DNA of 64,000 nt from Trueperaceae bacterium (GTDB taxonomy: Bacteria; Deinococcota; Deinococci; Deinococcales; Trueperaceae): contig JAXHNB010000002.1 of the NCBI GenBank assembly GCA_034520945.1, forward strand, positions 128,001 through 192,000. Reading direction: 5' to 3'. Both the position numbers and the translations under genes were made by a program. The notes under the pieces are model-generated. The model saw nothing but the letters and a program-made list of their open reading frames with translations, was not told where the DNA came from and made no database searches. This document shows, piece by piece, positions 1-64,000 of this stretch. Every line of letters begins with the position of its first letter. Position 1 is the first letter of the stretch.

Positions 1-578
1 TCCAACGCGGCGTCGAGGGCCCGCTGCAGCGGCTCCCGCAGGGCCAGCAGGTCGGCTCTCGAAGGGGCACGGTAGAAGCCGCCCACCCGCACGTTGATCG
101 GGTGCACGGCGCGGCCGCCGACCGCCTCCATCAGTTGGTTGCCGACCTTCTTCAGGTGCAGGCCACGCTTCACCGCGTCCGGGTGGTCGCGCGCCATCTC
201 GACCGCGCCCTGGTAGCCCAGGAAGTCGGGCGCATGCAGCAGGTAGACGTGCAGGGCGTGGCTCTGGATCCACTCGCCGCAGTACAGCAGGCGCCGCAGC
301 TCGCGGACGGACGTGTCGACCTCCAGGCCTAGCGCGTCCTCGAGGGCGTTGCAGGCGCTGACCTGGTACGCGACGGGACAGATGCCGCAGATGCGGGCGG
401 TGATGTCGGGCGGCTCCAGGTACGACCGGCCGCGCAGGAACGCTTCGAAGAAGCGCGGTGGTTCGTAGATGTCCAGCCGCACCGTATCGACCCGCTCATC
501 GCGAACTTCGATCGTCATGGCGCCCTCGCCCTCGACCCGCGCCAGGGCGTCCACCTTCAGGGTTCTCGTGTCAAGCAT
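1..578 (-). CDS. hydA: [NiFe]-hydrogenase large (alpha) subunit, group 3b/sulfhydrogenase type; 3' part lies beyond the window edge
   Basis: Translated by hand from ATG at 578: [19 protein letters not shown]...[14 protein letters not shown]...[13 protein letters not shown]...[17 protein letters not shown]...[15 protein letters not shown]. Contains the RVEG and L1 RxCGxC motifs. Absent from the ORF track because it is open at the edge. Confidence 0.95.
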
Positions 579-1353
579 GGCGGTCCCCCTCGGTGCGGAA
601 CGCCGTCGCGCCGGCGTTGAAGGTGCGCAGCGCCCGCTGAATCTCCTGGGGCGAGACGCCGAGCGCCTCGCCGAATCGGCGCGTCAGGGGCGCCGGGTGG
701 GCCGACTCCATCGGGCCGAAGCAGCCGTAGCAGCCGCGCTGCCAGGCCGGACAGATCGCACCGCAGCCGGCCTGCGTGATCGGTCCCAGGCAGGGCGTCC
801 CGGACGCCACCATCACGCACGGCGTGCCGCGGGCCTTGCACTCCACGCAGACGGCGTGCCGGGGCAGGACCGGCGCGCGGCCGTTCAGCACGGCCGTGAC
901 GAACTCCACCAGTTGCGCCTTCGAGATGGGGCAGCCACGAAGCTCGTGGTCGACGAACACGTGCTTGCCGATCGGGTCGGAGGTCGCTAGCGTCGACAAC
1001 CACGCCGGGTTCGGGTAGACGGCCTCCGCGAAGGCCCCTACGTCCGCGAAGTCGCGCAGCGCCTGAATCCCGCCGGCGGTGGCGCAGGCGCCGATCACCA
1101 CCAGCGTGGTCGAGGCGGCGCGGATCTGCTGGATCCGTTCGGCGTCCTCCGGCGTGGTGATCGACCCCTCGACCAGCGACAGGTCGTACGGTCCGGCGAC
1201 GGTGGCGCGGGTGGCCTCCAGGAAGTAGGCGATCTCGATCTGCTCGGCGATCGCCAGCAGCTCGTCCTCGCAGTCCAGCAGGGTCAGTTGGCAGCCGTCG
1301 CAGGAGGCGAACTTCCAGACGGCCAGTTTCGGCTTTGGACGGGTCGCGCCCAT
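571..1353 (-). CDS. hydD: [NiFe]-hydrogenase small (delta) subunit, NADH-quinone oxidoreductase 20 kDa-like
   Basis: [35 protein letters not shown] and CLGP...GCGAICP...CYGC Fe-S motifs; overlaps the start of the alpha-subunit gene. Confidence 0.93.
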
Positions 1354-1355
1354 GC

Positions 1356-2225
1356 TCACACCTCCGGCACGCCGAAGATCGACGCGATCTCGGGATAGGG
1401 GTAGACCGGACCGTCCTTGCAGACGAAGCTCGGTCCGTATTGGCAATGCCCGCACAGGCCGACGGCGCACTTCATGTTCCGCTCCATGGAGACGAACACG
1501 TCGTCGCCGGCGACGCCGCGCTTCGCCAGCTCCTGGGTCGTGAAGCGCATCATGATCTCCGGGCCGCAGGTCAGCGACACGGTATTGCGCGGGTCGAACG
1601 GCGCGCGCGGGATCAGCTTCGTCACGACGCCGACGTTGCCGCGCCAGTCGCCCGTGGCGCGGTCGACCGTGACGTGGACCTCCAGGTCGAAGCGGGCGCG
1701 CCAGGCCTCCAGCTCCTCCCAGTACAGGATGTCCTCGGGCGTGCGGGCGCCGTAGAGCAGCACGATCTTGCCGAAGCGGTCGCGGGCACCCAGCATCGCG
1801 TACAGCGCGGGGCGCAAGGGGGCCAGCCCGATGCCGCCGGTGACGATGACGACGTCCTTGCCCTCGGCCGCGCTGAGGGGCCAGCCGTGGCCGAACGGGC
1901 CACGGACTCCGATGGTGTCGCCCGGCCGGAGGTTGCTCATCGCCCGCGTCACCGTGCCGACGACGCGCGTGGTGTGCAGCAGACGCGAGGTGTCGGCGGG
2001 ATCGCTGCTGATGGAGATGGGGATCTCGCCCACCCCGAACACGTAGAGCATGTTGAACTGGCCCGGCTCGAACGACAGCACCGAGCCCGTGGGCGCGTGG
2101 AGATCGAGCGTGAAGGTGTCGTGGTTGTCCTGATGGAAGGCATCGACCGTATAGAGCGTCGGCATCATCGGGTCGACCCTGGCGGGGGCTTGCCCGGGCA
2201 TCGGAGTGGCGCCTGAATCAGCCAC
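1356..2225 (-). CDS. hydG: Sulfhydrogenase gamma subunit (FAD/NAD(P)-binding, 2Fe-2S; AsrB-like)
   Basis: PGQF...GEIPISI, RGPFG, GGIGLAP, CGPEIMM and [14 protein letters not shown]...CKDGPV motifs. Start taken as GTG 2225; ATG 2201 is an alternative. Confidence 0.92.
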
Positions 2226-2715
2226 GATGCCCCTCGCCCTCCGCGCGGGTCGGCGCATCTCCGTACAGGTCGAGGAGTTGCAGCCGCGTCGCCTGGAGCC
2301 GCTCGCCGATGATGTGGGCGAAGCGCTGAAGTAGCTCGTAGCCGAGCCTCGGGTCCTCATCGCACTTGCGGCGCAGGCAGACGCCGTCCATGGCCACCGC
2401 GCGCGTCGGCGTCAGCACCCGCGCGTCGAAGCGTTTGGTGTGCGGTGGCACCAGCCACGACCATCCCAGGATGTCGCCCCCGTGAAGCGTCTGGATGGCG
2501 AGCGGGCCCTGCGGGGCGCGAATCTCCAGGCGCACGTCGCCGTCGCGGAGGAGATGGAAGTGGGTCGCCTCGTCGCCCTCCCTGAAGATGAACGCGCCGG
2601 GCTCGAAGACGACGTTCTGTCCGCAGCCTGCGATCAGGTCGATATCGGCGTCCGGCAACGCACCGAAGAACGGGTGCTCGGCGATCAGATCTCGGATCGT
2701 CTTCTCCGTCGTCAT
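2218..2715 (-). CDS. Cyclic-nucleotide-binding (Crp-type effector) domain protein inside the hydrogenase operon
   Basis: HPFF...[14 protein letters not shown]...GDILGWSWL cNMP-binding fold without an HTH; a usual member of bacterial group 3b operons. Confidence 0.88.
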
Positions 2716-2716
2716 G

Positions 2717-3865
<1,149 letters not shown>

Positions 3866-4091
3866 GGTGGCGCCTCCTTCGCGCTTCGTATCCAAAGCCT
3901 ATGCAGACGAGACGCGCGGCGGGGAGGGGCGTTTCCGACCTCGGGCGTACGGGAAACTCCTACCCTCTCCGGCGGGCCGCCGCACCGGATCCGACAGACG
4001 AATGCCCCTCCACGTTGCCCCTTTGGAGGCGTAGCTTGGCGTGAAAGGAGCGTCCCATGTCCGGAGGCGCCTCGTGGGATGGGAGGATGCC

Positions 4092-4310
4092 GTGTGCGCG
4101 TTGTTGATCACGCTCGGTAGCGCCATGTTGCTGGTCGGAATCGTGCTGATCATCAGGTTCTTCGTGGGGCGGGGACCGAACCTACCGGACGAGGCAGGAA
4201 CGGGCCGGACCGAATCCATGATCTTCGGGGCCCTGCTGGTCGCATTGGGGCCGCTGCTGCTGTTCCTGGGGCTGACCGAGGCGGTGTGCCGGGCGTTCGG
4301 GCTCGGCTGA
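4092..4310 (+). CDS. Small two-helix membrane protein of unknown function
   Basis: GGAGG 5 nt before GTG 4092; two hydrophobic segments (ALLITLGSAMLLVGIVLII and MIFGALLVALGPLLLFLGL). Confidence 0.55.
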   Translation: MCALLITLGSAMLLVGIVLIIRFFVGRGPNLPDEAGTGRTESMIFGALLVALGPLLLFLGLTEAVCRAFGLG

Positions 4311-4532
4311 ACGGTCGAGGTTCCGTGGCGTCGCGTTCTCCTGGGTGGGACGCCTCTGGCAGCGGGACTGTGACGGCGAGGAGCGTGACGGTGGCTGACG
4401 CACCGCCTGCTGCGACGGACGGGCCTCGCCATGCGGAGAACCACGCGGGCCCGCGATCCTTGTCACCATGGCGGTGACCGGCCTGGCGCCGACGTCGCCA
4501 GGCACGCGCAGTACCACGAAGGAGGGATTCCC

Positions 4533-5009
4533 ATGGCGTTCGCGCTCTCCGACATGCACGTCGCCAGTACGGCCTTCGCGCCGCACGGCAAGATCCCCGC
4601 CCGGCACAGCGGCGAGGGGGAGGACCTCTCCCCGCCGCTGTCGTGGAGCGGCGCACCCGAGGGCACGCGCTCGTTCGCGGTGATCTGCCACGACCCCGAC
4701 GCGCCCCTGGTGAAATCCGGAACGTACGGATTCGTGCACTGGGTGCTGTACGGCCTTCCCGCCAGCACCACGGCGCTGGAGGAGGGCACCACGCAGGGCG
4801 TGAACGGCAGCACCGACTTCGGCCGTTCCGGCTACGGCGGCCCCAAGCCGCCGCAGGGGCACGGCACGCACCACTACTTCTTCTGGGTGCTGGCCCTGGA
4901 CGCGGAGCTGGACCTGCCGCCCGACCTGGACCTTCCCTCGTTCCTGGAGAAGGTGGAACCGCACCTGCTGGGCATGAACCGGCTGGTGGGCACCTACCGG
5001 ATCGATTGA
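4533..5009 (+). CDS. YbhB/YbcL family (PEBP/RKIP-like) protein
   Basis: G.D.SPPLSW, DPDAP, FVHWV, GYGGPKPP.GHG.HHY.F motifs; GGAGG RBS. Confidence 0.93.
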   Translation: MAFALSDMHVASTAFAPHGKIPARHSGEGEDLSPPLSWSGAPEGTRSFAVICHDPDAPLVKSGTYGFVHWVLYGLPASTTALEEGTTQGVNGSTDFGRSGYGGPKPPQGHGTHHYFFWVLALDAELDLPPDLDLPSFLEKVEPHLLGMNRLVGTYRID

Positions 5010-5041
5010 CGCAGCTCCGGCCGACCCCGTCGTAACCGATC

Positions 5042-5068
5042 GCACCCCCGGCGAACTCGCGGGGGTGC
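5042..5068 (+). terminator. GC-rich hairpin downstream of the YbhB-family gene
   Basis: gcacccc...ggggtgc inverted repeat just after the stop codon; no U tract. Confidence 0.35.
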
Positions 5069-5207
5069 ACGCGTGCGGCGCCACCGATCGTCCACCTTTC
5101 GGCGGAGGCCCGGATGGCGCCGTCCGCCTACCATGGGCCGATGGGCGCGACGCTCGGACGTGTTCCCCAGCAGCCGCACCCTGCACGAATCCGAAAGGTG
5201 GCCCGAG

Positions 5208-5570
5208 ATGTCCCACGACGCGACGCACGACGATCACACCCAGGCCGACGCGACCGGCGGCGCCGAGCAAAGCGCGACCGGCCCACGCACCTTCACCGAA
5301 GAGTTCCGCGTCACCGGCGACGCGCTGCTCAGCAAGGTCAAGGCCTTGGTGCGCGAAGGCAACATCCGGCGCATCATCCTCAAGAACGACGAGGGCCGCA
5401 CCCTGGTCGAGATCCCGCTGACCCTCGGCGTGATCGGCACGGCGCTGCTGCCGGTGTGGGCCGCCATCGGCGCCATCGCGGCGTTGGTCGCCAACCTCAC
5501 CCTGACCGTGGTGCGGGTGGAGGACACCGCCACGCCGGAGGAGGAGCCGCCGGCGGAAACGGCGGCGTAA
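5208..5570 (+). CDS. DUF4342-domain protein
   Basis: EEF.VTG..L..KVK.LVREGNIRRIILKN..G.TLVEIPLT.G pattern followed by a hydrophobic stretch. Confidence 0.85.
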   Translation: MSHDATHDDHTQADATGGAEQSATGPRTFTEEFRVTGDALLSKVKALVREGNIRRIILKNDEGRTLVEIPLTLGVIGTALLPVWAAIGAIAALVANLTLTVVRVEDTATPEEEPPAETAA

Positions 5571-5674
5571 CACCGCGCCAGGCAGGCGAGCGGCCGAATG
5601 CGCCGTGACGCCGACCCTGGAACAAGGACACTCGTCTCTGGCCCGCCCCGCCCCGGGGTGGTGTGCTTTCCCCT

Positions 5675-5690
5675 GAGGGACACGTCCCTC
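5675..5690. promoter_or_regulatory. 7-2-7 inverted repeat upstream of ppsA (candidate transcription-factor site)
   Basis: GAGGGAC-AC-GTCCCTC in the intergenic region. Confidence 0.3.
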
Positions 5691-5865
5691 CTCGAAGCGC
5701 CGAGCCTGCCTGCACCCGTGAGGAGCGGGCGTATCCCGACCACGGCTCCGTCCGTGGATGGGAGGTGATGCCGCGACGTCTGGACCCATCGTGGCCCGGC
5801 GTGGCGCTGCACGGCACGGCCTGCAGCGACGCCGGTCGAACCCCTAGGCGACGAGGAGGAGCGAC

Positions 5866-8262
5866 ATGACAGCGACGTTCGTACGTTGGTTCGAGGACCT
5901 CGGCAAGGGCGACGTGCCCGAGGTCGGCGGCAAGAACGCGTCCCTGGGGGAAATGATCCGCGAATTGGGCCAAGAGGGGATCCGCGTGCCCGGCGGGTTC
6001 GCGACCAGCGCGGCGGCGTACCGCCGCTACGTCGCGGCCAATGGGATCGAGGCCGAGATGCGGCGGCATCTGGCCGATCTCGAATCGGGCGAACGGCCCC
6101 TGCACGAGGTCGGCAAGGCGGTCCGGCGGCTGTTCCTGCAGGGCGAGTTCCCCGACGACCTGCGCTCGGCGATCGGCGAGGCGTACGGCACGCTGTCCGA
6201 GCGCTGGGACAGCGACCACGTCGACGTGGCGGTGCGCAGCAGCGCCACCGCCGAGGACCTGCCCACCGCCAGCTTCGCGGGTCAACAGGAGACGTTCCTC
6301 AACATCAGCGGTGAAAACCAACTGCTGGAGGCGTGCCGGCGCTGCTACGCCTCCTTGTTCACCGACCGGGCGATCAGCTACCGGCAGAGCCAAGGGTTCG
6401 ACCATATGGAGGTCGCCCTGTCGATCGGCGTGCAGAAGATGGTGCGCAGCGACAAGGCCTCCTCGGGCGTGATGTTCAGCATCGACACCGAGACCGGCTT
6501 CCAGAACCTGGTGCTCATCAACGCCGCCTGGGGCCTGGGCGAAACGGTGGTGCAGGGCGCCGTCAACCCCGACGAGTACGCCGTGTTCAAGCCGCTCTTG
6601 GACAAAGACGGCCTGGTGCCCATCGTGGCCAAGGACCTCGGCTCCAAAGAGGTCAAGATGGTGTACACCAGTGGGGGGACGGCGACCACCAAGACCCAGG
6701 ACACCAGCACGCAGGAACGAAGCAGCTTCGTGCTGAACGACGAGGAGATCCTGCAGTTGGCCCGTTGGGCGTGCATCATCGAACGTCACTACGACTGTCC
6801 CATGGACATCGAGTGGGCCAAGGACGGGGACACCGGCAAGCTGTTCATCGTCCAGGCGCGACCCGAGACGGTGCAATCCCAGCGCGAGGCGGCGGCGCTG
6901 AAGAGCTACCGCCTGAAGGAGCACGGCACGCCGTTGGTCGAAGGGCTCGCCATCGGCGAGGCGATCGTGGGCGGCAAGGTGCAGGTCATCGAGCGCGCCG
7001 ACGAGATCGGCCGCTTCGAGGACGGCGCCATCCTGGTCACCGGCATGACCGACCCCGACTGGGTGCCGATCATGAAGCGCGCCTCGGCGATCGTCACCGA
7101 TCACGGCGGCCGCACCTGCCACGCCGCCATCGTGAGCCGCGAGCTGGGCATCCCGGCCCTGGCCGGCACCGGCAACGCCACACAAGTGCTGAAGGACGGG
7201 CAGGAGGTCACGCTGTCCTGCGCCGAAGGCGATCACGGCTTCGTGTACGAGGGCCTGCTGGACTACGAGGAGACGGAGCTCGACCTGAGCGACCTGCCCG
7301 AGCCCCGCACGCGGGTGATGATGAACATCGCCGATCCCGCCGCGGCGATCCGCTGGTGGCGGCTGCCCTGCCGGGGCATCGGCCTGGCGCGCATGGAGTT
7401 CATCATCAACAACGTCATCAAGGTGCACCCGATGGCGCTCGTCAAGTTCGACCAACTGGAGGACGGGCCCGCCAAGCGCGAGATCGCCCGCCTGACCCGC
7501 GGCTACGACGACAAGCCGGAGTACTTCGTCGATCACCTGGCCCGCGGCATCGCCAAGATCGCCGCGTCGCACTACCCCGAGCCGGTCATCGTGCGCATGA
7601 GCGACTTCAAGACCAACGAGTACGCCGACCTGATCGGCGGCGCGGGGTTCGAGCCGCACGAGTCCAACCCCATGCTGGGCTTCCGGGGGGCGTCGCGCTA
7701 CTACAACGAGCGCTACGAGCCGGGCTTCGCGCTGGAGTGCCGCGCCTTGGCGCGCGTGCGCGACGAGATCGGCCTGGACAACGTCGTCGCCATGATCCCG
7801 TTCTGCCGCACGTTGGCGGAGGCGGACCGGGTCCTGGAGGTGATGGCGGACCACGGCTTGCGGCGCGGCGAGCGCGGCCTCGAGGTGTACGTGATGGCGG
7901 AGCTGCCCTCCAACATCGTGCTGGCACGCGAGTTCGCGGAACGCTTCGACGGGTTCTCGATCGGGTCGAACGACCTGACGCAGCTGGTGCTCGGCATCGA
8001 CCGCGACTCCGCCGCGTTGGCCGATCTGTTCGACGAGCGCGACGAGGCGGTCAAGCGCTCCATTCGCACCTTGATCGAGGAGGCGCACGCCGTAGGGTCC
8101 AAGGTCGGGATCTGCGGCCAGGCGCCGTCGGACTACCCCGAGTTCGCGGCGTTCCTGATCCAGTGCGGCATCGACTCGATCTCGCTGAACCCCGACAGCG
8201 TCGTCGAGGTGATCCGCCGGATCGCCAAGGAGGAGGAGACGCAAGGGCCCGTGGCGGCCTGA
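5866..8262 (+). CDS. ppsA: Phosphoenolpyruvate synthase (pyruvate, water dikinase)
   Basis: GGKNASLGEM, VAVRSSATAEDLP.ASFAGQQ, DIEWAKDG, GGRTCHAAIVSRELG (phospho-His), FSIGSNDLTQL and GICGQ motifs. Confidence 0.97.
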   Translation: MTATFVRWFEDLGKGDVPEVGGKNASLGEMIRELGQEGIRVPGGFATSAAAYRRYVAANGIEAEMRRHLADLESGERPLHEVGKAVRRLFLQGEFPDDLRSAIGEAYGTLSERWDSDHVDVAVRSSATAEDLPTASFAGQQETFLNISGENQLLEACRRCYASLFTDRAISYRQSQGFDHMEVALSIGVQKMVRSDKASSGVMFSIDTETGFQNLVLINAAWGLGETVVQGAVNPDEYAVFKPLLDKDGLVPIVAKDLGSKEVKMVYTSGGTATTKTQDTSTQERSSFVLNDEEILQLARWACIIERHYDCPMDIEWAKDGDTGKLFIVQARPETVQSQREAAALKSYRLKEHGTPLVEGLAIGEAIVGGKVQVIERADEIGRFEDGAILVTGMTDPDWVPIMKRASAIVTDHGGRTCHAAIVSRELGIPALAGTGNATQVLKDGQEVTLSCAEGDHGFVYEGLLDYEETELDLSDLPEPRTRVMMNIADPAAAIRWWRLPCRGIGLARMEFIINNVIKVHPMALVKFDQLEDGPAKREIARLTRGYDDKPEYFVDHLARGIAKIAASHYPEPVIVRMSDFKTNEYADLIGGAGFEPHESNPMLGFRGASRYYNERYEPGFALECRALARVRDEIGLDNVVAMIPFCRTLAEADRVLEVMADHGLRRGERGLEVYVMAELPSNIVLAREFAERFDGFSIGSNDLTQLVLGIDRDSAALADLFDERDEAVKRSIRTLIEEAHAVGSKVGICGQAPSDYPEFAAFLIQCGIDSISLNPDSVVEVIRRIAKEEETQGPVAA

Positions 8263-8338
8263 AGGGGGAAGCGCCGGCGCGCGTGCTCGTCACGCCCACG
8301 GGGGCGCGCGCCGGCCGACCTCGGCGGCGCGCGGCGTC

Positions 8339-8809
8339 TCACGCCGTGCGGTCCGCCTCCGGATCGTGCTTGACGATCAGGACCGGGCACGGGGCGAACT
8401 CCAGCACCCGTTCCGCCACCGAGCCCAGCAGCACGCGGGTGCGCGGGCGGCGCCCGACGTGCCCCATCACGATCAACTCGACGTCGTGATGGCGTGCGCG
8501 GCCGACGATCTCCTCGAACGGGTCGCCGCGCCGCACCTCGGACGCCACCGATAGCTCCATGCGCTCCGCTTCGCCGCTCAGGACGCGCACGTAGCGTTCG
8601 CCTTGCTGCTGCAACTCGCGGCGGACCTCCTCGAGCTCGCGTTGCTCGAAGCGCCGCAGCTCCTCGCACAACAGTAGGTCGATCACGTACAGCAGGAACA
8701 GCTTCGCATCGAACGTGCGCGCCATGCGAAACGCCAAGCGGGCGGCGGCCACCGAGGCGTCCGAGCCGTCGGTCGGGATCAGGATTCGGCGAAACAGACG
8801 TTCAGGCAT
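8339..8809 (-). CDS. Universal stress protein (UspA family)
   Basis: RILIPTDGS, G.P.EEI, LIVMG and LGSVAERVL.FAPCPVLIV motifs; overlaps the end of the V-ATPase subunit D gene. Confidence 0.93.
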   Translation of the reverse strand: MPERLFRRILIPTDGSDASVAAARLAFRMARTFDAKLFLLYVIDLLLCEELRRFEQRELEEVRRELQQQGERYVRVLSGEAERMELSVASEVRRGDPFEEIVGRARHHDVELIVMGHVGRRPRTRVLLGSVAERVLEFAPCPVLIVKHDPEADRTA

Positions 8810-9449
8810 CAGGATCCTCCGATCGTTCCTCGGTGAGGCGTGCCTTGACGCGCTTGCCGCGCACGAACGACTCGCGCTCGGCCTCTTCGAGCGTGGCTTC
8901 GACGCCGCGGATCGCCGCCTCCTTCTCGGGAATCAGCATCTTCTCCAGCGCATTCACGCGCCGTTGGGTGCGGGCCAGTTCCGCCGCCACGCGCCATACG
9001 GCGCCGTAGGTCTCGGCCCACACGTCCAGGGCTTCGATGACGTCCAACCAGCGACGACGCGCCTCGTCGAGCTCGACGGGGGTGCCGCCCGCGCTGGTCG
9101 TCAACGGTTCTGGGCGCACGTGCAGCGTGACCTTGGGCAGCACCACGCCCATCAGGTTGCGGGTGTCGACGGTGCAACGCGTGTCCGCCGAAGGGGCGAG
9201 AAGGGCCGAATGCACCACGTCGCTACCGGCGTCGAGCCGTGCGTCCCGAAGGGCCTGGTGTGCAGCGTCGAAGCGCAGGCGGATCCGGTCCTCGTGCTGA
9301 CGCACGGCGCGCATGAGGTCCCACACCTCGCGTAGCAGTACCTCGCGTTTGCGTTCCAGCAGCGCGTGCCCATCGCGCGCCTCGGACAACGACTGCCGCA
9401 GGTACAGCAGCGTCGCCCGGGTGTGCGGAAGGTCGGCGTCACGAGCCAT
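8802..9449 (-). CDS. V/A-type ATP synthase subunit D
   Basis: TRATLL.L...[14 protein letters not shown] and [17 protein letters not shown] motifs; last ATPase gene of the operon. Confidence 0.93.
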
Positions 9450-10854
9450 CGGAGGCGGGCTCCAGGCTTCCGCGGTACCGCGCGCGCAGTTCGTCTTCGG
9501 ACAGGCGGTGCAGCTCGTCGGCGGGCAGTTCGGACAACGCCTCCCAGGCGACGTCCAGGGTCTCCTCGAAGCTACGCGAGGTGTCGCGCGGCTGCGCCAG
9601 CAGGCGGTTCTCGAACGCGTCCCCGAACGTCAGATAGGTCCGGTCCGTGCCCGACAGGGCGCTCTCCCCGATGATGACCGCCAGGTTGCGGACCTCACGG
9701 ACACGGGCGTACGAGGCGAACAGTTGCGCCGCGACGTCGGCGTGGTCTTCGCGCGTGCGCCCCGCGCCGATGCCGTCCTTCATCAGCCTGGAAAGCGACG
9801 CCGGCACGTCCACCGGCGGGTAGACGCCCTGCCGGTGGAGGGCGCGCGAAAGCACGATCTGCCCCTCCGTGATGTAGCCGGTCAGGTCGGGAATGGGATG
9901 GGTGAGGTCGTCGCCCGGCATGGACAGCACCGGGATCTGCGTCAGCGATCCGGGGCGGCCCCGCACCCGGCCGCACCGTTCGTACAGGCTCGCCAGATCC
10001 GTGTACAGGTAGCCGGGATAGCCCTTGCGGCCCGGCACCTCGTTCTTCCGGGCGGACAGCTCGCGCAACGCTTCGGCGTAATTGGTCATGTCCGTCATCA
10101 GCGTCAGCACGTGCATCCCGTGCTCGAACGCGAGGTACTCGGCCAGCGTGAGGGCCGCCCGGGGCGTCACGATCCGTTCCATCGGCGCGTCGTCGGCCAG
10201 GTTCAGGAACAGTGCGGTTCGACTCAGCATGCCCGTGGAGGCGAACCGTTCCCGGAAGTACGCGGCGGTGTCGTACGAGATGCCGAGCGCCACGAACACC
10301 ACCGCGAAGTCCGAGTGCCGCCCCTCGTCCGCGCCGCGCGCCGTTTCGCCGAGGCGTGCCTGCAAGGCGATCTGCGACGCGATCTCGTCGTGGGGAAGAC
10401 CCGCCGCCGAGAAGATCGGGAGCTTCTGCCCGCGCACCAAGGTGTTGAGCCCGTCGATGGCGGACATGCCGGTCTCGATCACGTCGTGCGGGTAGGCGCG
10501 CGCCGTGGGGTTCAGGGGGGCACCATGCACGTCCAGCCACGCTTCGGGAACCGGGGGCGGAAGCCCGTCGCGGGGCCGGCCCAGGCCGTCGAAGGTGCGC
10601 CCCAGCATCTCGCGGGCGACGCCCAGGTGCAGCGTTTCGCCGCGGAAGCGCACGCGGAGGTCGTGGGCGCGCAGACCGGTGGTGTCGCCCCACAACTCGA
10701 CGACGGTGACGTCGCTGCCGGCCGACAGCACCTCCCCCAGCCGCGTGCCCGTCGGGGAGGTGACCTCCACGACCTCGCCGTAGGCCGCGTGGCCCACGTC
10801 CCTCAACACCAGAAGGGGGCCGTTCAGCTGGTCGGCGCGGGCGACGTCGATCAT
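9439..10854 (-). CDS. V/A-type ATP synthase subunit B
   Basis: [47 protein letters not shown] and [16 protein letters not shown] motifs; ATGA overlap with subunit A. Confidence 0.96.
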
Positions 10855-12620
10855 GCGGGTCGCACCTCCTCGACCTCCTGGCGGAGGGCGTTCAGGGTCC
10901 GGAAGGTCGATCGCGCGACCTCGTCGATCTCGCCGGCGTCCTCCGCCGACTCCTTGAGGCGCGTCAGTGTGGCGCGGTCGAGGTTTTCGCGCAGGCGCAG
11001 CAGCGGCACGCCGGCTTCGATCAGGTCGGCGCCCAGCTCGTGCAGCTCGACGAAGAACGCCAACAGCCGGGCCTGCTTGGCCGGCTCGCAGAACGCGTCG
11101 ACGTCGTGCAGGGCGTTCTGGCGCAAGAATCCCTCCTTGAGGAGCTCGGCCGCCGCCAGCACCCACCGTTGCCGGTCGGGCAGCGCTTCGGCGCCCACCA
11201 GGTGCACCATCTGCTCCAGCCGGGCGTCCTCCTCGAGCACGTCGCCGGCGCGCCGGCGCAGGTCGAGCCAGTCCGATCCGGTCGTCTCGCGCCACCACGG
11301 CGCCACCGCGTCCGTGTAGAAGGTGTAGCTGCGGCGCCAACTCACGGCCGGGTAGTGGCGCGCGCTGGCGAGGTCGCGGTCCAGCGCCCAGAACGCCCGC
11401 GTGAAGCGTTGCGTGTGCTGCGTGACCGGTTCGGTGAAGTCGCCGCCGGGCGGGCTGACCGATCCGATGACCGTCACCGACCCCTCGTCACCGCCGAGGG
11501 TGGTGACGTGGCCCGCCCGCTCGTAGAAGGCCGCCAGGCGGGAGGGGAGGTAGGCGGGGTAGCCCTCCTCGGCCGGCATCTCCTCCAGTCGCCCCGCGAT
11601 CTCGCGCAGCGCTTCGGCCCAGCGCGAGGTGGAGTCGGCCATCATGGCCACGTGAAACCCCTGGTCGCGGTAGTACTCGGCCAGCGTGATGCCGGTGTAG
11701 ATGCTGGCTTCGCGGGCGGCGACCGGCATGTTGGAGGTGTTCGCCACCAGGATGGTGCGTTCCATCAGCGGGCGCCCACTGCGTGGGTCGACCAACGCCG
11801 GGAACTCCTCCAGGACTTGGATCATCTCGTTGCCGCGCTCGCCGCAACCGACGTAGACGATCACGTCGGCGTCGGACCACTTGGCCAAGGAGTGCTGCAG
11901 CACCGTCTTGCCGGCCCCGAACGGGCCCGGAAGCGCGGCCGTGCCGCCGCGCGTGAGGGGGAAGAAGGTGTCCAGCACGCGCTGGCCGGTCACCATCGGC
12001 CGGTCGGGTTCCAGGCGGGCACGGCTGGGGCGCGGGCGGCGCACCGGCCAGCGATGGGCCAACCGCACGATGTGCTCGGCGCCGCCGGCGGTTTCGAGGC
12101 GCGCCACCTCGTCCTCGGCGCCCAGTTCGCCCTCCCCCGCCACGCGCTTTACCGTGCCGGACGCCTCAGGCGGGACCAGCACCCGATGCGTCACCAACGG
12201 CGTCTCTGGGACCGTGCCCAGCACCGCGCCGGGACCTACCTCGTCGCCGGCGCGCACGTTCGGCGTGAACGGCCAGCGCCGCGAAAACAGCTGCGCCGTG
12301 GCGCCGCGACGGAGGTAGATGCCCCCTTCGTCGCGCAACGCCTCGAGGGGACGCTGGATGCCGTCCACCGTCGCCCCCACGAGGCCGGGCCCCAGCAGGA
12401 CCGACAACGGGTGGCCGGTCCCCTCCACGGGCTCCCCGGGGCGCAGGCCGCTGGTCTCCTCGTAGATTTGGACGGTGGCCCTGGCGCCGTCGATGGAGAT
12501 CACCTCCGCCGCCAGCCGGTCGTGTCCGACCCACACGTGTTCCAACACCCCGACGGGCGCGTGGGTGCGCATCCGTGCGATCGGTCCCGAGATCCGCTCC
12601 AAGGTGCCGACCACGCTCAT
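10851..12620 (-). CDS. V/A-type ATP synthase catalytic subunit A
   Basis: Walker [43 protein letters not shown] and PPGGDF.EPV motifs. Confidence 0.97.
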
Positions 12621-13264
12621 CGCGACGTCCGCCCGTCCGGTGTGTCTTCGGAGGCCCGCGCTGCGAGGCGTGCCTCGACCTCGCCACGCAAGCGCGTGCG
12701 CGCCCCCTCCAGCCGGTTCGCGAAGGTGGCGTCCACGCTGGCCCGCCCCGAACGGGCCACCAGGCCGCGCCCCTGCTGGAGCGGCTCCGCGGCGCGCTGC
12801 AGGGCCGGTCCGTCCTCCTCGGCCCACGCGGCGACCTCTTCGCCGCTGCACCGGGCGTGCATGGTGGGATCGAGCTGCACCACGACGGTGTCGCCCCCCA
12901 GCTCCCGGGCCGCCTGCCGCGCCAAGCGGGCGAGCGTATCGGCGTACGCCGCTTCGAAGGTGTGCTCCTCCAGCGCGGCCTGGGCCGCGGTGAACGCCTG
13001 CTCGATCCGTGCCTCCCGCGCCTCCAACATGCGCTGCTTCCGCTCCAGCTCCGCGGTCGCCAAGCGCCGGCGCTTCGCCTCCGCCGCGTCGCGCCGGCCC
13101 TGCGCCAGGATCGCCTCGCGCGCGTGTTCCGCGCGCTGCTGGCCCTCCTCCTGGATGCGACGCGCCTCCTCTTCGCTGGATGCCTCTCGCGCCAGGGCGC
13201 GTTGCTCCGCGCGCCGCCGCACGCGCGCGATCAGGCCGTCCAGATCGCCTAGAACGCGGCTCAC
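12617..13264 (-). CDS. V/A-type ATP synthase subunit E (peripheral stalk)
   Basis: Ala/Glu/Arg-rich coiled coil followed by a globular C-terminus (GLVARSG..SVDATF.NRL); operon position. Confidence 0.82.
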   Translation of the reverse strand: MSRVLGDLDGLIARVRRRAEQRALAREASSEEEARRIQEEGQQRAEHAREAILAQGRRDAAEAKRRRLATAELERKQRMLEAREARIEQAFTAAQAALEEHTFEAAYADTLARLARQAARELGGDTVVVQLDPTMHARCSGEEVAAWAEEDGPALQRAAEPLQQGRGLVARSGRASVDATFANRLEGARTRLRGEVEARLAARASEDTPDGRTSR

Positions 13265-13268
13265 GGCG

Positions 13269-13586
13269 TCACCGCTCCAGACGCAGGCCCAGGACGCGTT
13301 CGACCCGTTCGCCCAGGGGCGCGTAGGCGGTGGGGTCGTCCGGGTCGGGGATCTCGACCAGGAGGGGGCCACGGTCGTCCAGCGCGGCACGCTCGACGCG
13401 GTCCCGCAGCGGTTCGCTCCACGCCCGGCCCAACAGCACCATGCACACGCCGGGGGCGGCCAACGCCTCGTCCAGCGCGGCGGCCGCCTCGGCGGGCGTC
13501 GTCACGGCCGTGCCCTCGATGCCCAGGAGGCCCAGGCCGAGGACCGTGTCCGGCGGGCCGACCACCACGATCCGCCCCCGCCTCAT
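13269..13586 (-). CDS. V/A-type ATP synthase subunit F
   Basis: RIVVVG.PDTVLG.GL.GIEG...P.LVEIP...ERVLG pattern, about 105 aa. Confidence 0.88.
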   Translation of the reverse strand: MRRGRIVVVGPPDTVLGLGLLGIEGTAVTTPAEAAAALDEALAAPGVCMVLLGRAWSEPLRDRVERAALDDRGPLLVEIPDPDDPTAYAPLGERVERVLGLRLER

Positions 13587-13903
13587 CCGCCCCCCAGGAT
13601 GATGAACGACACGATCAGGCCGTAGATCACGATGCCTTCGGCCAGGCCGACGAAGATCAGCGTGCGCCCGAGCAACTCGGGTTTCTCGGCGATGGCGCCG
13701 ATGGCGGCGGCGCCGGCGATCCCTACGGCGATGCCGGCCCCGATGGCCGCCAGGCCGGTCGCGACGGCGGCCGCCAGCGCATCGCGCGACGCCGCGTCGC
13801 CGGCCTCCTGGGCCGCCGCGAAGCCGGCCACGAAGGCGAACATGCATACGAGCACGACCACGACGCGGGCGTACCGGCGGGGAACGAGGGGGAGCCTAGG
13901 CAT
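13583..13903 (-). CDS. V/A-type ATP synthase subunit K/c (proteolipid)
   Basis: GLAAIGAGIAVG...GAIAEKPE...FVGLAEGIVIYGL hairpin with the conserved Glu, preceded by a signal-like hydrophobic N-terminal extension. Confidence 0.93.
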   Translation of the reverse strand: MPRLPLVPRRYARVVVVLVCMFAFVAGFAAAQEAGDAASRDALAAAVATGLAAIGAGIAVGIAGAAAIGAIAEKPELLGRTLIFVGLAEGIVIYGLIVSFIILGGG

Positions 13904-15788
13904 CGGTACCTCCTGCGAACGAGAACGAAAGGGGACGGAAGGGGGTGCCCGTACCTTGGAAGAAGCGCCCGAAGAACTCGTAGTACTGCAGGCGGAGCGC
14001 CTGGATGCCGACGATGAGGCCCTCGAACCCGACGATGAGGGCGGTGCCGAGCAGGAAGACCGCCCACCCCATCGGCCCGCTGGCGTACTGCAGCACCACG
14101 CCGGACAGGCCTTCGTGCGCGACGGCGAACGCACCCAGCCGCACGAACGACAGGCTGTTCGACAGGTAGGCGATGACCGCTTCGAACAGCTCGAAGAACC
14201 CCGTCACCACGTGTGCGCCGGGCCGGACGGGCGCGCCACGCATCCGCTCCGCCAACGGCTCGCGGAACCACATGGCGGCCGCCAGCGGCGCCAGCAGCGC
14301 CAGCCAGGCGCCGGTCGGGATCCACCCGGCGTACGCCGCCAGCCCTCCGCCCAGCAGCGCCCAGTACAACGCCGCGCCCAGGACGCCGCTCTTGTCGAGC
14401 CAGAAGCGCGGCGCGTCGCCGGTGCGCCACGCCGAGATCAGGTTCAGGGCGAAGCCGAGATTCAGGATGACGGCCCCCGCCACCACCGCCGCGATCAACA
14501 GAGGAAAGATGGCGTGCATCGGCTGCAGCCACAACGGCGGCGTGACGGCCGCGCCGAAGGCGACGCCGTAGAGGGCGCCGAACCCCGTCGCGGTGGCGCC
14601 CGCGGCGGCCACGACGGTGCCGAACGAGGTCGCGCGGCGCAGCAGCAGCCCGACCCCGAACAGCAGCGCGCCGTGCCCCATGTCCCCGAACATCATTCCG
14701 TACGTGAACAGGAACACGATCGCCGTGACCAGCGTGGGATCCACCTCGTCGTACCCGGCCAGGCCGAAGGTGGTGACGAGCGCTTCGAAGGGTCGAAGCC
14801 AGGAGGGATTGCGCACCAGGCTCGGCACGTCGCGACGCCCAGGATTGGGGGGAAACGTCTCCACCACCAGGGGGTACTCGGCCACGGCGCGGACCCGTTG
14901 TTCGACCCGCGCGGCACGCGAGCGTGCCAGCCAGCCCGCGATCACGTACACGCCGTCCCGGTAGGGGAAGTGGCGAATCGCCGCGCACGCCTCGACGTTC
15001 GCTCGCGCCTTCGCGGACGCGGCCAGCACGCGCGGCCCGAGGTCCCGCGCGAGCTCCGCCCGGTGCCCGTCCAGTTCCTCGCGCCGTGCCCGCGCCGGCT
15101 CGAGGTCGGCCGCGACCGCGTCCGACGCCTCGTCCGGGGCGCCCCGTACGTGCGCGGGAAGCTCGACCGGCTCGAAGAACGCGGTACGGAGCGCACGGTC
15201 CAGGACGTGCCCGTCCTCGTGCGCCGTGGAGGCGGCGACCAGGGTGCGTGCCCCCCGGCGCTCCAAGGGGACCAGCACGAACGCCACCTGGAACAGGGCG
15301 GCCGCGACGCGATCGACGTTCGCTTCGGGCAGCGTGCCGATCGCGAGGTGATGGTGACGAAGCGTGCGGAGGTCCTCCACGTTCGCGTCCAGTGGGCCGA
15401 GCAGGGCGAGTTGCCGCTGGGCCTCCTGCAGATCGTCGATGTCGCGTCGCACCTGCTGGACGTCGTCGCGCCAGGAGCCGACGCGGGTTTCGAAGCGCAC
15501 CAGCTCGTCCTCGAGGTCCTCCCGGTCGGTGGAGGGATGCGGCTCCACCTCGTCCAGTGGCAGTGGCGCTTCATTCAGGCCGAGCGCGGAGCGGACGTCG
15601 TCCAGCCGTTGCGCGAGCGTCTGGTAGGCCTCGAAGCGCTCCGTCCACACCGGCGCGGGGGCCCAGTGTTCGCCCTCCTGCACCTCGAGGTGCAGGGCGC
15701 GTTCCCGCATGAGGGCCACCGTGACGCGCTCGAGGTCGCGTTCGTTCACGAACAGGCTCGTCTCCAACAAGCGGTCGGGGGCCAGCAT
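13896..15788 (-). CDS. V/A-type ATP synthase subunit I/a
   Basis: YDEVDPT...YGMMFGDMGHG, SNSLSFVRLGAF..AH..L and EGL.V.IQALRLQYYEFF.RFF motifs. Confidence 0.95.
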   Translation of the reverse strand: MLAPDRLLETSLFVNERDLERVTVALMRERALHLEVQEGEHWAPAPVWTERFEAYQTLAQRLDDVRSALGLNEAPLPLDEVEPHPSTDREDLEDELVRFETRVGSWRDDVQQVRRDIDDLQEAQRQLALLGPLDANVEDLRTLRHHHLAIGTLPEANVDRVAAALFQVAFVLVPLERRGARTLVAASTAHEDGHVLDRALRTAFFEPVELPAHVRGAPDEASDAVAADLEPARARREELDGHRAELARDLGPRVLAASAKARANVEACAAIRHFPYRDGVYVIAGWLARSRAARVEQRVRAVAEYPLVVETFPPNPGRRDVPSLVRNPSWLRPFEALVTTFGLAGYDEVDPTLVTAIVFLFTYGMMFGDMGHGALLFGVGLLLRRATSFGTVVAAAGATATGFGALYGVAFGAAVTPPLWLQPMHAIFPLLIAAVVAGAVILNLGFALNLISAWRTGDAPRFWLDKSGVLGAALYWALLGGGLAAYAGWIPTGAWLALLAPLAAAMWFREPLAERMRGAPVRPGAHVVTGFFELFEAVIAYLSNSLSFVRLGAFAVAHEGLSGVVLQYASGPMGWAVFLLGTALIVGFEGLIVGIQALRLQYYEFFGRFFQGTGTPFRPLSFSFAGGTDA

Positions 15789-15791
15789 GCC

Positions 15792-16796
15792 TCACGCCCC
15801 CGGTCGTTCGGGGAGATCGACGTCGCGCCCCTGACGCTTCGCTTCCAACAGCCGGACCAGGTCGTCCACCTCCGCCTCCAGTTCGATCAGGTACGCCAAC
15901 GGCAGGCCGATGCCGAACGGGCTCCGCGCGAAGCGGCGATGCGCCTCGAGGCGGCGCAAGGCCTCGGTACGCTTCTCCAGCGCACGCACGTTCTCGCGTT
16001 CGCTCGCGTCGGGCGGGAGTTCGACGCCCAGCGCGGCGGCCTCCACCTGCAGCGGGGCGCCGGCGGCGACCCGCTGCACCATGGCCAGTCCACCGCCGAA
16101 GTCCTTGTGGAGGCAGAAGTTCACGACCTCCTCGGGGCGCATGCCGGCCACATTGCGGTAGCGCGCGGCCGCCAGCAGATTGCCGCGGGCCAGCCAGCGG
16201 CCCAGCAGCGTTTCGGCGTCCTGCCGGTCGCCACGCCCCAGCGCCTCGATGCGGGACACCAGGCCCTGCTGGAAGGCGAGGTCCAGGGCGACCTCCAGGA
16301 AGAACGGCCGGCGCTCGGCCCGGAACCGGTCCCAGGCGTCGTCCAGCGCCTTGCCGTAGGGACGGCCTGCCATCACGCCGCGGAGGGCGTCCAGCGAGCG
16401 GACAGCGGCCAGTTCGGCGACGATCGGGTCGTCGTCGGCCTGCCGTGTCGTGCCGGCGAGCGCCTCGTCGATCGAGCGGCGATGGTGCAGCGCCCGGATC
16501 AGCAGTTTCAGGTCCTGCACCTCGAAGCGGCTGGCGTACCAGCGGAGCAGCTCCCGCCCCCGGCGCGGCAGCGCGTCCGCCAGGGAGCGCGTATCGCGGT
16601 AGACGTGGCGGCGGAGCGTGCGTTCGACGTGTTCCGTCTGCGCGACGTGGGGGTGCGCGGTCTCGGCCAGGATGTCGAGGGCGCGTTCACGCCCGGAGGC
16701 GTTCAGAAGTTCGCGCCACGTCCCGCCTTCCAGCAGCCGCGCGCGCCGCGCGCGGGTCCGGGCCTGGGCGGAGGCGTAGCCCACCGCGGCCAGCAC
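15792..16796 (-). CDS. V/A-type ATP synthase subunit C/d (AC39 family)
   Basis: Y.SA.AR.RA..ARLL, FE..DLK.LIRA, LE.ALD and PF.I..PLAYL..LE.E motifs; AAGGA before GTG 16796. Confidence 0.85.
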   Translation of the reverse strand: MLAAVGYASAQARTRARRARLLEGGTWRELLNASGRERALDILAETAHPHVAQTEHVERTLRRHVYRDTRSLADALPRRGRELLRWYASRFEVQDLKLLIRALHHRRSIDEALAGTTRQADDDPIVAELAAVRSLDALRGVMAGRPYGKALDDAWDRFRAERRPFFLEVALDLAFQQGLVSRIEALGRGDRQDAETLLGRWLARGNLLAAARYRNVAGMRPEEVVNFCLHKDFGGGLAMVQRVAAGAPLQVEAAALGVELPPDASERENVRALEKRTEALRRLEAHRRFARSPFGIGLPLAYLIELEAEVDDLVRLLEAKRQGRDVDLPERPGA

Positions 16797-16797
16797 G

Positions 16798-17133
16798 TCA
16801 AGGTTCCTTGGCCGTGACCCAGCGAACGATCCGTTCGGCGGCGACGTCCACGCGCGACGCGGCCGCTGCATCGGCTTCGGCGATCCGTTCGCCCGACCGG
16901 CGCGCCTCCTCCTCGACGGCGTCCTCCGCCTCAGCGAGCGCCTCGCGTTGGGCGCGCTCCGCCTCCGCGCGCGCCTCGTCGCGGGCGGCCCGCACCACCT
17001 CGTCGGCCTCGCGGCGGGCGCGCGCCACGTGCGCCTCCGCCGCGGCGTCCGCGTCTTCGACGCGCCCGCGGGCATCCGCCTCGCTTGCGAGCAACCGGTG
17101 CAGGACCTCCTGCGCCGTCACGGCCTGGCTCAT
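16798..17133 (-). CDS. V/A-type ATP synthase subunit G/H (peripheral stalk)
   Basis: About 111-aa Ala/Glu/Arg coiled coil at the head of the operon. Confidence 0.75.
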   Translation of the reverse strand: MSQAVTAQEVLHRLLASEADARGRVEDADAAAEAHVARARREADEVVRAARDEARAEAERAQREALAEAEDAVEEEARRSGERIAEADAAAASRVDVAAERIVRWVTAKEP

Positions 17134-17337
17134 GATTCGACGGTAGGGCCGCACCGGCTGTCGCACCAGAGCGAATTGTCCCGCAGGGATCGCGTGCGTA
17201 CCGGGTGGCGCGCCGCGCGCCGATGCGGCTGCACCGCCTGCCAGCGAGGCGTACGCGAATGCGGGTACGCTCGCAAACGACATGCGCCACGCTCCGCGAC
17301 GTGCGTGGCCGACCCCCGCACGCTTGGAGGTTTCGAC

Positions 17338-17964
17338 GTGCCCGACGCTCCCAACACCCCACGCCTTCTGCCCGAGATCGAAGCCCGACGGAGCCCGCGA
17401 GCGTTCGCGCCCCGCGCCGTGCCCGACGCGATCCTGGCGCGCCTCTTCGAAGCGGCCCGCTGGGCCCCGTCCAGCGGCAACGGCCAGCCGTGGCGCTTCG
17501 TGCTGACGCGCCGCGGCGGCGAGGCATGGGCGCGCCTGGCCGCGACCCTGCGGCCCGGCAACGCCTGGGCCCGCGAGGCGCCCCTGCTGCTGCTGGCCGC
17601 CGTGCACACGGTGTTCGACGCGCCCGGCAAGCCGCCCAAACCCAACCGGCGCGCGCTGTTCGAGCTGGGCCTCGCCTGCCAGAACCTGCTGCTGCAGGCC
17701 ACCCACGACGGCCTGGTCGCACACCCCATGGCGGGCTTCGACGCCGACGCCGCCGCCGAGGCCGCCGGGGTGGAGGGCGAGCACCAAATCGTCGTGCTGC
17801 TGGCGCTTGGCTACCCGGGCGATCCCGCCGCCCTGGATCCCGAGGTGCGGGCCAAGGACGAACGGCCGCGCACACGCCTTCCGCAGCGGGACTTCGTGTT
17901 CGAGGACCGTTGGGGCCTACCGGCCGCCTGGACGCAGGACGCCGGAGACGCGCAAACCTCATGA
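17338..17964 (+). CDS. Nitroreductase family protein
   Basis: I.ARRSPRAF, LFEAARWAPSSGN.QPWRF, LQAT..GL..HPMAGFD and LGYPG motifs; GGAGG before GTG 17338. Confidence 0.92.
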   Translation: MPDAPNTPRLLPEIEARRSPRAFAPRAVPDAILARLFEAARWAPSSGNGQPWRFVLTRRGGEAWARLAATLRPGNAWAREAPLLLLAAVHTVFDAPGKPPKPNRRALFELGLACQNLLLQATHDGLVAHPMAGFDADAAAEAAGVEGEHQIVVLLALGYPGDPAALDPEVRAKDERPRTRLPQRDFVFEDRWGLPAAWTQDAGDAQTS

Positions 17965-19196
17965 CGCAGGTCGCGCTCCACGAGGCGACCAGGGCGCTAC
18001 GAGCGGTCGCGCCCACGCCGCACCCGCAGCGCATCCCGTTGGACGAGACGCTCGGACGCACCTTGGCCGAGCCGCACGCCGCCCGCGCGGACGTGCCCGG
18101 CCGCGACGCGGCGGCGATGGACGGCTACGCCTGCCGCGCAATGGACGCTGGGCACGCGACGTCGGCAAACCCCGTGTCGCTGGAGGTGGTCGGCGCGTCG
18201 CGCGCCGGCGCGGCGCACCACGGGACGATCGGGCCCGGCCAGGCGGTCGCGGTCGCCACCGGCGCGGTGCTGCCCGAAGGGGCCGACGCGATCGCGGTGA
18301 TCGAGAACGCGGAGCCCGCGGGGAACGCGGTGCGGCTGTTTGCCCCGCCCGAACCCAAGCACGTGCGCCGCAGCGGCGAAGATCTGGAGCGCGCGGTGGC
18401 CGCCTTGCCCGCAGGCCTGGTGTTGGATCCCGTCCACGTCGGGTTGTTGGCGGCCTTCGGCCACGGCGAGGTCGCCGTCGCGCGGCGCCCGCGCGTGCGG
18501 GTGCTGCCGACCGGACCGGAGCTGGTCGCACCCGGCGGGACACCGGGCCCGGAGCAGGTGTTCGAATCGAACGGCGCGCTGGCGTGCGCCCTGCTTCGTG
18601 CCTTCGGGGCCGACCCCGAGCAGGGTCCGAGCGTCGGGGACGACGAGGCCGCGGTGCGGCGGGCGGCGGACCAGGCGGGCGACGCCGCGCTGCTGGTCAC
18701 CACGGGCGGCGCGTCGGTCGGCCGGCACGACGCGGTCCGCCGCGTGCTCGAGGCGGACGGCGACCTGCGGTTCGGAGGGATCCGTGTCCGTCCCGGCCGG
18801 CCGGCCATGATGGCCGTCCGCGACGGCGTCCCCTGGCTGGCGCTGCCCGGCACCCCGCACGCGGTGGCGGTGCTGGGGACGCTCCTGCTCGGCGCGTGGG
18901 CGCACGCCGCGCTGGGACGCGCGGGCGAGCCGCCGACCGCACGGCGCGTGGCCGCCGTGTGCGACGGGCCTGTCCGTGGCGCGCCCGACCGGACCTCCTT
19001 GTGGCTGGCGCGCACCCATACCGATGGCCGAGGCGTGCGCCACGCGGTGCCGGTGCCACGCCCCGCCGCGTCGCGACTGACCGCCCTGGCCGACGCCGAT
19101 GCGTTGATCGAGGTGCCCCCCGGGCCGGACCTGGCCGCAGGCGCGACGGTCGCCCTCGTTCCCTTCGGCCGTGGCGCGCTCTGGGCGCCGGTCTGA
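17961..19196 (+). CDS. moeA: Molybdopterin molybdotransferase MoeA (gephyrin-like)
   Basis: GRTLAE, AAMDGYA, ATGA.LPEGADA, TG.EL, ESN, TTGG.SVG..D, RPGRP and LPG.P motifs; ATGA overlap with the nitroreductase. Confidence 0.92.
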   Translation: MTQVALHEATRALRAVAPTPHPQRIPLDETLGRTLAEPHAARADVPGRDAAAMDGYACRAMDAGHATSANPVSLEVVGASRAGAAHHGTIGPGQAVAVATGAVLPEGADAIAVIENAEPAGNAVRLFAPPEPKHVRRSGEDLERAVAALPAGLVLDPVHVGLLAAFGHGEVAVARRPRVRVLPTGPELVAPGGTPGPEQVFESNGALACALLRAFGADPEQGPSVGDDEAAVRRAADQAGDAALLVTTGGASVGRHDAVRRVLEADGDLRFGGIRVRPGRPAMMAVRDGVPWLALPGTPHAVAVLGTLLLGAWAHAALGRAGEPPTARRVAAVCDGPVRGAPDRTSLWLARTHTDGRGVRHAVPVPRPAASRLTALADADALIEVPPGPDLAAGATVALVPFGRGALWAPV

Positions 19197-19234
19197 ACCT
19201 CGACGGGACGCGGCGTCCCCTGCCGCCGGCTCGA

Positions 19235-21386
19235 TCAACGATCCAGGTGCGCCCCGTCGGGGCGTTCCTCGAAGCCGCGGCGGGGCGAGGCCGCCGGGAT
19301 CAGCACCAGTGTGGCGAGGGCCGCCACCAGCATCGCGACCCACATCAGGAACGAGATCTGGTGGTGCGGCCTGAGCGGCGAGAGCTGCAGCGCGCTGAGG
19401 CCGACGGCGATGCCGAGGGCGTTCGCCACGATGGGGCGAGTGGCGACGCGCAGCCCCCGGCGCACCCAACCGCGTCCGTCCGGCGCGGCGCGGCGCGCGT
19501 GCTCGATGGCCGCGATCAAGTGCAACGCGTAATCGATGCCGACCCCCAGCACGATGCTGGAGGCGACCACGGTGATCAGGTTCAGGTGAAACCCGGTCGC
19601 CGCCATGAACCCCAATACCACCGCGACGGTGAGCGAGATCGGCGCCAACGCCAGCAGGGCGCGGCCGAGACGCCGGTAGGTGAGCCATAGAAGCAGCGCC
19701 ACCAACGCGAACGCCACGCCCAGCGAGCGCACCTGTGCCCGGGCGACGGTATGGCTCAACTGCTGGAACAGCATCGGCGTGCCCGAGAGGATCCGGATCT
19801 CGGGCGCGTCCTGGGCCGCGTTCCGCCAGGTGGACACGTCGCCGGCGTCGTAGTCCCCCGGCAGGAACACGAAGCGCAGTCCGTCCTCGCGGGCCATCGG
19901 CCCGAAGGGCAGGTCGCCCTCGCCCCTGAGCAGCGCGTCGCGGCGCGATGCCGGCACGCGCGGCAGGATGTCCGCCAGCGACACCACCCGGCGGACGCCG
20001 GGCAGGTCCTCCAGCGCGCGGGCGCGGTCGCGGATCGCGGCCAGCTGCGGCTTTAGGGGCGCGCCAGGGTCCAGCGCGAACTCGCCGAACAGCGGCGTCG
20101 CCCCGCCGAAGGCGTCCTCCACCGCGCGGAAGCTCTGCCGCACGGGGTGTTCGCGGGGGAAGTAGAACAGCGGGTCGCTGTCGACCGACAGGCGGGGCGC
20201 GTACCAGCCGGCGAACGCCAGCAGCGGGACCACCAGGACCCAGGCGGCCGCCCGCCGTGCCGCCAACCATTCGACGCCCCGCACGAGCCCCTTGCCCACC
20301 CCTCGAGGCGTCCCCTGCACGTCGAGCCGTGACATCAGGGCCGGCAGGGTGAAGTACGAGATGGCGCCGGCCAGCGCGATGCCGGTCGCGACGAACGCCC
20401 CGAGCTGTTGCAGCGGCGCCACGCCGGTCGCGATAAGGGAGAGGAACCCCGCCGCGGTGCTGAGCGTGGTGAGGATCATCGGCACGCCCACCTCGCGCAG
20501 GGCGGCCCCCACCCGGCCGGTGCGCGATTCGCCGCGCGTGGCGGCGTCCTGGAGGTGGCTGACGAAGTGCAGACCGTCGGCGGAACCCATCACGATCACG
20601 AAGACCGGCACGATCACCGTGATCAGGTCCACCTCCACCCCCCACGCGAACAGCAGTCCGAACGTCCATAGAGAACCCAGCACGGCTGGCAGCACCGCCA
20701 GCGCCGCCAGCCGGGGGCGGCCCAGCGTCAGCGTGAACACCGCCAGCAGCAGCGCCAGCACCAGCGGCGGGATGGCCAGCAGGAACCACGACAGCAGGTC
20801 CAGCACCTCCGCGTACACCACCGGGTTGCCCGCGAAGGTCGCGTCCACTCCTTCCGGAAGGGCCACGTCGCGCACCTGCCGGGCCGCCGCGACCGGGTCC
20901 CCGCGCGGCTGGACGACCAGCAGGGTGCGGCGCGCGTCCTTCCCCAGCAGCATCTCCGTGGCGGGCCCGGCCCGGAGCGCAGGCAAGCAGCGGCGCGGGC
21001 AGGCCGCGCAGCACCTCGGCGTTCAGCGTGCCCCCCAGCACCGGCATCTCCTGCGGCAGGAACGAACCGACACTCGCGACCGCGTCGCTGGCCGCCAGGG
21101 CCGCGCGGGCCTCCGCCAGCGCGACCATGCCCTCCCGCTCCGTGAAGGTGCCGCCGTCGGTCCGCGTCAACAGGACGGTGATCGGCTCCGCCGCGCCGTA
21201 CCGTTCTTGCAGGGCCGCGAAGGAGCGCCCTTCGGCGCTGCTCTCCGTCAGGAAGGAGGTGACGTCCACGTCGAACGCGACGCGCGGCAGCATCGCCAGT
21301 GCCGCGGCGGTCAGAAGCGCGGTGACGGCCAGCACCAGGCGGGACCGGCCGACCACGAAGCGCGCCAGCGCGTCCATGGGCCTCAT
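19235..21386 (-). CDS. MMPL/RND-family membrane transporter (single frameshift near 20981)
   Basis: The N-terminal part (LARFVV.RSRLVL...) continues in a second frame with two MMPL repeats (GSADGLH...ILTTLSTAAGFLSL and GVGIDYALH...IVANAL). Removing one T at about 20981 joins them. Confidence 0.85.
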
Positions 21387-21536
21387 GGTACGTCCCGGGC
21401 GCCCGTGGTGCGTCGCTTCGTCCGGGGAGGCCTACGCCGTTCGCGTCCTACAGGTGGGCTTGCGCCCAGGCGAGGCGTCCCCTACACTCGCCGCGACGGC
21501 AAGGAGGGTTGGGACTCGGAGAGAGCGAGGAGCGAC

Positions 21537-22775
21537 ATGGGCGAACGCGTGGATACCGTCGTGATCGGAGGCGGGCAGGCCGGGCTGTCCGCGAGCCATT
21601 TCCTCGGCCGGGCGGGCCGCGAGCACCTGGTCCTGGAACGAGACCGGGTCGGCGAGCGATGGCGTAGCGGCGTCTGGGACTCGTTCACGCTCGTGACCCC
21701 GAATTGGACCCTGCGTTTGCCGGAGTTCGCGTACGACGGGGACGATCCCGACGGCTTCCTCGGCAAGGACGACGTGGTGGCCTACCTCGAGGCGTTCGCC
21801 CGCAAGGTCGACCCGCCCCTTCGCACGGGGGTCGAGGTCACCGCGGTTCGCGGGGACGACGCCGCCGATGTTTTCACGCTCGAAACCACCGACGGGACGT
21901 TACGGGCCCGCAACGTGATCTTGGCCACCGGGACGTTCCGGCACCCCCATCGGCCCGCCGCCGCCGACGACCTGCCGCGCGACCTGCATCAGGTGCACGC
22001 CAGCGCCTACCGAAACCCGGACGCCCTTCCGGACGGGGCGGTGCTGGTCGTGGGCAGCGGCCAGTCGGGCACCCAGATCGCCGACGATCTCGTACGCAGC
22101 GGCCGCCGCACCTACCTGTCCGTGGGACGGGCGCCGCGCCTCCCGCGGCGCTACCGCGGCAAGGACCTGTTCTGGTGGGCCACCACCCTCGGCATCTTCG
22201 ACCGGACGCCCGACCAACTCGAATCGTTGGCCGAACGGTTCGCACCCCACCCGCAGCTCACCGGCCGCGACGGCGGGCGAAGCCTGGACCTGCACGCGTT
22301 GGCGCGCGACGGCGTGACGCTCCTGGGGCGGTTCCAGGGCGCCGGCGACGATCGCCTGCAGTTCGCGCCCGACCTGCACGAAACGCTGGCGCGCATCGAT
22401 CAGGGCGTCGCCGAGTTCCAGCGCAACGTGGACGGCGCCGTCGCCAAGATGGATCTCGACGTGCCTCCGCCCAATGAGCACGAGAACCCGGTCCTGCGCG
22501 ACGGGTACGACGAGCCGCTGCGAACCGAGCTGGGGATGCGCGAGGCCGGCCTCGCCGCCGTGGTGTGGGCGACCGGCTACCGGCACGACTTCTCCTGGGT
22601 GGAACCGTTGCCGTTGGACGACTGGAACTACCCCGACCAACGACGCGGCGTCAGCGACGTGCCCGGCCTGTACCTGACCGGCCTGCACTGGATGCACACG
22701 CAGAAGTCGGGCCTGTTCTACGGCCTGGCGGGCGACACCGAGCACGTGACGGATCACCTGCTGGCGCACCGCTGA
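21537..22775 (+). CDS. Flavin-containing monooxygenase-like NAD(P)/FAD-dependent oxidoreductase (CzcO-like)
   Basis: GGGQAG FAD motif, RW...WDSF.L.TP, ATG, HAS.YRNP, GSGQSG NAD(P) motif and VWATGY. Confidence 0.88.
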   Translation: MGERVDTVVIGGGQAGLSASHFLGRAGREHLVLERDRVGERWRSGVWDSFTLVTPNWTLRLPEFAYDGDDPDGFLGKDDVVAYLEAFARKVDPPLRTGVEVTAVRGDDAADVFTLETTDGTLRARNVILATGTFRHPHRPAAADDLPRDLHQVHASAYRNPDALPDGAVLVVGSGQSGTQIADDLVRSGRRTYLSVGRAPRLPRRYRGKDLFWWATTLGIFDRTPDQLESLAERFAPHPQLTGRDGGRSLDLHALARDGVTLLGRFQGAGDDRLQFAPDLHETLARIDQGVAEFQRNVDGAVAKMDLDVPPPNEHENPVLRDGYDEPLRTELGMREAGLAAVVWATGYRHDFSWVEPLPLDDWNYPDQRRGVSDVPGLYLTGLHWMHTQKSGLFYGLAGDTEHVTDHLLAHR

Positions 22776-22805
22776 GCCGGCCGTCCGGGCGGGTATCCTC
22801 GCGCC

Positions 22806-23936
22806 ATGACGCGCGATGCTGTGAGGGCCCGCGACTTGGGCGTCCCCTTCGATGGCGACCCCGGTCCCCTGAACGCTGTGACCGATGTGCCGGGTGTGGA
22901 GGTCGGGCACGTCACGCGGATCGAGGACCTGCCGGCGCGTGACGATGCCCCTGGGGGCGTGGCGGTTCGGACCGGCGTGACCGCCCTCCATCCACTGGGC
23001 CGCGGCGCGACCGAGGGCGTGATGGGGGGTTTTTTCTCGCTCAACGGCAACGGCGAGATGACCGGCACCGCCTTCCTCGACGAGTTCGGCACCGTCTTCG
23101 GGCCGGTCGTGTCGACCAACACGCTGAACGTGGGCACGGCGCGCGACGCGGTGGCGGCGTGGTGCCGGGCGCGGATCGGGTTCGGCCACGCTGTGACGGC
23201 GGGAAGCCTGCCGGTCGCCGCGGAGACGTGGGACGGCAAGCTGAATGACATCTTCGGGGGGCACGTCCGGGCCGAGCACGTGCACCGCGCCCTGGACGCC
23301 GCCAGCGCCGGCCCGGTCGCCGAAGGCAACGTCGGCGGGGGCACCGGCATGACGGCGTACGACTTCAAGGCGGGGATCGGGACGGCCTCCCGGCGGGTCG
23401 CCACGACGGGTGGCCCCTACACGTTGGGCGTGCTGGTGCAGGCCAACTACGGCAAGCGCCCCCACCTGCGCATCGCGGGCGTGCCGGTCGGCCGGGAGAT
23501 CCCCGAAGCGATGCCGACCGCCGAAGACGGCGCGGAGGCAGGGCGTCCCGCCGGTCCGGATGGCTCGATCATCGCGATGGTCGTTACCGACGCGCCCCTA
23601 CTGCCGGTTCAGCTTCGGGCCGTCGCCAAACGCGTGGCGCTGGGCCTCGGCCGCAACGGCAGCATCGCGGCGCACTCCTCGGGCGACCTGTTCCTGGCGA
23701 TGTCGACCGCCAACCGCGTGGCCTACGACCCAGACGGGGTGCACCGCGCCTCGTTCGTGCCGAGCGAGCGGCTGGACCCGGTCTACGAGGCCACGGTGCA
23801 GGCCAGCGAGGAGGCGGTCGTGAACGCCTTGGTGGCCGCGCGGACGATGACTGGGGCGGGCGGGGTCACCTACTACGCTTTGCCGCACGCGCGGTTGCAG
23901 GAGGTCTTGCATGCCTATGGCCGGCTGGCCCGATGA
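22806..23936 (+). CDS. DmpA-like (peptidase S58/P1) aminopeptidase
   Basis: GPLNAVTDVPGVEVGH, RTGVTA, NGNGEMTG, EGNVGGGTGM, the DGSII autocleavage site and SGDLFLA.ST. Confidence 0.93.
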   Translation: MTRDAVRARDLGVPFDGDPGPLNAVTDVPGVEVGHVTRIEDLPARDDAPGGVAVRTGVTALHPLGRGATEGVMGGFFSLNGNGEMTGTAFLDEFGTVFGPVVSTNTLNVGTARDAVAAWCRARIGFGHAVTAGSLPVAAETWDGKLNDIFGGHVRAEHVHRALDAASAGPVAEGNVGGGTGMTAYDFKAGIGTASRRVATTGGPYTLGVLVQANYGKRPHLRIAGVPVGREIPEAMPTAEDGAEAGRPAGPDGSIIAMVVTDAPLLPVQLRAVAKRVALGLGRNGSIAAHSSGDLFLAMSTANRVAYDPDGVHRASFVPSERLDPVYEATVQASEEAVVNALVAARTMTGAGGVTYYALPHARLQEVLHAYGRLAR

Positions 23937-24772
23937 GCCGGTCGGAGTCCACGCCCGGGTCTGCGACCTCGTTCCTCCGCGGCATCCGCAGTTACCTCTT
24001 CGACCTGGACGGGTGTCTGTGGTTCGGCGACGTTCTGGCCGACGGGGCGACCGAGCTGGTCCGCGACCTTCGGGATGCCGGTCTATCGGTGGGCTTCCTG
24101 ACCAACGCATCCGTCGCCAGCGGCGCTGAGCTTGCCGCGAAGCTGACGCGTCTCGGCATCCCCGCTACGGCCGAACAGGTCCTGGCGCCGCTGGACGTGG
24201 TGGCCGATCACGACGCCGTCCGCGACTCGCAAGGTGCGTTCGTGCTCGGCACGGGCTCGGTGGCGGCGCGACTCCGGGAGCGTGGCGTCCCGGTCGTCTC
24301 CGACCCCGCGCAGGCCGACGTGGTGGTGGTCGGCAAGGACACGAACGCGACCTATCGCGACCTCGCGGCGGCGACGCATGCCCTGCGCCTCGGCGCGCGC
24401 CTGGTGGCGCTCAACCTGGACGCCAGCGTCCCTGCCGCCGGAGGCCGCCGGGAGCCGGGCGTCGGCGCGATCGTCGCGGCCCTCACCACGGCGTCGGGCG
24501 TGGCGGCCGCGTCGGTGGGCAAGCCGAGCGCCCTGTTCTTCCAGGTCGCGTTGCAGAGGTTCGCGATGAGCCCGGAACGGACGGTGATGGTGGGCGACAC
24601 GCCCGAGACGGACGTGCGTGGAGGGCGCGCGGCGGGGCTGCGGACCGTTCTGCTGCGGCCGGGCACACCCGATGCGCCGGAGTCGCGTGGGGGTGAACGC
24701 GACGCAGCCGACGAGCCCGACCTGCAGGTGCCCGATCTGCACGCGTTGCGGCGCATGCTGCTGTCCGGTTGA
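23933..24772 (+). CDS. HAD-IIA family hydrolase (NagD-like phosphatase)
   Basis: FDLDG, LTNAS, GKPS and MVGD..ETDV.G motifs. Confidence 0.92.
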   Translation: MSRSESTPGSATSFLRGIRSYLFDLDGCLWFGDVLADGATELVRDLRDAGLSVGFLTNASVASGAELAAKLTRLGIPATAEQVLAPLDVVADHDAVRDSQGAFVLGTGSVAARLRERGVPVVSDPAQADVVVVGKDTNATYRDLAAATHALRLGARLVALNLDASVPAAGGRREPGVGAIVAALTTASGVAAASVGKPSALFFQVALQRFAMSPERTVMVGDTPETDVRGGRAAGLRTVLLRPGTPDAPESRGGERDAADEPDLQVPDLHALRRMLLSG

Positions 24773-24813
24773 CGTCGTCGGTGGGGCGACGGCGCCCCCA
24801 TGCGGTGGCTCGT

Positions 24814-25674
24814 TCAGCGGTCGTCCGCAGGATCGGACGGTACCGCCTCCGTCCCGCGGCTGCTCCATCCCCGCCGCGGGTGACGCAACGGCAGGGACCA
24901 GTGGAGTGGATCGCGGCCGCGTACGGTCCACGTGATGGGGTCGGCCAACTCGAGCAGACCCCAGGCGCCCGAGGGCTCCGGCGGGGTGGTGAAGCACTCG
25001 GTCAGCGAGGGCAACGTCGCGAACGCGATCCCGTCGAGGAACGAAAGCGCGTTCCAGTGGGTGTGGCCGTTCACGCACAGGATCACCTGGCGGTGGCGCG
25101 CCAGGAGTTGCGTCGCCTCGTGCACGTTGGCGTGCCAGGCGCGGCTCGCCGGCCGGTGCTCGAAGTAGAGGTTCCCGTCCATCGGCGCGCGGTGCGCCGG
25201 GGCGTGGCTGAACAGGACCGTCGGCGCATCGTGCGCGGCCAGGTCCGCTTCGAGCCAGGCCAGGTCGCCGTCGCTGAGCCGCATGTTCCCGAGCTTCGGC
25301 ACGTAGCGGCAGTCCGGATTCCAGAACGTCAGGTGCCAACCCCCTTCGTTCCGGCTGTGATGGCGAAGGCCGTGCCCGAGAACCTGCTCGTGCTCGGCGA
25401 CGCTCAGGTTGTCCACGTCGTGGTTGCCCACCAGGTGCACGCGCGGCGTGGCCAGCGCCGCGAACATCTCGGCCACCCTCCTCAGGTTCCGAGCGTCCTT
25501 CGCAGCATCTGCCTGGTTGATCCGATCGCCGAGATCGACCACCAGGTCGGGACGATGCCGCGCGATCTCCGCCAGCGCCGCAGGCAGGAGGTCGGGCGCG
25601 CGGCTGCCCAGCTTCGTGCCCTGATCCTCGCCGCAGTGGACGTCCGCAACCATGGCGATGCGCAGGGGCTTCAC
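24814..25674 (-). CDS. Calcineurin-like metallophosphoesterase (CpdA/Icc-like)
   Basis: D.H (ADVH), GD, GNHD, SH.P and GHTH motifs; GTG start overlaps the stop of the upstream gene. Confidence 0.9.
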   Translation of the reverse strand: MKPLRIAMVADVHCGEDQGTKLGSRAPDLLPAALAEIARHRPDLVVDLGDRINQADAAKDARNLRRVAEMFAALATPRVHLVGNHDVDNLSVAEHEQVLGHGLRHHSRNEGGWHLTFWNPDCRYVPKLGNMRLSDGDLAWLEADLAAHDAPTVLFSHAPAHRAPMDGNLYFEHRPASRAWHANVHEATQLLARHRQVILCVNGHTHWNALSFLDGIAFATLPSLTECFTTPPEPSGAWGLLELADPITWTVRGRDPLHWSLPLRHPRRGWSSRGTEAVPSDPADDR

Positions 25675-26039
25675 GCCTTCCCGTCGCCCCGCTCGGTGTC
25701 GGGGAGTCCGCGCCGCTCGTCCTCGGGAAGGCGGCGCCGGGGCGGCTCGCCCTCCGTGGCGTCCGGCGCGAGGACGGGGAGCGGTCCCCGGAAGCGGGTG
25801 GCCAACCACCTGGCGGCCAGGAAGCCCAGCAGCGCCCCGACCACCACGGCCGGGCCGAACCGGGTGAGCCCCAGGAAGGCGGCCAGCGTGATGAGCCCGC
25901 GTACCCCGTAGCTGGCCAGCCGCCACGCCGTGCGCCGGTGGTTCCGCGCCGTGCGCTGGACCGTCCAGCGTAGCCCCGCGAAGTGAATCCAGCCCACCAC
26001 CAGGCCGGCCACGACGCCGAACAGGAGCATGATCAGCAT
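25671..26039 (-). CDS. AtpR-like (N-ATPase 'F1/F0 subunit 2') small membrane protein
   Basis: G..AG..G..HF.GL.WTV.R...SY..R......F.......GALLGF..AR pattern typical of the AtpR family, recognised from memory. Confidence 0.7.
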   Translation of the reverse strand: MLIMLLFGVVAGLVVGWIHFAGLRWTVQRTARNHRRTAWRLASYGVRGLITLAAFLGLTRFGPAVVVGALLGFLAARWLATRFRGPLPVLAPDATEGEPPRRRLPEDERRGLPDTERGDGKA

Positions 26040-26189
26040 GGCGCACCCTCCGATGCGCGGCGGGCGCCGCGTCGCGCACCCGCGTCGGTCACGGGATCGC
26101 CTCCCGTACCCATGGCCTCGCCTCGCCGGTCGACGTCACGTCCGTTCACGGCCCGATGGTACCCGACGTGGTGGGCCTGGACCTGCTCT

Positions 26190-26350
26190 GGCCGGGCGGC
26201 GCGTCGTGCGCTTGGCCCGGCGTCAGCGCGAAGCCGAGGACCCGCCCCCGGCCCGCGGCAGCCCAATGAAGCTTGGTGTTGAGTAGACCGTGTGCCAACG
26301 ACCGTACTTCTTCGGCGAACCCCGCCAGGTGCAGCCGTTCACGGCGATCT
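26190..26350 (-). mobile_element. Degenerate, internally deleted IS5-family transposase remnant
   Basis: The N-terminal motif NGCTWRGSPKKYGRWHTVY is fused out of frame to NTKLHW...GRVLGFALTPGQAHD, a C-terminal IS5 motif. No intact ORF and no terminal inverted repeats found. Confidence 0.75.
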
Positions 26351-26520
26351 TCTCGGGAAACGACCCGATGGAGGCGGGGGCGATCCAGGCCCTTCGTGAA
26401 AGCGGTTTCATAGCAAGTTCGCACCGGGGGTGGTTCGCGTCAAAGGGGATCGCCTCCACGCGCGTTCCCGTCAGGTATTCCGTCGGTTCAGAAGACGCTC
26501 CGGGCGGGGCGCCGGCGTGG

Positions 26521-27351
26521 TCAGTCGGTCGTCCCCGCCGGCTCCGAGGGGCGGCTGGATGACTGCGAGCCGTGATGGCCGAACCGTTCCGAGATCTCCG
26601 ACGCGGCCTGGAGCACCAACTCCGTATGGCCCGCTACCACGTCCTCGGTCATGTGGAAGATGGCGCCGGCGACGCTGACCGCCGCGATCACGCGTCCGTC
26701 GGCGCGGCGTATCGGGGCCGCCACGCAGCGGATGCCGATCCCCCGCTCCTCGTCGTCGAAGGCGTAGCCGCGTTCACGCACGACCTCCAGGTGGCTTCGG
26801 AGCGCCTCGGGGGTGTCGATGGTGCGGTGCGTCAGCTGCGTCAGGTCGTGCTCATGCAGCAGTGCGTCGAGCTCGGGGCCGTCCAGATCCGCGAGCAACA
26901 CCTTGCCGAGCGCCGTGGCATTCGCGGGATGCCGTCCGCCGATCTCGCCTTGGATGCCGATCTCCCGGTGCGCCTTCTCGATGGCGATGTACACCACCTC
27001 GAACTCATCCCGCACGGCAAGGCTCACCGTCTGACCCGTACGGGCCGCCAACCTCTGCATGAACGGCCGCGCCACCGTGTCCAGCTCGAGCCCGCGCAGG
27101 TAGCCGTGGCTCAGTTCCAGGACGCGCGGGCCCAGGCGGTACACGTCCTTGTCGCGCAACACCACGCGATCGGCCTCCAGCGTCCGAAGGATCCGGAGCA
27201 TGGACGCCTTGTTGACGTCCTCGTGCTGCGCCAGCTCGTCGAGGGTCCACCCGTCGTTGCGGCTCGCCAGGGTCCACAGCACGCGCAGGGCGCGCGCGAG
27301 GATCTGCACCACGTACTTCCCGTCCGAAGTGTCGGCGGAATCGTTGAACAT
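26521..27351 (-). CDS. IclR family transcriptional regulator
   Basis: VQIL.RAL.VL, HTH (L.ELA....NKAS..RIL.TL), Y.LG, TALGKVLLA and VRERGYA.DDEE...G.RCVAAPI. Confidence 0.95.
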   Translation of the reverse strand: MFNDSADTSDGKYVVQILARALRVLWTLASRNDGWTLDELAQHEDVNKASMLRILRTLEADRVVLRDKDVYRLGPRVLELSHGYLRGLELDTVARPFMQRLAARTGQTVSLAVRDEFEVVYIAIEKAHREIGIQGEIGGRHPANATALGKVLLADLDGPELDALLHEHDLTQLTHRTIDTPEALRSHLEVVRERGYAFDDEERGIGIRCVAAPIRRADGRVIAAVSVAGAIFHMTEDVVAGHTELVLQAASEISERFGHHGSQSSSRPSEPAGTTD

Positions 27352-27496
27352 CACACCACGCCTTTCGATAGCGGCTTTGCGCGACGACGACGCTCCGTGT
27401 CGCATCGAACGTGCCGTACGGGGAGGGCGGCACCGGGGCGGCGGTTCGCAGGTGCGGCCCAATGCGACTCGAATCCACGGACATTCAACCACGAGG

Positions 27497-27525
27497 GTGA
27501 CATGAAATCGTGTTTCGCGTATAGT
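27497..27525 (+). promoter_or_regulatory. Sigma70-type promoter for the SDR gene with an embedded inverted repeat (candidate IclR operator)
   Basis: GTGACA (27497-27502), 17 nt, TATAGT (27520-27525); GAAA-tcgtg-TTTC lies in the spacer; AT-rich patch in a very GC-rich background. Confidence 0.6.
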
Positions 27526-27698
27526 CCTGAGCGTGTAGGCGATCTGGATCCCCGCGTGTACGCGCGATGCATGCGCAGAAGCGACGGTGGTCCGGGGACC
27601 TGCCGATCGAAGGTTCGCTCGCGTAGCCGAGACGGATCGACGCCAATGAGCGGCGCGGAGCTGACGCGCCCGGACCCCCAGCGACGAAGGAGTGACAC

Positions 27699-28522
27699 AT
27701 GAACGTTCAATACGATTTTTCGGGACGCGTCGTGATCGTGACGGGCGCGGCACGCGGCGTCGGTCGGGCCATGGTGGGACAGTTCGCGGGCGCGGGCGCC
27801 AAAGTGATCGCGGCCGACCGTGACGCCGAGGGCCTCCAGGGAACGGTCGAGGGCCTGGGCGACGCGGCCGTCGCCGTAACCGGCGACGTGCGCGAGGTCG
27901 AGGGCGCGAAGACCATCGTGCAGTCGGCCTTCGACCACTTCGGTCGGCTCGACGTGTGCGTCAACAACGCGGCCGTCGCCCCGCACGCGGCCCTGCTGGA
28001 CGAGAGCGTCGAGGTGTGGGACACCGTGTACGCCGTCAACTGCCGGGGCACGTTCCTGATGACGCAGGCGGCGGGGCGGGCGCTGCGCGATCAGGGCGAA
28101 GGGGGCCGCATCATCAACTTTTCTTCCGGCGTCTCCAACCGGGGTCGGCCGGCGCAGCGTCCTACGCCAGCAGTCGCGCCGCCACCGAGAGCTTCACGCG
28201 GGTGGCCGCGATCGAGTTGGCCGTGCACGACATCCTGGTCTCGTGCGTCAGCCCGGGGCTGATCGACACGCAACCGAAGCCGCTTCCCCCCGGCATGAAG
28301 GAGGGCCTCGCCAAGCGCATCCCCACCCTGCCGCTGGCCCGCGCGGGCGAACCCGAAGAGGTCGGGAACCTCGTCATGTGGCTCGCGTCCGACGCATCCA
28401 GCTACGTCCTCGGCCACGTCTACGAGGTCGACGGCGGGGCAGGCGTCGGAGCGCGCGCGGGGCACGAGATCGTCGACGAGGACATCCGGTACGACTGGGT
28501 GACGGGGCGGACGCGCTCGTAG
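27699..28522 (+). CDS. Short-chain dehydrogenase/reductase (frameshift near 28141)
   Basis: TGAARGVG, NNAA and INFSS, then in a second frame SYASSRAA...VSPG.IDT...PLAR.G.PEEV...VDGG. One G is missing from the G-run at 28141-28144. Confidence 0.88.
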
Positions 28523-28551
28523 CGCGCTGCGGCGCACCAAGGCCATGCGCC

Positions 28552-28625
28552 TTGACCGCGCCGCCGCCGACTGCCTATATTGGGGCCACCGGACAAAACG
28601 TAGTTTCACTTTCTGCGTCCGGTGG
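28552..28625 (+). promoter_or_regulatory. Sigma70-type promoter plus downstream inverted repeat ahead of the ABC operon
   Basis: TTGACC (28552-28557), 18 nt, TATATT (28576-28581); then CCACCGGAC...GTCCGGTGG enclosing AAAA-cgtag-TTTC. Confidence 0.55.
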
Positions 28626-28670
28626 TCCGTTCAAGTCCCCGTCCCGCCCCCGTTCCTTAGGAGGAAATCC

Positions 28671-30243
28671 ATGAAGATGCGCACCGCTTTGGGCGCTCTG
28701 GCGGCCGTGATGTTCTTGCTCGGCAGCGCGTTCGCGCAGCAATCCACGCTGACGATCGCCCGCCCCGATGACATCCGCGCCATGAACCCGATCCGCCAGG
28801 CCAACAACGCCACCTCTCAGGTCACCTACCAGGTGCACGAGGGGCTGGTCACGATGAACCCGGAGCAGGAGCTTCAGCCCGTGCTTGCCACGGACTGGGA
28901 ACTGCTCGAAGACGACGTGACCTGGCGCATCAGCCTGCGCGAAGGGGTCACCTTCCACAGCGGCGAGCCGTTCACCGCCGAAGATGTGAAGTGGAACTTC
29001 GAGCGGCAGCTCGACCCCGACGACCCCGGCATCGCGGCCGGTCTGATCCCGCCCGTCGCAGAGATCGAGATCATCGACGACCACACCCTCGACGTGACCC
29101 TGGAAGAGCCGAACGGCGTATTCATGAACGTCCTGGGCGCGCCCCTGTTCATGATCGTGGATCCGACCCGCTACCAAGAAGTCGGTGATGAAAACTACGG
29201 CAACAATCCCAGCGGCACGGGTGCCTTCGAATTCGCGGAGTGGACCCCCGATCAGCGCGTCATCCTCGAAGCGAACGAAGACTACTGGGGCGAGCCCGGC
29301 GCCGAGGTCGATCGCGTCGTGTTCGAAGTGATGCCCGAGCAGAGCAGCCGCATCATCGCGCTCCGCAACGGCGAGGTCGACATCGCCTTCGCCGTGCCGG
29401 CCGAAGAGATGGAATCGTTCGACGAGAACCCCGACTTCAATGCCATGCGGACGCCGACCATGCGCGTGATGTGGATCGGTGTCAACACCGCGCATCCAAG
29501 GCTCCCGACGCCCGTCCGCCGCGCCATGGCTCACGCCATCGACAAGGAGACGATGATGAACGTCGTCGGCGACAACGGCGTGCTCGCCACCGGCATCGGC
29601 ATGCCCAGCGCCTTCGGCTTCTTCGAGTCCGACTGGGCGTACGATCCCGAGGCCGCCCGCGAGATCCTGCACACGAATGGCTGGACGGCAGGCGACGACG
29701 GTGTCATGACCAAGGACGGGATGCGGCTCGAGTTCGACATCTTGGCCCGCGGGTCCTACCCCGGTGAGATCGAAGGCCTGCAGGTCGTTCAGCTCCAGCT
29801 GCGCGAGGTCGGCATCGCGCTGAACATCGAGCGGGTCGAAAGCGGTGCCTGGTTCGCGGCGCTCGACGAGGGCGCGAGCGGTGCGGACGAAAACGGCGGC
29901 TACCCCGACTACGAGCTGTGGACCGCGGCCAGCGGCATCCGTACCGGTGAGGTCGGCTACATCACCGAACGTCCCAAGTGCGACCAGGGCGGCCGCAACT
30001 GGGAGCGCTACTGCAACCCCGACTACGACGAGGCATTTCGAGACCTCGCAGGCCCCGCTGCCCGAGGAGGAGCGACTCGAGGGCTACCGGACGATGGCCG
30101 AGTTGTTCCACAACGACGCCTTGCGTATTCCGCTGTTCGTGATTCAGAACAACACCGTCACCAGCGACGACGTCGAAGGCTTCGTGGTCAACCCGAACGA
30201 CAGCCTGAACCTCAAAGGCGTCTCGGTCTCGTCGAGCGACTGA
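28671..30243 (+). CDS. ABC transporter substrate-binding protein, family 5 (Dpp/Opp-like; frameshift near 30037)
   Basis: Signal peptide ending AFAQ; P.LA..W, LREGVTFHSG.PFTAEDV, GTG.F and VRRAMAHAID motifs. The C-terminus continues in another frame after an extra T. Confidence 0.9.
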
Positions 30244-30260
30244 GCGCACCGAACCAGGAA

Positions 30261-30291
30261 CGTGGGGGCCGCCGTCACGGCGGCCCCCACG
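30261..30291 (+). terminator. Perfect 14-bp stem-loop between the binding-protein and permease genes (terminator or mRNA-stabilising hairpin)
   Basis: cgtgggggccgccg-tca-cggcggcccccacg. Confidence 0.7.
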
Positions 30292-30314
30292 CCTCCTAGG
30301 GCGCGCCTACCCCT

Positions 30315-31235
30315 ATGTTCGTCTTCATCTTGCGAAGGCTGGCGCAGGCCGTACCCGTGCTGCTCGGCGTGCTGGTGATCGCCTTCCTGGTCACCCGCTT
30401 CACGCCCGGCGACCCCGCACGCATCATGGCAGGGGCGGAAGCCAGCGAAATTGCCGTGCAGGCGATGCGGGAACGCCTGGGCCTCGACCAACCCGGCTAT
30501 GTTCAGTTCTTCCTCTACCTAGGCCGCGTCCTTCAAGGCGACCTCGGCAGCTCGTATCACTTGGGCCGTGACGTAGTGAGCCTTCTCCAAGACGCCCTGC
30601 CGCGCACGGCCAGCCTGGCGGTGATCGCGCTGATCGTCACCGCGTCGGTCGGCATTCCCACGGGCATCGTGTCCGCCATCCGCAAGGACACCTGGTGGGA
30701 TGCCCTCGCCCGCTTCGGGGCGTTGCTCGGCGTGTCGATCCCGGCCTTCTTCGCGGGGCTGCTGATGATCCTATTGTTTTCGTACTACCTGGGCTGGTTT
30801 CCGTCGTACGGGAGCGGCAGCATCCGCCACGTCATCCTCCCCGGCATCACGCTGGGCCTGTTCTCGACAGGGCTGGTGGCACGCCTCACCCGCGCCTCGA
30901 TGCTGGACATCATGGGCCAGGACTACGTGCGAACGGGACGTGCGAAAGGACTGGGCGAACGCATCGTGATCTTCAAGCACGCGCTCCGGAACGCCTCGAT
31001 CTCCATCGTCACCATCATGGGGCTGCAGCTCGGGAGCCTGTTGTCCGGTTCGGTCCTCACGGAGACCGTGTTCGCCTATCCCGGGATCGGCCGCCTGCTG
31101 GTGCGCAGCATCTTCGAGCGTGACTATCCCGTCGTGCAGGGTGTGATCCTGCTGATCGCCCTGATCTATCTCATCGCCAACCTTCTCGTCGACATCACCT
31201 ACGCGGCGGTCGACCCACGGATTCGGTACTCATGA
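30315..31235 (+). CDS. ABC transporter permease (DppB/OppB-like)
   Basis: PGDPA, GDLG.S, DYVRT.RAKGL, HALRNA, ETVFAYPGIG and DPRIR motifs. Confidence 0.95.
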   Translation: MFVFILRRLAQAVPVLLGVLVIAFLVTRFTPGDPARIMAGAEASEIAVQAMRERLGLDQPGYVQFFLYLGRVLQGDLGSSYHLGRDVVSLLQDALPRTASLAVIALIVTASVGIPTGIVSAIRKDTWWDALARFGALLGVSIPAFFAGLLMILLFSYYLGWFPSYGSGSIRHVILPGITLGLFSTGLVARLTRASMLDIMGQDYVRTGRAKGLGERIVIFKHALRNASISIVTIMGLQLGSLLSGSVLTETVFAYPGIGRLLVRSIFERDYPVVQGVILLIALIYLIANLLVDITYAAVDPRIRYS

Positions 31236-32077
31236 GCAACAATCCCCTCCTGCGCGAGATCCGCGTCAGCCCCATCGCACGTACCAGCGTCATCGTGGGT
31301 CTGATCTACGTTTTCATCGCGATTCTGGGGCCCTACCTGGCGCCGTACGACCCCACCGCCATGACGACCCTCCCTCGGCAGGCCCCCAGCGTGGAGCACT
31401 GGTTCGGCACCGACGAGATCGGCCGCGACATCTTCAGCCGCCTGCTGGTCGGAACGCGGACGGCGCTCATCGTGGGCTTCATCGCTGTGGGGATCGGCCT
31501 TTCCATCGGCGGCGTGATCGGCATCGTCGCGGCCTACTTCGGTGGCTGGCTCGAAATGTTGCTGATGCGCTTCGTCGACATCCTGCTGGCGTTCCCAGGG
31601 CTGTTGTTGGCGTTGGCGGTGATCACCTTCCTGGGCCCCGGCTTGACGAACACCATGATCGCGATCGGCATCGGCGGCATCCCCGGCTACGCGCGCTTGA
31701 TCCGGGGCGAGGTGCTCTCCCTGCTCGAACTGGACTACGTCTCCGCCGCCCGAGGCCTCGGTGCGCGTGATGGACGCATCATCGTGCGCCATCTGTTGCC
31801 CATGGCGATCTCGCCGATGCTGGTGTACTCCACCGCGCAGCTTGCGCGCGCGGTGCTGGCAGAGGCCGGCCTCAGCTACCTCGGGTTGGGCGTTCAGCCC
31901 CCGGACCCCTCTTGGGGCGGGATGATCGCATCGGGCCAGCGCTACATCTTCGACGCGCCCTATATGGCGATCTTTCCCGGCTTGGCCATCATCGTCCTGG
32001 TATTCGCCCTGAACCTTTTGGGTGACAGCCTGCGCGACGCGCTGAATCCGCTGCTGCGAGCCGGACGGGGGCAATAG
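31232..32077 (+). CDS. ABC transporter permease (DppC/OppC-like)
   Basis: HWFGTDEIGRDI.SR, YV.AAR.LGA, RHLLP, LSYLGLG..PP..SWG and NLLGD.LRD motifs. Confidence 0.95.
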   Translation: MSNNPLLREIRVSPIARTSVIVGLIYVFIAILGPYLAPYDPTAMTTLPRQAPSVEHWFGTDEIGRDIFSRLLVGTRTALIVGFIAVGIGLSIGGVIGIVAAYFGGWLEMLLMRFVDILLAFPGLLLALAVITFLGPGLTNTMIAIGIGGIPGYARLIRGEVLSLLELDYVSAARGLGARDGRIIVRHLLPMAISPMLVYSTAQLARAVLAEAGLSYLGLGVQPPDPSWGGMIASGQRYIFDAPYMAIFPGLAIIVLVFALNLLGDSLRDALNPLLRAGRGQ

Positions 32078-32134
32078 CGCGCAGGCGCCCGCGCTTCCGG
32101 CAGCGCTCGCCCCACCGCGACCGTTCGCGGGACC

Positions 32135-33133
32135 ATGCTAGCCTGGCGCGCCATGTGCGCGTCCGACCCCGCCGACCTTCCGCGCGACGCGACGAGCACG
32201 GCATCTTCGGCGCAAGCTCCGGAGGCGCCGACCGTTGACAGCGAAGGTACGGTGCCGCCCACGCGGCTGCTGACCGGCTTCCTGCTGATGATGGGCGCGA
32301 TGATCCTTCTGCCCGTCATGGACGGCTTCGCCAAGCACCTGCAGACGCGCTACCCGGTTGCGCAGGTGGTGTGGGCGCGCTACCTGTTCCACCTATTGGT
32401 GATGCTGCCGCTGGTGTTGGCACGATTCGGGCCGCGGGCCCTGTGGCCCGAACGCGTCGGCGTGCAGGTGTTCCGCGGCTCCCTGCTGCTGGGGGCGACC
32501 ACGCTGTTCTTCTCCTCGATCGCGCGCATGCCGCTGGCGGACACGCTGGCGTTGTTCTTCGTGTCCCCCCTGGTGGTCACCGTCCTCGCAACGCTGGTGC
32601 TGGGCGAACCCGTCGGCTGGCGCCGCGCCGCGGCTGTCGCGGTCGGTTTCGCGGGGGTGCTGGTGATCCTACGGCCCGGCACGGGCGTGTTCGAGTGGAC
32701 GGCGCTCCTCGCCGTGGGCGCCGGCACCGTGCACGGCTTGTACATGCTGACCACCCGCAAACTGGCCGGCAGCGCCCCACCGCTGGTGACCCTCGCCTAT
32801 ACCGCGCTGGTCGGCGCGATCGTGATGTCGGCGATCGTCGGGTTCGTGTGGGTGCCGCCCACGCCGGGCGACTTCGGCCTGATGCTGCTCCTCGGGCTGC
32901 TGGCGGCGGCGGGCCACTTTCTGATCATCAAGGCGTTCGACCACGCGCCCGCTGCCTGGCTGGCCCCGGTCGGGTACAGCGAGATCGTGATGTCGACGCT
33001 GGTGGGGTACGTCGCGTTCGGCGACTTCCCGGACGGCTGGACCTGGATCGGAATCGCCATCATCGTGGCCAGCGGCCTGTACGTGTCGGTTCGCGAGCGG
33101 CGCATCTACCGCGCGCACCGCCCCGGCGCCTGA
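32135..33133 (+). CDS. DMT/EamA family transporter (start uncertain)
   Basis: About 10 TM helices; QVVWARY, F.SPL, LGE.VGWRR, G..GVL.ILRP and FGD.PD motifs. Confidence 0.9.
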   Translation: MLAWRAMCASDPADLPRDATSTASSAQAPEAPTVDSEGTVPPTRLLTGFLLMMGAMILLPVMDGFAKHLQTRYPVAQVVWARYLFHLLVMLPLVLARFGPRALWPERVGVQVFRGSLLLGATTLFFSSIARMPLADTLALFFVSPLVVTVLATLVLGEPVGWRRAAAVAVGFAGVLVILRPGTGVFEWTALLAVGAGTVHGLYMLTTRKLAGSAPPLVTLAYTALVGAIVMSAIVGFVWVPPTPGDFGLMLLLGLLAAAGHFLIIKAFDHAPAAWLAPVGYSEIVMSTLVGYVAFGDFPDGWTWIGIAIIVASGLYVSVRERRIYRAHRPGA

Positions 33134-33164
33134 CGCGCGGCGCGGAGGTGCGCACCGGACCCAC

Positions 33165-33944
33165 TCAGGACAGCTCGGCGGCCGAATCGCGGTCCAGGTA
33201 CAGGGTCGCGTGCGGCGCGCGCCGCAGGACCGAGGCGGGACAGGCCGGGTCGATCGGCCCCTCCAGCGCCGTGCGTACCGCCGCCGCCTTGCGCCGCTCA
33301 GGTGCGATCACCAGCAGCCGCGCCGCCCGCAGCAGCGTGGGAACGGTCAGGGTGATGGCGTGCGTCGGCACGGCGTCCAGGTCGGCAAAGTGCCCCTCGC
33401 CGACCTGCTGGCTGCGGCTGGTCTCGTCCAGACGTACCACCTTGGCGACCTCGGGGTCCGCGAAGTCCGCGTAGGGCGGGTCGTTGAAGGCAAGATGCCC
33501 GTTCTCGCCGACGCCCATGCAGCACAGATCGATGGGGGCGCGCGCCAGCAGCGCTTCGTACGCCGCGATCGTGTCCTCGGCCCGCTCCGGGTCGCCGTCG
33601 ATGCCGTGGAACGTGCCGATGCCGAGCGGCTCGATCACCTCGCGCCGAAGGAAGCGCCGGAAGCTGGCGGGATGGTCTTCGTCGAGTCCGAGGTACTCGT
33701 CCATGTGGAACGTCTCGACGCGCGACCAGTCGACCTTCGCGCCGTTCTGGCGAAGCGCCGTGAAGAACGGGAGCTGCGAGTTGCCCGTGGCCAGCACGAC
33801 GCGTGCCTGGCCGCGGTCGCGGATGGCGTCGGCGAGGGTCTCGCGTGCGGCTTCCGAAGCGGCGCGGCCGAGCGCTTCGGGTGCGTCGTGGATCTCGACG
33901 TGCAGGTCCTCGTACTGGGCATTCGTATGCGTGCGTGTCGTCAT
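33165..33944 (-). CDS. Glucosamine-6-phosphate deaminase/isomerase family protein (NagB-like)
   Basis: LATGNSQ, FHMDEY.G, G.GENGHLAFNDP, AITLT and CPAS.LR motifs. Confidence 0.88.
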   Translation of the reverse strand: MTTRTHTNAQYEDLHVEIHDAPEALGRAASEAARETLADAIRDRGQARVVLATGNSQLPFFTALRQNGAKVDWSRVETFHMDEYLGLDEDHPASFRRFLRREVIEPLGIGTFHGIDGDPERAEDTIAAYEALLARAPIDLCCMGVGENGHLAFNDPPYADFADPEVAKVVRLDETSRSQQVGEGHFADLDAVPTHAITLTVPTLLRAARLLVIAPERRKAAAVRTALEGPIDPACPASVLRRAPHATLYLDRDSAAELS

Positions 33945-34285
33945 GGGCTCCTCGTCGCGTCCAGTCGGTGTGCCGGACGTGGCACGTTGGAATCGCGTCA
34001 TGGCGTCGAATCCGGCGGCGTGCGCGGCCGGGGCGGCCGTGGTGCGCGACCGCGGGTGCCGCACCGTACAGGATATCGGGCAGCGGGTCGGTGCGCGAGG
34101 GGAATGCGCGGGTCGCCCGTGTCGCCGCGCGCGGCTCGAGAGGGAACCAGCGCGAGGACGACCCGCGCGCCGTTTCGCCTGGACGCGGGGCCATGACGGA
34201 CCCGGCGTCGGCGGTACGCTGCTCACGGGATCGGCCCGCAGGTGCGCGCGTGCACGGGCGCGACACCGACCTGAGGAGGCTCATC

Positions 34286-35137
34286 GTGAACCATCCGCGC
34301 GTATCCGCCCGCAAGGACCATGCCCTGGGCGCGCTGTTCGGTCGTCGACCGGTCGTGATCGGCGTGGTGCACTGCCGGCCGTTGCCCGGCGCGCCCGACT
34401 ATCAGGGGGAGGAGATCGAAGCGATCCTCGACCACGCGGTGGAGGAGGCCCGGCGCTACGTGCGTGGCGGCGTGCACGGACTGATCGTGGAGAACCACGG
34501 GGACATCCCGTTCGCCAAACCCGACGCGCTGGGGCCCGAGACTGCGGCGATGATGGCCGTCGTCACCGACCGGGTGCGCCGGGCCGCCGGCGTGCCCGTG
34601 GGGGTCAACGTGCTGGCCAACGGGGCGCTGCAGGCGCTGGCGGTGGCGAAGGCGGGCGGCGGGTCGTTCGTGCGGGTGAACCAGTGGGCCAACGCCTACG
34701 TGGCCAACGAAGGGTTCATCGAGGGGCCCGCGGCCGCTGCGGCGCGGTATCGCGCCTGGCTGCACGCCCGCGAGGTCGCCGTGTTCGCGGACGTCCACGT
34801 CAAACATGGGTCGCACGCCATCACGGCCGACCGCAGCCTCGAGGAAACGGCGCGGGACGCGGCGTTCTTCGACGCCGACGTACTGATCGCGACGGGACAG
34901 CGGACGGGCGACGCGGCGCAGGCCGACGAGGTGCGCGCCATCGCCGAGGCGACGGGCCTTCCGCTCCTGGTCGGGAGCGGTGTGACCCGCGACAACGTGA
35001 CGTCGCTGCTGGAGGTGGCCGACGGCGTGATCGTTGCCAGTTCGCTGAAGGAGGAGGGCGTGTGGTGGACGCCCGTGTCCGAAGCGAAGGTGCGGGCGTT
35101 CATGGAGGTGGTGGATCAGGCGGCGGGGGGAGCGTAA
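34286..35137 (+). CDS. BtpA/SgcQ family TIM-barrel protein
   Basis: IGVVH..PLPG.P, VEN.GDIPF, GVNVL.N, FVRVN, DV.VKHG and GSGV...N motifs; GAGGAGG RBS. Confidence 0.92.
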   Translation: MNHPRVSARKDHALGALFGRRPVVIGVVHCRPLPGAPDYQGEEIEAILDHAVEEARRYVRGGVHGLIVENHGDIPFAKPDALGPETAAMMAVVTDRVRRAAGVPVGVNVLANGALQALAVAKAGGGSFVRVNQWANAYVANEGFIEGPAAAAARYRAWLHAREVAVFADVHVKHGSHAITADRSLEETARDAAFFDADVLIATGQRTGDAAQADEVRAIAEATGLPLLVGSGVTRDNVTSLLEVADGVIVASSLKEEGVWWTPVSEAKVRAFMEVVDQAAGGA

Positions 35138-35196
35138 AGGTCGTGAGCGAGGTGGCGCTGGGGGGCGCGAGGCGTCGGCCGCGCAGGGCGGACCCG

Positions 35197-36234
35197 TCAG
35201 TGAAGGCCGCCGTGCGCGTCGGCGAGGGCCATGACCTCGTCCAGGGTGCCCATCGAGTTGGCGCAGGCGTGCCGGCCGACCACGATCGCGCCGCAGGCGT
35301 TGCCCATGCGGGCGGAGGCGTACCAGTCCCATCCTTGCAGGCGGCCGTAGATGAGGCCGGCCGCGAACGCGTCGCCCGCACCGAGCACATTGACGACCTC
35401 GGCGGGGAAGCCGGGTGCCTCGATCACCTCGCCGCTGCGGAGGTAGATGCGGGCGCCCTCGTCGCCCCGCTTGACGACCAGCGCTTCGGGGCCGCTGGGG
35501 ACGGCCAGGAGGTCGCGAACGTCGGCGTCTAAGTCGCCGCTGATTTCGGGCGCCGAGATCTGCTGGTGTTCGACGCGAAGCGCCGCGGGGTCGCGCAGCA
35601 TGGCGGCGTGCACCTCCTCGACCGTGCCGATCGCGACCGTGACCAACGGCAGTGCGGCACGGACCATCCGGCCGAAGGCACGTGGGTCGTACCACTGGTC
35701 CGCCCGGAAGTCGAGGTCCAGGAACACGGGCCGCCCCGCCGCCTGGGCGCGCTCGGCCGCGAACAACGTCGCGGTGGACTGTGGAGGTTTGGCGAGTCCG
35801 GTTCCGGAGATCTCCAACGCCCGGAAGCGCTCGACCTGGGCCGCGAGCACGTCGTCGATGCTCAGTTGCACGTCGGGGGCGGCCTCGCGGTAGAAGACCA
35901 GCGGGAAGCGGCCGTCCGGCTCGATCCCCAGCAGCACCGCGGTGCTGCGCGTGCCGGGCTTGCGGACCACCTGGCGCGTGTCGACCTTTTCGTCGTTCAG
36001 GAAGGTCGTGATGAAGTCGCCGACCTTGTCCTCGCCGACGCCGGTCAGCACGGCGGAGGCCAGGCCCAGCCGGCGGGCGCCGACCGCGATGTTGGTGGGG
36101 CTGCCGCCGACGTAGGCGTTGAACGAGTTGATCCGTTCGAACGGGACGCCGACGTCGTTGGCGTACAGGTCGATCGAACTCCGCCCCATCGTCAGCAGGT
36201 CGAGGGTGTCGTCGCTTGCGCGTTCCTGGCTCAC
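35197..36234 (-). CDS. iolC: 5-dehydro-2-deoxygluconokinase (PfkB family)
   Basis: MGRSSIDLY, GGSPTNIAVG.RRLGL, DLDFR..QW, VVKRG and LGAGDAFA motifs; iol context. Confidence 0.92.
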   Translation of the reverse strand: MSQERASDDTLDLLTMGRSSIDLYANDVGVPFERINSFNAYVGGSPTNIAVGARRLGLASAVLTGVGEDKVGDFITTFLNDEKVDTRQVVRKPGTRSTAVLLGIEPDGRFPLVFYREAAPDVQLSIDDVLAAQVERFRALEISGTGLAKPPQSTATLFAAERAQAAGRPVFLDLDFRADQWYDPRAFGRMVRAALPLVTVAIGTVEEVHAAMLRDPAALRVEHQQISAPEISGDLDADVRDLLAVPSGPEALVVKRGDEGARIYLRSGEVIEAPGFPAEVVNVLGAGDAFAAGLIYGRLQGWDWYASARMGNACGAIVVGRHACANSMGTLDEVMALADAHGGLH

Positions 36235-37139
36235 AGTCCGAGCTCCTTCAGGTAGCTTCGGTTGCGGGCGGCGCTCTGCTTGGGGCTGCCGAGGCCTGGC
36301 AGCACGTCCTGTTCGACCACCAGCCAGCCGTGGTAGTCCTGCGCCCGCAGCCGTTCGAGGACGGCGGGGAAGTCGACGATGCCCTGGCCGAGTTCCGGGA
36401 ACACGCCCTGGCGCACCATCTCCGGGTAGCCCCATCCGTGCAGCTCCGCCTCCGCCACCACCTCGGGCGAAAAGTCCTTGAGGTGCACCAACTCGATGCG
36501 GTCGCCGTACCGCTCCAGGTCGGGGGCGGGGTCTCCGCCGCCCAGCGCCACGTGCCCCGTGTCGAAGCACAGGCCCACCAGCGCCGGGTCGGTTCGGTCG
36601 AGGAAGGCCTCGATCTCGGCGGGGGTTTCCACGTAGCTCGCGCCGTGCGCGTGGAAGGCGCAGCGAAGGCCGGTCTCGTCGCGGACGGCGCGGGCCACGC
36701 GGTGGGCCCCCTCGGCGTACTGGTCCAGTTCGCGTTCGCCGAGCGCGTGGGCGGGCAGGATGCGCCCGGCGTAGCGGGTGCGGTCGGGCACGCGCGAGTG
36801 GTCGGGGCCCAGGTTGAGGACGGCGTCGTCGCCGCCGACGGCGCGGACCAGCCGCGCGATCTCTAGCGCGCGTTGCACGTTGCGGTCGGTGTACTCGGGG
36901 TCGTCCAAGCGGACCGTGACCCACGACGCGATCAGGGTGAGGTCGCGCGAGGAAAGCGCCTCGGCCAGGCGGTCCGGATCGGTCGGGAGGAAGCCCAGGT
37001 CGCCGAGCTCGGTGCCGGCGTAGCCCGTCTCGGCCAGTTCGTCCAGGAACCGCATGGGGTCGACGCGGGCGTCCTCGGTGCCGGTGTTCTCGATCGTGCC
37101 CCACGAGCAGGGGGCGTTTCCCACGGGCCATCGCGTCAT
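36231..37139 (-). CDS. iolE: Myo-inosose-2 dehydratase-like sugar phosphate isomerase/epimerase
   Basis: NAPCSWG, GY.GTELG, FH.H, DTGH, HLKD, ELG.G.VDF and VVEQD motifs; lies between iolG and iolC. Confidence 0.85.
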   Translation of the reverse strand: MTRWPVGNAPCSWGTIENTGTEDARVDPMRFLDELAETGYAGTELGDLGFLPTDPDRLAEALSSRDLTLIASWVTVRLDDPEYTDRNVQRALEIARLVRAVGGDDAVLNLGPDHSRVPDRTRYAGRILPAHALGERELDQYAEGAHRVARAVRDETGLRCAFHAHGASYVETPAEIEAFLDRTDPALVGLCFDTGHVALGGGDPAPDLERYGDRIELVHLKDFSPEVVAEAELHGWGYPEMVRQGVFPELGQGIVDFPAVLERLRAQDYHGWLVVEQDVLPGLGSPKQSAARNRSYLKELGL

Positions 37140-38161
37140 TGCGTGCCTCCCGTCGATTCAGGGTCGTGTCGTGCGACCTCCACCGGGCGCCCTTCGCGCT
37201 GCGCGTCGCGGGCCGCCAACGCCAGCCGCAGCGACGCTTCGGCGTCCTCCGGGCCGGGCGAGGGGGCGCGGCCGGCGCGGACGTCGTCGACGAACGCCTG
37301 CAGTTCCAGCCGGTAGGCGTCCCGGAAGCGGTCCAGGAAGTAGTGTACGTGATCGCCGTGGATCCCATTCGCGTCGAAGTGCCACGTCTTGGTGGCGCGC
37401 GCGTCTTCGGCGACGAGCTTGCCGGCCTCGCCGTGCACCTCGATGCGCAGGTCGTAGCCGTACACCGTCCGGCGGGTGTTCTGGATCACGCCGAGCGCGC
37501 CGCTGTCGAACTCGAGCGTCACCACGCTGGTGTCGACGTCGCCGTGCTCCGCGAAGTGATCCGCGACCAACACCCGGCCGGTGGCGTGCACGCGGGTTAC
37601 CTCGCCCATCACGAAGCGGGCCAGGTCCAGGTCGTGAATCGCCGAATCGAGGTACAGCCCGCCTGAGGCCGCGACGTACGCGGGCGGCGGTGGGGCGGGA
37701 TCGGAGGAAAGGCTGCGGAACATCTCCGGCTTGCCGAGTTCGCCCTCGCGCACCGCCCGCGCGAGGGCGCCGAACCCGGGATCGAAGCGGCGGTTCAGCC
37801 CGATCTGGAACGGCGCCTGCTGACGCCGCACCGCCGCGAGGGCGTCCCGGGTGGTGGCCAGGTCCAGCGCGACCGGCTTCTCGCAGAACACCGCCAAGCC
37901 GGCCTCGGCGGCGGCCACCACCTGTTCGGCGTGGACGGGGGTGGGGGAGGCGATCACCACCGCGTCGAGGTCGTCGCGCCCCAGCAGCTCGCCGGCGTCG
38001 GCCGCGATGGCCACCCCGCCTGACGCTGCGCGGCGCGCCGCCGCTTCGTCCGCGTCGTACACGCACGCCAGGCTTGCCCCGTCGACCGCGCCGTACAGGT
38101 GCCGCGCGTGCAGCGCGCCGATGCGGCCGGCGCCGAGCACGCCGAACCGGAGCGTACTCAT
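37136..38161 (-). CDS. iolG: Inositol 2-dehydrogenase (Gfo/Idh/MocA)
   Basis: GAGRIG..H, CEKP, G.NRRFD, SGG..LD..IHD.D, YGYD.R.E and F.DRF..AY motifs. Confidence 0.92.
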   Translation of the reverse strand: MSTLRFGVLGAGRIGALHARHLYGAVDGASLACVYDADEAAARRAASGGVAIAADAGELLGRDDLDAVVIASPTPVHAEQVVAAAEAGLAVFCEKPVALDLATTRDALAAVRRQQAPFQIGLNRRFDPGFGALARAVREGELGKPEMFRSLSSDPAPPPPAYVAASGGLYLDSAIHDLDLARFVMGEVTRVHATGRVLVADHFAEHGDVDTSVVTLEFDSGALGVIQNTRRTVYGYDLRIEVHGEAGKLVAEDARATKTWHFDANGIHGDHVHYFLDRFRDAYRLELQAFVDDVRAGRAPSPGPEDAEASLRLALAARDAQREGRPVEVARHDPESTGGTQ

Positions 38162-40074
38162 GACGCCTCCTCCTCGCTGGGGGCGCGAACGATCACCTGG
38201 CGTTCGCGGGCCCGTTCGTACGCCCGGCGTGCCTCAATGACCGGTTCCTGTGTCGAGGTCTCGGCGACGGGCACGTCCCACCACCCGCCGGTGTCGCCGA
38301 AGTCGGCGGCCTTGTTCGGGTCGACCTCGATGACGACGACGCGTACGCCGCGGGCGTCCCGCGCCGCATGCAGGGCGGCGCGGGCCTGCTCGGCGCTGCG
38401 CGCGGTCGTCGCGTGCGCCCCCATGGACGCGGCGTGCGCGGCGAAGTCGACCGGGAGGTAGGGGCCGTCCGGGCGTCCGCCCCCATTGCGGCCCCGGAGT
38501 TCGACGCCGAAGGTGGGGCTGCCCACGCTGCGTTGCAGCCCGTGGATGGACTGGAAGCCGTGGTTGTCGATCACCACGAAGGTGAGGTCCAGTCCTTCGC
38601 CCACGGCGGTGACGATCTCGGAGTTCATCATCAGGTAGCTGCCGTCCCCCACCAGCACCACCACCGGTCGTTCGGGGTCCGGTTCGGCCAAGCGCACGCC
38701 CAGGCCCGCCGGGATCTCGTACCCCATGCAGCTGTAGCCGTACTCCACGTGATACGCGCGGGGGTCGGTGGGGCGCCACAGCCGCAGCAGGTCGCCCGGC
38801 ATCGAACCGGCCGCGTTGATCACCACCGCGTCACCGCCGAAGGCGTCGTTCACCATCCCCAGCACGCCGCCCTGCGCCAGGCCGTTCTCGTCGCCGAGGT
38901 CGCTTCGTACCCGGTCGACCACGGCGTCCCAAGATTCCTTGAGCGACGCGATGCGGGCACGGCGCGCTTTGCCCGCGGGCGACGCGTGGGTGTCCGCAAG
39001 CGCGCCGTCCAGCGCCTCCAGGCCGACCCGGGCATCGGCGATCAGCGGCAGGGCGGCGAGCTTGTGGGCGTCCATGGCGGCGACGTTGAGGCCGATCACG
39101 GTCGCCGACGCGTCGAAGGCGGTCTTCGACGACGTGGTGAAGTCGCTGAGGCGCGTGCCGACCGCCAGGATTAGGTCCGCCTCGCGAGCCAAGGCGTTGG
39201 CGGCCGAACCGCCGTTCGTGCCGACGGGACCGACCGCCATGTCGTGCGTCCATGGGAGCGAGCCGCGGCCGGCCTGCGTTTCAGCGACGGGCACGCCCCA
39301 TCGCTCGGCGAAGTCGGCCAGCGTGCCTGTGGCGCCGGCGTAGCGCACGCCGCCGCCGGCCACGATCAACGGGGTTCGTGCCCGGCGCCAGGTGGCGACC
39401 GCGTCCGCCAGCGCCTCGCCTTCGGGCGGGGGCCGGCGGATGCGCCAGGTGCGCGGCGCGAAGAACGCCTCGGGCCAGTCGTACGCCTCGACCTGCACGT
39501 CCTCGGGCAGGCTGATCACCACCGCGCCGGTTTCGGCCGGGTCGGTGAGCACCCGCATCGCCTCGGGCAGGGCGTGCAGCAGCTGTTCCGGTCGGCTGAT
39601 GCGCGTGAAGAAACGGGCGACGGGCCGGAAGGCGTCGTTCAGCGACAGGTCGTGCTCGGTGGGGTGCTCCACCTGTTGCAGGACCGGGTCCGGCACGCGG
39701 TTCGCGAAGTAGTCGGACGGCAGCAACAGCACCGGCAGGCGGTTCACCGTGGCGAGCGCCGCGCCACTCAGCATGTTGGTGCTGCCGGGGCCGACCGAGG
39801 CGGTGCAGGCGAGGGTGGCCATGCGGTCGGCGTGCCGCGCGTAGGCGGCGGCGAGGTGCACCTGCGCCTGTTCGTTCTGGGGCCGGTAGAAGGGAAGGTC
39901 GAGGGCGTCACCGTACGCCTCCAACGCCTGACCCAGGCCTGCCACGTTGCCGTGACCGAAGATGCCCCATCCGGCGGGGATCAGGCGTCTGCGCACCCCG
40001 TCCCGCTGGCTGTACTGGACGGCGAGGAAATGCACGAGCGCTTGGGCGACGGTCATGTGGCGTGTCTGGTCCAC
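38158..40074 (-). CDS. iolD: 3D-(3,5/4)-trihydroxycyclohexane-1,2-dione acylhydrolase (TPP-dependent)
   Basis: TVAQAL..FL..Q, GIFGHGNVAG.G, NEQ, PDPVLQQ, EYGYSCMGYE and GDGSYLM motifs; GTG start after GAGGAG. Confidence 0.96.
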   Translation of the reverse strand: MDQTRHMTVAQALVHFLAVQYSQRDGVRRRLIPAGWGIFGHGNVAGLGQALEAYGDALDLPFYRPQNEQAQVHLAAAYARHADRMATLACTASVGPGSTNMLSGAALATVNRLPVLLLPSDYFANRVPDPVLQQVEHPTEHDLSLNDAFRPVARFFTRISRPEQLLHALPEAMRVLTDPAETGAVVISLPEDVQVEAYDWPEAFFAPRTWRIRRPPPEGEALADAVATWRRARTPLIVAGGGVRYAGATGTLADFAERWGVPVAETQAGRGSLPWTHDMAVGPVGTNGGSAANALAREADLILAVGTRLSDFTTSSKTAFDASATVIGLNVAAMDAHKLAALPLIADARVGLEALDGALADTHASPAGKARRARIASLKESWDAVVDRVRSDLGDENGLAQGGVLGMVNDAFGGDAVVINAAGSMPGDLLRLWRPTDPRAYHVEYGYSCMGYEIPAGLGVRLAEPDPERPVVVLVGDGSYLMMNSEIVTAVGEGLDLTFVVIDNHGFQSIHGLQRSVGSPTFGVELRGRNGGGRPDGPYLPVDFAAHAASMGAHATTARSAEQARAALHAARDARGVRVVVIEVDPNKAADFGDTGGWWDVPVAETSTQEPVIEARRAYERARERQVIVRAPSEEEAS

Positions 40075-40461
40075 CGGGGTCTCCTCTGGCGTGAAGTCGG
40101 AACGGGGCCGCGCCGAGGGGGCGTACCCCGCACCGGGCCTTCGCGCGGGCGTTTGCGTCGGACCTCTGAAGACGCGGCAAGGCCCCGCGTGCGGGCGACG
40201 TCGCACGCGTGATCGTGAGCGACTATGGCGCCGTGGAGGGGCCGCTGTCAAGATTGGGTTCGCCCGCGTCGGACGCCTCGGACAGGGGGCGCGCGGACGG
40301 CGGGGTCGTCGCTCGGGACGTTGCGCGCCGTTGCGTCCCTCGTCGCACCGTGCCACCATTCGCGGCGCAACGTCGTCGGCGTGCTCGCACGTGGTGCGGT
40401 ACGTTCAGGTGCCGACCCGGTCGCACGCCATGTTGCTGACGTATCCAAGGGAGGAGCGCTC

Positions 40462-41301
40462 ATGAAGAATCCGTTGCATCCCGCCGCCGGCCGCGGCCCC
40501 GTCCTGGAGGTCACGCCCGCCTCGGCGCAGTGGCGCGACCTGGGGTTCACCGTCGCTCGTTTCGCGAACGGCGACCGGCACCAGGTCGCCAGCCACGGGC
40601 GCGAAATCGCGTTCGTGCCTCAAGCCGGCAGCGTCACCGCGCACGTGGACGGAACGGCGTACACGCTGGCGCGCCGCGGCGTGTTCGAAGCGATGCCGCA
40701 CGTGCTCTACGTGCCGCCCGGCACGGAGGTGACGCTGGAGGCCACAGGCGACGCCGAGATCGCCTGGGGCAGCGCGCCCGCCGACGGGCGCTACCCGGTC
40801 CGACTGTTCGAGCCTAGCGAGATGCGCCGCGAAGTGCGGGGCGGCGGGGCCGCCGTACGCGAGGTGCACCACGTGCTGGCGCACCCGCTGCCGGCGGAAC
40901 GCCTGATCGTGTTCGAGGTGTACGTGCCTGGCGGCGCCTGGTCCGGCTGGCCGCCGCACTGCCACGACGGACGTCAGGGTTCGGCCTACCTGGAGGAGAC
41001 GTACTACTACCGCATCCGGCCCGACACCGGCTTCGCCCTGCACCGCAACTACACCCGCGAGGGGGACATGGACGAGATCGTCGCGGTGCGCGACCGCGAC
41101 CTGATGCTGGTGCCGGGCGGCTTCCATCCGGTCGCCCCGACGCCGGGATCCAACGTCTACTTCCTGAACTTCCTGGCGGGCGACCTGGTGGGCGACGAGC
41201 GCGGTCGGCCGCCGGTCGACGATCCCGATCACGCCTGGATCAAGGAGGCGTGGGGGGACGCGGCGATGACGCTTCCGCTGCGGTTCGACGACGACGGGTG
41301 A
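40462..41301 (+). CDS. iolB: 5-deoxy-glucuronate isomerase
   Basis: R.GVF, E.RG.G, L...EV..P.G.WS..PPH.HD, LEE.YYY, G.HP and Y.LN.LAG motifs. Confidence 0.93.
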   Translation: MKNPLHPAAGRGPVLEVTPASAQWRDLGFTVARFANGDRHQVASHGREIAFVPQAGSVTAHVDGTAYTLARRGVFEAMPHVLYVPPGTEVTLEATGDAEIAWGSAPADGRYPVRLFEPSEMRREVRGGGAAVREVHHVLAHPLPAERLIVFEVYVPGGAWSGWPPHCHDGRQGSAYLEETYYYRIRPDTGFALHRNYTREGDMDEIVAVRDRDLMLVPGGFHPVAPTPGSNVYFLNFLAGDLVGDERGRPPVDDPDHAWIKEAWGDAAMTLPLRFDDDG

Positions 41302-41310
41302 GGGCGGTCC

Positions 41311-42117
41311 GTGGCGTACGCGCCTGACGCCCGCCCCCTGATCCTCGACGCGTACGACCGCGGCTACGCCCTCCCTGCGTTCAACGTGTGCAGCGTAGAG
41401 ATGGTGCGTGCCTGCATCGAGGCGGCCGAGGAGGTACGTGCGCCGATTCTGCTGCAGACGTATCCGGCGGATTTGGCGCAGCTGCCGGCGCCGCACATGG
41501 CGGCCCTGGTCCGCAGCATGGCCGGCGCGGCCGCGGTGCCGGTCGCGCTGCACATGGATCACGGCCCGGACGACGCCACCGTGTTGGCCTGCCTTCGCGC
41601 CGGCTTCGGCAGCGTGATGCTGGACGGCAGCGACCTGGCGCACGACGCGTTGGAAATGCGGACCGCTCGGCTGGCCTGGGTGGCGCACGCGCAGGGCGCC
41701 GCGCTGGAGGTGGCGGCGGAGAGCTTCGACGCCGGTCGCGGCGCGCGCACCGTTCCCGACGAGGCGCGCCGGCTTCGCGAGGCGGGCAGCGACATGGTGG
41801 CGGTGTCGGTCGGCAGCGAGCACGGCCAGGCCGCCACCCTGGACCTGCCGCTGCTGCGCCGCATCGCCGACGCCGTGCAGGGGCCGTTGGTCCTGCACGG
41901 CGGCAGCGGCATCGGCGCGTCCGACCTGCGCGCGGCATGCACCATGGGCGTCGTCAAGGTGAACGTCGGGTCGGCCTCGTACCGGGCGCTGCGCTCCGTG
42001 TGGCGTGACTCCGCCGACGCGCCTAGCCACCGCGCCGTGTACGAGCGCGCCCGGGCCGCCCTGCGAGCCGTGGCGCTGGAACGGATCGACGCCGCGGGCG
42101 CTGCGGCACGGGCGTAG
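41311..42117 (+). CDS. Class II fructose-bisphosphate aldolase family protein, probably IolJ-type
   Basis: AFNV, H.DH, SVM.DGS, G..HG, VLHGGSG and KVN motifs; directly after iolB. Confidence 0.85.
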   Translation: MAYAPDARPLILDAYDRGYALPAFNVCSVEMVRACIEAAEEVRAPILLQTYPADLAQLPAPHMAALVRSMAGAAAVPVALHMDHGPDDATVLACLRAGFGSVMLDGSDLAHDALEMRTARLAWVAHAQGAALEVAAESFDAGRGARTVPDEARRLREAGSDMVAVSVGSEHGQAATLDLPLLRRIADAVQGPLVLHGGSGIGASDLRAACTMGVVKVNVGSASYRALRSVWRDSADAPSHRAVYERARAALRAVALERIDAAGAAARA

Positions 42118-42194
42118 GCGCACGGACCGCCGAGCGGTCGGCGCGCCGCGCGGCGTCCGGCGTCGCGGCACGTCTGCGGGCCCTATTGCGCACC

Positions 42195-42542
42195 GCGACC
42201 GACGTGTACGACGGGCTGGACGTGCTGGTGAACAACGCCGGCGTGATGGACGCGTTTCAAGGCGTGGCCAGCGTGGATGACGACACCTGGCAGTGCGTGC
42301 GGCCATGCCTGCGGCGCTCATGAAGGCACGGCGGCGGCTCGATGGACGCGCCGGCAGCCGGTTCGGCCGGCGCCGCCTACACGGCGTCCAAGCACGGCCT
42401 GATCGGCCTCACCCGCAACACCGCCTTCGTGTACGCCAAACGCGGGGTTCGCTGCAACGCCATCGTGGTGGGCGGCGTGCACACGAACATCGCGTCCAGC
42501 ATGGACATGAGCAAGGCCGACGCCGGCTGGACCGCCGCGTAG
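42195..42542 (+). pseudogene. Fragmented SDR oxidoreductase remnant
   Basis: GLDVLVNNAGVMD fragment and, in another frame, AYTASKHGLIGLTRN...RCNAI. The N-terminal TGxxxG.G motif is missing and the frame stops early. Confidence 0.8.
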
Positions 42543-42592
42543 TCGTCGGCCACGTACGTGCATCGCCGCCCTCTCGTTCTCGGCCGACTCTC

Positions 42593-42820
42593 TCAGGACC
42601 GAGCCGTGATCGTCGAGACGTCGTATGGCATCACGGCTGGGTCGTGCGTCACTACGGTCAACCCCTCCGTGCGAGCTTGGGCGACCAGCATGCGATCGAA
42701 GGGATCGCGATGGTGGTTCGGCAGGTTCCCAACGGCCAACGCATGCTCGCTGGTGACGTCGAGCGGCGTGAAGCGGTAGTGCGCGAGCATCGCGAGGTAG
42801 TCACGCGGCGCGGCCTTCAA
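42593..42820 (-). pseudogene. vapC: N-terminally deleted VapC (PIN-domain) toxin
   Basis: Keeps HHRDPFDRMLVAQA...VT.D but lacks the N-terminal LLDT and S..E segments. Confidence 0.8.
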
Positions 42821-43049
42821 CGGCGTCCAAGACGTCGTCGGGGAGGGGCGCGTCGAAGTCGTCAGCGATGGCGATGCGTCCCGCCCAATAGCCGTGCGAC
42901 AGATCGCGGGGACGGTCGTCGGCCTGAACCACGCTCAGGCGCACCAGTGGGCGCCCGGCGCGGGCGATGACCACCTCCTCGCCGGCCAGCGCTTGGTCGA
43001 CGAGGCGCGAGAGTTTCGCCTTCGCTTCGGTAATGTTGACGATCCGCAT
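42801..43049 (-). CDS. Phd/YefM family antitoxin
   Basis: VNI.EAKAKLSRLV....GEEVVIARAG.P.VRL...G.I.IADDFD.PLP pattern; GGAGG RBS. Confidence 0.92.
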   Translation of the reverse strand: MRIVNITEAKAKLSRLVDQALAGEEVVIARAGRPLVRLSVVQADDRPRDLSHGYWAGRIAIADDFDAPLPDDVLDAVEGRAA

Positions 43050-43092
43050 CGCGTGCCTCCCGTGATGGCTGACGATGCGCGCCGCGCACCGT

Positions 43093-43671
43093 TCATGGCG
43101 CAGCTTCGCCCGGGTCGCCGCCGGTCACTTGGGCGAGGGCGTCCTGGTGGACCGCCAGGTCGCGCGCCGTGAAGAGCACGAACCGGACCAACCGCACGTG
43201 CTGCAGGTTGAGCGCGACGTCGGCGATCGTGCCGAGCGCCACGTGCGCGGCGTCCTCGACCGGGTAGCCGAACGCGCCGGTCGAGATGGCCGGAAACGCG
43301 AGCGACGACATCTCCTTCTTCTCGGCCAAGCGCAACGCATTGCGGTAGCCCTCAGCCAGGAGCTCGTCGCTGGGCGTGTCCAGCCCGTATACGGGGCCGA
43401 GCACGTGAATCACGTAGCGATTGGCGAGCCCATGCCCACCGGTCACGACCGCTTGGCCCGGCCGGATGGGGCCCAGCGGCACGGCCTCCGCTTCGAGCCC
43501 GGATCCCGCCGCCCGATGAATCGCGCCGGCCACGCCCCCGCCGATGCGCAGTTGCGCGTTGGCGGCGTTCACCACGGCGTCCACGTCCGGTTGGCGGACG
43601 ATGTCGCCTTGGACGAGTTCGACGTGGACCCGTCCGAACGTCCGGCTGGTGGGTGTTGGTGACTGTGCCAT
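43093..43671 (-). CDS. Macrodomain protein (YmdB-like O-acetyl-ADP-ribose deacetylase)
   Basis: GDI, VNAAN..L..GGGVAGAIHRAAG, VIH..GP and AFPAISTG.FGYP motifs. Confidence 0.95.
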   Translation of the reverse strand: MAQSPTPTSRTFGRVHVELVQGDIVRQPDVDAVVNAANAQLRIGGGVAGAIHRAAGSGLEAEAVPLGPIRPGQAVVTGGHGLANRYVIHVLGPVYGLDTPSDELLAEGYRNALRLAEKKEMSSLAFPAISTGAFGYPVEDAAHVALGTIADVALNLQHVRLVRFVLFTARDLAVHQDALAQVTGGDPGEAAP

Positions 43672-44006
43672 GGGGACCTCCGTCCCTCAGCGTAGCGCCG
43701 AAGCGCGGGTCCCACGCGTCTCCTGCGAGGCCGTCCAAGACCGGAGATGAGCCATGTTGTCGCGTTTGGGACGGCTCCGGGGGTGGGACGAATTTCCCTG
43801 TTGGCGCGCGGTGTACCCCCGGTAGCGTTCCTGTGTACGCCTGATGAGGAGCCTTGCATCGGCAGCGCGCTCCGGGCGTTCGGGCCTGCGACCCGTAACG
43901 GTCATCACTGGGTTCGGAAAGGAGGGGTTCTGGAGGACGTCGTGTCGTTTCCAGAAGCAACAACGCACACGCTGTCAATGCAATGCCCACTCGAAGGGAG
44001 TCCGCA

Positions 44007-44513
44007 ATGAACCGATTCGTCAAGACCATGACGGCGCTCGTCGCCGCCACTACGCTCCTCGGCGCCGCCTGGGCCCAAGGCTTGGGGGAAGACCTCACCG
44101 TCCGCATGGGCGAGATGTACTTCCAGATCGAAGGTCAGGAAAAGAACGCGCCGATCGAACTCGAAGCCGGCGTGCCCTACCGCATCACTTTCGTCAACGA
44201 AGGCGACGTGGAGCACCGCGTCAAGTTCGGCCGTAGCGTCGAGGCCGAAGAAGGCGTCCCCTTCGACTACGCCGAGCACCTGTTCGACGGGGTGTTCACG
44301 CGCGCGACCGGCATGGCCGGCAACCGGCAATTCTCGGTCGACACCGGTCAGCTGCTGGAGCTCGACGTGCAGCCCGGTGCCGTGGTGCTGGTCAGCTTCA
44401 CGTTGCCGACCTCCACGCGGGGCGAGTGGGAGATCGGCTGCTTCGTCCCCGCGACGCGTGACACGCCGAACCACTACATCGCCGGCATGCGCGCTCCGCT
44501 CATCATCGAGTGA
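44007..44513 (+). CDS. Exported cupredoxin with type-1 copper ligands (CopI/plastocyanin-like)
   Basis: Signal peptide ending AWAQ; F.N.G..EH and GEWEIGC-x10-H-x4-M give the His, Cys, His, Met ligand set. Confidence 0.82.
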   Translation: MNRFVKTMTALVAATTLLGAAWAQGLGEDLTVRMGEMYFQIEGQEKNAPIELEAGVPYRITFVNEGDVEHRVKFGRSVEAEEGVPFDYAEHLFDGVFTRATGMAGNRQFSVDTGQLLELDVQPGAVVLVSFTLPTSTRGEWEIGCFVPATRDTPNHYIAGMRAPLIIE

Positions 44514-44545
44514 CGTCGCATACCACAAAACGAACGGGAGAATTC

Positions 44546-45904
44546 ATGATGAAGGTACGCATTTTCATTCTCAGCCTGAGCATCGCCGCCTTGGCAATGT
44601 TCGGCGCCGCTACGGCGCAGGACGACGGCGACTGGGCCACCGAGTGGTCCGACATGGTCAACGTGCACCTGTTGGCCGACCTCGATTCCTCCGGTCCGCC
44701 CGCGTGGGATCCCGAAGAGCACCCGGACGTGTTCATCACCACCGAGGGCATGGGCTACTCCGGCCTGATGGGCTCGCCCAACTCGCCCGGCCTGGCGATC
44801 ATCGACGCCAACACCTACGAGCCCGTCGCGTCGCAGAGCTACGAGCTGGAAGGCGCCGACGAGTACTTCGAGCCGCACGGCCTGGGCGTCTCGTCCGACG
44901 GCCGCTGGATCTACCTGCCGACCGGCACCAGCCCCGGCTTCGGTGCCGTGGGGACCGGCCGCTTGCTCATCATCGACGCCTACACGCTCAAGATCGACAA
45001 GATCCTCTCCACGCCTACCAACCCCCACCACGCCAAGAGCTTCACCCACGCCGATGGGCGCGAGCTGGTGTTGGCCTACACCTTCCGTGAGGGTGGGTTC
45101 TACATCCTCGACCCCAACGACGACAACCGCATGGTCGGGAGCGTCCCCAACCGCGAGCTGCAGGGCAACGGCTATCTCGCCTTCACCACCCCCGACGGGG
45201 AGTACCTGCTGATCAGCACGCGTCCCCCCTCCGGCGTGGACGCCCACGGGTTCGTGTCGGTCATCGACACCGAAACCTGGGAGCTGGTCCGCAACATCGA
45301 GGTGCTGGACTCCGATCCCATCTGGATCGCCATCACCGCCGACGGAAACGAAGCGCTCGTGACGGGCGGGCACGACAGCAACCTGACGCGCCTGTCGCTC
45401 GAAGGGGACGTCTCCGACTGGCACGTCGACGGCGCCGCCAACGCGGCCGCGCTCGGGCCCTACGGCGTGCACTACAACTGGGACGAGGACCGCGCGTTCG
45501 TGGTCAGCAAGGGCGAAGCCACCCACAACCGCGGCATCACCCTCGGCGAGGTGAACCCCGTCATCATGCAGCCTCCGCCCCTGCACTCCTGGGCGCCGGG
45601 TCCCGTCGCCACGCACCACACCGCTTGCATCCGTGGCGACCACGGTACCGTGCACCCGGACATCGACCGGGACGAGCTGTGGATCACCTGCAACGGTAGC
45701 TTCGAGATCGTCGTGTTCGACATGTTCGCCAAGGAGGTCAAGGAGCGCATCCCCATGCCGAACGGGGGCAGCACGCACTCCGGCGCCTTCGTTCACTACG
45801 AGGCCGACCCGATGGCGTCGACCGAAGGCACCGTCCTGTCGGACCAGAACGGCATGCACGGTCCCGCACTGCAGACCAAGCGGGAGATCCTCGGTCTCGA
45901 ATAG
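44546..45904 (+). CDS. Exported His-rich beta-propeller protein (YncE/cd1-d1/NosZ-propeller-like fold), function unknown
   Basis: Signal peptide ending ATAQ; repeated blades (PHGLGVSSDGRWIY, LLIIDA.T, TPDGEYL, VSVIDTET, PIWIAITADG, IVVFD). About 19 His; no CxxCH. Confidence 0.75.
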   Translation: MMKVRIFILSLSIAALAMFGAATAQDDGDWATEWSDMVNVHLLADLDSSGPPAWDPEEHPDVFITTEGMGYSGLMGSPNSPGLAIIDANTYEPVASQSYELEGADEYFEPHGLGVSSDGRWIYLPTGTSPGFGAVGTGRLLIIDAYTLKIDKILSTPTNPHHAKSFTHADGRELVLAYTFREGGFYILDPNDDNRMVGSVPNRELQGNGYLAFTTPDGEYLLISTRPPSGVDAHGFVSVIDTETWELVRNIEVLDSDPIWIAITADGNEALVTGGHDSNLTRLSLEGDVSDWHVDGAANAAALGPYGVHYNWDEDRAFVVSKGEATHNRGITLGEVNPVIMQPPPLHSWAPGPVATHHTACIRGDHGTVHPDIDRDELWITCNGSFEIVVFDMFAKEVKERIPMPNGGSTHSGAFVHYEADPMASTEGTVLSDQNGMHGPALQTKREILGLE

Positions 45905-45919
45905 ACCGGCGGAACGCTC

Positions 45920-45945
45920 GGTGGGGAGGCGCGCGCCTCCCCACC
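45920..45945 (+). terminator. Intercistronic palindromic stem-loop after the propeller gene
   Basis: ggtggggaggcgcgcgcctccccacc is a perfect 26-nt palindrome. Confidence 0.6.
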
Positions 45946-45968
45946 CCCTTCGGAGGGAGTCCAGCACC

Positions 45969-46571
45969 ATGACCACGAGTTCCTATGTTCGTGTCGCGAT
46001 TCTTGCCCTCTTGATGCCGTTCGCGTTCCTTGCGTCGGCGCAGGAGGAGGCGCCCGACCCGGAGTTGGTCAAGCGCGGGCAAGATCTTTACTACAACGTG
46101 GCCGGAACGGGCTGCGTCACCTGTCACGGCGTCGCGGGCCTCGGCGACATCGGCATCGGCCCGAACATCCGCGGCGTGCCGGTGGTCCGCATCGAGGGCG
46201 CTCTGGATGCTGCCGAGGAGATGGCGTTCCTGCATCCGGTGCTCAGCGAGGACGACCTGGTGGCGCTGGAGGCCTACCTGGCGTACGTCGAAACCCTCGT
46301 TCCCGCCACGACCACCGTACGCGGTGGTGCGTTCCAACCCGACGAGGTCAGGTTGCCTGCCGGCCAGCAGGTGCAGTTGATCGTCGACAACGGAAACCGC
46401 TCACCCTGCACCTTGGTCGTCGACGGTGTCGACGTGCAGGCCACCATCGACGGGCGCAGCACCGGCGACGTGTCGTGGACCACCGGCAGTGCCGGTACGC
46501 AGACCGTGGCCTATTGCCAGGACGAGCCCGACGTCCAACTCACGGTTCGCATCGTCGAACCCGAGGAGTGA
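45969..46571 (+). CDS. Exported class I cytochrome c fused to a C-terminal cupredoxin-like domain
   Basis: Signal peptide ending ASAQ; G..LY...CVTCHG..G.G..GP and a distal Met (EEM); then F.P..V.LPAG..V.L...N...C...YC cupredoxin-like domain. Confidence 0.85.
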   Translation: MTTSSYVRVAILALLMPFAFLASAQEEAPDPELVKRGQDLYYNVAGTGCVTCHGVAGLGDIGIGPNIRGVPVVRIEGALDAAEEMAFLHPVLSEDDLVALEAYLAYVETLVPATTTVRGGAFQPDEVRLPAGQQVQLIVDNGNRSPCTLVVDGVDVQATIDGRSTGDVSWTTGSAGTQTVAYCQDEPDVQLTVRIVEPEE

Positions 46572-46575
46572 GACC

Positions 46576-47586
46576 ATGACGAGCCTGACGCGACGACTGG
46601 CGGGCCTCCTGATCGTGGTCGCCCTGGTGATGGGCGCTGCGATCGCACAGGACGACCATTCGGACGACGGTGAGGCGGAAGCCCTCACCATGAACGAGGC
46701 CATGCAGATGCTCACGCGCAGCGGAAGGGTGCCGCTGGCCGACGAGCACGACCACGACCAGATTCACGTCGACGTGCTGTACGCGCACCCGATCGTGTAC
46801 CGCTCGGGCGGCAACGAAGTGCCCGAGGCGGTGTACGAGGGCGACGAAGTGATCGTGTTCGTCACCGAGAACATCCACGCCGGCGAGTTCAGCTGGGATC
46901 CGGTCAAATTCGACCTGTACGTCGACGGGCGCGGCCCCATCGCGCCGGTGCGGTCCGAACAGGTGTCGCCCGACCCGCACCACCGCGCCACGCGGCACCA
47001 TTACCGCCTGGAGGAGGGCGAGGGCCCGCTATTGCGCAGCGACAGCTCGCGCTTGGAGCTGCGGCCCCAGGCCGGCAGCAGCAAGGCCGAGTTCGCGTGG
47101 GATCTCCCGCTCGAACTGGGCGAGGTGCGCTTCCACGGCCTCGAACCCACCGATGAGCCCCTCGACCTGAGCGACGCGCCGGTGTTGCGCGTCGAAGCGA
47201 CCGAAGACACCTACGTGCACTCGGGCCTCGTGGTGCCGGTGGGCGAGCCCGTCGTGGTCTTGTTCCGCAACGACACCGACGACGAACACCATTTCCACGT
47301 CCTGGACCTCGCCATCGACGGCACCATGCGCTGGCTCCAGACCGCGGGCGAGGCCGACCTGTTCACCGACGCCGAGCTGCGCCAGGCCACCCAGCTGCCC
47401 GACCACATCTGCGACAGCGACAGCGGCATCTGCCCCACGGGGCAGAGCGTGCACCTGCACGCCAACCCCCACGGGTCCGATGCGATCGCCTTCGTGCCGA
47501 AGGAGGTCGGCACCTTCGAGGTGGTGGACCCGCTGTTCCCGGAGCGGAGCGCGGAGTTCGAGGTCGTCGCCGGGGACGCTGGCTGA
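46576..47586 (+). CDS. Exported His-rich two-domain protein with a C-terminal cupredoxin-like domain (candidate metal chaperone)
   Basis: Signal peptide ending AIAQ; EHDHD, ENIH, DPHHR, RHH, VPVGEPV...F.N....EHHFH, HIC-x5-C, VHLHA and F.P...GTF. Confidence 0.65.
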   Translation: MTSLTRRLAGLLIVVALVMGAAIAQDDHSDDGEAEALTMNEAMQMLTRSGRVPLADEHDHDQIHVDVLYAHPIVYRSGGNEVPEAVYEGDEVIVFVTENIHAGEFSWDPVKFDLYVDGRGPIAPVRSEQVSPDPHHRATRHHYRLEEGEGPLLRSDSSRLELRPQAGSSKAEFAWDLPLELGEVRFHGLEPTDEPLDLSDAPVLRVEATEDTYVHSGLVVPVGEPVVVLFRNDTDDEHHFHVLDLAIDGTMRWLQTAGEADLFTDAELRQATQLPDHICDSDSGICPTGQSVHLHANPHGSDAIAFVPKEVGTFEVVDPLFPERSAEFEVVAGDAG

Positions 47587-47633
47587 CGCAACGCACGATG
47601 GCGCCCCTGCTCGCACCAGCGCGAGCGATCCAA

Positions 47634-47670
47634 AGCGACCTGCGTAGGGACGGTTTCTGCGCAGGTCGCT
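47634..47670. terminator. Stem-loop between the convergent copper operon and GST gene
   Basis: agcgacctgcgtag...ctgcgcaggtcgct forms a 14-bp stem with one G-U pair. Confidence 0.6.
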
Positions 47671-48376
47671 ATCGTTCGTCGTCGAGCGATTCGAGGTCGG
47701 ATGCTCGGGGTGCGGTCGAGCGCCATTGTGCGAAGGGGACGCCCACGGTGTCCCGACTCACCATCACGGCCGGGCGAGTGTCGAGGCTGGCCAGCCACGA
47801 CCCGAGACGGGGCAGGTCGGTGTCGGGCAGCCCGAAGCGCCGGTAGCCGGACAGCCACGCGTACACGCAAACGTCGGCGGCGGAGGGTCCAGGAAGGTCA
47901 GGGGCTGCCACGATCCATCGGCCGCCGGACCGCTCGAGCGCCTCTTCGACGGCATGTAGATGCCGGCGCCCCTCCGCGAGCAGGGTCTCCGCGCGGACGT
48001 GATCGATGCCCGCCTCAGGCGGCTCGATCAACTGCCAGTACAGGTGATGGCTGACGTCCCGAAGGGGACCGCTGGACCAGTCGATCCACGTCAGGACGTC
48101 ACGGCGGGCGCGTTCGTCGGCGGGAAATGAGCGTGGTTCGGGATGGGCCACCTCGAGGTGCAGCAGAATGTCCAGCGAGTCCAGGTGGGCGCCGTCCTCA
48201 TCGAAGTAGGCAGGGACCTTTCCTCGGGGATTCAGTGCGAGGTAGGCGGCCGTCTTTTGCTCCCGGGTCCTCAGGTCGATCTCGACACGGTCGAACCGCA
48301 CGCCCTTTTCGTGCAGGGCGATGGATACCTTGAAGCAGTGCGGGCTCCGGCGCGAGCTGAACAGCGTGGGGCGCAT
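47669..48376 (-). CDS. Glutathione S-transferase family protein
   Basis: SP.C.KV.I.L.EKG, Y..LNP.GKVP, DS..IL.HL and S.AD motifs. Confidence 0.9.
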   Translation of the reverse strand: MRPTLFSSRRSPHCFKVSIALHEKGVRFDRVEIDLRTREQKTAAYLALNPRGKVPAYFDEDGAHLDSLDILLHLEVAHPEPRSFPADERARRDVLTWIDWSSGPLRDVSHHLYWQLIEPPEAGIDHVRAETLLAEGRRHLHAVEEALERSGGRWIVAAPDLPGPSAADVCVYAWLSGYRRFGLPDTDLPRLGSWLASLDTRPAVMVSRDTVGVPFAQWRSTAPRASDLESLDDER

Positions 48377-48387
48377 CGGGTACGGCA

Positions 48388-49173
48388 TCATGCAGGCGCG
48401 ACTGCGCGCCACACGCGCAACCAGTTGGCGTACGCGAGGTCGCGTAGGGCGGGTTCTTCATGGCCGGCCTTGCGGAGCACGTCGAGGACCTTGGGTAGAC
48501 CACGGGCGTCGCCGATGGCGTCGAGCACGTCCCAGAAGCCCGCTTCGGTGAGGTGCGAGACGTCGAGCAGCACGCCCAGGCGCTCGCAGGCCGCTACCAG
48601 TTCCCGGCCCAGGTCCGTCAGGCCGGGACCAAGGTCGGGCGTGGACGGAAAGGCGAGGGGGACGCCATGGGCGAACGCGTTCGGTCGGCTCCAGGCGAGC
48701 CCCAGCGAACGCACGCCGCGGTCGTACAGGGCGGCGAGTGTTTCGAGGTCTGGATCGATGGCGTCGGCCCCTTCCACGTGGAGGGCGGCCGCCAGCACGT
48801 CGTCGCGGAGGCACGATTCTGCCTCGTCCGGATGCGTCACCACGCGAACGCTGCCGCCCGACGTGGCGGCGAACTCGTGCAGCCAATCGGCCATCGCGTA
48901 CACGTGCCGGCGCGCGACGGCGGGATCCAGGGCGGGCGGGAGTGGAAGCTGGTAGCGGCCCGTATCGTCCGTGTGCGCGGCGAAATCGTTGGGGGCAACC
49001 TGCGAGGGGACGAAGGCCGAGAAAAACCCGCCGGCCATGCCCCCTTCGCGCATGCGGGGGAGATCGAGGTGCCCCTCGTCGCCCTTCGCGAGCACGTCTC
49101 GCTGCCCGCTGCGTTCCGGCCAGCGAACGACGGTCAGCAGGTCGTTGTGGCCATCGAAGACAGGAATCGTCAT
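48388..49173 (-). pseudogene. Membrane dipeptidase (peptidase M19) with a large in-frame internal deletion
   Basis: FDGHND, HLDLPR, HVEG, W.R.N and DVSHL...GFWDV run directly into IGD..GLP...NWLRV. The HSN and GSDFDG segments are absent. Confidence 0.8.
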
Positions 49174-49237
49174 GTCGGCTTCGTGGCGCGGGGGCGGCCG
49201 GAGGCGAACCCAGGGCGGGCGCCCCCGGCCGCCGCCT

Positions 49238-50764
49238 TCACTCGGCCCGCGAGATGGTGCGGACCTCGATCTTTTGATCGGGCCGCGGCTGCCAGTCGAG
49301 ATCGCTCCGGACGCCGTACAGGTCGACCTGCTGGAACAGGATCAGCCAGGGAAGCTCGTCGTGAATGATCTCCTGCGCTTCGCCGTACAGCTCGGCGCGT
49401 CGCTCGTCGTTCATGGTGGTTCGCGCCTCCGACACCAGGCGCGTCACCTCTTCGTTCTCGTAGTTGTTCTTGGTGGGCGTGCGGGCGAAGCCGCCCCACA
49501 GGATGTCGTCGGCATCGAAGGTGCTGGTGCCCCACCCCATGTAGTGCGCCGCGGCCAACTCGTCGCCGGCCCGGTACTTGGTGAGCTGCACACTCCAATC
49601 GTTGAGGTTGAGGTCCACGTCGATCCCCACGTCGGACCACTGCCCCACGAGCGCTTCCGCGACCTCCTGGTCCTGTGCGTAGCGCCCCACGGGTGCGTCC
49701 ATCTCGAAGCTGATGCCGTCGGGGTAGCCCGCTTCTGCCAGAAGTTCACGGGCGCGCTCGGGATCGTGTGGATAGGGCTCGAGGTCCTCGTTCAGTCCGA
49801 ATGTGCCGTGCGCCAGGGGGGTGCCGATCTTGACGGCGTTTCCGTCGAAGAGGAACTCGATGATCTCGTCGACGTTGGTGGCGTACTGGATGGCCTTCCG
49901 CACGCGCACGTCCGACAGCGCCTCGTTCTTGGTGCCGTCCAGCGCCACGTACTGGATGTAGGTACTGGGTACGTCGCGGACGTCGAGCGCCGGGTCGTTG
50001 TCGACCGCGTCGGTGCGGTTGGCGGGCACGTTGGTGATCAGGTCGACGTCGCCCGCCTGCAGGGCCGCCACGCGGGTGGAGAGCTCGGGGATGGGGCGGA
50101 ACGCGACCTCCTGCGCCTCCGGCGCACCGCGCCAGTGATCCTCGAAGGCGCGGAGCTCCAGCCGGTCGTCCTTGACCCACTCGACCACGCGGTAGGCGCC
50201 GGTCCCGACGGGCTCTTCCGAAAGGGTGGCCTGGTCGGTGGATTCCACGTAGTCCTTGGAGACGACGAACCACTCGCTCAACCGCGCGGGCAGGAGCGGG
50301 TAGGGATCGTGCGTGTGAATCCGTACCGACAACGGCCCGGTCACTTCCACGTCCTCGATGACGGCGAAGCGGCTGGCCAACGGTGAGCCGAGCGACTCGT
50401 CCAGCGGGCGCTCCAGGGTGAACTCGACGTCTTCGGCCTCGAGCGTGCTGCCGTCATGAAAGCTCACGCCTTCGCGCAGCTGCAGCTCCCAGGTGGTGTC
50501 GTCGACGGTCCGCCATTCCGTGGCGAGGCCCGGCACCAGTTCGAGGTCGGCGTTGCGGTAGATGAGCGTGTCGAACACGTTGCTCAGCAGGCTGGTGCTG
50601 AAGGCGTCGTTCTGCATCTGCGGGTCCAACGAGGCGACGTCGGTGCCTTGCGCCACCATTAGCCGGTCGAGGGACTGCGCCAAGGCGGGGCCAGCCAGCA
50701 GGACGAGAAGGGCCGCGAGAAGGGCCGGGAGGGACGGACGGGCCGAGCTTCGAAAACGATGCAT
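49238..50764 (-). CDS. ABC transporter substrate-binding protein, family 5
   Basis: Signal peptide ending ALAQ; SLDP, PGLATEW, LREGV.FHDG, PVGTG.Y, D.RVRKAI and RARELLAEAGY motifs. Confidence 0.95.
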   Translation of the reverse strand: MHRFRSSARPSLPALLAALLVLLAGPALAQSLDRLMVAQGTDVASLDPQMQNDAFSTSLLSNVFDTLIYRNADLELVPGLATEWRTVDDTTWELQLREGVSFHDGSTLEAEDVEFTLERPLDESLGSPLASRFAVIEDVEVTGPLSVRIHTHDPYPLLPARLSEWFVVSKDYVESTDQATLSEEPVGTGAYRVVEWVKDDRLELRAFEDHWRGAPEAQEVAFRPIPELSTRVAALQAGDVDLITNVPANRTDAVDNDPALDVRDVPSTYIQYVALDGTKNEALSDVRVRKAIQYATNVDEIIEFLFDGNAVKIGTPLAHGTFGLNEDLEPYPHDPERARELLAEAGYPDGISFEMDAPVGRYAQDQEVAEALVGQWSDVGIDVDLNLNDWSVQLTKYRAGDELAAAHYMGWGTSTFDADDILWGGFARTPTKNNYENEEVTRLVSEARTTMNDERRAELYGEAQEIIHDELPWLILFQQVDLYGVRSDLDWQPRPDQKIEVRTISRAE

Positions 50765-50907
50765 GGCGTTCCTTTCCGTGCAGGGACCTGGGACTTTGAC
50801 GAAGAGACGGACAGTATGGAGTTGAACAGAAACGGGTGAGACACTCTGTCAGGAATCGAACCCGGCCGCATCCATCCCATGATGCAACGGGCGGCCGAGG
50901 GGCACGT

Positions 50908-51798
50908 TCAGGTGCGAAGCGACGGGTCCAAGGCCTCGCGCAGGGCGTCCCCCACGAGGTTGACGGAAAGGACCGTCAAGAAGATCGCCAGGCCCGGCAT
51001 GACGCTGACCCACCAGGCGTCGGCGATGTAGTTGCGGCCGTCGGCGACCATGCCGCCCCACGTCGGCGCGGGCGGCGGGACGCCGAGCCCCAAGAAGCTC
51101 AGTGACGCTTCGACGAGGATCATGGCCGAGATGGTGAGCGTCCCGATCACCGTGATCGGCGCGACCAGGTTGGGCAGGAGGTGCCGCAGCATCACGCGCC
51201 GGTCGCTGCTGCCCAGCGCCTGGGCCGCCGCCACGTACTCGTTGGACATCAGACTGAGCACCTGCGCGCGCACGACGCGCCCGTAGGTGACCCAACCCGC
51301 CAGGCCCAACACCAGGATGGTGTTGCGCAGGCTCGGCCCCACCACCGCCGCCACCGCCACCACCAACACCAGGAACGGGATCGACTGTTGCACGTCGGCC
51401 AGGCGCATGACGATCTGATCCACCGCCCCTCGGTAGAACCCCGCCACCAGGCCGGCGCTCACCCCCACCAGCGCCTGAAGTGCGACCGCGCCCACGCCGA
51501 CGAGCATCGAAACCCGGGCCCCATACAGGATGCGGCTCAGCACGTCCCGCCCCAGGGCGTCGGTGCCCAAAGGGTGTCCCGCCGCGCTGTCGGGCAGCGG
51601 CCAGGGGGGACGAAGGCGCAAGGGAAGGCTCTGGTCGGTGGGATCGTGCGGGGCCAGCCACGGGGCGGCGATGGCCGCAATGATCGCCAGCAGGACGACG
51701 ACGACCGCCATCGTCGCCAGCGGCCTCGTGCGGGCGGCCAGGAGGAGGCGGCGAGCACGACGGCCGCCCATCGCCCCGGACGGTGCGGACCCGGTCAT
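50908..51798 (-). CDS. ABC transporter permease (DppC-like)
   Basis: HPLGTD.LGRDVLSR, YV.AA.ALG, RHLLPN and LSFLGLG.PPP..TWG motifs. Confidence 0.95.
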   Translation of the reverse strand: MTGSAPSGAMGGRRARRLLLAARTRPLATMAVVVVLLAIIAAIAAPWLAPHDPTDQSLPLRLRPPWPLPDSAAGHPLGTDALGRDVLSRILYGARVSMLVGVGAVALQALVGVSAGLVAGFYRGAVDQIVMRLADVQQSIPFLVLVVAVAAVVGPSLRNTILVLGLAGWVTYGRVVRAQVLSLMSNEYVAAAQALGSSDRRVMLRHLLPNLVAPITVIGTLTISAMILVEASLSFLGLGVPPPAPTWGGMVADGRNYIADAWWVSVMPGLAIFLTVLSVNLVGDALREALDPSLRT

Positions 51799-52712
51799 GC
51801 GAGCCGAATCCTAGGGTCGAGGGCACCGTACAGGAGATCGATCACGAGGTTCACGAAGGCGACGGCGACCGCGACCAGCAGCACGAACGCCTGCACGATC
51901 GGGAAGTCCAGGTTTCCTAGCGACTGCACCAGCAGCAGGCCTGCGCCGGGGTAGGCGAACACCGTCTCGGTAACGATCGCGCCGCCGACCAACTGGATCA
52001 CCTGCAGACCCAGGACGGTCAGCACGGGAATGGCGGCGTTCCGGAGGGCGTGCACGAAGACGGTCGCCGTCTGGGAGCGGCCCTTCGCCCGCGCGGTGCG
52101 CACGTAGTCGCTGGCCAGCACCTCGAGCAGGCTCGAGCGCAGCAGGCGATTCAGGAACGACGCCGCGGCCGTGCCCAGCGTGATGGCCGGGAGGACGAGG
52201 TGCGCGGCGGTCCCCCGCCCGCTGGAGGGGAGCCAACCGAGTTGCACCGAGAAGAACAGGATCAGCACGATGCCGAGAAAGAAGTTGGGAAGCGCCTGCC
52301 CGATCAGGGCGACGGTGACGCCGAAGCGGTCGATCCAGGAGTCGGGGTGGAGCGCGGAGAGGATGCCGAGCGGAAGCGACACCCCGATGGCGACCAGCAG
52401 CGACGCGCCGAGCAACTGCAGGGTCGCGGGCAGCCGGTCGAGGACCATGCCCAATGCGGGTTGCTGGTGACGCAACGACGTTCCCAGGTCGCCTTGGAGC
52501 GCACCCAAGACGAAGTCGACGTACTGGACGGGCAGGGGCCGATCGAAGCCAAGCGCATGGCGCAGGCGCTCGACGTCCTCGTCGGTCGCGTCGAGCGGGA
52601 CCATGAGCGCCGTGGGGTCTCCTGACAACCGCACGAGCAGAAACACCAGCAGCGACACGCCGAAGAGCACGAACACGGAGTACAGCAGGCGGCGCAACAG
52701 GTAGGCCGTCAT
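51795..52712 (-). CDS. ABC transporter permease (DppB-like)
   Basis: YLLRRL, GDP, GDLGTS, DYVRTARAKG, HALRNA and ETVFAYPG.G motifs. Confidence 0.95.
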   Translation of the reverse strand: MTAYLLRRLLYSVFVLFGVSLLVFLLVRLSGDPTALMVPLDATDEDVERLRHALGFDRPLPVQYVDFVLGALQGDLGTSLRHQQPALGMVLDRLPATLQLLGASLLVAIGVSLPLGILSALHPDSWIDRFGVTVALIGQALPNFFLGIVLILFFSVQLGWLPSSGRGTAAHLVLPAITLGTAAASFLNRLLRSSLLEVLASDYVRTARAKGRSQTATVFVHALRNAAIPVLTVLGLQVIQLVGGAIVTETVFAYPGAGLLLVQSLGNLDFPIVQAFVLLVAVAVAFVNLVIDLLYGALDPRIRLA

Positions 52713-52891
52713 GACGGAGGTCCGTTCGAACCGTCGTTCGGCGAAGCGATGACGCGAGGCGACATGCGGCGAATGATACGTGATCAAAGGACCGCGCGTC
52801 GGTTCGACGTTCGACGTGCGGCGGATCGGCGCCGCTGCGTGCGCATGACCCGCAAGGATAGGCTCGGGCAACGGAACCGGAGGTGCGTAAA

Positions 52892-53743
52892 ATGCAATAT
52901 GACGTAAATCTCAGCGGATGCGTGGCGCTCGTCACCGGTGCCGGCCGCGGCTTCGGGTGGGGCATCGCGGTGGCGGTGGCGCGCGCCGGTGCCCGCGTGT
53001 GCGTCACCGATGTGAACGAAGACGACATCACGCGCGCCGTGTCGGACATCGAGGCCGAGGGCGGCACGGCCTGGGGGCGCGTGCTGGACGCATCCGACCG
53101 CGACGCCTTCCGCGCGGCCGTGGACGAGGTGGTGGCACGGTGGGGACGGTTGGACGCGCTGATGCATGCCGCGATCTACATGCCGTTGGTGCGCTTCGAA
53201 GCGTTGGACGACGCCTCCTGGGACCGCCAGCTCGCGGTGGGCCTCGGGGGGTTCTACGCCGGGATTCGGGCGTCGCGGCCCACCATGGTCCGGCAGGGAC
53301 GCGGGCACGTGATCGGGATCGCCAGCGGCTCCTCCGTGCGCGGCTACCCCTACGAAGTGCCGTACTGCACCCTGAAGCACGCCCAGGAGGGCATGGTCCA
53401 GGCCCTAGCGATGGAGACGCGTCACCTCGGTCTGGCCTTCAACACCGTCGGCCCCGGCGCCCCGATCAAGACGACGCGCGTCAGCTGGGAGGAGCTCGAG
53501 GCGATGCCGCCCGATGAAACACGTGACTGGGTCGATCCGCGCGAGCTGGGCCGCGCCTTCGCCTGGCTGGTGGCGCAGGAGCCCGCACGCCTGTCCGGGT
53601 TCCGCCTGGACGCAGGACCGATCGTGCGCACGCTGGACACTGAGGGGCCGTCGTTCGAGCCGACGGCCGACAAGGTCTCCGCCTACCCCGACGCCTTCCG
53701 TGCACGGGCGGCGTGGTACGCGCAGCAGGAGGAAGGAGCGTGA
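52892..53743 (+). CDS. SDR family oxidoreductase
   Basis: TGAGRGFG, GRLD.L, catalytic Ser (IASGS) and YCTLK motifs. Confidence 0.9.
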   Translation: MQYDVNLSGCVALVTGAGRGFGWGIAVAVARAGARVCVTDVNEDDITRAVSDIEAEGGTAWGRVLDASDRDAFRAAVDEVVARWGRLDALMHAAIYMPLVRFEALDDASWDRQLAVGLGGFYAGIRASRPTMVRQGRGHVIGIASGSSVRGYPYEVPYCTLKHAQEGMVQALAMETRHLGLAFNTVGPGAPIKTTRVSWEELEAMPPDETRDWVDPRELGRAFAWLVAQEPARLSGFRLDAGPIVRTLDTEGPSFEPTADKVSAYPDAFRARAAWYAQQEEGA

Positions 53744-53750
53744 GGCCGGC

Positions 53751-54800
53751 ATGACGCAGAGGGACGATGGAGATACCGATCGGGACGCCCCGGTGCGCTG
53801 GGGCATCCTCGGCGCGGCCAATATCGCCCGCAAGGCGGTCGGGCCCGCCATCGTGGCGTCCGGCAACGGCGTCGTGGCGGCGGTGGCGTCGCGGGAGCGG
53901 CCGAAGGCCGAAGCATTCGCGCGCGAGCTGGACGCGGCGCGCGCCCACGAGGGGTATCAGGCGTTGCTGGAGGACGGCGACGTCGAGGCGGTGTACGTGC
54001 CTCTCCCCAACGCGTTGCACGAGGAGTGGTCGATCCGCGCCCTGGAGGCCGGCAAACACGTCCTGTGCGAGAAGCCGTTGGCGCCCACCGCGGCGGCGTG
54101 CCTGCGCATGAAGTACGCCGCGGAGGCGGCGGAACGCCACCTGATGGAGGCGTTCATGTACCGCTTTCACCCGCGGACGCGGGCGGCGACGAGGCGGCTG
54201 CATGGGGGCGTCGTCGGTGCGCTGCGTCAGTCGTCGGCCACGTTCACCTTCCGGCTGCGCGACCGGGGCAACGTTCGATACTCGAAGGACCTTGCCGGCG
54301 GTGCCCTGCTGGACGTCGGGTGCTACACCGTGGACGCGAGCCGGAGGTTGATGGGCGAGGAGCCGATCCGGGCGGTTGCCATGTCGTCCTGGACGGACAG
54401 CGGCGTCGATGCCGAGACCGTGGGCATGCTGGCCTTCCCCTCCGGGGCGACGGCCTCGATCTCCTGCGCCCTGACGTTGCCCCGTGTCGAAAAGATGCGC
54501 GTGCAGGGCGAAGAGGGGACGCTGCGATTGCCGCGGGCCTTCCTGCCGGGGATCGATCCCGTGGAGATCCAGGTCGACGCGGCCGACGGCGCGTCGGATG
54601 CCGAGCGGGTGAGCGGCGTGGACCAATACCGGCTGATGGTGGAGGCGTTCGCAGCGCGCGTCCAGGGGCGCGACGTGGATGCGCCCGCCTCCGACGCGGA
54701 GGAGGCGGCCCGCACCCTGCGCGTGCTGGACGCGCTGGCGGCCTCGGCGCAGGGCGGCGGCCGACCTGTGGAGGTCGCTGCGGCGTCGGCCTCGGTTTGA
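53751..54800 (+). CDS. Gfo/Idh/MocA family oxidoreductase
   Basis: WGILG.A.IA, YVPLPN..H, GKHVLCEKP, EAFMYRFHP and GGAL.DVGCY motifs. Confidence 0.93.
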   Translation: MTQRDDGDTDRDAPVRWGILGAANIARKAVGPAIVASGNGVVAAVASRERPKAEAFARELDAARAHEGYQALLEDGDVEAVYVPLPNALHEEWSIRALEAGKHVLCEKPLAPTAAACLRMKYAAEAAERHLMEAFMYRFHPRTRAATRRLHGGVVGALRQSSATFTFRLRDRGNVRYSKDLAGGALLDVGCYTVDASRRLMGEEPIRAVAMSSWTDSGVDAETVGMLAFPSGATASISCALTLPRVEKMRVQGEEGTLRLPRAFLPGIDPVEIQVDAADGASDAERVSGVDQYRLMVEAFAARVQGRDVDAPASDAEEAARTLRVLDALAASAQGGGRPVEVAAASASV

Positions 54801-54867
54801 GCACGGCCTGTGCCCGGGCGTCCTCAAGCCGCGCCTGGGCGCCTGATCCCGGGGTAGCGTCCAGAGC

Positions 54868-56082
54868 GTGAACGAGGGCTACCCCAGCGACGCGTCACGA
54901 CGCCGACGCTTGAAGCGCGAGGTGTGGGGCGCGCCGCGACGCTTCCGCGCCAGTTGCGCGCTGGGGCTCGAGGAGATCCTGCATGCCGAGGTCGCGGCGT
55001 TGCCGGAGGTGCACCACGCGGTGGCCCGGCCGGGGGAGGTGGCGTTCGACGGGGCGTTCGAGGCGGTGTACGCCGCCTTGCTGCGGCTCCGCAGCGCCGA
55101 CACGTTGCGCCTGTCGCTGGGCGAGATGCCGGCCGAGACCTTCCCGATGCTGTTCGATCAGCTGACACGCCTGTCGTGGCCGCTGTTCTTGCCGCCGCGT
55201 TGCGACCTCGAGGTGCGCGTGCGCAGCCGCAAGTCGCGGCTGCGGGACGCGGACGGCTTGGAGCGGACGCTGCGAAAGGCGGTGGCGGGGCAGGGCATCG
55301 AGACGCGGGCGCACGGTGCGCCGCGCCTCACCGTGGTGCTGGAGTTGTGGCGCGATCGCGCCGAGGCGTGGCTGGACGCGGCCGGGGAACCGTTGCACCG
55401 ACGCTGGGGCGACAAGTGGGTGGCGCGCACCTCGCTCCGGGAGACGACCGCGGCGGCGGTGGGCCTCTTCGCGTCGGTGGGGAATGCCGACCTGGTCGTG
55501 GATCCGTTCTGCGGGTCGGGCACGCTGTTGCTGGAGGCAGCCGACCTGATCGACGGAACCTGCCCGGGCGGCCGGCGTCCCTACGCCCTGCAGGGGTCAC
55601 CGTGCTTCAAATCCGAACGGATGCGGCACGCCTGGCGGCGCGACTGTGTCGACGCCGAGGCGCGCGCCGCCTCGAACCGCGCGCCGCGGCCGCCGCTGCT
55701 CGGCTGGGACGTGGATGCGGACGCCCTCGAGGCGGCCCGCGCCAATGTCGAACGGGCGGGGCGGACCGATCAGGTGCGGTTGGCGCGACGCGACGCGCGC
55801 GAGCTGGACCTGCCCGGCCTGGCCCGTACCGTCTCGGCGCGCATGCCGACGATCGTGAGCAATCCGCCCTACGGTCGTCGCGCCCTGGCGGTCGGTGGCG
55901 ATTCCGGGTGGCTCCTCGCGGAGGTGCTGCGTGCAGCGCCGGGTTGGCGGTTCGCGCTGGTGTACCCCGTGCCGGCGCACGCCGAGGCCGCGCCCGGGGT
56001 ACAGGTCGAGGAGGTGCGCTCCGTCCGCATGCGGGGCCTGCGCACCCACCTGATCCGCGGTCGGGTGGCGGACGGGCGCTGA
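54868..56082 (+). CDS. THUMP-domain RNA N2-guanine methyltransferase family (RlmL/UPF0020-like)
   Basis: GLE..L..E, G.PLHRR, LRET.AA, DPFCGSGT and NPPYG motifs. Confidence 0.85.
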   Translation: MNEGYPSDASRRRRLKREVWGAPRRFRASCALGLEEILHAEVAALPEVHHAVARPGEVAFDGAFEAVYAALLRLRSADTLRLSLGEMPAETFPMLFDQLTRLSWPLFLPPRCDLEVRVRSRKSRLRDADGLERTLRKAVAGQGIETRAHGAPRLTVVLELWRDRAEAWLDAAGEPLHRRWGDKWVARTSLRETTAAAVGLFASVGNADLVVDPFCGSGTLLLEAADLIDGTCPGGRRPYALQGSPCFKSERMRHAWRRDCVDAEARAASNRAPRPPLLGWDVDADALEAARANVERAGRTDQVRLARRDARELDLPGLARTVSARMPTIVSNPPYGRRALAVGGDSGWLLAEVLRAAPGWRFALVYPVPAHAEAAPGVQVEEVRSVRMRGLRTHLIRGRVADGR

Positions 56083-56155
56083 GCGGACGCCGCAGGGCGC
56101 GGGTGCGCCCGGGATGGGTCACGCGCGGACGCGACGCGGTCGCGATCCCGCGGTG

Positions 56156-57349
56156 TCAGGGCTCCTCTTGGGAGCCCGAGCTGCCGGGCAGCACGTACCG
56201 CAGGTTTCGGGTGCGGCCGAGCGCCTCCAGCGCGCCCTCGTCGCGCATGCGTCGCAGGTCCGCCCCGGCGGTGGCGCGACTGACGTGAAACGCCTCGGCG
56301 TAGGCACCGACCGTCCACACGAACCCCTCCCGGGCGCGCCTCAGCGTCTCCTCCCGCCGTTCGGCCGGTGGTGGCGGGGCGTGCGACCGGCCCTGTCGGC
56401 TGCCGTGGCGGGCCTCCGGGGGGCGCAAGGCGTCCGGGGCGCCGGCAAACAACGGCGGAGGCTCCGCCTGCGCGGCGACGGAGGCGGACCCTCGCGTGTC
56501 GTGCGGCGGCTCGGTCGTCGCGGGCATCTCCGCGCTCGACGTGTCGTGCCCCTTCCGGAAGGCGTTGGCGCACGCGGCCAGCCAGCGGTAGGCCAGGTCG
56601 GCGGCGAACTTGGGCGACTCCGCGAAGGTGACCGGCACGTTCGGGTGGGTCGCCTGCAACGCCGCCAGCAGGTTGGTGAGCCAGCCGGCACGGCTGCGTT
56701 CACCGGCTTCGAGGTACTGACCCAGGCGGCCCTCCACGACCACCATGGCGCGGGGCAGCGTGGCCAGCTCCGCCATCGTCAGCGACAGCGTGCCCGATAT
56801 CGCGTCGTTGGCGAGCTCGTCCGGCCGCTTGCGTTCGACGGCGGCGATCAGCAGCTCGCCGTCGAAGACGCCGTAATCGCCGACGGGGAGGCGCCGCCGG
56901 TCGGTGGTGACGGGATAGTTCGCGAACCGCCACGGGTAGCGCTCGCGGGTGTCGATGGTGAGGTGCAGCGCATCTTCGAGGCCGCGCGCCTGCGGCACGC
57001 GCAGGCCCGGCCGCGAGGTGCGCATGGTGCGGTCGCTGCGCCAGAAGATCAGCGTGCGGCCCCGCCGTTGCGTGTAGACGAAGATGCTGCGGCGCCGTGC
57101 GGGCCGGTCCAGTACCAACTGGACGGATGCGCCGGAGCGCCAGCAGTTCACCACCGGCACTTCCTCGAGCACCTCGGCGTCCTCGGGCCAGGCGTCGAAC
57201 GCGTGGCAGTACAGATCGCGGGTGACGGGCCAGCGATCCCGCGTCGCCAGCACCAGCGTCTCGCCCTGCAGGGGGAGGTGCAGCAGGTAGGGCAGGCGGG
57301 AGCGCGGGTCGGGGTTCCGGGCGACGAGGAAGGCGTGTGCGGCCGTCAT
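56156..57349 (-). CDS. ERCC4/XPF-domain nuclease (Rv2529-like) with a C-terminal winged HTH
   Basis: ARNPDP.SRLPYL..LP N-domain; IDTRE, GDY, VERK and VVVEG nuclease motifs; C-terminal YAEAFHVSRATAGADLRRM..EG.L...G HTH. Confidence 0.88.
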   Translation of the reverse strand: MTAAHAFLVARNPDPRSRLPYLLHLPLQGETLVLATRDRWPVTRDLYCHAFDAWPEDAEVLEEVPVVNCWRSGASVQLVLDRPARRRSIFVYTQRRGRTLIFWRSDRTMRTSRPGLRVPQARGLEDALHLTIDTRERYPWRFANYPVTTDRRRLPVGDYGVFDGELLIAAVERKRPDELANDAISGTLSLTMAELATLPRAMVVVEGRLGQYLEAGERSRAGWLTNLLAALQATHPNVPVTFAESPKFAADLAYRWLAACANAFRKGHDTSSAEMPATTEPPHDTRGSASVAAQAEPPPLFAGAPDALRPPEARHGSRQGRSHAPPPPAERREETLRRAREGFVWTVGAYAEAFHVSRATAGADLRRMRDEGALEALGRTRNLRYVLPGSSGSQEEP

Positions 57350-57483
57350 GGCTCGGTCCACGCTACCGCGCCCGCGGTCGTCGGCTGCTCGATGTGCGGC
57401 ACGGGACCGCCGTGGGGGCGTCGATCTGGCGATCTGACGCCCCCACGGCGAAGGTTCTGCCGTGCGCCCGCGGTCCGGAGGGC

Positions 57484-58433
57484 TTAGCGCCCGGTCGGCC
57501 CGAAGGACAGCCCGTACGTTTCGCTCCGGGTGGTGGACAGGAACAGGGCCGCGTCGCCCTGCGTGTGCACCGACAGGCCCTGTCGGCCTGCGGAGGTGAC
57601 GCTGCCCGAGAAGCCGCTGCCCAACTCGCTTCTGGGTGTCGGCGGGGAACGTGAACGAGCCGTCGTCCGGCGCGAAGCAGGTGACGCTGGTCAGATCGGT
57701 GATCGACACCACGGTGATCACCACGACGGTGTCCGCGCTGCCGCCTGCGGCCGACCACGAGAACGTGGTGTCGACGTCGACGGCGCCGCTGGCACCCGGG
57801 TCGGCGGGCGCGGTCAGCGTGAACGGATCCACGTCGGGGAATGCCGCGTCGGTGAAGGCAGGGAAGTCGGCACCGGGAGGAATCGTGAGCGTCAGCCCGC
57901 TTGGGAGCGGCGTGGCAGGCTCCTCACCGCCGAGGTCGTAGGCGATGACGGTGGTGCCTCCGGCCGTCCACTTGATTCAGCGTGGCGTAGGCCTGCCCGT
58001 TCGCCTCGACCTGCAGCGGGTCGCCGGCGTCGAGGAACTCGAATGAGATGTCGGGCAAGGGAATGTCCCCGCCGAACGGTTCCTCGTCGTCGAGGGAGAA
58101 CACGGAGCAGGTATCGACTTCGGCCGCGAACGGGTCCGACAGGAAGTCGGACGGCAACGTGGTCGAGAACTCCATGAATCCCCCGCCGCCCGTGACGGTC
58201 GTTTCCGTCTGCGCGCGCTGGAACTGCGCGCCACCCTGCGAGGACTGCTCGTCCAGGTTGGCGTAGCCGACCTGCGTCGTGCCGTTTCCGCCGTTCGGGC
58301 CCTCGTCGGGCCCATTGTCGCCATTGCCATCGCCGTTGCCGGAGCCGCCGCCCGAGCAGGCCACCATGACGACCGAAGCGCCGAGCGCCAACGCGGACGT
58401 CCGAACCAGCCGAGTGAAGAACGTCGATCTCAT
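57484..58433 (-). CDS. Acidic, Gly-rich lipoprotein of unknown function (two frameshifts, near 57969 and 57630)
   Basis: Lipobox-like MVAC followed by a GNGDG linker. Removing one G (about 57969) and one A (about 57630) on the coding strand gives a continuous ORF to TAA at 57484-57486. Confidence 0.7.
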
Positions 58434-58589
58434 ACTTGCTCCTTTCGCCTCCGTTCGTCGCCGATGCTGGAACGCCGACCCAGGGCCACGGACCATGCAC
58501 CCATAGGGTTGCGCGCACGCGACGAAACGTTGAACGAGGTGGAGTGTAGCAGGTCGAGGAGGCCCGGTTACGGATGGGTTGGACGCACG

Positions 58590-59861
58590 TCACGGCCCGC
58601 TGGCTCCCATCGGACGTCGGAAGATGCTCGGGCCGAAGGTGGACAGAAGGGACACCAGCACCACCGCCGGCGGCGCCAGGCTGGTCCAGGCCGCCACGGG
58701 AAGCACCCAAGTCCCCGTTGCGCCGCGGGGCCACACGCCGGTGAGGGGCAGCAGGCCGGCCAACAGGACCAGCGTGGCGGCCGTCGTCCAGCCCGGCGCG
58801 CCCGCGATGGTGGCGCCGAACCGGTCGCGGGCGGCCGCCAGCAATCCCAAGGTCAGCCCACCCAGCAGGTAGGCGTGCAGCCACAGCACCCGCAACGCCA
58901 TGGCGTCGCTCCAGGCCTGGCCGGCGGGCAGGGCCAGGACGACCGCGATCCCGCCCTTGAGCGCCAACAGCGCCAGCGGGACCGACCACGCGCTGCCCCT
59001 CCGGCGGACCTCGTCCTGCAGCAACGGCATGCACGCCAGCAGCAGCCCCATGCCGGCCGCGACGCCGGCCGCGGCCGCGACCGGGACGGCGAGCTCGGTG
59101 CCGGTGTCGCGGGCCAGCCGCGCGACGGTGCGAACCGCCAGTGCAACACTCAGCAGGTCGATGGCCGGCCGCGCCAACCGGCTTCGCGCCGCGTCGGGCC
59201 GGGCGGCGTACGCCAGCGCCAGCAGCGCCAGCGCGAACCAGCCGTCGGCGAAGGGGTCCAGGAACGCCGCCACCAGCGCTTGCATCCAGTCGGGCGACGC
59301 GAGCCCGCCGGCCCCCAGGGCCGCCAGCCCGAGCGCGCCGAGCGAGGCGAAGAGCAGCAGGAACAGCGCAGCGTCGAGGGCGTGCCGGACCGTGCCGTCC
59401 GAGGCGTGGCGCCTGGCCCGCAGGTACACGGCGGCGTAGGCGTACCACGCGGCCCCGTTCAGGCCGGCCGCCATCATCGACAGCGGCAGCTCCCGGCCGA
59501 ACAGCGTGGTGGGGTGATAGCCGCTGGTCAGGAACGGAAGGTACGCCAGCAGGCCCGCGACCACGGCCGCGGCCGCCACCCAATACCCGCGCGCGGCCGG
59601 GTGCAGCGTGCGCAACGCCAGCATCATCAGCGCGGGCGTGACCCACGCGAAGAACATCAGGTGCGAGTGCGCGTGTCGGGCGTTCTCGAACGACAGGCCC
59701 CAGGGGAGGCCGTGCATCATGGCGAAGCGCATGCCGGCCCCGGTCACGGCGGCCAGCACGAAGCATGCCAGCGCGGCGTGCCAGACAGCGCGGGCGATGC
59801 GAGCGTCTCCTTGGGGGGGCGGTTCCGGCACGATCATCCAGCGTGGAGGATAGGCCGGCAC
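58590..59861 (-). CDS. Polytopic membrane protein with HAHSH and LHAY motifs (heme-copper oxidase subunit I/NnrS-like), function unknown; start uncertain
   Basis: About 12 hydrophobic segments; G..MR, N.RHAHSHLMFF.W and WLHAYLLG. Confidence 0.65.
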   Translation of the reverse strand: MPAYPPRWMIVPEPPPQGDARIARAVWHAALACFVLAAVTGAGMRFAMMHGLPWGLSFENARHAHSHLMFFAWVTPALMMLALRTLHPAARGYWVAAAAVVAGLLAYLPFLTSGYHPTTLFGRELPLSMMAAGLNGAAWYAYAAVYLRARRHASDGTVRHALDAALFLLLFASLGALGLAALGAGGLASPDWMQALVAAFLDPFADGWFALALLALAYAARPDAARSRLARPAIDLLSVALAVRTVARLARDTGTELAVPVAAAAGVAAGMGLLLACMPLLQDEVRRRGSAWSVPLALLALKGGIAVVLALPAGQAWSDAMALRVLWLHAYLLGGLTLGLLAAARDRFGATIAGAPGWTTAATLVLLAGLLPLTGVWPRGATGTWVLPVAAWTSLAPPAVVLVSLLSTFGPSIFRRPMGASGP

Positions 59862-60006
59862 CGCCCGGGCCGTCCTCGACCTGGGTCAAACGCGGGTCGG
59901 GGTCGAACGCCGGGCTCTGTCGAGCGTGTCCTGGTCGCGCCGACGCCGTCGGTGACCCACGGGGGGTGCGACGCCCCCCAGGTCGCAGCTCAGATCCGGT
60001 CGAACC

Positions 60007-60087
60007 TCAGAAGATGGCGCACGAGGCCAACACGACGGCGAGCACGAATCCGATGATGGCGATTTGGGGGCCGGGGCCGGTGGACAT
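60007..60087 (-). CDS. Putative 26-aa single-helix small protein
   Basis: GGAGG 7 nt upstream of ATG 60087; MSTGPGPQIAIIGFVLAVVLASCAIF. Confidence 0.45.
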   Translation of the reverse strand: MSTGPGPQIAIIGFVLAVVLASCAIF

Positions 60088-60285
60088 GAAGGAACCTCCC
60101 GTAGGGAGCACGCGCGGAGCGGTGGGTTCGGACGCCTTACGCCTACCATGGAGCGTGCACGGCGCGCCAAGGTTCGTGCGGGGGTGAACACGGCAGGAAC
60201 GCACGCTTCGTCGTCGTTCATGGGGCCGAGGGCCGGCGTTTCAGCAGGCACCGGGGCCGACCGCGGCGACGACTAGCATGGCCCC

Positions 60286-60814
60286 ATGACGTCCCACCAT
60301 GATGCGTCCCGCGAATCCCGACCCGTGCCGGACCCCAAGCAGGAGCACTACCGCGAGTTGCGCCTCCGCGTGCGCGGCCTCGTGGAAGGACGAGAGCGAC
60401 TGGCTCGCCAACCTCGCCAACGTGGCGGGGGCCGTGTACGAGTGGCTCCCGGACGTGAACTGGGTGGGGTTTTACCTCCTCAAGGACGGCGAGCTTCGCT
60501 TGGGACCGTTCCAGGGGAGGCCCGCCTGCGTCCGCATCGCGGTGGGTTCCGGCGTGTGTGGCACGGCCGTCGCCAAGGGGCGCACGCAGGTCGTGCCGGA
60601 CGTCCACGCCTTCCCGGGGCACATCGCCTGCGACCCGGCATCGCGAAGCGAAATCGTGGTGCCGATCCGCGACGAGGGCGGAACGGTGCAGGCCGTGCTC
60701 GACATCGACAGCCCCAATGCTGGCCGGTTCGACGACGAGGACCGTGTGGGGCTCGAGGCGCTGGTCGCCGCCTTCGCGCCGCATGTCGATTGGGAACGTG
60801 CTCGGCAGACGTGA
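60286..60814 (+). CDS. msrC: GAF-domain free methionine-R-sulfoxide reductase (MsrC/YebR-like; frameshift near 60388)
   Basis: ANLAN, NWVGFY, LGPFQG.PAC.RI..G.GVCG, HIACD..S.SEIVVP and LDIDS motifs. The N-terminus (KQEHY.EL...) is in the adjacent frame. Confidence 0.88.
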
Positions 60815-60935
60815 ACCGGTTCGCGGTGCGGCCAGCCCGTGCGGCTGCTTGACCCGAAGGGGCCCGACCGCATAGATTGGCAGGCGCACGTAGCAAGCAC
60901 AGACCATCGTCTCGTACTCATAGAGAGGACGCATC

Positions 60936-61907
60936 GTGAAACGACTTCTTCTGTCCGTGTTCGCCGTGGCCGCGTTCGGTTTGACGGCCGCCTTCGCCCA
61001 AGAGACCCCCTCCGGCGTGCAGTGCATCGCGCCGTCCGACCCCGGGGGCGGCTGGGACATGACCTGCCGTAGCATCGCGCCCGTCCTGACCGACCTCGGC
61101 CTGGTGGACGGCCAGATCCAAGCCCAGAACATGGCCGGCGCGGGCGGCGGCGTGGCGTACGCGCACGTCGTGGCCCAGCAGGAAGGCAACGAGAACCTGC
61201 TGGTCGCCGCGTCGACGGCGACGACGACACGCCTGGCGCAGGGCCAGTTCGAAGGCTTCACCGCCGACGACGTGCGGTGGGTCGCCGCGGTCGGCGCCGA
61301 CTACGGCGTGATCGGCGTGGCGCCCGACAGCCCGCACGATTCGATCAACGACCTGATGGACGCCTGGAGCGAGGATCCCGCCGCGCTGACCGTCGTGGGC
61401 GGCTCCGCCGTGGGCGGCTGGGACCACCTCAAGGTCCTGCTGGCCGCGCAGGCCGCCGGCGTCGAGGACGTCGAGCAGATCCAGTACGTGTCGTTCTCCA
61501 GCGGCGGTCAGGCCATCATCGAGATCGTCGGCGGCCGCGCCGACGTGTTCACCGGCGACGCTTCGGAGGCGCTGCCGCAGGTCGAGTCGGGCAACCTGAA
61601 GGTGCTGGCCGTGCTGGCCGAAGAGCGCCTCGACGAGCCGCTGGCCGACGTGCCCACCGCACAGGAGCAGGGCATCGACGTGATCGGCGCCAACTGGCGC
61701 GGCTTCTACGTCCCCGCGGGCATCAGCGACGCGCGCTACCAGTACTGGGCCGACGCGTTCGAGGAGCTCGAGGCGTCCGAGCAGTACCAGGAGATCCGCG
61801 AGCAGAACGCCATGGCGCCGTTCGCGCGCTTCGGGGACGAGATGGAGACGTTCGTCCGCGACCAGGTCGACGACATCGAGGAACTCTCCGCCCGCATCGG
61901 CGAGTAG
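60936..61907 (+). CDS. tctC: Tripartite tricarboxylate transporter substrate-binding protein
   Basis: Signal peptide ending AFAQ; CIAP..PGGGWD.TCR, N..GAGG, GGS..G.WDH, VPT..EQG and NWRG motifs. Confidence 0.93.
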   Translation: MKRLLLSVFAVAAFGLTAAFAQETPSGVQCIAPSDPGGGWDMTCRSIAPVLTDLGLVDGQIQAQNMAGAGGGVAYAHVVAQQEGNENLLVAASTATTTRLAQGQFEGFTADDVRWVAAVGADYGVIGVAPDSPHDSINDLMDAWSEDPAALTVVGGSAVGGWDHLKVLLAAQAAGVEDVEQIQYVSFSSGGQAIIEIVGGRADVFTGDASEALPQVESGNLKVLAVLAEERLDEPLADVPTAQEQGIDVIGANWRGFYVPAGISDARYQYWADAFEELEASEQYQEIREQNAMAPFARFGDEMETFVRDQVDDIEELSARIGE

Positions 61908-62026
61908 CGCCGACACCGTTCCTTCCGTCGACGTGAGCAGGGGCGCACCGTGCGCCCCTGCCCGTCTCGCGGCCGCCGCGCATCATGCGTCTCCGGCGGC
62001 CGGGTCCGAAGGGGGCCGATCCCGAC

Positions 62027-62467
62027 ATGAGCGACCGGATCGCCGGGGGCGTCACGATCGCGATCGCCGTCGCGTTCATGGCCTTGGCGTTCACCTTCCG
62101 GGCGGGCCGCTTCAGCGACCCGCTGGGCGCGCGGTTCGTGCCCATCGCCATCGGCGTGCTCGTGATCGCGGCGTGCGTGGCGCTGCTGGTCAAGCCCCGC
62201 ACGACCACGACGTGGCCCGAAGCGCCGACGTGGGCCCGTTTGGCGCTCTGCCTTGTCGCGTTCGTGGCGTACGGGTACATGTTGGTGCCGCTCGGCTTCA
62301 TCGTGGCCACCACGCTCGCATTCGCATTGTTCGCGCTCCTGTTCCGCGGCCCGCCGCTCCGTTCGGTGGTGGCGGCCGTTCTATTCTCGGTCGCGGCGTA
62401 CGCGTTGTTCTCTATGGCGCTGGACCTGTATCTTCCGACCGGACGGCTCTTCGAGGGGTGGTTCTGA
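62027..62467 (+). CDS. tctB: Tripartite tricarboxylate transporter small membrane subunit
   Basis: Four to five TM helices; DPLG.R..P, LGFI.AT and L...LP.G motifs; lies between tctC and tctA. Confidence 0.9.
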   Translation: MSDRIAGGVTIAIAVAFMALAFTFRAGRFSDPLGARFVPIAIGVLVIAACVALLVKPRTTTTWPEAPTWARLALCLVAFVAYGYMLVPLGFIVATTLAFALFALLFRGPPLRSVVAAVLFSVAAYALFSMALDLYLPTGRLFEGWF

Positions 62468-64000
62468 GTGGAGGTCCTGTCCTCTCTCCTGGGTGGCTTC
62501 CAGACCGCCATGTCGCCCGGCAATCTGCTGTTCGCGTTCTTCGGGGTGTTCATCGGCACCGTGATCGGCATGCTGCCCGGCATCGGGCCGATCAACGGCA
62601 TCGCCATCCTGATCCCCATCACCTTCGCGTTGGAGATCGACCCGACCACCATGATGATCCTGTTCGCGGGGATCTATTACGGTTCGCAGTACGGCAATTC
62701 GATCAGCACCATCCTGCTGAACGTGCCCGGCACCGCCTCGTCGGTCGCGACCGCGCTGGACGGGTACCCGATGGCGCGCAAGGGGCGCGCCGGTCCGGCG
62801 CTGGCGATGTCGGCCATCGCGTCGTTCATCGGCGGCACGCTGGCGATCTTCGGGCTCGCCTTCCTGGCGCCCCTGCTGGCGCAGTGGGCCATCCGCTTCG
62901 GGCCGGCGGAGTACTTCGTGCTGATCGTGTTCACGTTCACCACCATCTCGGCCCTCACCGGCAAGCACTTCGTGAAGGGGCTCATCGCGACCGGCATCGG
63001 GCTGATGCTGGCGACGATCGGCTTGGATCCCGGCACCGGCATCCCGCGCTACACCTTCGGGATGATGCCGCTGTTCGACGGGATCGACTTCGTCTCGGCC
63101 ACGATCGGGTTGTTCGCCGTCGCCGAGGTGTTCCTCATGCTCGAGACCACGAGCGCCGGAGAACAGGTCACCCAAAAGGTGGGCCGCGCGATGATCAGCG
63201 CCAAGGAGTTCGCGACCAGCTTCTGGGTGATGATCCGCAGCGCCGTCACCGGATTCTTCGTCGGCGTCCTGCCGGGCGCGGGGGCGACGATCGCCGCGTT
63301 CCTCGCCTACGCCAACGAGCAACGCTGGCTGGACAAGGAAGGCACCTTCGGCGAAGGTGACATTCGCGGCGTCGCCGCCCCCGAAGCGGCCAACAACGCC
63401 GCCGTGTCGGGCGCGATGATTCCGCTGCTGACGCTCGGAGTGCCCGGCAGCGGCACCACCGCCGTGATCCTGGCGGCGCTGCTGGCCCTGAACCTGAACC
63501 CCGGTCCCTTGTTCATTTCGCAGCAGCCGGACCTGTTCTGGGGGTTGGTCGCCTCGATGTACATCGGCAACGTGATGCTGCTGATCCTGAATTTGCCGAT
63601 GGTCGGCCTGTTCATCCGCATCCTGCTGGTGCCGCGTTGGGTCCTGGTGCCCTCCGTGGCGGTGATCGGCTACGTCGCCGTGTATTCGGTGAACGGCTCC
63701 GTGTTCGACCTGATGGTGATGACGGCCCTGGGCGTGCTCGGGTACCTGATGCGCAAGATGAGCTACCCGGTCGCGCCGGTGATCCTGGCGTTGGTGCTGG
63801 GGCCGATGATGGAGACCAACCTGCGGCGTGCCCTCTCGCTGGCGCAGGGCGACGCGTCCGTCCTGTACGGGTCCGGCATCGCCATCGTGCTGTGGGTGAT
63901 GGTGGCGGGCTCGATCCTGCTGCCGATTCTCACCAAGCGAACCCCCGTCGCCACGCTCGGCCCGAAGGACAAGGGTCGCCAAGGAGACGGCGGGCCGCCC
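62468..64000 (+). CDS. tctA: Tripartite tricarboxylate transporter large permease (runs off the window edge)
   Basis: Hand translation from GTG 62468: GT.IGMLPGIGP, YYGSQYG, N.PG, LDGYPMARKG, LPGAG, GVAAPEAANNA, PLLTLG.PG. No stop codon before 64000. Confidence 0.95.
   Translation, partial: MEVLSSLLGGFQTAMSPGNLLFAFFGVFIGTVIGMLPGIGPINGIAILIPITFALEIDPTTMMILFAGIYYGSQYGNSISTILLNVPGTASSVATALDGYPMARKGRAGPALAMSAIASFIGGTLAIFGLAFLAPLLAQWAIRFGPAEYFVLIVFTFTTISALTGKHFVKGLIATGIGLMLATIGLDPGTGIPRYTFGMMPLFDGIDFVSATIGLFAVAEVFLMLETTSAGEQVTQKVGRAMISAKEFATSFWVMIRSAVTGFFVGVLPGAGATIAAFLAYANEQRWLDKEGTFGEGDIRGVAAPEAANNAAVSGAMIPLLTLGVPGSGTTAVILAALLALNLNPGPLFISQQPDLFWGLVASMYIGNVMLLILNLPMVGLFIRILLVPRWVLVPSVAVIGYVAVYSVNGSVFDLMVMTALGVLGYLMRKMSYPVAPVILALVLGPMMETNLRRALSLAQGDASVLYGSGIAIVLWVMVAGSILLPILTKRTPVATLGPKDKGRQGDGGPP

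Follow-up and report, generated by a model that had tools for sequence, protein, structure and literature searches.

Thiocyanate dehydrogenase (TcDH; EC 1.8.2.7; PDB 5f75) is a homodimer of seven-bladed propellers with three copper ions in the central tunnel, and its physiological acceptor is putatively a cytochrome c552 encoded apart from the propeller (PMC9456337). Export is by the Tat pathway (PMC6504805), and copper-handling genes lie beside it (PMC9456337, PMC6504805). Lactonase-type propellers can also carry N2O reductase chemistry, as two reports describe for L-NosZ (PMC11033732, PMC13477213). NosZ is likewise a propeller with inner-strand His ligands, and in the quinohaemoprotein alcohol dehydrogenases and in methylamine and aromatic amine dehydrogenase (MADH and AADH, with amicyanin or azurin) a periplasmic propeller delivers its electrons either to a cytochrome c fused at its C-terminus or to a cupredoxin and cytochrome of its own.

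Here we describe four genes (g1–g4; Table 1) within a window of 64,000 nucleotides from a Trueperaceae genome. All lie on the + strand, tightly packed and separated by 32, 64 and 4 nt, which bears out the co-orientation reported in an initial annotation; a GGAG-type ribosome site lies 5′ of every start. Searches of family and structure databases and of the literature found no characterised operon or family equal to this system, as that annotation had anticipated, and the system shows none of the hallmarks of NosZ, cd1 nitrite reductase or methylamine dehydrogenase, as it had also stated. We put at roughly 0.55 the probability that the operon represents an undescribed family of propeller oxidoreductase that uses copper in the periplasm and is wired to a cytochrome c and a cupredoxin, and so probably a copper redox enzyme of a new type. 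All four proteins are predicted to be exported, each N-terminus having a hydrophobic stretch that ends in AWA-QG (g1), ATA-QD (g2), ASA-QE (g3) or AIA-QD (g4). The earlier description of Sec-type leaders agrees with these AxA-Q ends; the g4 leader contains T-R-R-L-A-G, a weak twin-arginine look-alike that is absent from both full-length homologues.

Table 1. Features of the operon and its flanks (window coordinates).
Feature	Position	Strand	Basis or context
Divergent intergenic region, 335 nt	43672..44006	.	Upstream of g1
g1, type-1 (blue) cupredoxin, 168 aa	44007..44513	+	Ligand motif, homologue profile
g2, YVTN/lactonase-type β-propeller, 452 aa	44546..45904	+	AF2 model, fold matches
g3, monohaem class-I cytochrome c + cupredoxin-like domain, 200 aa	45969..46571	+	Cytochrom_C match, CxxCH
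g4, two-domain β-sandwich protein, His/Cys-rich, 336 aa	46576..47586	+	Fold matches, alignments
Perfect hairpin, 17-bp stem	47634..47670	.	Between g4 stop (47586) and convergent GST gene stop (47669)

By its sequence, g1 is a single-domain type-1 cupredoxin, as originally annotated, with H70, C145, H156 and M161 as predicted ligands. A profile of eight homologues matches AcoP (2.2e-6) and a blue copper domain protein (7.4e-5), as well as auracyanin and the T1 sites of ceruloplasmin; H70, C145 and H156 are invariant in the alignment, and the position of M161 is Met in six of the eight sequences and His in two. The cytochrome half of g3 scores above the Cytochrom_C cut-off (24.6 bits against 21.3) and has a C49-x2-C52-H53 haem motif with axial M85; each of 30 homologues keeps both CxxCH and Met85. 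The other half falls just under the cut-off of Cupredoxin_1 (26.7 bits against 27), and across the same 30 homologues it retains only C183. Because a conserved His is absent, this half lacks the type-1 ligand set; the proposed fusion of a cytochrome c to a cupredoxin-like domain is correct, but that domain has no copper ligands.

The AF2 model of g2 (mean pLDDT 88.1, pTM 0.89) and its 19 histidines among 452 residues (4.2%) agree with the His-rich β-propeller first proposed. No Pfam or NCBIfam model matches g2 at its cut-off, Me-amine-dh_H and the PQQ Pfam models included, nor does its sequence match any solved structure. The top fold matches are seven-bladed YVTN/lactonase propellers, and the fold is generic: metal-free or unrelated propellers lead the ranking (1l0q, Z 32.8; lactonases, Z about 30), with an S-layer YVTN propeller, 6-phosphogluconolactonases and YncE among the closest. 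NosZ (2iwf) ranks 13th (Z 26.8, 330 residues aligned, rmsd 3.5) and TcDH (5f75) 33rd (Z 25.5, 329 aligned, rmsd 3.0); both are among the fold matches with the longest aligned stretch. The Foldseek matches also include the heavy chains of AADH and MADH, but g2 shows no PQQ or TTQ features, and no light-chain or mauG-like gene occurs among the window's ORFs around the operon. Tested for membership, g2 falls outside NosZ (10.5 bits on the NosZ model, whose cut-off is 625), L-NosZ and cd1 nitrite reductase; in the test for TcDH it fails on the Tat signal, its leader being Sec-type. In source annotations its relatives are called 'YncE family' or 'hypothetical'.

Within 24 close relatives of g2 (45–74% identity), H111, H161, H162, H327 and H366 are invariant, and at least 90% keep H59 and H411; C361, C382, E109, K322, E324, R363 and D365 are also invariant in the family. 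When the alignment (16 rows) extends to relatives of 26–31% identity, H111, H161, H162, H366 and H411 are still invariant. DSSP analysis of the AF2 model shows that in successive blades the invariant histidines lie on the innermost strand, at its start, or immediately ahead of it; judged from these strand positions only, they would face into the central tunnel and together bind a multinuclear copper site. The invariant K322, E324, R363 and D365 around these histidines suggest catalysis over storage.

Both TcDH and NosZ share with g2 an inner-strand His cluster. The TcDH active-site set comprises K103, H135, H136, Q156, H206, E288, D314, H381, H437, H482, H528, D529 and R544, in which H135/H136 form an HH doublet; g2 too has one (H161/H162), though not necessarily at the same place in the blade order. 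NosZ too has an HH doublet, together with a motif of the E-P-H/P-H-G type, as in g2. In a profile alignment of 47 columns, H411 of g2 is paired with one of the CuZ His of NosZ (E 0.0024, probability 12%; below significance), and the best alternative hhalign alignment places H162 on that same His (probability 18%; below significance). The E-P-H-G motif of g2 aligns, again below significance (E 0.067), with the His-x5-D-G-K motifs of 8q9x, which together with 8yu5 we take to be a TcDH homologue. A profile of the C-terminal His-bearing part of g2, searched against the PDB, found neither NosZ nor TcDH, and every sequence link from g2 to these two enzymes lies below significance.

The g2 family is widespread in uncultured bacteria. 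It forms 95 representative clusters (E<=1e-30), and we surveyed 61 loci in species genomes, all MAGs, from at least seven phyla. Of the 61, 52 also encode a g3-like cytochrome, which lies directly downstream of g2 or is fused to it in 50, lies upstream in two, and shares a single ORF with the propeller in 10; CxxCH is present in 20 of the 120 best g2 homologues, and distant relatives have a fused C-terminal cupredoxin (H...C-x-x-H-P-x-M motif) or cytochrome c. The g4 N-domain/DsbD_TM protein occurs in 35–40 of the 61 loci, SCO1/SenC in 16, two families resembling the copper chaperone YtkA in 10 and nine, and an HMA-like protein in one; a second, His-less propeller paralogue, in which the five invariant His of g2 are absent, is often present. 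Thus the survey supports linkage of g2 to the cytochrome, the g4 N-domain and copper chaperones, but not the idea of the four genes as a conserved set: g1 homologues lie directly upstream of g2 relatives in only five loci (L002–L006), and the complete g4 architecture was found in only two other proteins. The term 'self-contained', used initially, does not fit either, since most relatives add a DsbD/CcdA-type domain, SCO1/SenC or a YtkA-like protein. SCO1, YtkA-like and DsbD-type genes are absent from the window's operon, and SCO1 is encoded elsewhere in the same genome. The target of the SCO1 and YtkA-like proteins might, however, be cytochrome oxidase or the cupredoxins rather than g2.

The cupredoxin fold that had been assigned to g4 as a whole applies to its C-domain (residues ~196–336), which resembles 4hcf (Z 10.2), AcoP (Z 9.8), FtrB (Z 9.2), the copper chaperone CupA (Z 8.7) and the EfeO N-domain (Z 8.4). 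It contains H-F-H, H-L-H and C-x7-C motifs but has lost the type-1 site Cys and His retained in its two full-length homologues. The N-domain (about 40–185) is a second β-sandwich with invariant H101, H135, H136 and W175, the three histidines being invariant over 25 sequences. Elsewhere this domain is fused to a DsbD/CcdA-type membrane domain that keeps P-C and G-C-x-x-C; in the window, a soluble cupredoxin-fold domain replaces that membrane part. In contrast to the DsbD alpha and gamma domains, the g4 N-domain has three invariant His and no Cys. The combination of DsbD_TM with conserved Cys, SCO1/SenC and YtkA-like genes in g2 loci recalls the CcdA/DsbD, ScoI (SCO1/SenC) and YtkA(CtaK)/PCuAC systems that assemble copper sites.

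In the proposed copper oxidoreductase, g2 would be the catalytic subunit, its tunnel histidines holding a multinuclear copper site comparable to CuZ of NosZ or the three coppers of TcDH. A built-in electron-transfer domain is absent from g2, as from TcDH, and electrons would pass between its site and the respiratory chain via g3, an apparently obligate partner that is frequently fused to the propeller; in the Trueperaceae lineage of the window, g1 may also join this path. g4 would be the soluble version of a conserved helper. We predict that this helper serves in maturation, handling copper or thiol redox state, and loads the propeller, perhaps at a site that includes the invariant cysteines C361 and C382, and that it acts beside SCO1/SenC or YtkA-like chaperones where those occur. 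As to direction, we lean slightly, and tentatively, towards a TcDH-like dehydrogenase that would oxidise a small inorganic or organic sulfur or nitrogen compound and hand electrons to cytochrome c; the alternative direction, reduction of N2O or NO, appears somewhat unlikely.

A CuA-less N2O (or NO) reductase, in which a CuZ-like cluster is reduced in trans by g3 and g1 and finishes denitrification without nosZ, would suit the window's genome, in which two NirK genes pass the curated cut-off and NosZ is lacking. It would also suit the absence of a full-length NosZ match from 45 of 50 g2-bearing genomes, the adjacent DosS/DosR-like (10 and 13 loci) and Crp/FNR-type (two loci) regulators and the weak alignments of g2 His with CuZ ligands. 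Clade III/L-NosZ reportedly has N2O reductase activity (He et al., Nature 2025). Clade III clusters reportedly do without canonical nos accessory genes and lie near cytochrome genes (PMC13477213). However, the CuA motif occurs in none of the four proteins nor in 120 g2 homologues, DXHH and GPLH in none of those 120 and GXHH in four, the NosZ model stays far under its cut-off, and the hhalign probabilities are just 12–18%. In contrast to NosZ, the electrons for g2 would come from a cytochrome c, whether separate or fused, and those for distant relatives from a T1 cupredoxin. The window's genome also has no NosD above cut-off and no NosL. Because NirK occurs in only nine of the 50 genomes, g2 is not enriched in denitrifiers, and full-length NosZ is itself present in five; MAG incompleteness weakens each of these absences. 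We consider this reductase quite unlikely. A TcDH-like enzyme whose tri-copper tunnel site takes thiocyanate or some other reduced sulfur compound (sulfide, thiol, methanethiol) as the substrate to be oxidised, with cytochrome c as acceptor leading to the aerobic chain, is similarly improbable. TcDH shows the proposed anatomy, with a copper-in-tunnel propeller that has no internal electron-transfer domain, a separate c-type cytochrome as putative acceptor and adjacent copper-handling genes (PMC9456337, PMC6504805); the 5f75 fold match and the weak motif alignment with 8q9x/8yu5 agree with this, and g2 hosts, going by record titles, belong mostly to aerobic or facultative lineages. A TauE-family gene occurs in one locus and rhodanese in four of 61, and because it is only four the sulfur hint is thin. 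Sequence similarity to TcDH is not significant (E 0.067–0.35), g2 lacks a twin-arginine leader such as that of the Tat-exported TcDH (PMC6504805), the partner cytochrome of the g2 family is often fused, and its accessory set is g4-N-domain/DsbD_TM, SCO1 and YtkA-like proteins rather than CopCD or Cus.

Copper homeostasis, in which the His-lined propeller and g4 would sequester or oxidise Cu(I) in the periplasm and electrons would drain into the cytochrome and cupredoxin, could explain why all recognisable accessory proteins are copper-related (SCO1, YtkA-like, HMA-like, cupredoxins) and the likeness of the g4 C-domain to CupA, FtrB and EfeO; the clan of the DsbD-type domain also takes in metal transporters. 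Yet no CopA, CusCBA, CueO or CopCD type genes are among the recurrent g2 neighbours, tight cytochrome c fusion is unusual for metal sequestration, and the invariant charged residues around the His suggest catalysis, all of which makes this reading very unlikely. Less probable still is a propeller without copper that serves for binding or as a scaffold, or is a lactonase/YncE-type hydrolase using Ca, Zn or Fe, with neighbours only loosely related in function: the closest folds and the 'YncE family' labels point that way, but fusion to cytochrome c or a T1 cupredoxin in many lineages, a gene order kept across phyla and the absence of the five invariant His from the paralogue of the same loci argue against it.

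At the 5′ flank, what had been called a long leader is the divergent intergenic region, beyond which a macro-domain gene runs opposite to g1; the region has no Rfam match at E<=1, and a scan of it for sigma-70-like sites found none. The strong closing hairpin, in contrast, is real: the 104-nt tail that bears it folds at −54.9 kcal/mol (z −4.85), with none of 200 shuffles equally stable. It lacks a T-run and was not detected by a consensus terminator scan; lying between two convergent genes, it is possibly a bidirectional terminator.

The most economical explanation for the operon formed by g1–g4, to which we give a probability of roughly 0.55, is that it encodes a periplasmic copper oxidoreductase in which the g2 propeller is wired to a cytochrome c and a cupredoxin. 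The active site would be a His-lined, probably multi-copper centre within the tunnel of the propeller, linked to the respiratory chain by a dedicated cytochrome c and, in the window's lineage, also by a blue copper protein. The four genes are separated by gaps of 32, 64 and 4 nt, each start is preceded by a GGAG-type ribosome site, and the hydrophobic leaders of the products end in AWA-Q, ATA-Q, ASA-Q and AIA-Q, respectively. Upstream, the 335-nt divergent intergenic region contained neither an Rfam match nor a recognizable sigma-70-like site. Downstream, the 104-nt tail that follows g4 has a folding energy of -54.9 kcal/mol (z -4.85), and a perfect hairpin lies between g4 and the next gene; the sole site returned by a consensus terminator scan falls inside g4, one hit being below the chance mean of 2.3.

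Coordinates of the operon, its surroundings and the comparison loci (window positions unless a locus, L, or the window's own genome, G000, is named)
Feature	Position	Strand	Description
Gene and toxin remnants	42342-43049		66-aa short-chain dehydrogenase (SDR) fragment, truncated PIN toxin, Phd/YefM antitoxin; just upstream of macro-domain gene
g1	44007-44513	+	cupredoxin, 168 aa
g2	44546-45904	+	propeller, 452 aa
g3	45969-46571	+	cytochrome c fusion, 200 aa
g4	46576-47586	+	His/Cys-rich two-domain protein, 336 aa
Terminator-scan site	47237-47254		inside g4
Hairpin	47634-47670		perfect 17-bp stem, between g4 and convergent GST gene
GST gene	47669-48412	-	convergent with operon
GST gene, Woeseia locus	L021:11392-12150		between SCO1 and TauE-family gene
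Second propeller	L026:9504-10619		proteobacterial locus
Second propeller	L021:9478-10671		proteobacterial locus
Second propeller	L011:10631-11800		proteobacterial locus
Kinase and regulator	L036:3101-5616		GAF-GAF-HisKA_3 kinase and LuxR-type regulator, same orientation as propeller gene
Tandem g2 paralogues	L038: 1-651, 2479-3513, 4068-5306		one contig
NirK gene	G000:C6:270521-271399		outside the window; one SCO1/SenC gene adjoins it
NirK gene	G000:C2:102949-103860		outside the window

The propeller itself belongs to no family that we could name. Pfam assigned none to g2 (best DUF5074, E 0.034, and NHL, 0.088), every best NCBIfam match was far under its cut-off, and the best match of the sequence in the PDB was at E 0.05. 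Relatives are called 'hypothetical', 'YncE family' or 'mono/diheme cytochrome c family protein', the ESM Atlas holds solely 'hypothetical' or YncE-type clusters, and a full-text literature search found no paper describing the family. The AF2 model is of high confidence (pLDDT 88.1, pTM 0.89), and its top fold matches are seven-bladed YVTN/lactonase propellers (1l0q, Z 32.8; 6-phosphogluconolactonases, Z about 30); the longest aligned stretches, at lower Z, are with the nitrous-oxide reductase NosZ (2iwf, Z 26.8, length 330), selenium-binding protein (2ece, Z 26.7, 329) and thiocyanate dehydrogenase, TcDH (5f75, Z 25.5, 329).

Conservation patterns within this fold suggest where a metal centre could lie. 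Among 24 relatives of 45-74% identity, H111, H161, H162, H327, H366, C361, C382, E109, K322, E324, R363 and D365 are invariant, and H59 and H411 are conserved at 90% or more. In the model's secondary structure, successive blades carry H111, H161/H162, H366 and H411 at their first (inner) strand or immediately ahead of it; these would be the positions from which NosZ and TcDH draw their copper ligands. More distant relatives (26-31% identity) carry, in addition to the propeller, either a C-terminal cupredoxin with an H...C-x-x-H-P-x-M blue-copper motif or a cytochrome c. Across the wider set H111, H161, H162, H366, H411, D87, D189, D365, K322, Y123, Y210 and N383 are still invariant, and H327, H59 and the Cys pair are not. 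What stays the same throughout is therefore a propeller with five His, accompanied by a one-electron carrier.

Two such carriers are encoded beside g2 in the window. The g1 product has the His/Cys/His/Met ligand set of a type-1 (blue) cupredoxin; in an alignment of eight homologues H70, C145 and H156 are invariant, and position 161 is Met in six and His in two. Its profile matches AcoP (2.2e-6), a blue copper domain protein, auracyanin and the T1 sites of ceruloplasmin. The N-terminal half of g3 is a monohaem class I cytochrome c (Pfam Cytochrom_C, 24.6 bits vs a cut-off of 21.3), and the haem-binding CxxCH and distal Met (C49, C52, H53, M85) are kept in 30/30 homologues. The C-terminal half of g3 scored 26.7 bits against Pfam Cupredoxin_1, below the cut-off of 27, and does not contain a type-1 ligand set: over the same number of homologues there is no conserved His, and C183 is the sole invariant residue. 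This cupredoxin-like domain therefore has no standard copper site.

A word-indexed search found 312 g2 relatives at E≤1e-3 among 8000 candidates scored, and an exhaustive profile search returned 2788 representatives at E≤1e-3, 300 at 1e-10 and 95 at 1e-30. Scanning one genome per species yielded 61 loci with a g2 relative, all in MAGs, attributed by record title to Trueperaceae, Chloroflexota, Acidimicrobiaceae, Woeseiaceae, Arenicellaceae, Alpha- and Betaproteobacteria, Myxococcota, Fraserbacteria and Acetothermia; the family spans no fewer than seven phyla of uncultured bacteria, whose habitats are sediment, groundwater and salt pans. A g3-like cytochrome c is present at 52 of the 61 loci, directly downstream of the propeller or fused to it at 50 and upstream at 2; 33 of the ORFs carry a cupredoxin-like domain, 18 are cytochrome-only, and at 10 loci propeller and cytochrome form a single ORF. 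CxxCH occurs within 20 of the 120 best g2 homologues. At nine loci the cytochrome match is absent, and several of these contigs stop within a few hundred bases of g2. The g1 cupredoxin is found at 5/61 loci, in the closest relatives only.

The neighbouring genes also include candidates for cofactor assembly. At 35 (by blastp) to 40 (by clustering) of the 61 loci there is a ~470-aa protein composed of an N-terminal membrane anchor, a periplasmic domain homologous to residues ~40-185 of g4 and a DsbD_TM domain (2e-14 to 1.7e-10) with conserved P-C, C and G-C-x-x-C motifs. SCO1/SenC is encoded at 16 loci, and two families of YtkA-like proteins at 10 and 9. The recurrence of SCO1/SenC, YtkA-like and DsbD/CcdA-type components points to thiol-assisted copper insertion, for which the C361/C382 pair, invariant in the 24 closer relatives and located beside D365-H366, would be a candidate target. 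Rhodanese (4/61) and Crp/FNR-type regulator (2/61) genes are rarer. A second, His-less propeller of ~370-400 aa was matched by blastp at up to 21 loci, a count that includes a few cross-matches to g2 itself; at proteobacterial loci, including the three tabulated, it is flanked by the DsbD-fused gene and SCO1. Profile comparison makes it distantly paralogous to g2 (hhalign probability 90%, E 1.4e-6), and its C-terminus is a conserved C-H. The window lacks this protein, which may act in maturation or as a second subunit. GAF-GAF-HisKA_3 kinases occur at 10 loci and LuxR-type response regulators at 13; at L036 and 9-12 other Chloroflexota-type loci the two lie directly 5′ of the propeller gene, an architecture that we take to be that of DosS/DosR-type gas or redox sensors.

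The periplasmic domain common to g4 and the ~470-aa proteins contains an invariant H101, H135, H136 and W175 (25 sequences), and g4 would be the soluble counterpart of this conserved three-His helper. Its predicted fold consists of two beta-sandwich domains (mean pLDDT 78.4), the second of which (about 196-336) matches copper-binding cupredoxins (4hcf, Z 10.2; AcoP, Z 9.8; FtrB, Z 9.2; CupA, Z 8.7). Over its full length g4 has a loose likeness to two adjacent multicopper oxidase domains (TM about 0.3); we rejected assignment to that class because there is no Cu-oxidase Pfam match and only H-F-H and H-L-H are present of the four HxH-type motifs. Assignment of g4 as DsbD/CcdA was likewise rejected, since the window's copy has no membrane (DsbD_TM) domain. 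The only two full-length g4 homologues found, P0122 and P0123 (42% identity), keep a C-terminal type-1 motif, C-P-I-H...M, whose Cys and His are lost in the window's g4; the latter still has H-F-H, H-L-H and C-x7-C, and it alone among the three has T-R-R in its leader. A complex prediction for g2 (26-452) with the g4 N-domain (36-190), using their own alignments, scored 0.10 against a mark of 0.32, in a run without controls, and so speaks neither for nor against a contact.

The same features can be read as a third, CuA-less route of N2O (or NO) reduction, in which a His-lined lactonase-type propeller with a copper or copper-sulfur cluster would receive electrons from cytochrome c or blue copper, in trans or fused, and DsbD-like/SCO1 maturation would replace NosDFYL; we consider this improbable. 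Its nearest printed precedent is the clade III 'lactonase-type' NosZ (L-NosZ), whose discovery paper is He et al., Nature 2025. Two reports describe clade III NosZ as combining a lactonase-like propeller and a cupredoxin domain (PMC11033732, PMC13477213); nosDFLYX lies beside it in the first, and the second describes it without canonical accessory genes, with cytochrome and transporter genes nearby. The g2 product scored 10.5 bits (E 0.13) against the clade I/II NosZ model TIGR04246, which has a cut-off of 625, and was rejected as a member of those clades. The CuA site, CX2FCX3HXEM, is absent from g1-g4 and from 120/120 g2 homologues. The CuZ His motifs were not recovered: g2 has a single E-P-H-G site (residues 109-112), and counts in the 120 homologues were PHG 110, EPH 109, GXHH 4, DXHH 0 and GPLH 0, the first two reflecting that one shared site. 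These motifs are the ones given as the L-NosZ filter in bioRxiv 10.64898/2026.07.10.737647, and g2 was set against L-NosZ by quoted motifs and published descriptions. Aligned by hhalign with four NosZ sequences from g2-bearing genomes, the family reached a probability of 12-18%, with g2 H411 or H162 placed on the second CuZ His of NosZ in these weak alignments. PDB profile searches with the whole, N-terminal and C-terminal g2 family gave no significant NosZ or TcDH match. The window's genome (97% complete) has no NosZ above cut-off, a best NosD match of 25.9 bits vs a cut-off of 300, and no NosL match. Two NirK (copper nitrite reductase) genes above the curated cut-off lie elsewhere in this genome. 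Among 50 g2-bearing genomes (six loci being left out), full-length NosZ is present in 5 and NirK in 9; these counts are uninformative, neither supporting nor excluding a link to denitrification. None of the five NosZ matches is in a MAG titled Woeseiaceae, a bacterial family described as being without nosZ. Assignment of g2 as a cd1 nitrite reductase or haem d1 propeller was also rejected, as Cytochrom_D1 (PF02239) gave no match at E≤1 and likeness to NirS, NirN and NirF is at fold level only; the Chloroflexi chimeric NirS (PMC8756737) is a cd1 nitrite reductase outside the g2 family.

Within the copper-propeller oxidoreductase that we prefer, we lean slightly towards a TcDH-like dehydrogenase over an N2O/NO reductase. 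The entries 8q9x and 8yu5, deposited as 'Twin-arginine translocation signal domain-containing protein' and presumably TcDH homologues, gave only sub-threshold sequence alignments with g2 (E 0.067-0.35), and the C-terminal g2 profile found no TcDH-type match in the PDB. PMC9456337 describes TcDH as a homodimeric enzyme of seven-bladed propellers whose central tunnel holds three Cu, with cytochrome c552 as the proposed physiological acceptor. PMC6504805 adds that it is Tat-exported, with copper-transport genes alongside, and that its active-site set is K103, H135, H136, Q156, H206, E288, D314, H381, H437, H482, H528, D529 and R544. TcDH and g2 have a design in common, but g2 has no Tat motif (its leader, MMKVRIF..., is without twin arginine) and no significant sequence similarity, and the 5f75 match is one of overall fold.

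N2O reductase and thiocyanate dehydrogenase, whose chemistry matters for greenhouse-gas and sulfur/cyanide cycling, are the only propeller enzymes that we know to hold multinuclear copper in their central tunnel. The g2 family, in which we infer copper, would be a third, similar in general design, without sequence kinship to the other two, and served by an obligate cytochrome c and by maturation proteins of its own. Spread over seven or more phyla, it would therefore bring a new route of metallo-cofactor assembly, and a probable new reaction, into environmental redox cycles. Were it a CuA-less N2O/NO reductase, many 'truncated denitrifiers' would be hidden N2O sinks, among them the NirK-positive, NosZ-negative Trueperaceae-like genome and marine-sediment Woeseiaceae. 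The operon in the window, with four soluble exported products and nothing in the membrane, is more compact than any other form found and so offers a practical start for heterologous expression.

The distribution of the family is patchy. A sample of 200 more genomes of the window's phylum contained 2 with a g2 relative at E≤1e-30 (same family 2/40, same genus 0/3, other families 0/160). A quick maximum-likelihood tree of 57 sequences has two clades, one with Chloroflexota, Deinococcota, Actinomycetota and candidate phyla and the other with Pseudomonadota and Myxococcota; one sequence from Fraserbacteria falls inside Trueperaceae with full support. The flanks are functionally unrelated to g1-g4: upstream are inositol catabolism genes, the SDR fragment, the toxin-antitoxin remnant and the macro-domain gene, and downstream are GST, M19 dipeptidase and a peptide ABC system. 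Patchy spread, upstream gene fragments and a toxin-antitoxin remnant fit an accessory cassette that moves between lineages. The truncated PIN-domain toxin is 75 aa long and covers only profile positions 56-112 of 120. GC over the operon is slightly low (0.66-0.685 vs about 0.70-0.73 upstream), and downstream bins are no higher; together with the gene and toxin remnants, this slight dip could mark a site of insertion or rearrangement. The GST gene beside the system in the window and at the Woeseia locus is probably there by chance, because the adjacency is seen at 1/61 loci. The propeller gene is present as two or three paralogues in some genomes, arranged in tandem at L038, and two genomes of the window's taxonomic family (G235, G239) have two copies each. 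No RNA run is among the sequencing runs listed as holders; the DNA runs listed are two from one salt-pan sample, possibly the source (shares 0.87 and 0.82), and three sediment runs from a second study (0.25-0.48).

What the first reader, a model, noticed from the sequence alone, without database searches (positions are those of the whole stretch)
44546..45904. Beta-propeller with blade-start histidines resembling a stand-alone multi-copper (CuZ-like) catalytic domain
Seen in sequence: EPHG, NPHHA, GDHG and STHSG put His at the position just before a blade's first strand, the same position as PIW and PYG in other blades. Further His occur in GGHD, ATHN and THHT, about 19 in total, with only two Cys. 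Established knowledge: in NosZ the CuZ cluster is held by seven such propeller histidines, including an HH pair and an EPH motif, with electrons supplied by a fused cupredoxin (CuA) domain. Inference: this could be a 'split' analogue in which electron entry comes from the neighbouring type-1 cupredoxin and cytochrome. The order of motifs differs from NosZ, so it is not called nosZ.
Basis: partly seen in the sequence, partly recalled or inferred. Interest (0 to 1): 0.75.

Follow-up and report, generated by a model that had tools for sequence, protein, structure and literature searches.

The report
Histidine-lined propeller enzyme of unknown substrate
A secreted ring-shaped protein with a strictly conserved cluster of histidines, encoded beside a cytochrome and copper-type proteins, probably belongs to an undescribed family of metal enzymes built like the enzyme that destroys nitrous oxide, but its substrate is unknown.

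Summary
Window 44546-45904 (+) encodes a 452-aa exported beta-propeller with 19 His and 2 Cys. The four motifs called blade-start (EPHG, NPHHA, GDHG, STHSG) carry exactly the five His that stay invariant down to 23% identity.

For it:
- These His sit at the x of the P-x-G that opens the innermost strand, the position that carries several CuZ ligands in NosZ.
- A cytochrome c plus cupredoxin-fold domain follows the propeller, as next gene or fused, in 51 of 64 loci.
- A fused homologue's best solved-structure matches are all N2O reductases.
- SCO1, YtkA-like and His-rich DsbD-like maturation genes recur nearby.

Against it:
- The protein fails every curated model of NosZ, clade III L-NosZ and SELENBP1, and shows no specific similarity to thiocyanate dehydrogenase.
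- nosDFYL is absent.
- The neighbouring cupredoxin domain lacks a canonical copper ligand set.
- I could not measure His-His distances, because model coordinates are not exposed.

Best reading: an uncharacterised family of periplasmic, cytochrome-c-linked metal (probably copper) oxidoreductases, analogous to NosZ and TcDH but a member of neither. Its substrate is unknown. All 73 related genome loci come from metagenome-assembled genomes.

The parts
44007..44513 (+). Small exported cupredoxin (168 aa) with a type-1-like ligand pattern: VEH...GC-x10-H-x4-M
   Evidence: Translation. No Pfam or NCBIfam family. Relatives with GCFQxGHYxxGM lie beside the propeller in L004 and L005, and tblastn finds it in 6 of 74 loci. 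The 'type 1' label rests on the motif and on recalled knowledge of blue copper sites.
44546..45904 (+). The finding: an exported YVTN-type beta-propeller, 452 aa (P0001)
   Evidence: pLDDT 91.6; Foldseek 1l0q E 7e-15; NosZ 5i5j at rank 5, TMq 0.56; homologues.
44546..44620 (+). Signal peptide, residues 1-25, Sec type (no RR motif)
   Evidence: Sequence reading. Residues 1-11 have pLDDT below 50.
44876..44878 (+). H111 (EPHG), start of the innermost strand. Core invariant.
   Evidence: 101/101 and 50/52. Strand 112-115. Aligns to the P-x-G of the 1l0q repeats.
45026..45031 (+). H161-H162 pair (NPHHA), start of the innermost strand. Core invariant.
   Evidence: 101/101 each; 51/52 and 50/52. Strand 160-167.
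45641..45643 (+). H366 (GDHG), start of the innermost strand. Core invariant, preceded by D365.
   Evidence: 101/101 and 52/52. D365 is 50/52. Strand 364-369.
45776..45778 (+). H411 (STHSG), before the C-terminal innermost strand that I read as closing blade I. Core invariant.
   Evidence: 100/101 and 52/52. Strand 413-419. The closure is inferred from strand order and from the NosZ precedent.
45524..45526 (+). H327 (KGEATHN), in the loop between strands 317-321 and 332-336. Specific to the subfamily. K322 and E324 beside it are near-universal.
   Evidence: H327 is 101/101 but 21/52. K322 is 51/52 and E324 46/52.
44720..44722 (+). H59 (EEHPD), specific to the subfamily. Its location relative to the hub is uncertain.
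   Evidence: 96/101 and 23/52, with Gly in another 23. It precedes strand 61-68.
45626..45691 (+). C361 and C382, the only two Cys. They flank the first two strands of the H366 blade and are probably a disulfide or extra ligands.
   Evidence: 100/101 each and 22/52 each, lost together in most of the remaining rows.
45969..46571 (+). Exported class-I cytochrome c domain (CVTCH at 46113-46127, Met at 46221-46223) fused to a cupredoxin-fold domain (46293-46568) whose only conserved ligand-type residues are Cys (C147, C183)
   Evidence: Pfam Cytochrom_C 24.6 bits (cut-off 21.3) and Cupredoxin_1 26.7 bits (cut-off 27). CxxCH and Met are 28/28 and C183 is 28/28; the second Cys sits at position 147 or in a CxxC. 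The domain follows the propeller in 51 of 64 loci.
46576..47586 (+). Exported His-rich protein (336 aa). Its N-terminal domain is related to the periplasmic domain of the DsbD_TM fusion proteins of other loci. Its C-terminal part is a weak cupredoxin-like domain with HHFH...C...C...H-x-H. Presumed metal-loading or electron-transfer accessory.
   Evidence: Cupredoxin_1 19 bits, below cut-off; the His domain lies downstream in 43 of 56 loci. My calls used 46573 as the start, one residue before the ATG.

Best explanation
The ORF encodes the catalytic subunit of a small periplasmic redox module from an uncharacterised protein family.

The protein is exported by the Sec route and folds into a YVTN-type propeller, most likely seven-bladed. 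Five histidines open the innermost strands of four neighbouring blades: H411 on the closing blade, H111, the H161/H162 pair, and H366. They are conserved throughout the superfamily. In the window's subfamily they are joined by H327, E109, K322, E324, D365 and the Cys pair C361/C382.

By analogy with NosZ and thiocyanate dehydrogenase, I infer that these residues hold a two- or three-ion metal site, probably copper, at the hub on one face of the ring. The three remaining blades present Tyr, Trp and Tyr (Y210, W260, Y306) and would shape a substrate pocket.

Electrons would pass between this site and the respiratory chain through the co-transcribed cytochrome c / cupredoxin-fold protein, which is fused to the propeller in many relatives, and perhaps through the upstream blue-copper-type protein. 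The fourth gene would load the metal. In other genomes this role would fall to a His-rich DsbD-like membrane protein, SCO1, YtkA-like proteins and a small propeller ending in Cys-His.

Shown: conservation, repeat position, fold, synteny and fusions.
Inferred: side chains converging at the hub, copper as the metal, and redox catalysis.
Not known: the substrate and the direction of electron flow. My single best guess is reduction of a small N-oxide (N2O or NO). Oxidation of a small sulfur or nitrogen compound is nearly as likely.
For: 1. Conservation. The five core His are kept in 50-52 of 52 full-length relatives down to 23% identity, along with D189 (51), K322 (51) and D365 (50). Seven His are kept in 96-101 of 101 closer homologues.

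2. Position. The core His are the x of the P-x-G that opens strand A. A real NosZ shows His in the same motif type: SPHG, EPHD, LHHPH. In NosZ the ligands come from six of seven blades, two from one blade, and one from the strand that the C-terminus lends to blade I (PMC11573801, passages).

3. Fold. The model has pLDDT 91.6. Seven-bladed targets score higher by target-normalised TM (YncE 0.74, WDR61 0.75, lactonase 4qrj 0.70) than NirF (0.51) or cd1 chains (0.54-0.55). Atlas models of Lactonase/YNCE-family proteins (PF10282, 'Lactonase, 7-bladed') superpose at 0.74-0.87 by row.

4. Redox partners. A cytochrome c domain follows the propeller in 51 of 64 loci with enough downstream sequence. 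19 of 120 listed homologues are 619-702 aa fusions. Distant members carry C-terminal domains that hit the CuA region of NosZ models (E 2e-7 to 3e-9) or CopI, plastocyanin or halocyanin models. Archaeal loci have a 175-aa protein hitting the NosZ CuA region instead (E 1.3e-4).

5. Architecture. The model of fused homologue P0070 (pLDDT 89) finds N2O reductases in all 16 rows shown above rank 20 (E 5.8e-17).

6. Metal-handling neighbours.
- A His-rich domain plus DsbD_TM protein lies downstream in 43 of 56 loci, with invariant H130, H163/H164, C244 and CxxC.
- SCO1 is present in 18 of 74 loci.
- YtkA-like proteins are present in 10 and 14 of 74.
- ResA/TlpA-like thioredoxins also recur.
- A small propeller with an invariant C-terminal Cys-His is found in all 16 sequences aligned.

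7. Predicted complex of the propeller with the window's cytochrome/cupredoxin protein: weak support.
- Score 0.35, best of 3 controls 0.00.
- The mark was reached by 116 of 157 solved complexes and 2 of 215 mismatched pairs, but at 0.60 or under by only 18 of the 157 and by both mismatches that passed.
- The runs agree in at least 52% of contacts, and the partner's pLDDT is at least 85.
- My own alignments were used, so the counts hold only roughly.
Against: - No distance between His side chains was measured. The tools give no coordinates, so convergence at the hub is inferred from repeat position only.
- H59 may lie on the other face, if strand 61-68 is the second strand of the closing blade.
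- The number of blades (7 or 8) is not settled by the strand list alone: there are 30 strands.
- No experiment or model shows which metal binds. AztD shows that a His-lined pore in a periplasmic propeller can bind zinc without catalysis (PMC6689063, passages).
- The cupredoxin-fold domain next door keeps only one invariant Cys plus a second, movable Cys, and no His/Met set. It may carry a disulfide rather than copper, and the SCO1/thioredoxin/DsbD genes might serve that domain rather than the propeller.
- The window itself has no SCO1, DsbD_TM or YtkA gene next to the cluster.
- Profile comparison with NosZ found nothing for the propeller (probability 1-2.5%).
- The complex prediction passed only weakly.
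- The two-component systems beside many Chloroflexota loci are NarL/NarQ-type with GAF/PAS domains, not copper sensors.
Confidence: 0.55

Rival explanations
1. It is a true nitrous oxide reductase of a fourth, unrecognised type. The hub histidines assemble a CuZ-like copper(-sulfide) cluster, and the cytochrome c / cupredoxin module replaces CuA as the electron entry.
For: - The domain logic matches NosZ: the top 16 rows shown for the fused homologue are N2O reductases.
- CuA-like domains are fused or adjacent in distant and archaeal members.
- His sit on the closing blade, two following blades and the last blade, as in NosZ.
- Clade III NosZ shows that N2O reductases can lack nosDFYL (PMC13685413, passages).
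- Possible sulfur donors are nearby: rhodanese in 6 of 74 loci, and one merged gene model joining propeller, DsbD_TM and rhodanese.
- NarL-type regulators with GAF/PAS sensors sit beside many loci.
Against: - P0001 scores 10.5 bits on TIGR04246 (cut-off 625) and gives no hit at all on L-NosZ NF052460 at E<=1. A real NosZ scores 1128 bits on TIGR04244 and 178 bits on L-NosZ.
- It has no Pfam nos_propeller domains.
- Only five His are universal, and none opens the fifth or sixth blade.
- No CuA ligand set is present in the window's partner.
- No nosD/F/Y/L or ABC/MacB genes recur in the neighbourhood.
- The family also occurs in Nitrosopumilales/Thaumarchaeota MAGs. From recalled knowledge, ammonia-oxidising members of these groups are not known to respire N2O; whether these MAGs are ammonia oxidisers was not checked.
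Confidence: 0.12
2. It is a dehydrogenase of the thiocyanate-dehydrogenase kind. A histidine-only trinuclear copper site oxidises a small sulfur or nitrogen compound (thiocyanate, thiol, sulfide, hydroxylamine) and passes the electrons to the cytochrome c.
For: - TcDH is a seven-bladed propeller with three Cu in the central tunnel. It has seven active-site His, including an HH pair, plus Lys, Glu and Asp, and hands electrons to a c-type cytochrome (PMC9456337 and PMC6504805, passages). The window family likewise keeps an HH pair, K322, E324, D189 and D365.
- TcDH needs no NosDFY. Copper-transport genes lie beside it, and in the halophilic sulfur oxidisers a thioredoxin-like protein does too. 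Here copper-handling, thioredoxin-like and rhodanese genes recur.
- The hosts are mostly aerobes or facultative aerobes, judged from the record titles and recalled physiology.
Against: - No TcDH chain matches P0001 at E<=10, and none matches the A1 profile.
- The broader A2 profile reaches TcDH chains only at E 4e-4 to 6e-4 and a related chain (8q9x) at 8e-7. This is no better than lactonases, and it aligns other blades. The trimmed profile gives E 0.048.
- No TcDH appears among the 41 Foldseek rows shown (ranks 1-50).
- P0001 has a Sec-type signal, whereas TcDH has a Tat signal.
Confidence: 0.12
3. It is not an enzyme but a periplasmic metal-binding protein: a chaperone, a store or a copper-homeostasis component. 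It would hold metal in a His-lined pore, like AztD.
For: - AztD is a periplasmic propeller with a three-His zinc site in its central pore, a conserved disulfide and a C-terminal His used in transfer.
- The window protein has a conserved Cys pair.
- Neighbours are dominated by metal-handling proteins. A two-domain multicopper oxidase that scores best on the CopA model lies beside 3 loci.
- CopI-like domains are fused in 8 of 52 relatives.
Against: - Fusion or adjacency to a cytochrome c in 51 of 64 loci is not expected for a passive binder.
- P0001 has no hit to the AztD model at E<=1.
- The adjacent regulators are not metal sensors.
- The invariant Lys, Glu and Asp next to the His suggest chemistry rather than storage. 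This last point is an inference.
Confidence: 0.12
4. It is a generic YncE-type propeller used for binding or scaffolding, and the histidines are incidental.
For: Sources name some homologues 'YncE family protein'. The best sequence and fold matches are unspecialised YVTN propellers.
Against: Five His are kept in 50-52 of 52 relatives at a mean column identity of 16%. Dedicated redox and metal-handling neighbours recur. P0001 scores 11 bits on the YncE model, whose cut-off is 400.
Confidence: 0.03

Closest known systems
Nitrous oxide reductase NosZ (clades I and II)
   Same: - A periplasmic propeller whose ligand His sit in P-H-G-type motifs at the start of innermost strands, with one consecutive HH pair and one His on the strand that closes the ring.
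- A cupredoxin-fold (PF13473) domain lies C-terminal to the propeller in fused relatives.
- NosZ is the best solved match of the fused form.
- Export is by the Sec route, as in clade II.
   Different: - No detectable sequence-profile relationship for the propeller.
- The His pattern by blade differs: the pair sits one blade later, and no His opens the fifth or sixth blade.
- Only five His are universal.
- A cytochrome c is inserted before the cupredoxin domain, and that domain lacks the CuA ligand set.
- No nosRDFYL genes. The domain arrangement in the model differs (rmsd about 24 A, TM 0.37-0.43).
Clade III lactonase-type N2O reductase (L-NosZ, NCBIfam NF052460)
   Same: A divergent propeller-based enzyme found mainly in uncultured lineages, without nosDFYL.
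   Different: - P0001 gives no hit to NF052460 at E<=1. 39 of 52 relatives hit it weakly (best 69 bits, cut-off 700), with the matches seen out of register, no better than other YVTN-repeat models.
- The gene neighbourhood differs: b-type cytochromes and ABC/MacB transporters there, against cytochrome c/cupredoxin, a DsbD-like protein and SCO1 here.
- The original paper (Nature 2025, doi 10.1038/s41586-025-09401-4) was not held. What I know of it comes from papers that cite it.
Thiocyanate dehydrogenase (TcDH)
   Same: A seven-bladed propeller with a His-only multicopper site in the central tunnel, an HH pair, Lys/Glu/Asp helpers, a c-type cytochrome partner and copper-supply genes nearby.
   Different: Only generic, out-of-register sequence similarity. 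A Tat signal there against a Sec signal here. No fused redox domains are reported for TcDH. The order of the His along the chain differs.
AztD zinc metallochaperone
   Same: A periplasmic propeller with a His-lined central pore site and a conserved Cys pair. A C-terminal His is used for metal hand-over, which recalls the Cys-His end of the small propeller in related operons.
   Different: AztD is eight-bladed, binds zinc, has no redox partner and belongs to another family: P0001 gives no hit to NF038015 at E<=1.
Propeller dehydrogenases and reductases with cytochrome c domains (cd1 nitrite reductase, NirN)
   Same: A periplasmic propeller joined to a class-I cytochrome c domain. They rank among the best fold matches.
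   Different: Their propellers bind organic or haem cofactors (haem d1) rather than a His-ligated metal site, and the cytochrome domain is N-terminal in cd1/NirN. Both points are recalled knowledge.

Membership tests
NosZ (clades I/II) | Reaches the curated NCBIfam models TIGR04244 / TIGR04246 (cut-off 625 bits) | tested here: not met
   P0001 scores 10.5 bits (E 0.13) on TIGR04246 and has no TIGR04244 hit. Positive control: S. meliloti NosZ scores 1128 and 478 bits.
NosZ (clades I/II) | Pfam nos_propeller domains PF18764 / PF18793 | tested here: not met
   No hit at E<=1. NosZ homologues carry both domains.
NosZ (clades I/II) | Seven CuZ His: one on each blade except blade IV, two on blade II, and the blade I ligand on the strand lent by the C-terminus (PMC11573801) | tested here: not met
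   By DSSP strand order, His open the closing blade (H411), the next blade (H111), the third (H161/162) and the last (H366). The other three blades open with Y210, W260 and Y306. H327 sits in a loop of the sixth blade. So the closing-strand His and the HH pair are matched, but the overall pattern is not. Blade numbering is inferred; it was not read from coordinates.
NosZ (clades I/II) | C-terminal CuA domain with two Cys, two His and Met | tested here: not met
   The window protein has no such domain. The neighbouring cupredoxin-fold domain keeps C183 (28/28) and a second Cys, but no conserved His or Met. Some distant relatives and the archaeal neighbours do hit the NosZ CuA region.
NosZ (clades I/II) | nosR/nosDFYL accessory genes in the cluster | tested here: not met
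   None appear among the recurrent neighbour families scanned, nor among the 48 window ORFs scanned against Pfam. Rare neighbours were not all scanned.
Clade III L-NosZ | Reaches NCBIfam NF052460 (cut-off 700 bits) | tested here: not met
   P0001 has no hit at E<=1. The best relative scores 69 bits, and the matches seen are out of register. A clade I NosZ scores 178 bits on the same model.
Thiocyanate dehydrogenase | Sequence similarity to solved TcDH chains, with the active-site set K103, H135, H136, Q156, H206, E288, D314, H381, H437, H482, H528, D529, R544 (PMC6504805, Fig. 4 legend) | tested here: not met
   No TcDH hit for P0001 or for profile A1. Profile A2 reaches TcDH at E 4e-4 to 6e-4, aligning TcDH 435-519 to profile positions 242-328, which carry no His. 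A residue-by-residue structural superposition was not possible.
Thiocyanate dehydrogenase | Tat export | tested here: not met
   The signal peptide MMKVRIFILSLSIAALAMFGAATAQ has no twin arginine. TcDH is Tat-exported.
SELENBP1 / methanethiol oxidase | Pfam SBP56 (PF05694; accession recalled) | tested here: not met
   No hit at E<=1, and none among the 41 Foldseek rows shown (ranks 1-50).
YVTN / YncE-type beta-propeller superfamily (fold level) | Repeated P-x-G ... (S/P)DG ... YV blades and a propeller fold | tested here: met
   hmmsearch of A1 against 1l0q gives E 1.6e-9; A2 gives 1.9e-44. Foldseek 1l0q gives E 7e-15. The repeat register is shown. The curated YncE equivalog itself is not met (11 bits, cut-off 400).
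AztD metallochaperone | Reaches NCBIfam NF038015 | tested here: not met
   P0001 has no hit at E<=1. 4 of 52 relatives hit it weakly (best E 5.4e-5).

The most novel reading that the evidence does not exclude
The family is a new respiratory copper enzyme of the nitrogen cycle. It would reduce N2O (or NO) using a histidine-held copper cluster assembled without NosDFYL, and would be fed by its own cytochrome c / cupredoxin module. That would give N2O- or NO-consuming capacity to lineages now scored as lacking nosZ: Woeseiaceae, many Chloroflexota, Trueperaceae and some Nitrosopumilales.
Probability: 0.12. Interest if true: 0.9.

Novelty: new variant of a known kind. Interest (0 to 1): 0.65.

Why it matters
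Only a few enzymes use a histidine-lined propeller hub to hold several copper ions. From recalled knowledge the main examples are NosZ and thiocyanate dehydrogenase. Each catalyses a reaction of biogeochemical weight.

This family has the same design logic and its own redox and maturation genes, and it is widespread. One search found 312 proteins at E<=1e-3 among the 8000 candidates scored. One search found 111 representative clusters at E<=1e-10. One search found 73 loci in species-representative genomes, all of them MAGs, from marine-sediment Woeseiaceae, groundwater Chloroflexota, Trueperaceae and Nitrosopumilales.

It has no Pfam or NCBIfam family and no mention in the papers I could search. 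Finding its substrate could add a missing step to nitrogen or sulfur budgets, and a new way to assemble a multicopper site.

Tried and rejected
- **Profile comparison with NosZ.** Profile A1 against one NosZ sequence gave probability 1.1%. Against an alignment of 18 NosZ sequences, all 85% or more identical to the query and so a shallow profile, it gave 2.5%. Only the cupredoxin tails were aligned.
- **Looking for TcDH by sequence**. Only generic propeller-level hits appeared. The trimmed profile did not bring TcDH into the printed alignments.
- **L-NosZ.** 39 of 52 relatives match the model, which looked promising. The scores are 29-69 bits, the matches seen are out of register and no better than those to hydrazine synthase beta or PQQ-associated propellers. 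I rejected this as repeat-level similarity.
- **Copper-sensing regulation.** The neighbouring two-component systems are NarL/NarQ-type with GAF/PAS domains, not CopRS/CusRS.
- **Nitrite reductase next door.** The two-domain multicopper oxidases in 3 loci score 78-89 bits on the NirK model (cut-off 296) and 87-157 bits on CopA. The result is undecided.
- **Longer fused forms.** One 910-aa hit appeared, from a eukaryote proteome set. It joins propeller, DsbD_TM and rhodanese and is probably a merged gene model. I used it only as a hint of adjacency.
- **Promoter and terminator scan** of 43600-47900: nothing above the shuffles.
- **Papers.**
  - The L-N2OR Nature paper and the TcDH PNAS paper are not held.
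  - A search for 'L-N2OR' found nothing.
  - The Tenderiales preprint and the DPANN 'nosZ-like' preprint describe other proteins.
  - Searches found no description of this family.
- **Greedy ORF calling** in the GC-rich loci picked the antisense ORF of the propeller in 13 loci (cluster 'u564'). The neighbour counts were therefore redone with tblastn.


Full report
**What is there.** Window 44546-45904 (+) is an open frame of 452 codons. It begins with a hydrophobic signal peptide without a twin arginine, preceded by a GGGAG-type ribosome site.

It is the second of four tightly spaced genes on the + strand:
- 44007-44513: a 168-aa exported cupredoxin with an H...C...H...M pattern.
- 44546-45904: the propeller.
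- 45969-46571: a 200-aa exported protein with a class-I cytochrome c domain (CVTCH) and a Cupredoxin_1-type domain.
- 46576-47586: a 336-aa exported His-rich protein.

The gaps between the genes are 32, 64 and 4 bases. The flanking genes are unrelated: a Phd/PIN pair, a Macro-domain protein, a GST, a dipeptidase and peptide ABC transporters. GC content dips to 0.66 over 44-46 kb, against about 0.70-0.73 on either side.

**The observation.** His content alone is not unusual: 4.2%, against 1.0-6.8% in 21 other window ORFs. The conservation is what is unusual.

From the 120 homologues listed, I aligned 101. The 19 left out were short fragments and near-duplicates, dropped by eye before any count. 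In that alignment H111, H161, H162, H327 and H366 are invariant (101/101). H411 is 100/101, H59 is 96/101, and both Cys are 100/101. The mean column identity is 35%.

I then aligned 52 full-length relatives, picked down to 23% identity, again dropping fragments. Five His survive: H366 and H411 (52/52), H161 (51/52), and H111 and H162 (50/52). They are kept together with D189 (51), K322 (51), D365 (50), E324 (46), Y210 (47), Y306 (47) and W260 (42). The mean column identity is 16%.

H59, H327, E109 and the Cys pair mark one subfamily, which includes the window protein. The other subfamily has Gly or Ala at 59 and 327. H276, H357 and H358 are not conserved.

**Fold and register.** AlphaFold2 on the 101-row alignment gives pLDDT 91.6 and pTM 0.91, with 30 strands. 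The core His lie at or just before the first residue of strands 112-115, 160-167, 364-369 and 413-419.

A profile of residues 95-210 aligns EPHG...S-x-DG...Y onto each sPxGvavSPDGkxvYV repeat of the solved YVTN propeller 1l0q. So the His is the x of P-x-G, the opening of the innermost strand.

I read the ring as seven-bladed, for three reasons:
- Targets I recall as seven-bladed score higher by target-normalised TM (YncE 0.74, WDR61 0.75, lactonase 4qrj 0.70) than targets I recall as eight-bladed (NirF 0.51, cd1 chains 0.54-0.55).
- ESM Atlas models of Lactonase/YNCE-family proteins (PF10282, named 'Lactonase, 7-bladed') superpose over query residues about 57-444 at 0.74-0.87 by row.
- On that reading, strand 413-419 with H411 is the innermost strand of the blade whose other strands (61-68, 82-87, 93-98) come from the N-terminus. 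NosZ closes its ring the same way (PMC11573801, passages).

Strands 41-45 and 427-433 would then form an N/C-terminal extension, and H59 might lie on the opposite face. This is inference from the strand list.

**Is it a member of a known family?** No.
- Pfam gives nothing above E 0.03, and no nos_propeller or SBP56 hit.
- On NCBIfam, P0001 scores 10.5 bits on the Sec-type NosZ model (cut-off 625). It gives no hit at E<=1 on the clade III L-NosZ model NF052460 or on AztD.
- As a control I fetched a real NosZ from S. meliloti pSymA. It scores 1128 bits on TIGR04244 and 178 bits on L-NosZ.
- 39 of 52 relatives touch the L-NosZ model, but at 69 bits at most and, in the matches seen, out of register. 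That is no better than hydrazine synthase beta or PQQ-associated propellers.
- hhalign of the family against NosZ finds nothing for the propeller.
- Thiocyanate dehydrogenase chains are not hit by P0001 or by the close profile. The broad profile reaches them at E about 5e-4, on blades without His.
- Foldseek places the propeller among generic relatives: 1l0q, NirN, YncE, NosZ at rank 5, cd1, amine dehydrogenases and lactonases. TM by query is 0.38-0.57.

**What it resembles in design.** A real NosZ shows its ligand His in the same motif type: LHHPH, TVHG, SPHG, GPLHT, GHNH and EPHD. The ligand list H132, H133, H181, H323, H378, H429 and H490, and the blade assignment, come from passages of PMC11573801.

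On my blade reading, both proteins put His on the closing blade, the next two blades and the last blade, and both have one HH pair. The pair sits one blade later here. The fifth and sixth blades open with Trp and Tyr instead of His.

Thiocyanate dehydrogenase also has seven active-site His including an HH pair, plus Lys, Glu and Asp (PMC6504805, Fig. 4 legend).

The whole-protein architecture points to NosZ. Of the 120 listed homologues, 19 are 619-702 aa and add a cytochrome c and a PF13473 cupredoxin domain. A model of one of them (P0070, pLDDT 89) finds N2O reductases in all 16 rows shown above rank 20 (E 5.8e-17). The rmsd is about 24 A, so the domain order matches but the arrangement does not. 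Distant relatives end in domains that hit the CuA region of NosZ models, or CopI, plastocyanin or halocyanin models. Archaeal loci have a 175-aa protein with H...C-x4-C-x2-H that hits the NosZ CuA region.

**Context in 73 related loci.** All 73 come from MAGs: Trueperaceae, Fraserbacteria, Acetothermia, Acidimicrobiaceae, many Chloroflexota, Alpha-, Beta-, Gamma- and Deltaproteobacteria including Woeseiaceae, Arenicellaceae and Porticoccaceae, and three Thaumarchaeota/Nitrosopumilales.

My first ORF calls picked antisense frames in GC-rich loci, so I recounted with tblastn over these 73 loci plus the window's own region (74 in all).
- A cytochrome c domain follows the propeller within 900 bases in 51 of 64 loci with enough sequence.
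- A protein with a His-rich periplasmic domain and a DsbD_TM membrane domain follows in 43 of 56. It has invariant H130, H163/H164, C244 and a CxxC.
- A 371-aa second propeller follows in 15 of 47. It ends in Cys-His in all 16 sequences aligned.
- SCO1 is present in 18 of 74, YtkA-like proteins in 10 and 14 of 74, rhodanese in 6, and a two-domain multicopper oxidase in 3.
- ResA/TlpA-like thioredoxins also recur.
- Many Chloroflexota loci have a NarL/NarQ-type two-component system with GAF/PAS domains upstream, not a copper sensor.

The cytochrome domain keeps CxxCH and the Met (28/28). The cupredoxin-fold domain keeps one Cys (28/28) and a second Cys, either on the neighbouring strand or as CxxC, but no His/Met set. 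It may hold a disulfide or an unusual site.

**Partner prediction.** A predicted complex of the propeller with the window's cytochrome/cupredoxin protein gave weak support.
- Score 0.35, best of 3 controls 0.00.
- The mark was reached by 116 of 157 solved complexes and 2 of 215 mismatched pairs, but at 0.60 or under by only 18 of the 157 and by both mismatches that passed.
- The runs agree in at least 52% of contacts, and the partner's pLDDT is at least 85.
- My own alignments were used, so the counts hold only roughly.

**How it most likely works.** The propeller is exported unfolded and receives its metal in the periplasm from dedicated accessory proteins. It then holds two or three ions, probably copper, between the five core His, with H327 added in this subfamily. 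These lie on one face at the hub. K322, E324, D189 and D365 would act as second-shell or catalytic groups. Y210, W260 and Y306 would wall the other half of the pocket.

The cytochrome c / cupredoxin-fold protein couples this site to the respiratory chain. It is fused to the propeller in many lineages, and replaced by a CuA-like protein in archaea, which from recalled knowledge generally lack c-type cytochromes.

- Shown: conservation, repeat position, fold class, fusions and synteny.
- Inferred: hub geometry, copper, catalysis.
- Unknown: substrate and direction of electron flow.

I give about 0.55 to this general reading. Within it, N2O or NO reduction gets about 0.12 and TcDH-like oxidation of a small sulfur or nitrogen compound about 0.12. 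Outside it, a non-catalytic metal-binding role like AztD gets about 0.12, and a plain YncE-type binder about 0.03.

**Novelty.** The family has no Pfam or NCBIfam model. Its source names are 'hypothetical protein' or 'YncE family', and the nearest Atlas clusters are unnamed. I found no description of it in full-text searches.

It is best filed as a new variant of a known kind: His-lined propeller metalloenzymes coupled to cupredoxin or cytochrome partners. It is not a member of NosZ, L-NosZ or TcDH. Two key papers were not held (the L-N2OR paper in Nature 2025 and the TcDH paper in PNAS 2020). Their supplements could bear on whether sequences of this family were already seen and set aside.

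Noticed in passing
L030:11504-12619 (and 15 further loci, e.g. L024, L025, L029, L038, L039): A second, smaller propeller (about 371 aa) is encoded after the DsbD-like gene in proteobacterial operons. It ends in an invariant Cys-His at the very C-terminus (16 of 16 aligned). This recalls the C-terminal His that AztD uses to hand over zinc, so it is possibly a dedicated metallochaperone.
   Followed up: partly
L030:10066-11493 (43 of 56 loci downstream of the propeller): A fusion of an unassigned His-bearing periplasmic domain (invariant H130, H163/H164) with a DsbD_TM/CcdA-like membrane domain that keeps C244 and a CxxC. The window's fourth gene (46576-47586) has the periplasmic domain but a cupredoxin-like C-terminus instead of the membrane part.
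   Followed up: partly
L049:2026-3516 with L049:3618-5591; L064:6104-7606 with L064:7713-9266: Two Chloroflexi loci carry tandem paralogues. A five-His type (Gly at 59, Ala at 327; about 28% identity to P0001) lies directly upstream of the seven-His type.
   Followed up: partly
L068:9326-9853, L069:4216-4752, L071:9209-9712: In the three Thaumarchaeota/Nitrosopumilales loci, the gene after the propeller is a 167-178 aa membrane-anchored cupredoxin rather than a cytochrome. It has H...C-x4-C-x2-H and weakly hits the CuA region of the NosZ model (E 1.3e-4).
   Followed up: partly
window 42593-43049 (-): A Phd/YefM antitoxin gene (82 aa, Pfam E 5e-10) overlaps a PIN-domain ORF. As called, that ORF covers only the C-terminal half of the PIN profile (positions 56-112 of 120), so it is a toxin-antitoxin pair whose toxin may be truncated or start elsewhere.
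   Followed up: partly
window 44001-46000: GC content falls to 0.66 over the propeller cluster, against about 0.70-0.73 in the neighbouring 2-kb bins. Together with the unrelated flanking genes, this hints that the four-gene cluster was acquired as a unit.
   Followed up: no
window 571-3895 (-): Three adjacent ORFs carry Oxidored_q6 (NiFe-hydrogenase small-subunit type), NAD_binding_1 and Fer4_22 domains. They look like part of a soluble NAD(P)-linked hydrogenase or sulfhydrogenase-like module running off the window edge.
   Followed up: no
window 8802-17075 (-) and 36231-42117: A V/A-type ATPase operon (subunits D, A, I and C/AC39), and an inositol-catabolism-like cluster (xylose-isomerase-like TIM barrel, GFO/IDH/MocA dehydrogenase, TPP enzyme, KduI/IolB, class II aldolase).
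   Followed up: no
P0389: A 910-aa protein from a eukaryote proteome set joins a propeller of this family (42% identity) with DsbD_TM and rhodanese domains. It is probably a merged model of adjacent bacterial genes in a contaminating contig.
   Followed up: no
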